Origin: an uncultured Thermococci archaeon | GTDB lineage: Archaea > Methanobacteriota_B > Thermococci > Thermococcales > Thermococcaceae | DNA: 18,564 nt | Assembly: GCA_964615185.1 (NCBI GenBank) | Contig: CAZTOS010000048.1 | Span: forward strand, 1-18,564 | Direction of reading: 5' to 3' | Shown: piece after piece, positions 1-18,564 of the stretch | How positions within the stretch are numbered: position 1 is the first letter of the stretch | How the letters are laid out: each line of letters begins with the position of its first letter | Position numbers and translations under genes: made by a program | The notes under the pieces: generated by a model | What the model was told of the DNA's origin: nothing | Database searches by the model: none | Seen by the model: the letters and a program-made list of their open reading frames with translations, nothing else

Positions 1-2
1 CT

Positions 3-374
3 GAACTCGACAGGACTAAAAGTGTTGAAACCCTTGAGAAGATTGTTAAGCTTGAAAGGGAAGTTCAAGGTTTGAGGATCCTCCTTGCTACATATCAGGC
101 AGACATGGGAAGACTTAACTTCATTAAAAATTATACAAGAAAAACTGCGTATGGTGTGCAAATTCTTTATTATCAGCTTCCTAAGGAAAGTGAGGTTCTC
201 AAAGAATACATTAGGAAAGTTAATCCGATTAGAAAGGATGTTGATTTAGAGTGGTTCCAAGGGTATTATCTTCAGGCTAAGGAGTTGATAATGTACAAGC
301 GTTTATTGGCTGATGTCGAAATTAAGAAAAAGTTGGAAGAACTTAAGAAAAGCAACCAATCAAACCTTAAATAA
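3..374 (+). CDS. 5'-truncated N-terminal (helical/coiled-coil) part of a probable exported protein; likely continues by +1 frameshift into 313..1203
   Basis: Frame is open from position 3 (ELDRTKSVETLEKIVKLEREVQGLRILL...), so the TTG at 72 is internal. Charged amphipathic helical sequence with no Cys. Overlaps the next ORF by 62 nt. Confidence 0.7.
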   Translation, partial: ELDRTKSVETLEKIVKLEREVQGLRILLATYQADMGRLNFIKNYTRKTAYGVQILYYQLPKESEVLKEYIRKVNPIRKDVDLEWFQGYYLQAKELIMYKRLLADVEIKKKLEELKKSNQSNLK

Positions 375-1203
375 TGAAGATATTCAATACATCTTAAAGA
401 GGCTTGATAAAATGAAAGCACTTCAAGAAAAATTAAACACTCACATTATAGACTCTGCAATTTTAGACGAGTATTTGAGGTTAAAAGAGGTAGGAAAACA
501 ACAAGTTATAATCCAGAGCGCTACAGTAACACCACTAGCCATAAACTTTGGAGGACTGCCTAGAGGAAATCTGTGTTGCCCAGATGATCCATACTACTGT
601 TCGCTCTGTGATTATCCAAAACAAATACTTTCTGATGATTTTTATGCTTCACCATGGACGCATGCATACGGGTTTGCAACATTCTATAATCTACAACCTA
701 TTGGAGTCTGGGTTGGTATATATGAAACGCCAGTGATACCGCCAGATGAGAGGTATTATTGGGGGATGTACTGTACCGAAGAATTTCCTTCAACGAATAA
801 TCCTGACGAACTCTGGAGTATGTACTGGCTATATGCTGTCTCTTTATATGAAATTGAGACAGGAAGCTCACAATTTGAAGACTTTGGATCCATCCAGATT
901 AAATTCTTTTATGACGGAACAGCATACAACTATTTTACTGGACAGTATCAAACTGCAAATCTAATATACCAGTACAATTGTAACAAAAATGGATGCTATA
1001 AATCGGATGTCCTAGATCCTTTACCCTCCAACCCCCAGTATCATCCAAGTCCATATACAGACACGGTGTACATATATGTCAAGGTGTTGGCATGCTGTAA
1101 CGGAGGACTTGTTGGAAGTACATGTAAGTGGGCTAATAGACATTGTGATAGTTGTTTTGCTCCGGATGAGTCAAAATCACAGAACTTTCCTTACGAAGGA
1201 TAG
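313..1203 (+). CDS. C-terminal part of the exported protein: helical linker, VTPL junction, then a Tyr-rich domain with 12 Cys
   Basis: 296-codon ORF. All 12 Cys lie after VTPL (526-537): CC, CxxC, C, CxxxxC, CC, C, CxxC. No good RBS or signal peptide at ATG 313. The stop TAG overlaps the AGGAGG RBS of the next gene. Confidence 0.7.
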   Translation: MSKLRKSWKNLRKATNQTLNNEDIQYILKRLDKMKALQEKLNTHIIDSAILDEYLRLKEVGKQQVIIQSATVTPLAINFGGLPRGNLCCPDDPYYCSLCDYPKQILSDDFYASPWTHAYGFATFYNLQPIGVWVGIYETPVIPPDERYYWGMYCTEEFPSTNNPDELWSMYWLYAVSLYEIETGSSQFEDFGSIQIKFFYDGTAYNYFTGQYQTANLIYQYNCNKNGCYKSDVLDPLPSNPQYHPSPYTDTVYIYVKVLACCNGGLVGSTCKWANRHCDSCFAPDESKSQNFPYEG

Positions 1204-1214
1204 GAGGATTGAGA

Positions 1215-2402
1215 GTGAAAGGTAATAAACTCCCTTTAGTTTTTCTTTTTGTTCTGCTTTTAGCTTCTTTAGTTTTAGTTATTCAAGAATTTCAAAAACG
1301 GGAAGATGAGAGAGCTCTTTCTAATGTTGCTGTTAATAATACTTCTATTCATTCATCCAAGTTTTTAGAAAACAGAACTCCTATTAAAGGTGAATTTAAG
1401 CCAATTTTAACTCTACTTGGTTGGGATTTTCAGCCTTTTGAAGATAGAATTTTTGTTTATTACAATGGGGCTCTCAAAGCTTATGAGATAGAGACGGGGA
1501 AGCTTCTTTTAAATATAACGCCTGTTTACGATTATTACTTTTCAAACCGCTATGCTTACATAAAAACTGACGATGGAAGTTTTGTTCTGGATTATGAGAC
1601 TTTAAGACTAGCACCAGTAGACACAGATAAAAATGTTAAATATGCTTTTAACCTCGGTAATTGCAGAATTACAGCAAGAGAAAAAAGCGTATTAGTAAAC
1701 TCCCAGATATTTAAGTTTAATTCAACCCCAAAAATTGCATTCTTTGACAGTGGCTTTGTGGTCTTTGGTCTGTTTGGAGCATCAGGTGAGAGGGTTTTAT
1801 TTTTCGATGAAAAATGTAGTCTGCTTAGTGATGTTGTGATTGAGTATTTTTCAGACTTCAAAGTTTTTGGAGATAGAATTTTCTTCATTGATAAGGAGTT
1901 ATATTCCAGAACCCTGCCAAAATTTCCGGAGATTGAGGGTGAGATGATTTTGCATGAGTATCTTAAGGAGTCTAAGGCCTATTTGTTTTCCAGTAATGGT
2001 ACTCTAATTGCCAATCTGACTCTTGGTGGTGCTATAGGCTTTCACAATGATACAATTTACACCATCTATCCGCATGGAATTGGGAAATTTTACCTGCTTA
2101 ATAAATCTCTGGAGAAAAAGACGATTGAATATGTTTTATATTCCGGATGGGCGGTTGTTCAGGGGGTTTATGGAGATTTTACTGAAGAATTCATATCTTT
2201 TGTTTATTGGGGCTTTTCTGGAGAAGCTGGAACATCATTCAGCAGCATCTGTGTTTATCCTTATGAAAGAACCATAAAATGCGTCCCTTACAGGCAAGAA
2301 GCTGAAAGGGTAAGCCCAATTGATGAGATAAAAGCCTGGGATAGATATTTTGCAATAATACCAAGAGGTTCTAGAGAGGTTGTTGTTTATGAGGTCAGGT
2401 AA
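1215..2402 (+). CDS. N-terminally membrane-anchored extracellular beta-rich (propeller-like) hypothetical protein
   Basis: AGGAGG at 1202-1207 favours GTG 1215 over TTG 1209. Basic N-terminus plus hydrophobic LPLVFLFVLLLASLVLVI. Many N-x-S/T sequons. Repeated short aromatic beta-strands (IFVYYNGALKAYEIETGKLL is a PQQ/propeller-like blade). Confidence 0.75.
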   Translation: MKGNKLPLVFLFVLLLASLVLVIQEFQKREDERALSNVAVNNTSIHSSKFLENRTPIKGEFKPILTLLGWDFQPFEDRIFVYYNGALKAYEIETGKLLLNITPVYDYYFSNRYAYIKTDDGSFVLDYETLRLAPVDTDKNVKYAFNLGNCRITAREKSVLVNSQIFKFNSTPKIAFFDSGFVVFGLFGASGERVLFFDEKCSLLSDVVIEYFSDFKVFGDRIFFIDKELYSRTLPKFPEIEGEMILHEYLKESKAYLFSSNGTLIANLTLGGAIGFHNDTIYTIYPHGIGKFYLLNKSLEKKTIEYVLYSGWAVVQGVYGDFTEEFISFVYWGFSGEAGTSFSSICVYPYERTIKCVPYRQEAERVSPIDEIKAWDRYFAIIPRGSREVVVYEVR

Positions 2403-2413
2403 AGGTGTTGAGC

Positions 2414-3334
2414 ATGAAGTTTAGGACAAACATTAAGAATGTCCATAGCATTGTTCTCCTTTTAATACTCTTAGCTTTGACTTTTTATGGGAGCTATAGG
2501 TTTCTTTTTGAAAATAGGGGAATAGCCGTTGTTCCTACGTCTCTACCTAATGATAGTTGCACCATTGAGGAGTTTTCTCCACCAATTAAAATTGAAATTG
2601 AGGAAGTTAATGTTCCGGTTGATGGTGGGTATAAGTCCCTATACACATTATTTAAGTTTTATAACAAGAATGGAACTCTCATAGGATACTGGAACACTAC
2701 AAGGAACTTTAACAAAGGATATTTCTACTTCAGAGATGGTTTTGTGGTCTGGAGTTATGATGGAGTCATCGAAATGATTTATTTTGATTATAACTTCACG
2801 GAAAGATGGTGGAGGAAGATATACAAAAGTGTTGGGGATTATGTGGACTTTATCCTATATAGCGTGTACGCTGATGAGGATCATATTTTTCTACTTACGG
2901 CAAATAGACATTTTGCAACATCAGAAGTTCAAAACTATTGCCTCTACTGGGGTAGCGTTGAAAAGGGCGACATTATTGAACGATTTTGCTCTGACAAGGA
3001 GCTGTCTTTACTTAGAGGAAAAGTGGTTGGGAATAAAGTTTACATCCTCTCAAATAAAGGTGTTTATGTCTTTACTTATACCGGGAAGCTCATAAAAAAG
3101 AAAAAGATTGAGCTGTCAAAGATTGAGAGTTTTGACGTGAATGAGAAATATCTTGCTTTTGCCTATCTAAGCAGTGACAAAACATCAAAACTATGTGTTT
3201 TGGCATCTAGCCTAAAATCCCAAAGGTGCATTGATGTAGAAGGGAAAGTGGAACAGCTGAACCTGTGTGGAAATTACCTCCTCCTGAAAACAGAGAATAA
3301 AGTTAAAACATTTGAAATTAAGGAGAATTCCTAA
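2414..3334 (+). CDS. Second membrane-anchored extracellular beta-rich protein, diverged paralogue of 1215..2402
   Basis: AGGTG RBS at 2403-2707-type spacing (2403-2407) before ATG 2414. TM segment SIVLLLILLALTFYGSY. Sequons NDS, NGT, NTT, NFT. Shares motifs with the upstream gene (FRDGFVVW vs FDSGFVVF; SKLCVL..RCI vs SSICVY..KCV; VKTFEI vs VVVYEV). Confidence 0.75.
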   Translation: MKFRTNIKNVHSIVLLLILLALTFYGSYRFLFENRGIAVVPTSLPNDSCTIEEFSPPIKIEIEEVNVPVDGGYKSLYTLFKFYNKNGTLIGYWNTTRNFNKGYFYFRDGFVVWSYDGVIEMIYFDYNFTERWWRKIYKSVGDYVDFILYSVYADEDHIFLLTANRHFATSEVQNYCLYWGSVEKGDIIERFCSDKELSLLRGKVVGNKVYILSNKGVYVFTYTGKLIKKKKIELSKIESFDVNEKYLAFAYLSSDKTSKLCVLASSLKSQRCIDVEGKVEQLNLCGNYLLLKTENKVKTFEIKENS

Positions 3335-3468
3335 TCAAATTCTAACTCATTTTCTTGTCAACTGTTCAGAAATTCTTATGTATAAATGCCAAAATTTGTC
3401 CAAATTTCAAAGTTTTTTGCATAAAAGACATAAACCATGAATGTAGTGTCAAAAAATAGGTGATAAAC

Positions 3469-4383
3469 ATGAATGCTGTTCAATTAGTTAAAAGAGAGAT
3501 TGCCCCAGCTATGGAAGTTCAGACCAAAGTCATTGAATATATGACAAGATTTTTTGTTGACAAAGGGTTTAAATGGTTGCTTCCAGTGATGCTTAGCTCA
3601 ATAACTGATCCTCTCTGGCCAGATCCGGCGGCGAGTGAAGCCTTAAAGCCTCCGGAGATAGAGGCATATGGTGGAAAGCTTAGATTAATGCATAGCATGA
3701 TTTTTCATAAGCAATTGGCAGTTGCTATGGGAATAGACAAGTTATTCATACTCTCTCCAAACATAAGACTTGAAGGAAGAGAAGCTGACGATGGAAAGCA
3801 TGCATATGAGTTCACCCAGCTTGACTTTGAAATAGCATATGCAACCATGGATGACGTTATGAGCTTAATCGAGGAGGCCATCTCTGGGCTTTTCAAAGAG
3901 GCAAGAAAGTGGGAAATTCTTGAGGAGCTGGGCAGAGAAGTTCCAAAGGCCAAGCCACCATTTAGGCGGTTCACTTTAGAGGAAATCAAAGCGGAATTCG
4001 GTGATGAAGATAGAGCAAGTGAAGCAATGGATGAACCATTCTGGATTACTGATATTGAGAGAGAATTCTACGATAGAGAAGATCCAGAGAGGCCAGGGCA
4101 CTTCAGAAACTATGATCTGTATTTACCTTGGGGTTATGGTGAAGTCTCAAGCGGCGGTGAGAGAGAGTGGGAATACGATATAATTGTCAGGAAGATGAAG
4201 AAAGCTGGGATAAGCCTTGAGGCCTTCAGGCCATACTTAGAGATTGCCAAAGCTGGTTTGCTCAAGCCTACAGCGGGAGCTGGCATAGGAATGGAGAGAC
4301 TGGTGAGGTTTATCGTTAGAGCAAAGCACATAGCTGAAGTTCAACCTTTCCCAAGAATTCCGGGTATTCCGGCGATTATCTGA
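3469..4383 (+). CDS. asnA: Archaeal asparagine synthetase A (AspRS/AsnRS catalytic-core paralogue lacking the anticodon-binding domain)
   Basis: Class II aaRS motif 2 (SPNIRLE...HAYEFTQLDFE) and motif 3 (GEVSSGGERE...AGAGIGMERLV, PFPR). About 304 aa with no N-terminal OB domain. GGTGA RBS at 3459-3463 places the start at ATG 3469. Confidence 0.93.
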   Translation: MNAVQLVKREIAPAMEVQTKVIEYMTRFFVDKGFKWLLPVMLSSITDPLWPDPAASEALKPPEIEAYGGKLRLMHSMIFHKQLAVAMGIDKLFILSPNIRLEGREADDGKHAYEFTQLDFEIAYATMDDVMSLIEEAISGLFKEARKWEILEELGREVPKAKPPFRRFTLEEIKAEFGDEDRASEAMDEPFWITDIEREFYDREDPERPGHFRNYDLYLPWGYGEVSSGGEREWEYDIIVRKMKKAGISLEAFRPYLEIAKAGLLKPTAGAGIGMERLVRFIVRAKHIAEVQPFPRIPGIPAII

Positions 4384-4386
4384 GGG

Positions 4387-4411
4387 TTTTTGATTTTGAA
4401 TTCCTCTTTTT
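4387..4411 (+). terminator. Probable archaeal oligo-T terminator of asnA
   Basis: TTTTTGATTTTGAATTCCTCTTTTT immediately after the stop codon. Confidence 0.45.
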
Positions 4412-4424
4412 ATAAATTCACTGT

Positions 4425-5026
4425 TTAGAGCTCTTTTATTTCATTTGCTCTGTCAAGTTCACCTCGCTTTATGATTTCGAGGGCGGAGGTATAGATGCCA
4501 AGCTTTAGAGCCGTTTCCTCGGTCAGCTTTTTCTTTGAAAGTTCATTGATTTTAGAGGAAAGCTTTTCAACGGCTTTTTCCAGCCCCTTCTGCTATTTTT
4601 CCAATATTGCATCTGTTCTTTTCCCGAGTTCTTTGGTATCTGTGAGTTTGTGGAACATTGCCGGCAGGATTGTCATTAGGCCAGCAAGTGTGTTCCATTT
4701 CTGAGCGTCTTCGAGGCTTTTGTGGATGTACTTTTTCCCGTAGTGCGGGAAATAATCGTGTGTGTTAGTGCCTTTCCTATCGCGTACTCTCTTGTTTTTA
4801 CGTCTGTGCCTGGGCTTCCAGGAATTTCTCCGTATTTTTTCTTTATATACTCTCTCAATCTGAGGCTGTGGAAGGACAGCGTGTGAGCATGAGTAATTTT
4901 GTCGATTATTGCGAAGTCCGCGGCTATCTTCTTCATTCACCCAATCTTCTTCTCGTATTTCTTATCGGACTTCTTGACGATGTAGTGGATCATGAGCATT
5001 TGGAGAATAAAGCCCAATTCACTCAT
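4425..5026 (-). pseudogene. Degraded ~200-codon hypothetical protein gene (two in-frame stops and one frameshift)
   Basis: GGAGG RBS, then ATG 5026 MSELGFILQMLMIHYIVKKSDKKYEKKIG-TGA(4937-4939)-MKKIAADF...; 1-nt shift near ~4760 into HDYFPHYGKKY...AILEK-TAG(4593-4595)-QKGLEKAVEKL...DRANEIKEL-TAA(4425-4427). The span is 602 nt, one short of 201 codons. Confidence 0.75.
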
Positions 5027-5077
5027 GGAGAGTCCTCCATTACTTAATTAGTCGTTCCATGACATAAATGGCTTTTG

Positions 5078-5127
5078 GAAAACCTTTTATACTTGCACCC
5101 CTACAAGTAACTATTGGGGGTGCAAGT
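5078..5127 (+). promoter_or_regulatory. BRE-TATA promoter plus perfect 11-bp inverted repeat (operator-like) upstream of ATPase 1
   Basis: GAAAACCTTTTATA at 5078-5091; ACTTGCACCCC (5091-5101) N15 GGGGTGCAAGT (5117-5127). The right arm contains the GGGGTG RBS. Confidence 0.7.
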
Positions 5128-5129
5128 TA

Positions 5130-6212
5130 ATGCTGTTCTCACCCTATCCAAAGACAAAAAGGGAAGATCTGTTCGACAGAGAAAGCGAGCTGAAGGAGCT
5201 TGAAGATGCCATAAATAGGGGAGAAAGGTTAATACTTCTCCTCGGCATGCGAAGACTCGGAAAAAGCTCGCTCCTCAACGTTGTGTTGAATGAACTTCCT
5301 AACCCTTCGGTGAAAATAGACGTGAGGAAGACCTATGCTGAATACTCCTCCGTAAACCGCTACATCATCGGCAAAGCCCTCCTCTCGTCGCTGAGCGGGA
5401 AGAAAAAGCTTGTTGAGGAGGTTAGGGCATTCCTGTCGAAAGTGAAGGGATTAAGTGTTTCAGGATTAAGGTTTGAGATAACCTCGAAAGACTTCTCAAT
5501 AACCGAGCTTTTGGAGGCACTAAATGAATACGGTGAGGAGAAGGGGAGGGTTATTATAGCATTTGATGAAGCTCAGTACCTGCGCTTTGGCGGAGCCACA
5601 AGATATGACGGTATTCTGGCTTACGCCGTGGATAATCTTGAGAACCTGACGTTCATCCTAACCGGCTCGGAGGTTGGTCTGCTCTTTGACTTCCTCAAGT
5701 TCGATAACCCAGAGGCTCCTCTATTTGGCAGATACCATCACGACATAATCCTTGAGAGATTCAGCAAAGAGTTAAGCAGGGAATTCCTCAGGAAGGGCTT
5801 TGAGGAAGCCGGGTTATCTATGGAAGAGAAAGAAATCGATAGAGCAGTTGAAGAGCTTGACGGAATTGTGGGTTGGCTTTCCTTGTACGGCTATATTAGG
5901 GTAACGAGAAAGCTCAACCACGAGAAAGCACTTGAAGAAGTTCTGAGAGAAGCCAAATCCGTGATAAACACAGAGGTTTCGAGGCTTTTCGCATACAGTC
6001 CGCGTTATAGAGTGATTCTAAAGGCTGTGGCTTTAGGCTATTCAAGGTGGAGCGACATCAAGGACTACCTAACTTTGAAGCTCGGCTACATCAACGACTC
6101 GAACTTCTCCAGCTTGCTTGAAAACCTTGTGAAGTATGGCTATATTGAGAAGAAGGAAGGACGCTACATGATTCCCGATCCAGTCCTTGCAAGGGTCTTC
6201 AGAGAGCTTTAG
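5130..6212 (+). CDS. Archaeal ATPase (ATPase_2/PF01637-like, STAND-related) with C-terminal winged helix
   Basis: N-terminal LFDRESEL, Walker A GMRRLGKSS, Walker B IIAFDEAQ, ILTGSEVG, PLFGR, GIVGWL, and C-terminal wHTH ending YMIPDPVL. Confidence 0.9.
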   Translation: MLFSPYPKTKREDLFDRESELKELEDAINRGERLILLLGMRRLGKSSLLNVVLNELPNPSVKIDVRKTYAEYSSVNRYIIGKALLSSLSGKKKLVEEVRAFLSKVKGLSVSGLRFEITSKDFSITELLEALNEYGEEKGRVIIAFDEAQYLRFGGATRYDGILAYAVDNLENLTFILTGSEVGLLFDFLKFDNPEAPLFGRYHHDIILERFSKELSREFLRKGFEEAGLSMEEKEIDRAVEELDGIVGWLSLYGYIRVTRKLNHEKALEEVLREAKSVINTEVSRLFAYSPRYRVILKAVALGYSRWSDIKDYLTLKLGYINDSNFSSLLENLVKYGYIEKKEGRYMIPDPVLARVFREL

Positions 6213-7593
6213 CTTGTCCAAGTTTGGTCTCTTTAAAATCCCCTAAATCCCATACGAGCCAGCCTTCATTCCTTAACCTTTCCTTTCCCTCCAAACTCTT
6301 AGCCACCAGCCCGTAGCTCTTTTCCCACCTTTCCAGCCCCACTAACTCACTCTTCCTCTCCAAATCTCTCAAAATCCCCATGGCTTCTCCCTCTTTCAAG
6401 TCCTTCCACTTAACCTCAGCAAATAGTGCCTTTTTCTCCCGCTCATTGAGAGCAACGAGATCAATCTCCTCATCCTTACGCCACCACTTCCCAATCCTCG
6501 TGAACTTGAACGGCAGTTTTTTCGCTTTGTTCAGCTCTATAATGAACTGCCTCGCAACCTCTTCAAAGACGAAGCCAAGATAATGGTTGAAGCTGATATC
6601 AAAGTCCTCAAGCGCCCCATCGGGAAAACCGCTCTCAATCTCCTCGAAGTACGGCGCAACAAAGCGGAACCAGAAGGCAAAGTAAAGGTCCCTGAAGCGG
6701 TAAATACCGCGCTTCGCTTTTCTGCTAACGGGTAATTCTCTCCTTAAAATTCCAAGGTCTTCGAGGATTCTTAAGTATCGTGCGGTGTTCTTTGGCTCAA
6801 TGAATGAATACTGGGCGATTTCATTGACCCTCCTTTTTCCCCTCGCAACCGCCTCGAGTATTGTGTAGTAAGTTTCCGGCTCCCTAAATTCCTCCTCAAG
6901 TAGCTCTTTTGCCTCTCGGAAGAGAAATGCATTAGGGTCGAAGAAGTTCTTCTTTATTTCGCTTTCAATGTTTTTCCCGCTGAAGAGCTCAAGGTAGCGA
7001 GGAACACCTGATGTTACAGCGTAGAGCTTTACTGCATCCTTTGGACTTAGACTGGAGAACCATTCAAAGAGATGCTTGAACCTCAGAGGTTGGAGGTTCA
7101 GAGTGGCGTCGCTTCTCCCGTAGAGTGGGCTTGAGTAATCGAAGAAGCTTCTTTTGAGCAATCCAACGGATGAAGCTGATAAAATAAGCATAACATTACT
7201 TTCGTTAAGGACTTCATCTACTATGCTCTGAAACTCCGCCTCAATTTCAGAGTACCTCAGCAGATATGAAAACTCGTCGAGAAAAATCACCAGTCTTTCT
7301 CTGCTCTGAGAGGCGATAAAGCGGAATGCGTCAGTGAACGTTGAGAAGTTTGGGGAGGGAATACCAAAATACTTCCCAATAGCCCTGTTGAGCTTTGTTA
7401 GGTTGTACTCCCAGACCCTCTTCTCGAACTGAACGGATATTGCCTTTTTATTCTTCAAAAATTCACGGACAAGACGACTCTTGCCGATTCTTCTCCTCCC
7501 GGTGACAAGGACGAGGGTAAATTGGTCTTGGCGATACAGTCTCTCGAGTACTTTGAGCTCTTCTCTCCTATTCACAAATTTTCGAATCTTCAT
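6199..7593 (-). CDS. Archaeal ATPase with wHTH and DUF234 / PD-(D/E)xK-like nuclease tail
   Basis: FVNRREEL, Walker A GRRRIGKS, Walker B VIFLDEFS, SPLYGR, GVPRYL, YRFRDLYFAFWFRFV, WW..DEEIDLVAL..FAEVKW. True start is ATG 7593 (MKIRKF), ~25 nt after a TATA box. The 52-aa extension in the ORF track belongs to other elements. Confidence 0.9.
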   Translation of the reverse strand: MKIRKFVNRREELKVLERLYRQDQFTLVLVTGRRRIGKSRLVREFLKNKKAISVQFEKRVWEYNLTKLNRAIGKYFGIPSPNFSTFTDAFRFIASQSRERLVIFLDEFSYLLRYSEIEAEFQSIVDEVLNESNVMLILSASSVGLLKRSFFDYSSPLYGRSDATLNLQPLRFKHLFEWFSSLSPKDAVKLYAVTSGVPRYLELFSGKNIESEIKKNFFDPNAFLFREAKELLEEEFREPETYYTILEAVARGKRRVNEIAQYSFIEPKNTARYLRILEDLGILRRELPVSRKAKRGIYRFRDLYFAFWFRFVAPYFEEIESGFPDGALEDFDISFNHYLGFVFEEVARQFIIELNKAKKLPFKFTRIGKWWRKDEEIDLVALNEREKKALFAEVKWKDLKEGEAMGILRDLERKSELVGLERWEKSYGLVAKSLEGKERLRNEGWLVWDLGDFKETKLGQAKAL

Positions 7594-7630
7594 AATATAA
7601 TCGTGAGTCGAAAAATATAAAAAGGTTTCG
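7579..7630 (-). promoter_or_regulatory. BRE-TATA promoter (probably leaderless mRNA) plus imperfect 36-bp palindrome across the start codon of ATPase 2
   Basis: Minus strand reads CGAAACCTTTTTATA (7630-7616). 7579-7614 TTTTCGAATCTTCATAAT|ATAATCGTGAGTCGAAAA has 13/18 Watson-Crick pairs, with the outer 7 perfect. Confidence 0.6.
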
Positions 7631-7706
7631 CTGAGGTTCTCAAAGTTATTCTCATCCTTTCCAAGTCTGTTAAAACCCAGATGTCTTGTTCTTTTTCCAT
7701 AGAGAA

Positions 7707-8145
7707 CTACTTTATTTCCAAATCTATTTAAATGCACCCTCTCCCACATTATTTCTTCTTTTCTGTGCTCTGGTTTTTCAGCTGGGTATCCAATCCCACT
7801 GATGCAGAGAATTTTTAGGAGTTCTCGGACTTCTCATCATCCTGCATCCTTTCGTGTATATGGCCCCAGCAGACACCTAAACCCAAGGCAGTTGCTGCCA
7901 GCTAAATGTGCTCAGCAACTATTGAGCAGTCCTCTCATCCCCACAGACAACTATCGAGCGGGTCTTGTTTTAGAAATTTATTAACTCTCTATCGTCAACA
8001 ATCACAAAATGCCAAGGCTTTCTGTTCTTTGAGTTTGGGGAATAAAAGCCGCTTCAAGAATTTTCTCTACGTATTCCCTTGGCACTTTTCCCTCCTGATA
8101 CTTTCTAATGCTCCTCCTCTTCTTAACCACTTCAAAGAAATCCAT
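7707..8145 (-). pseudogene. Nitroreductase-family flavoprotein pseudogene
   Basis: GGTGA RBS, ATG 8145 MDFFEVVKKRRSIRKY...ILEAAF/fs/SPNSKNRKPWHFVIVDDREL.../AIVVCGDE/DCSIVAEHI*LAATALGLGVCWGH...DDEK/VRELLKI/LCISGIGYPAEKPEH...WERVHLNRFGNK. Shows the hallmark RRSIR, P-S-N-PWHF, LGLG-CW and GYP motifs, with frameshifts, a TAG at 7902-7904 and several short deletions. Confidence 0.9.
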
Positions 8146-8194
8146 GGAATCACCCTAGGAATCTCGAAGATAGCTTTATCAAAATTTCGTGAAC

Positions 8195-8217
8195 AAAAGA
8201 TAGAAGGAAAATTAAAA
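8195..8217 (-). terminator. Probable oligo-T terminator after the nso/nfn operon
   Basis: Minus strand TTTTAATTTTCCTTCTATCTTTT just after the stop at 8224. Confidence 0.45.
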
Positions 8218-8223
8218 GGTCAG

Positions 8224-11091
8224 TTAAAAGTTAAACAGACTTTTAACATCGTACTGTGCTTTTCTTGCCTTTCTCACTTTCAACTTCATTCCAAAGGCGT
8301 TTGTGACTGTTCCTTCTTTTTCCGCCCAGAGTCCACTTGGTAGTATTAGGTATTCGCCTTTTAGCTTACTTATTACAGGTGAGTTTCCTATGATGACGTA
8401 AGCCTCTGCCTCTGGTATGCCCGTAACTCCTGCCTTTATTAATCCCGCAGCATTCACTCCATCGTGGAGGATTAAAGTCGGCACGTCCATAGGCTCAGCC
8501 GGACCTTCAATTATTGCCACTTCGTAGCCTTCTTCCACTATCTCCTTGCCCTTCAATAGTACCTTTAGGAGAGGATATTTCTCTACGTTAGCTTTTAGGA
8601 GGACGCGCTTTGCATTTCTAATGTCTTCAAGAGTTGCGGTTGAAGTTCCACCATCAACGGTTGAGCCTATTGGAATTCCCCTTCTTTCTGCAAGCTCTTT
8701 GAAGAACGCTATCTCTTCATTTGTGAGAGATGGGGTGAGTATTATGGCATATTCTTTTTCTTTTAGGAACTTTTCAGCGTCTTCCCAGCTTATAGCATTT
8801 CCGTTCAAAATTGGCTGGGTAAGGTCTTGAGCCCATGGTCTTTCAAAGCGGCAGTAATCGCAGATGTATCCATTCCACGAGTCTTTTCTGCTTGAAGCCC
8901 TAACTAAGATGTCGTTGTAGACCTCTATGTTCATCTCACACGCAAATGAACATCCGTTGCAGACTGTTTTCACCGGTTGGGTCTTCCAAGGTCCGGGCTT
9001 GACGAACGGAAGCTTCTCGGTTATAGCACCTACTGGACAGATGTCTATCATCTCCCCGATGAACTTGCCCTCCATGTCTCCAAGGGTCTCCCCAAGTGGC
9101 GGTGAGATTCTCGTCTTAAATCCGCGGAAGAGGTAGTCCAACACTCCCTCCCCGGCTATTTCGTGGGTAAAGTTGACGCACTGGCCGCAAAGAACGCACT
9201 TGTTGTTGTCTAGCACAACATTGGGATGAGTTTCGTCTATCTCGAACTTGTTCTGCTCTCCCACAAAGGCATCCTGTTTTGCATCATAGAGCGTTGCATA
9301 CTCCCTAAGCTTGCATCTGAAAACCTCCATACATCCGCAGCTCATGCACCTCTGAGCTTCTCTAAGAACCATTTCCTCGTCCATAGTTGGTTCCACTTCT
9401 TCAAAGTTCCTCTTTCTAATTTCTGGGTCGAGGAGCTTTACTTTTGCCCTTGGCTTTCTCTCCACATGTTCATAATCTTTCTCCGTCACTTTCTTCCAGT
9501 GGTTGTAGGGCCTTAAGTCAAAGAGCACTCTGTAAAGGTCTTCATCATGTATTACTTCCTCAATGTGCTTTGATGGGTTCAGAAGCACTTCTCTTGCCTT
9601 TTCGAGCTTACCCTTGAGATAGAGATCTATCATTATCGCCGCCCTTCTTCCGGTTGCAATGCTCTCTATAACTGTTGATGGCCCGAGAACGAGGTCGCCA
9701 CCTGCAAAGACACCCGGGATATTAGTTTGGAGGGTTATTTCATCCACCAGAGCTTTCCCACGTTTTGCCTCAATGCCAAGAGCTCTAAGGAACTCTTCAT
9801 CACAGTACTGGCCTATTGCGAGAATAACGTTATCCGCTTTCACCCGAAATTCTGATCCTTCAATTGGAATTGGCCTTCTTCTGCCAGATGCATCTGGTTC
9901 GCCCAGTTTCATTTTTATGAGTTCAACCTCTTCCACTTTCTCCTTACCAATGATTTTTACGGGATTAGTAAGGAACATGAACTTGACCCCTTCTTCCTCC
10001 GCCTCTTTTACTTCCCTTGGATTTGCGGGCATTTCCTTTCTTGAGCGACGATAAACTACTGTAACCTCGGCACCAAGCCTTAAAGCCGTCCTTGCAACGT
10101 CCATTGCAGTGTTTCCACCGCCTACCACAATTACTCTTTCTCCGAGCTTTACCTCCTCGCCCATGTTAACCTTTCTGAGAAACTCTATCCCGTGCATTAC
10201 TCCTTCGAGCTCTTCTCCTTCTATTCTCATCTTTCTGCTCTTCCAGGCGCCAATCCCAAGAAACACCGCATCGTATTTTTCTCTAAGCTCGTTCAGTGTG
10301 ATATCTCTTCCAAGAGCCGTATTGGTTTTTACCTCTATTCCGGTGTCTATTACGGTTTTTATGTCCTTATCGAGAATATCTCTTGGAAGTCTGTAGGGTG
10401 GGATACCATAGCGCATCATACCGCCAAGCTGAGGCATTGCCTCTATTATGGTCACTTCGTGTCCCATTGTTCTGAGGTAGTAGGCACATGCCAGTCCTGC
10501 GGGTCCACCACCAACAACTGCCACCCTCTTCCCAGTCGAAGGGGGAATTTCCGGCATCCAGGGACCATTTTCAAGATCATAATCTGCTGCGAACCTTTTC
10601 AGCTGTCGTATTGCTAAGGGCTCATCTACAAGGTTTCTTCTGCATTCATCTTCACAAAATGCCGGGCAAACTCTTCCAAGAACTGCGGGTAGGATAAATT
10701 TCTCTTTCATTAGCTTCACTGCATCGTGGTACCTCCCCAGGGCAATTAATGCAAGGTATCCCTGAACGTCGCTATGTGCGGGGCATCCCTGCTGACAAGG
10801 TCCTATACAATCACCGTAATGATCGGAAAGAATTAGCTCCAAAGCCGTTCTTCTCATCTCTATTATTTCATCGCTCAAAGTCTCGATTGAAAGTCCTTCT
10901 GTAGGTTTGAGAGTACAGGATGTTGTGATTCCCCTTGGGGTTTTCACCAGACAGAGACGGCATGAGCCATAAGGATCAATTGCTTCATTATAGCAGAACC
11001 CCGGTATGTGGGTTATCTCTCTGAGGAACTCAATAAGCGGCTTTTCTTCGGGAACATCAAATTCTTTCCCGTTGATCGTAACCTTGACCAT
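8224..11091 (-). CDS. nsoC: NuoG/FdhA-N-type Fe-S scaffold with inserted GltD-like FAD/NADPH domain (NsoC; catalytic subunit of NfnABC/Bfu-type complex)
   Basis: 2Fe-2S (GFC...SCRLC...TSC), HYGDCIGPCQQGCP, GRVCPAFCEDEC, GGGPAG (FAD), GGGNTAMD...YRRSR (NADPH), RCMSCGC, KCVLCGQC, CNGCSFAC...C, and a truncated Mo-pterin-like tail. GGAGGGTGA RBS places the start at ATG 11091 (MVKVTING). Confidence 0.9.
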   Translation of the reverse strand: MVKVTINGKEFDVPEEKPLIEFLREITHIPGFCYNEAIDPYGSCRLCLVKTPRGITTSCTLKPTEGLSIETLSDEIIEMRRTALELILSDHYGDCIGPCQQGCPAHSDVQGYLALIALGRYHDAVKLMKEKFILPAVLGRVCPAFCEDECRRNLVDEPLAIRQLKRFAADYDLENGPWMPEIPPSTGKRVAVVGGGPAGLACAYYLRTMGHEVTIIEAMPQLGGMMRYGIPPYRLPRDILDKDIKTVIDTGIEVKTNTALGRDITLNELREKYDAVFLGIGAWKSRKMRIEGEELEGVMHGIEFLRKVNMGEEVKLGERVIVVGGGNTAMDVARTALRLGAEVTVVYRRSRKEMPANPREVKEAEEEGVKFMFLTNPVKIIGKEKVEEVELIKMKLGEPDASGRRRPIPIEGSEFRVKADNVILAIGQYCDEEFLRALGIEAKRGKALVDEITLQTNIPGVFAGGDLVLGPSTVIESIATGRRAAIMIDLYLKGKLEKAREVLLNPSKHIEEVIHDEDLYRVLFDLRPYNHWKKVTEKDYEHVERKPRAKVKLLDPEIRKRNFEEVEPTMDEEMVLREAQRCMSCGCMEVFRCKLREYATLYDAKQDAFVGEQNKFEIDETHPNVVLDNNKCVLCGQCVNFTHEIAGEGVLDYLFRGFKTRISPPLGETLGDMEGKFIGEMIDICPVGAITEKLPFVKPGPWKTQPVKTVCNGCSFACEMNIEVYNDILVRASSRKDSWNGYICDYCRFERPWAQDLTQPILNGNAISWEDAEKFLKEKEYAIILTPSLTNEEIAFFKELAERRGIPIGSTVDGGTSTATLEDIRNAKRVLLKANVEKYPLLKVLLKGKEIVEEGYEVAIIEGPAEPMDVPTLILHDGVNAAGLIKAGVTGIPEAEAYVIIGNSPVISKLKGEYLILPSGLWAEKEGTVTNAFGMKLKVRKARKAQYDVKSLFNF

Positions 11092-11092
11092 C

Positions 11093-12898
11093 TCAATCAC
11101 CCTCCTTAGCATCAACTATCTCTATTGCATTGAAGCGGCACACTTCATAGCATGTTCCGCACTTTATGCAGGTTTCCTGGTTAATTATGTGCGGCTTTCC
11201 TCTCTCTCCACTGATGGCTTTTACTGGACACATTATCGCACACGCAGTACAGCCCGTGCACTTGTCGGTAATTATAACGTATTTTATGAGAGGCTTACAA
11301 ACTTTGGCGGGACACCTTCCTTCTATATGGGCCAGATACTCGTCTCTGAAGTATTTAAGGGTCGTAAGAACTGGATTTGGTGCCGTTTGTCCAAGACCGC
11401 ATAGAGAACCTGCTTTGACCATTAGTGCAAGCTTCTCCAGCTTTTCAAGGTCTTCCAGAGTTCCTTCGCCTTTGCTAATCTTATCCAGAATCTCCCACAT
11501 CCTTTTTGTTCCCAAACGACAGAATGTGCACTTTCCACATGATTCCTTCACGGTGAAGTCCAAGAAGAATTTTGCAACATCTACCATGCACGTGTCTTCG
11601 TCCATAACCACCATTCCACCGCTTCCCATTATTGCACCCGTTGCAGTGACGCTCTCGTAATCAACGGGAGTGTCAAAGAGATAATCGGGAATACATCCTC
11701 CAGATGGGCCTCCAAGCTGTACGGCCTTTATCTTCTTGCCCGTCTTTGTTCCTCCTCCAATGTCGTATAGTATTTCTCTTAGAGTGATTCCCATTGGGAC
11801 CTCTACATTCCCGCCATGCTTGATCTTTCCAGAAAGAGCGAAGACCTTTGTGCCCTTGCTTTTTTCGGTTCCCAAAGATGCGTAGGCTTCCCATCCATGC
11901 TTTATTATCCAAGGTACATTTGCCCAAGTTTCAACATTGTTTATATTGGTTGGCTTACCCCAGAGGCCTTTTTGGGCTGGATAAGGTGGCCTCGGCCTTG
12001 GCATCCCTCTCTTACCTTCAATAGACGCCATTAGTGCAGTTTCTTCTCCACATACAAAGGCTCCGGCACCTTCTTTTATAGTGATGTCGAAGGAAAATCC
12101 ACTTCCCAAGATGTTCTCTCCTAAGAATCCTTTTTCTCTTGCCTGCTTTAAAGCGATTTTGAGCCTTTTTACTGCCAGAGGGTATTCAGCACGAACATAG
12201 ATAAACCCTTTTGTAGCTCCAATAGCATAAGCCCCTATTATCATTCCCTCTATAACTCTATGGGGATCCCCTTCAAGCACGTTTCTGTCCATAAAGGCTC
12301 CGGGGTCTCCCTCGTCGGCATTGCACACAATGTATTTTTCATCTCCCGGGGCCTCTCTGGTGAATTTCCATTTAAGCCCTGTTGGAAATCCTGCTCCACC
12401 TCTTCCCCTAAGCCCGGATTTTATAATGATATCTATTATCTCTTCGGGCTTCATTTTGAGAGCCTTTTTGAGTGCTTCGTAACCACCGACAGCTATGTAC
12501 TCGTCTATGTTTTCGGGGTCTATGTATCCCGAATTTTCCAAAACTATTTTTTTCTGCTTTGCAAAATACCCATCGATGTCCCAAGTTTTCCTTTCTCCGT
12601 TTTCCCACCAGTCCCTTTTGACAATCCACTCTTTTATGGGTTTTCCGTTTATAACGTGCTCTTCTATTATTCGCGGCACTCTATCGGGTGTAACGTGGCC
12701 ATAGGTAATGATTTCGTTCTCGGTAATAACGTCAAGAAGAGGTTCTCTATAGCACATCCCTACGCAGCCTACTATTTTGAGCTTGATGTCGAGGTTTCTC
12801 TTCTCCAGTTCTTCTTTCACGGCTTCATACGTTTCTTTAGCTCCGGCTGCGATTCCACAGGAGTTCATTCCCACAGCGATAGCCTTAATTTCAGACAT
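11093..12898 (-). CDS. nsoB: NuoF/HydB-like FMN/NADH-binding subunit (NsoB / BfuB-type)
   Basis: N-terminal thioredoxin-like Fe-S domain (SCGIAAGA, GCVGMC), GRGGAGFP, CNADEGDPGAFMD, GAFVCGEETAL, GGPSGGC, SCGKCTFCR...SLCG, HIEGRCPAKVC, and two C-terminal CxxCxxCxxxC motifs. Confidence 0.93.
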   Translation of the reverse strand: MSEIKAIAVGMNSCGIAAGAKETYEAVKEELEKRNLDIKLKIVGCVGMCYREPLLDVITENEIITYGHVTPDRVPRIIEEHVINGKPIKEWIVKRDWWENGERKTWDIDGYFAKQKKIVLENSGYIDPENIDEYIAVGGYEALKKALKMKPEEIIDIIIKSGLRGRGGAGFPTGLKWKFTREAPGDEKYIVCNADEGDPGAFMDRNVLEGDPHRVIEGMIIGAYAIGATKGFIYVRAEYPLAVKRLKIALKQAREKGFLGENILGSGFSFDITIKEGAGAFVCGEETALMASIEGKRGMPRPRPPYPAQKGLWGKPTNINNVETWANVPWIIKHGWEAYASLGTEKSKGTKVFALSGKIKHGGNVEVPMGITLREILYDIGGGTKTGKKIKAVQLGGPSGGCIPDYLFDTPVDYESVTATGAIMGSGGMVVMDEDTCMVDVAKFFLDFTVKESCGKCTFCRLGTKRMWEILDKISKGEGTLEDLEKLEKLALMVKAGSLCGLGQTAPNPVLTTLKYFRDEYLAHIEGRCPAKVCKPLIKYVIITDKCTGCTACAIMCPVKAISGERGKPHIINQETCIKCGTCYEVCRFNAIEIVDAKEGD

Positions 12899-13355
12899 TG
12901 AGTTTCCCCTCTTTGAGATTTCTAATGATTTTTCTAACCTTATCAGGCGTTAATTTTCCATAAACCTTTCCGTTTATCATTATGACAGGAGCTAAGCTGC
13001 AGCAGCCAAGGCAAGCCACTCTTTCAAGAGTTATGAGGCCATCAGGGGTTGTTTGACCTTCTTCAATCCCCACTTCTTCTCTTATAGCTTGGGAGATGTT
13101 CACTGCACCATTAACATGGCAAGCCGTTCCATGGCATATCCTTATCACGTACTTACCAAGCGGTTCAAAGCGGAATTGAGCATAGAAAGTCGCTACTCCA
13201 TAAACCCTGCTTAGGGGAATGTTTAAATATTTAGAAATTTCTTCGAGGGCTTCTTTAGGCAGATAGCCAAATATTTCTTGAGTTTTCTGCAACAATGGGA
13301 TCAGAGAGCTGGGATTCCGCTCATAACGGTAGATGTAGTCGAATTTGGGATTCAT
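12891..13355 (-). CDS. nsoA: NuoE/HydC-like 2Fe-2S subunit (NsoA / BfuC-type)
   Basis: VYGVATFYAQF, ICHGTACHV, ACLGCCSLAP. The GGTGA RBS favours ATG 13355. Overlaps nsoB by 8 nt. Confidence 0.93.
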   Translation of the reverse strand: MNPKFDYIYRYERNPSSLIPLLQKTQEIFGYLPKEALEEISKYLNIPLSRVYGVATFYAQFRFEPLGKYVIRICHGTACHVNGAVNISQAIREEVGIEEGQTTPDGLITLERVACLGCCSLAPVIMINGKVYGKLTPDKVRKIIRNLKEGKLNV

Positions 13356-13402
13356 AACTATCACCTTATACTGCCATTCACGATATTTTTATTGCATTAA
13401 GA

Positions 13403-13417
13403 CTTATAAATGCACAT
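13403..13417 (-). promoter_or_regulatory. Putative TATA box of the nso operon
   Basis: Minus strand ATGTGCATTTATAAG; TTTATAA lies ~50 nt upstream of the nsoA start. Confidence 0.45.
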
Positions 13418-13427
13418 TAAAGTATAT

Positions 13428-13464
13428 GTTTGTAACATTTGGTTGGTCACCTTATGTTTAAAAA
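13428..13464. promoter_or_regulatory. SurR binding site array (GTTn3AACn5GTT plus further phased half-sites)
   Basis: GTT-TGT-AAC-ATTTG-GTT-GGT-CAC-CTTAT-GTT-TAA-AAA, with GTT at 13428, 13442 and 13456 (14-bp period). It lies between two redox operons of the kind known to be SurR-controlled. Confidence 0.75.
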
Positions 13465-13474
13465 ATTCTTAAAT
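13460..13474 (+). promoter_or_regulatory. Putative BRE-TATA of the hydrogenase operon
   Basis: AAAAAATTCTTAAAT about 55 nt upstream of the shyB start. Confidence 0.45.
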
Positions 13475-13525
13475 CGAACCTTTACAAACATACATTACTA
13501 CTAAAATGGAATTTGGGTGATTACC

Positions 13526-14530
13526 TTGAGGTATGTAAAGCTTCCATCTGAGAATTTTGAAGAATTCTTTAATTCTCTAAAAAGATGGGGGACAGTTTAT
13601 GCTCCAGTAAAACAGGGAAATATTTATGCCTTTAAGCGAGTTGATACCTTAGGAGAAGTTTCATTAAACTACACCCGCACCATGCTACCTCCAAAAAAGT
13701 TCTTTGTTCGTCCAAAAGATACTCTTTTGAAGCTAAAAAACGGTAGATGGGAAGAAATCAGAGAGGTTGAAAAGATAGTCCTCTTTGGTGTTCATTCATG
13801 TGACATTCATGGATTGCAAATATTGGATAAAGTTTATCTCAATGAGCCTGTTGACCCATACTACAAAGCAAGGAGGGAAAATACAGTCATCATAGGCATA
13901 AGCTGCATGCCTGATGAGTATTGCTTCTGTAAGAGCTTAGGTACCCACTTTGCAATGCATGGCTTTGACTTGTTCTTGCATGAGCTTCCAGATGGGTGGC
14001 TTGTTAGAGTTGGAAGTGTAAAAGGGCATGAAATAGCATGGGCAAATGAAAGCCTTTTTGAAGAGATTGATGAAGAGGATCTGAAACACTTCAAAGAGTT
14101 TGAAGAAAAGCGCTCTGCTTCATTCAAAAAGCATTTGAATAAAGAAGGATTAGCTGATATGCTGGATTTGGCATTTGATAGTCCAGTGTGGGAAAAGTAT
14201 GAGCGTATTTGTCTTGGCTGTGGGAACTGCAACATGGTGTGTCCAACATGCAGATGCTATGAGGTCTGTGACTACTGGATAAATGCATATGAGGCAGTGA
14301 GAGTCAGGAGATATGATTCTTGTTTCATGGAAAGCCATGGACTTGTGGCAGGTGGTCACAACTTCAGACCAACACGTTTGGATAGATTTAGGCACCGATA
14401 CTACTGTAAAAGCTATTTTGATCCATCTGCGGGCTTCAACTGCGTAGGTTGTGGAAGATGTGATGAGTTCTGTCCAGCTAAGATAGAGCATGTTAAGGTT
14501 CTTGACGAAATTAGGGAGGCATTAAAATGA
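13526..14530 (+). CDS. shyB: Soluble NiFe hydrogenase II (sulfhydrogenase II) beta subunit
   Basis: TTG start after GGTGA gives MRYVKL. Motifs LPPKKFF, GVHSCD, CMPDEYCFC, CLGCGNCNMVCPTCRC, CVGCGRCDEFCP. Length and sequence resemble SHII rather than SHI beta. Confidence 0.92.
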   Translation: MRYVKLPSENFEEFFNSLKRWGTVYAPVKQGNIYAFKRVDTLGEVSLNYTRTMLPPKKFFVRPKDTLLKLKNGRWEEIREVEKIVLFGVHSCDIHGLQILDKVYLNEPVDPYYKARRENTVIIGISCMPDEYCFCKSLGTHFAMHGFDLFLHELPDGWLVRVGSVKGHEIAWANESLFEEIDEEDLKHFKEFEEKRSASFKKHLNKEGLADMLDLAFDSPVWEKYERICLGCGNCNMVCPTCRCYEVCDYWINAYEAVRVRRYDSCFMESHGLVAGGHNFRPTRLDRFRHRYYCKSYFDPSAGFNCVGCGRCDEFCPAKIEHVKVLDEIREALK

Positions 14531-15396
14531 ACCCGTTTCAAACTTATGATGCGAGAATTTTGGAGGTAAAGGAGCTTACACCGAGGGAGAAGCTTTTTAC
14601 ACTAAGATTTGTTGATCCAGAAATTAACAGGGAATTTACATACAAGCCCGGTCAGTTTGTTATAGTTGATATTCGAGGCTTTGGAGAGTTCCCAATAAGT
14701 CTGTGCTCATCCCCCACAAGAACAGGGTATTTCCAGCTGTGTATAAGAAGGGTAGGAAGGATGACAAAATACATGCATACACTTAAGGAAGGGGACATTA
14801 TCGGCATTCGTGGACCATACGGTAATGGCTTTCCAATGGAAGAGATGGAAGGTTCCAATCTGCTCTTAGTCGCTGGGGGGCTTGGGATGGCTCCATTGAG
14901 AAGTGTTCTTTGGTATGCCATTGACAGCGGAAAATACGAGCAGATATATCTATTCTATGGAACGAAAAGCTATGAGGACATTCTATTTAGAGATGAAATC
15001 ATTCACCTCCTGAAGCATGGAGAGGCTATGAACTGTAAAGTAAAGCTTGCTTATGAAGTTGAAAGCCCCTCATGCATTTATCTGGAAAAGGGCTTTGCTC
15101 CTAAGGTCTGCAAAGGTGTTGTAACAGATTTATTCAGAGGAGAAGAGTTTGACGTAGAAAATACTTATGCTTTAATCTGCGGGCCTCCAGTGATGTATAA
15201 GTTTGTTATAAAGGAGCTTTTGGGCAGAAAGCTCTCTCCAGGCAGGATTTACATGACACTTGAGAGGAGAATGAGATGTGGAATAGGCAAGTGCGGTCAC
15301 TGTATTGTGGGAACAAGCACGTCAATAAAGTATATCTGCAAAGATGGGCCGGTCTTCACGTATTGGGAAGCTCTTTCTACAAGGGGGTTGATTTAA
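14527..15396 (+). CDS. shyC: Soluble hydrogenase II gamma subunit (FAD/NAD(P), 2Fe-2S)
   Basis: PGQF, PISLCSSP, RGPYGNGF, AGGLGMAP, CGPPVM, MRCGIGKCGHC...CKDGPVF. ATGA-type overlap with shyB. Confidence 0.92.
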   Translation: MNPFQTYDARILEVKELTPREKLFTLRFVDPEINREFTYKPGQFVIVDIRGFGEFPISLCSSPTRTGYFQLCIRRVGRMTKYMHTLKEGDIIGIRGPYGNGFPMEEMEGSNLLLVAGGLGMAPLRSVLWYAIDSGKYEQIYLFYGTKSYEDILFRDEIIHLLKHGEAMNCKVKLAYEVESPSCIYLEKGFAPKVCKGVVTDLFRGEEFDVENTYALICGPPVMYKFVIKELLGRKLSPGRIYMTLERRMRCGIGKCGHCIVGTSTSIKYICKDGPVFTYWEALSTRGLI

Positions 15397-16134
15397 ATGC
15401 TGAAGCTGGGAGTTTTTGAGCTGACAGACTGTGGAGGCTGTGCACTTAACATCCTTTTCCTCTATGATAAGCTGTTTGATTTACTCAAGTTTTATGAGAT
15501 CAAGGAGTTTCACATGGCATCAAGCTTTAAGGAGCATGATCACCTTGATGTTGCAATTGTCACCGGAACAGTATCATGCCAGAGGGATCTGGAAGTTTTA
15601 AGGCATGCTCGCAATTATTCCAATTACTTAATTGCATTAGGAACTTGTGCAACTCATGGCTCTGTTCAGGGAGCTGTTGAAGGGAAGATTAGAGATAAGC
15701 TTGAGAAAGTTTATGGAACAAGGGCAAACCCCATGAAGGCTCTTGACCCAAAGCCAGTAATAGAATACGTAGCCGTCGACTTTGCTCTCCCAGGATGTCC
15801 TTATGATAAGATGGAGCTTTATCAACTCCTCATTGACTTGGCAAAAGGCATTGAGCCAGTAAAGAAGGATTATCCAGTCTGTATTGAGTGTAAGCTCAAT
15901 GAATACGAATGCGTTCTTGTGAAAAAAGGAGTGCCCTGTTTGGGTCCGATAACCCTTGGTGGATGTAATGCAGTGTGCATTAAATCGGGATTGGGCTGCA
16001 TTGGATGCAGAGGGCCTTTACCAAAAGATGCGAATCCTGCAAGTGAGTTTGAGATTCTTAAGGAGTTGGGATATGATGAGGAATACATACGAAAGAAGTT
16101 CAAGACATTTGCAAGGGGTGAGCTGAGATGGTGA
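15397..16134 (+). CDS. shyD: Soluble hydrogenase II delta (small) subunit
   Basis: TDCGGC, GTCATHG, PGCP, VCIECK...C, CLGPIT.GGCNAVC...CIGCRG. Confidence 0.92.
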   Translation: MLKLGVFELTDCGGCALNILFLYDKLFDLLKFYEIKEFHMASSFKEHDHLDVAIVTGTVSCQRDLEVLRHARNYSNYLIALGTCATHGSVQGAVEGKIRDKLEKVYGTRANPMKALDPKPVIEYVAVDFALPGCPYDKMELYQLLIDLAKGIEPVKKDYPVCIECKLNEYECVLVKKGVPCLGPITLGGCNAVCIKSGLGCIGCRGPLPKDANPASEFEILKELGYDEEYIRKKFKTFARGELRW

Positions 16135-17378
16135 TTCTTGAAGTCGGTGAGTTCACGAGGGTTGAGGGAAATGGTAAAGCAGAGATTGTCATTGAAAATG
16201 GAGAAGTCAAAGAAGCAAGAGTTAAGATAGTCGAGGGGCCAAGGTTCTTTGAATTGCTAACCCTTGGCAGGTATTATTGGGACGTTCCAGATTTAGAAGC
16301 AAGAATTTGTGCAATCTGCTATTTAGCACATTCATTTGCCTCAGTCCTTGGCATAGAAAGAGCTTTTGGAGTTAAGGTTCCGGAGGAAATTCAGCTTTTG
16401 AGGGAGCTCGGCTTGATTGGAGAAATCTTAGAGAGTCATGCATTGCATTTATACCTCTTAGTGGCTCCAGATTTGTTTGGCTATCCAGATGCAATTAGAA
16501 TGGCGAGTAAGCATGGTGAACTCGTAAGAGAGGGACTTACCATCAAAAGCTTTGGAAATTACATTAGGGAGATAATTGGGGGAAGAGAGATTCATGGTAT
16601 TAACATAAAACCCGGTGGGTTTGGAAGATATCCAACAGTTGAGGAGCTTGAAAAAATCGAGAAGAGCTGTGAGGCACTTTTAAGGATGGCAAAAAGAGCA
16701 CTCAATATTTTTGCTACTCAAGATGTTTTTGGAGCTATTCCTGAATACCATATTGCTACGGATGGTTACCTCTACGGAGAAAAGCTGATTGCATCGGATG
16801 GAGAAACTTTTGATTACTTTGAACATATAGTGGAAAGATCTTTATCGTACAGTTTTGCAAAGCAAAGCAAATACAAGGGAAACATATTCATGGTTGGTGC
16901 GCTTTCAAGATTAATGGTTAAATCTGACAAGCTAACACCCCTGGCAAAGGAGTTATTTGAGCAACATAAGGAAAAACTTTCTCAGGGATATGTCAGTTTA
17001 AACAATTTAGCACAGGCAATTGAGCTTGTATATGCAGTGGAGAGAGCTAAAGAAATAGTGGGGAAACTCTTGGATCGTGGGATTAAAGGAGAAAACATTT
17101 CAATAGAGCCTAAAGAGGGAGAGGGAGTAGGCTACGTTGAAGCCCCCAGGGGTGTCCTTATACATCATTACAGAATTGACGAAAATGGAAATATTGCTTA
17201 TTCAAATATAATAACCCCAACAGCTTTGAATCATGCATTAATGGAGTTAAGCCTCTATGAGGAAGCAAGAAAACAGTATGGCACCTTGGATGAGGAGTCT
17301 CTGAGACACAAACTTGAAGAAACTGTCAGAGCTTTTGATCCATGTATTTCATGCTCTGTGCATCTCGTTAGGATTTAA
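16128..17378 (+). CDS. shyA: Group 3b NiFe hydrogenase II alpha (large) subunit
   Basis: TRVEG, L1 RICAIC..AH, EAPRG...H, and L2 DPCISCSVH followed by a 4-residue cleavable tail (LVRI). Confidence 0.95.
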   Translation: MVILEVGEFTRVEGNGKAEIVIENGEVKEARVKIVEGPRFFELLTLGRYYWDVPDLEARICAICYLAHSFASVLGIERAFGVKVPEEIQLLRELGLIGEILESHALHLYLLVAPDLFGYPDAIRMASKHGELVREGLTIKSFGNYIREIIGGREIHGINIKPGGFGRYPTVEELEKIEKSCEALLRMAKRALNIFATQDVFGAIPEYHIATDGYLYGEKLIASDGETFDYFEHIVERSLSYSFAKQSKYKGNIFMVGALSRLMVKSDKLTPLAKELFEQHKEKLSQGYVSLNNLAQAIELVYAVERAKEIVGKLLDRGIKGENISIEPKEGEGVGYVEAPRGVLIHHYRIDENGNIAYSNIITPTALNHALMELSLYEEARKQYGTLDEESLRHKLEETVRAFDPCISCSVHLVRI

Positions 17379-17379
17379 T

Positions 17380-17396
17380 CTTTTTCCTCTTTTCTT
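17380..17396 (+). terminator. Probable oligo-T terminator of the shy operon
   Basis: CTTTTTCCTCTTTTCTT directly after the shyA stop. Confidence 0.5.
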
Positions 17397-17447
17397 AAAT
17401 CAAAATTGTTATAAACATAAATGCTCGAATATAAATCAGTGGGAGTA

Positions 17448-18122
17448 ATGAAAAGAGTATCTGAAAGCATAACTCGAATTATGGACTCACTGAAAATGGG
17501 AGAGACTGTATTATTTATATATGATGAGTCTTTAGTCCCGGAATTATCGCTTCTGTTTTTTGTTGAATATGCTTCTAAAAGAGGCATGCCAATTATCGTG
17601 GATGATATTCTTGATTCACTTTATGTTGTCAAGCAGCATTTAGAGTTCATTGGAATTGATACGAGCTTTTTTGACGATGTTACTGTGGTAAAAGTTGGGG
17701 GCGCAAATAAAGTTGGAAATGTCTACAAACATATACCCCTTGAAGGAGCATATAAAGAGAAATATCGTCTGGCAGTTAGAGAAGTCTATAAAGAGAAAGA
17801 TAAAGTTCTAAATCTCGTGCTGGGCACTGAGAGTCTTTTTTACTTATCAACAAAGCCCAGTGACATTCTTGGAGTGGTATCAGAGTTAATATCGTTCTTA
17901 GGTGAAAGAAAGCGCATAGCAATATATTTGATTAACAAAAATATAGCGGAAATGGCTCCTATAAATCCCCTTCCTTTCTTTAAAAGGGTTGCAAGTACTG
18001 TTGTATACGTAGAATCCCATCCAAGAAAAGCTGTTATAAGAATTGGCAAGTGTTCATCTCTTGAGTTAGTCGGGAAGTCCTTCATCATAGAGCTTGAAGA
18101 TATACTTCAGTATTGGAGATGA
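17448..18122 (+). CDS. DUF257-family protein (Thermococcales-specific, RecA/KaiC-like fold without a clear Walker A)
   Basis: GETVLFIY..PEL, IIVDDILDSL, VVKVGG..VG.V, NLVLGTE, R.AIYLIN, ASTVV pattern. GGGAG RBS and TTATAAA upstream favour ATG 17448 over 17421. Confidence 0.75.
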   Translation: MKRVSESITRIMDSLKMGETVLFIYDESLVPELSLLFFVEYASKRGMPIIVDDILDSLYVVKQHLEFIGIDTSFFDDVTVVKVGGANKVGNVYKHIPLEGAYKEKYRLAVREVYKEKDKVLNLVLGTESLFYLSTKPSDILGVVSELISFLGERKRIAIYLINKNIAEMAPINPLPFFKRVASTVVYVESHPRKAVIRIGKCSSLELVGKSFIIELEDILQYWR

Positions 18123-18124
18123 AA

Positions 18125-18445
18125 ATGGGGCTTTTTGGAAGGCTCTTTAAAAAATCTAAAAAAGAAATCAATAAAATCGAAATAGTCTCAAGAAAGCCAG
18201 TTGGGAAGTTTAGGGTTCTTCAGATTTTCCAAATTTTAGGGAGGCAGATTTTAAGCGGAGAAGTTCTTGAGGGTGTTATTTATCCAGGATACAAGCTTAA
18301 AGGAAAGGATGTTGGGGTTATAATGGCGATTGAAAAAGAGCATAGAAGAGTTGACTTTGCAGTTTCTGGAGATACTGTTGCATTAATCCTTGAGAACAAT
18401 ATGAAAGCCGAAAAAGGCGATATCCTTGAAGTTTACCAGTCTTAA
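18125..18445 (+). CDS. pbp11: Small EF-Tu domain II-like beta-barrel protein (Pbp11-like tRNA-binding protein)
   Basis: MGLFGRLF...SRKPVGKFRV...GEVLEGVIYPGYKLKG...VDFAVSGDTVALIL resembles the translation-factor domain II barrel. GGAG RBS before ATG 18125; ATG 18119 is an alternative start. Confidence 0.6.
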   Translation: MGLFGRLFKKSKKEINKIEIVSRKPVGKFRVLQIFQILGRQILSGEVLEGVIYPGYKLKGKDVGVIMAIEKEHRRVDFAVSGDTVALILENNMKAEKGDILEVYQS

Positions 18446-18451
18446 CTTAAG

Positions 18452-18564
18452 GGGTCTGTCCGTCGTGAGTTTTTAGGGAGGAAGGTGAGTGAACGTCCTC
18501 CCGTTCAAATCTACCCTCACGATGGACTTGGGGTTCATCAGCCTCAACTCCCCTCCGGGTTCAT
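18452..18564 (-). mobile_element. Possible 3' end of an IS200/IS605- or IS607-family tnpB gene with overlapping omega/sotRNA region (truncated by the window edge)
   Basis: Abruptly GC-richer. Minus frame reads ...EPGGELRLMNPKSIVRVDLNGRTFTHLPP* (stop 18473-18475). ATGAACCC occurs twice (18564-18557, 18538-18531). Resembles from memory the low-complexity C-tails of archaeal TnpB. No catalytic motif is visible. Confidence 0.4.

Follow-up and report, generated by a model that had tools for sequence, protein, structure and literature searches.

A low-GC cassette of a predicted secreted Cys/Tyr-rich protein and membrane-anchored partners as a candidate antagonism or kin-recognition system in Thermococci

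Introduction

The start of contig CAZTOS010000048.1 from an uncultured Thermococci archaeon, analyzed here over its whole length of 18,564 nucleotides (the window), raises the question whether its first genes serve the organism to attack or to recognize its neighbors. The original prediction, made from the letters alone, described a disulfide-rich pro-protein followed by two surface-anchored paralogues and proposed a toxin-like effector with extracellular immunity or receptor proteins. We followed this proposal through the gene structure, the family of the first gene, its partners and comparable known systems.

Results

Organization of the Locus

The predicted unit of three co-directional genes is confirmed, and it is indeed AT-rich: its GC content is 36.5% compared to 43.1% in the rest of the window and 40.6% in the genome, and only 3% of 609 genome windows of equal size have a GC content this low. 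The proposed tight coupling also holds, with the AGGAGG motif at 1202-1207 overlapping the gene 1 stop codon TAG and AGGTG at 2403-2407 abutting the gene 2 stop codon TAA. An Rfam search of positions 1-6500 gave no match. The locus contains the following features:

3..374, plus strand: 5' piece of gene 1 (helical pro-region), truncated by the contig start and ending with TAA 372-374
369..371, plus strand: A-run with one extra base, the frameshift of gene 1 (gap in the alignment with L083, L122 and L125)
373..540, plus strand: remaining helical part, reaching to the T-P-L-A junction (529-540), P-L kept in most relatives
541..1203, plus strand: Cys/Tyr-rich C-domain, 220 aa, presumed active part (conserved motifs, structure model)
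1202..1207, plus strand: ribosome binding site of gene 2, overlapping the gene 1 stop (sequence)
1215..2402, plus strand: gene 2, 395 aa, anchored in the membrane at its N-terminus, with 9 sequons, likely a beta-propeller
2403..2407, plus strand: ribosome binding site of gene 3 (sequence)
2414..3334, plus strand: gene 3, 306 aa, anchored at its N-terminus, from the most frequent partner family, likely a partial beta-propeller
3469..4383, plus strand: asparagine synthetase A, housekeeping gene outside the module (NCBIfam NF005054, 478 bits, cut-off 309)

The asparagine synthetase A gene marks the insertion site, and the cassette of genome G089 is located at the same site.

Gene 1 Is a Frameshifted Member of a Family With TK1739

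Gene 1 belongs to an unnamed family of about 470 aa that includes TON_0229, OCC_03172 and TK1739 of the genetic model T. kodakarensis; after a predicted signal peptide, its members have a helical pro-part and then a C-domain of 220 aa rich in Cys and Tyr. Gene 1 is not a single open reading frame: one surplus A in the A-run (369-371) leads the first frame into the TAA at 372-374, and the rest lies in a second frame. The 5' piece is 87% identical to residues 80-201 of the intact 477-aa protein P0036. The letters at the frameshift are identical in contigs of two other sequencing studies (X2 82-1224, X7 336-682) and in L126, and X2 and X7 cross the site without gap or difference, which makes an assembly slip unlikely. 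An independent shift in the G094 copy, at a distance of 40 nt, raised the possibility of programmed frameshifting; inactivation is simpler, however, since intact alleles exist, and phase variation may be an alternative account. Three of the four cassette copies of this genome are broken in the effector, and the partners are intact in each.

The N-part had been described as free of cysteines, which is true for the visible piece (0 Cys), but most intact relatives carry a CxxC-x-C cluster after the signal peptide; both elements fall outside the window, beyond the contig start. In the AF2 model of the intact relative L043 the pro-region is all-helical, the P-L junction appears as a low-confidence linker in the full-length model, and a fold search with the latter returned generic helical matches only. 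Between cassettes the identity switches at about residue 250 in both directions, and these alignments point to the T-P-L-A junction as the recombination point of the family; it is also the predicted cleavage site. An exporter or protease upstream, as envisaged originally, is not conserved next to the family loci. In contigs C74 and C63, housekeeping genes are followed by the promoter-like element of the family, in which both contigs break off. This element, together with a strong ribosome binding site, lies upstream of those family copies that were aligned.

The C-Domain Is Conserved and Confidently Modeled

The sharply different C-terminal part (541-1200) was confirmed; its 220 residues include 12 Cys and 25 Tyr. 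Its conserved motifs are S-I-Q-I-K (889-903) and W-x-N-x-H-C-x-x-C-F-A-x-D...Q-x-F (1129-1188). Motif conservation extends to three further families of the class. The structure model of the domain reached a pLDDT of 94 and a pTM of 0.91. Foldseek with this model returned nothing at E<=0.001 in PDB or BFVD; the best VIA hit among 48,161 chains searched was a designed protein (Z 5.2, rmsd 2.5, 58 aligned), followed by weak OB-fold-like rows at Z 3.3-4.9. A PDB sequence search with the C-domain profile had a lowest E of 0.14, and the ESM Atlas gave no usable match for the C-domain and only leads below 0.8 for P0036. With no clear match to the modeled domain, the fold searches establish neither a known nor a new fold. 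Furthermore, the effector has no match in Pfam, NCBIfam or PHROGs, and no toxin domain was recognized by profile. In P0058 the C-domain occurs fused to another region, and in family f3 the partner slot of three loci is occupied by an effector paralogue lacking Q119, C78 and the N-x-H-C knot.

Variation Within One Domain Family

Of the 133 phylum genomes, 41 have the family according to a profile search, and it reaches beyond Thermococcaceae; P0048 and P0057, among 34 matches, were dropped as repeat-protein artefacts. The C-domain occurs in 31 of 97 family genomes, with four copies in the source genome. The distribution is patchy and multi-copy, with cassettes scattered over many unrelated insertion sites. 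The expectation that a conserved N-part would be joined to many unrelated C-domains was not borne out. In 97 genomes, searched with one query each, there were 43 N-part matches, 33 in frames of at least 385 aa and the other 10 in fragments, and 33 of the 33 long frames share one homologous C-domain. The comparison indicates that the variation is allelic within one domain family and not an exchange of unrelated toxins. As to the findings that would have spoken against the original proposal, we observed neither constant neighbors nor vertical inheritance, and no clear match to a known fold.

Numerous pseudogenes, low GC and scattered sites would also suit a neutral, decaying mobile island in which hitch-hiking and deletion bias alone produce the patterns. 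We regard this as very improbable, as dN is much smaller than dS in the C-domain (0.09 vs 2.3, comparison with G094), in gene 2 (0.22 vs 1.17) and likewise in gene 3 (0.11 vs 0.59), the motif is kept in the three further families, and the loci examined have no conserved integrase or transposase next to them. Among the viral contigs, none encodes a relative of P0061.

Gene 2 Tracks This C-Domain Type

Genes 2 and 3 each have one N-terminal hydrophobic segment, in agreement with the predicted single anchor. The enrichment in sequons is clear for gene 2 (9 vs 1.9 expected, a number reached in 0 of 2000 shuffles), but not for gene 3 (4 vs 2.5, P=0.24). The relationship of the two genes is not visible with BLASTP (E 1.5) and holds at the profile level only (hhalign probability 60%, E 9e-5). 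Both had been described as matching no recognizable family, but the gene 2 profile matches designed beta-propellers (Tako8, E 2e-9), and the sister families of the partners consist of PQQ/WD40 beta-propellers. The partners cross the membrane once and have few cytoplasmic residues, and different lineages have different protein types in the partner slot.

The two genes are not equal partners: this C-domain type is tracked by gene 2 only. A gene-2-type partner follows it at four different sites (contig C48 of the source genome, L083, L122, L125) and also in L047, there as a 29-residue remnant. Gene 2 is the matching partner and a predicted immunity or receptor protein. Gene 3 is 81% identical to the terminal gene in the array of G089 and 34% to the first partner of L043, and is probably left over from a pairing with another C-domain type; outside cassettes, gene-3-like proteins form a stand-alone subfamily (L114, L115). 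Co-folding of the gene 2 ectodomain with the C-domain gave 0.00, 0.41 and 0.01 against a mark of 0.32, which speaks neither for nor against binding.

C-Domain and Partner Are Exchanged Together

Across 378 pairs from 28 cassettes, partner similarity has a partial rank correlation of 0.36 with C-domain identity and of 0.07 with N-part identity. N-parts that are 94% identical carry C-domains of 47-52% identity and unrelated partners (L093/L102, L034/L047); conversely, C-domains that are 91% identical occur on 61%-identical N-parts with related partners (L036b/L102, C17 of the source genome/L045). These alignments indicate that the C-domain variant and the first partner move together onto N-parts at the P-L junction. 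Adjacency alone would make both travel together, and therefore the correlation is no proof of binding.

Partners Outlast Effectors

In a manual tally, the first partner is intact in 17 of 21 loci with broken or remnant effectors. Among 28 open effectors it is intact in 25, shortened in one and broken in two. A broken effector with an intact partner occurs in 17 loci and the reverse in two; the nominal P of 0.003 for 17/19 overstates the asymmetry, because the loci share ancestry and these genes were partly used to find them. Orphan C-parts, most of them short remnants, are found in L083, L047, L049 and L106, and in L103-L108 cassette sites are occupied by arrays of partners whose effector has left hardly any trace or none.

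A secreted adhesin or enzyme held on a propeller membrane anchor, as part of a structural or nutritional surface complex diversified by phage or substrate pressure, would account for the translational coupling, the sequons and the anchors, and also for the stand-alone gene-3-like proteins and the fusion in P0058. We consider it improbable, as anchors without cargo should decay, yet L103 and L106 keep up to three intact partners after loss of the effector, and the protein type in the partner slot depends on the lineage.

A ligand-receptor system would give the same loss asymmetry. The C-domain could be a strain-specific secreted ligand and the propellers its surface receptors, used in non-lethal kin recognition or signaling for aggregation or the choice of DNA-exchange partners, an alternative also put forward for VARTIG (PMC8416519). 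This idea agrees with a single stable disulfide-rich domain that varies allelically and has matched partners, and also with the fact that no toxin family was recognized in the profile searches (Pfam, NCBIfam). The two reverse cases, L093 with a frameshifted partner and L047 with a partner lacking the C-terminal anchor, favor it as well and are hard to reconcile with a lethal toxin, unless they reflect sequencing errors or are compensated by other partners. However, the few cytoplasmic residues of the single-pass partners, the absence of a conserved signaling gene nearby, a ligand broken in three of four copies of the source genome and degenerate paralogues without the conserved polar residues, which suggest a catalytic site, make signaling a possible but doubtful explanation.

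Discussion

The effector-partner logic of the original prediction is supported by the patchy, multi-copy family and the partner arrays, and in particular because C-part and partner swap as a unit and partners outlast effectors. We therefore lean toward a system, variable within a single family, of a secreted effector directed against neighbors and immunity proteins at the surface, as a somewhat probable explanation. Two results count against it: profile searches recognized no toxin domain, and all C-domains are homologous (33/33), in contrast to classical polymorphic toxins. According to this anti-neighbor model, the TK1739-like operon is self-contained: a predicted secreted pro-protein, presumably exported via Sec and cleaved at P-L-A, likely frees the disulfide-rich C-domain, which would harm neighboring Thermococci at the cell surface. 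Q-x-K and N-x-H-C may have a catalytic role and the target may be an envelope glycan, the S-layer or a lipid. The adjacent membrane-anchored, likely beta-propeller proteins would bind directly to the matching variant and neutralize it, and the source strain would be immune but disarmed at this site. A more far-reaching version, which we put forward tentatively as less likely, assumes that the C-domain is a heat-stable extracellular enzyme of new fold with a Q-x-K, N-x-H-C site that attacks the archaeal envelope. The family would then be a class-wide group of Thermococci archaeocins engaged in a specificity race through allelic swapping, and immunity would rely on surface beta-propellers in one lineage and on catalytically dead effector copies in another.

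The C-terminal peptide of halocin C8 is Cys-rich. Furthermore, halocin C8 and the TK1739-like family have in common a secreted archaeal precursor whose C-terminal part is presumed to be released (bioRxiv 10.64898/2026.07.27.741052). However, ProC8, as described in this preprint, is a Tat-exported protein of 283 aa with a 76-aa peptide, immunity in its own N-part and adjacent ABC transporter genes, whereas the family has a precursor of about 470 aa with a folded domain of 220 aa, partners encoded by genes of their own and no conserved transporter. The suggested comparison thus fails in size, architecture and neighbors, and the intact members had no halocin C8 match in Pfam or NCBIfam, which is valid only if these libraries carry halocin C8 models.

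The closest organization is that of VARTIG, a Thermococcales module of unknown function (Makarova et al., 2021; PMC8416519). Both are patchy and have a long secreted gene first, a recombining C-terminal region and variable membrane genes that track the C-terminal subfamilies. VARTIG, however, is built on arCOG07710, with proteins of >500 aa, Ig domains and GN and DNNxxxGG motifs (PMC8416519), whereas the TK1739-like proteins are about 470 aa long, helical and Cys-rich, have propeller partners and occur beyond Thermococcaceae; a CARDB/Ig Pfam match was found in 0 of 16 members, and their C-termini lack DNNxxxGG. The TK1739-like accessions were not found in the searched portions of the VARTIG supplements (PMC8416519).

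A constant 5' body, replacement of the 3' part together with the downstream cognate gene, strings of partners and C-terminal remnants are reminiscent of polymorphic toxins as outlined by Zhang et al. (2012; PMC3482391). There, unrelated toxin domains are replaced, whereas here alleles of one domain are exchanged, the cassette has no known toxin domain or delivery repeats, and the partners are extracellular. A beta-propeller-like protein outside the cytoplasm, encoded beside an envelope-acting effector, is also found in Tse1/Tsi1, in which Tsi1 is an extracytoplasmic immunity protein with a partial beta-propeller (PMC3391265); this system is bacterial, delivered by the T6SS and directed against peptidoglycan, and with no sequence link it is an analogy only. 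Taken together, the cassette resembles VARTIG in organization, yet it is distinct from VARTIG itself, from halocin C8 and from classical polymorphic toxins. A description of the TK1739-like family was not found in our literature searches, and Makarova et al. (2019, mBio) may already list the family.

Predicted archaeal polymorphic toxin systems are stated, in the study on VARTIG, to be without experimental characterization (PMC8416519). The TK1739-like cassette is a compact two-gene candidate with a member in T. kodakarensis, many natural alleles and a confidently modeled domain without a clear structural relative. If it does not kill, it remains a strong candidate for kin recognition; if it does, it would show how vent archaea compete and which parts of their envelope are attackable.

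A three-gene unit with a split first gene

The unit at the start of contig C48 (genome size 2.26 Mb) is a real feature, with 36.5% GC versus 43.1% in the remaining window, and both ribosome-binding sites were found where the original prediction had placed them.

3-3334, three co-directional genes, identified from the sequence
369-371, extra A in an A-run, splitting gene 1

Gene 1, the putative effector gene, is also truncated by the contig start. Contigs from two other studies (sequencing runs X2 and X7) cross the lesion at 369-371 without gap or difference, and the lesion is therefore probably real in the sampled population. Contigs of a third run (X3) give a depth of about 20 over genes 2 and 3, and their upstream sequence differs at position 1240. 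The sequon enrichment ascribed to genes 2 and 3 held for gene 2 and failed for gene 3, and their proposed relatedness was recovered at the profile level only. Elsewhere in the window, at 5130-7749 and 8224-17378, reading of the translations suggested two convergent archaeal ATPase-like genes, a minus-strand flavin/Fe-S oxidoreductase of three genes and an operon of four genes for a cytosolic NiFe hydrogenase.

A TATA-like element about 50 nt upstream, the putative promoter, and a G-rich ribosome-binding site are common to 16 aligned copies with an intact start. Contigs C74 and C63 terminate in this element, and C74 corresponds to the genes that precede the same site in genome G089, so the missing 5' end of gene 1 is probably a collapsed repeat. 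Judging from these contig ends and the G089 match, it probably has neither an exporter nor a protease beside it.

The putative effector family

Intact relatives comprise 460-480 aa and show, in this order, a hydrophobic N-terminus (presumably a signal peptide), in most cases a CxxC-x-C cluster, a helical stretch of about 200 residues, a G-I-x-P-L junction and a C-domain of 210-230 aa, for which the predicted model is confident (pLDDT 94, pTM 0.91). The named members TK1739, TON_0229 and OCC_03172 are all annotated as 'hypothetical'. One query detected the C-domain in 31 of 97 family genomes, and a profile in 41 of 133 phylum genomes from four of six families; 1.84 billion representatives yielded 34 matches, two of which were discarded as repeat artefacts. 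Distant matches, including one from a cluster named Methanofastidiosia, retain S-I/V-Q-I/V-K and N-x-H-C...D...Q.

Two of the distant matches, the proteins P0061 and P0062, are stand-alone C-domains of 178-180 aa with few cysteines and no signal peptide, and retain Q-x-K, N-R-H-C, D and Q; a search for a viral contig encoding a P0061 relative found none. In P0058 and P0044 the C-domain directly follows a signal-like N-terminus and is fused to a further C-terminal region.

A literature search by family locus tags and accessions returned no paper, part of the VARTIG supplements (PMC8416519) contained no corresponding rows, and parts of PMC6393860 and PMC9425974 make no mention of the family. Any claim of novelty is limited, as Makarova et al. 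2019 (mBio) or its supplements may include the family as a candidate.

Alleles of the C-domain and their partners

The original prediction envisaged unrelated C-domains on a conserved N-part. The N-part query gave 43 matches, of which 10 are fragments and 33 are frames of at least 385 aa, all with one C-domain family. Unrelated toxins are thus not swapped; the swapping concerns alleles of one C-domain family. We paired 29 effectors by hand with their first downstream gene, and both parts were measurable in 28 (378 pairs). The similarity of the partners rises with C-domain identity (Spearman 0.46, partial 0.36) and shows no such dependence on N-part identity (partial 0.07). Adjacency alone could explain this linkage, and the 378 pairs are not independent. 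Kin recognition through such matched pairs is a possible, rather doubtful reading.

In 25-residue blocks, pairs such as L093/L102 are 76-96% identical before residue 250 and 23-63% beyond, and L036b/L102 shows the opposite pattern. The C-domain type of the window, with a gene-2-type gene behind it, occurs at four chromosomal sites (its own, L083, L122 and L125); in G089 a 29-residue remnant of this type precedes a gene-2 orthologue and a different allele leads the array. Conservation behind this C-domain type does not extend to gene 3, which leads us to read that gene as a putative accumulated partner.

Nature of the partner proteins

Profile matches connect four partner clusters. Two sister clusters, aligned jointly, match PQQ/WD40 beta-propellers (best PDB match E 2e-20; PQQ_2 in 8 of 14 members). 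Since the gene-2 profile matches designed propellers (E 2e-9) and nothing in PDB is matched significantly by that of gene 3, both genes can only be called likely beta-propellers. That these anchored proteins and the effector build a surface complex seems unlikely to us.

In other families of the class, different proteins occupy the partner slot. At three loci of one of them (f3) it holds a membrane-anchored effector paralogue with R at Q119, lacking C78 and the N-x-H-C knot (P0060):

L084:2453-3490, anchored paralogue directly after the effector
L086:3234-4268, the same
L092:5603-6673, the same

It is possibly a decoy-type immunity protein, and its residue losses hint that Q119, C78 and N-x-H-C form a functional site.

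A distant gene-3-like subfamily stands alone in three places, namely L114, L115, where it adjoins an ABC transporter, and contig C108:3305-4162 of the window's genome, where it is interrupted by TAG. Proteins of about 520 aa at L112:6765-8318 and L116:5736-7298 each consist of two gene-3-like halves, with no effector trace, at a site that is a cassette site in other genomes.

Order of gene loss

Thermococcaceae loci were scored by hand, excluding nine other-family loci, duplicates and three contig-end cases (L097, L113 and the last tip of L110). The first partner is intact behind 25 of 28 open effectors, shortened in one (L041) and broken in two (L047, L093); behind 21 broken or remnant effectors it is intact in 17 and broken in four. 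Broken effectors with intact partners thus outnumber the reverse by 17 to 2, with a nominal P of 0.003 that is overstated by kinship and by the manner of locus detection. An obligately lethal product is disfavoured by the two reverse cases. L104 and L105 carry partner arrays at cassette sites without effector trace.

Three of the four copies in the window's genome are broken (frameshift, TAG, deletion), with partners intact in all three. Besides gene 1, the four copies comprise:

C17:10840-12237, copy with TAG after the signal peptide
C31:22282-22648, copy with internal deletion
C105:3-1187, frame open but truncated where the contig begins, at the same shared stretch as C48

As dN is far below dS in genes 1, 2 and 3, the gene 1 lesion is recent; neutral decay of the unit appears highly improbable to us. 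Phase variation via the A-run is possible. At L083:4656-8100 (genome G094) a close gene 1 allele has independently lost one base about 40 nt from the window's lesion; behind it come a gene-2 orthologue and then an orphan second C-part with a partner of its own.

Proposed function

In its workings the proposed effector-partner unit resembles a polymorphic toxin locus (PMC3482391), and in its organisation it resembles VARTIG (PMC8416519), but it lacks defining features of both, and of halocin C8 as well (bioRxiv 10.64898/2026.07.27.741052). We infer export, cleavage, target and toxicity of the effector as well as partner binding. We consider most likely, with moderate confidence, a secreted pro-effector of the gene 1 type, whose C-domain would harm neighbouring cells at their surface and would be neutralised by matching anchored partners.
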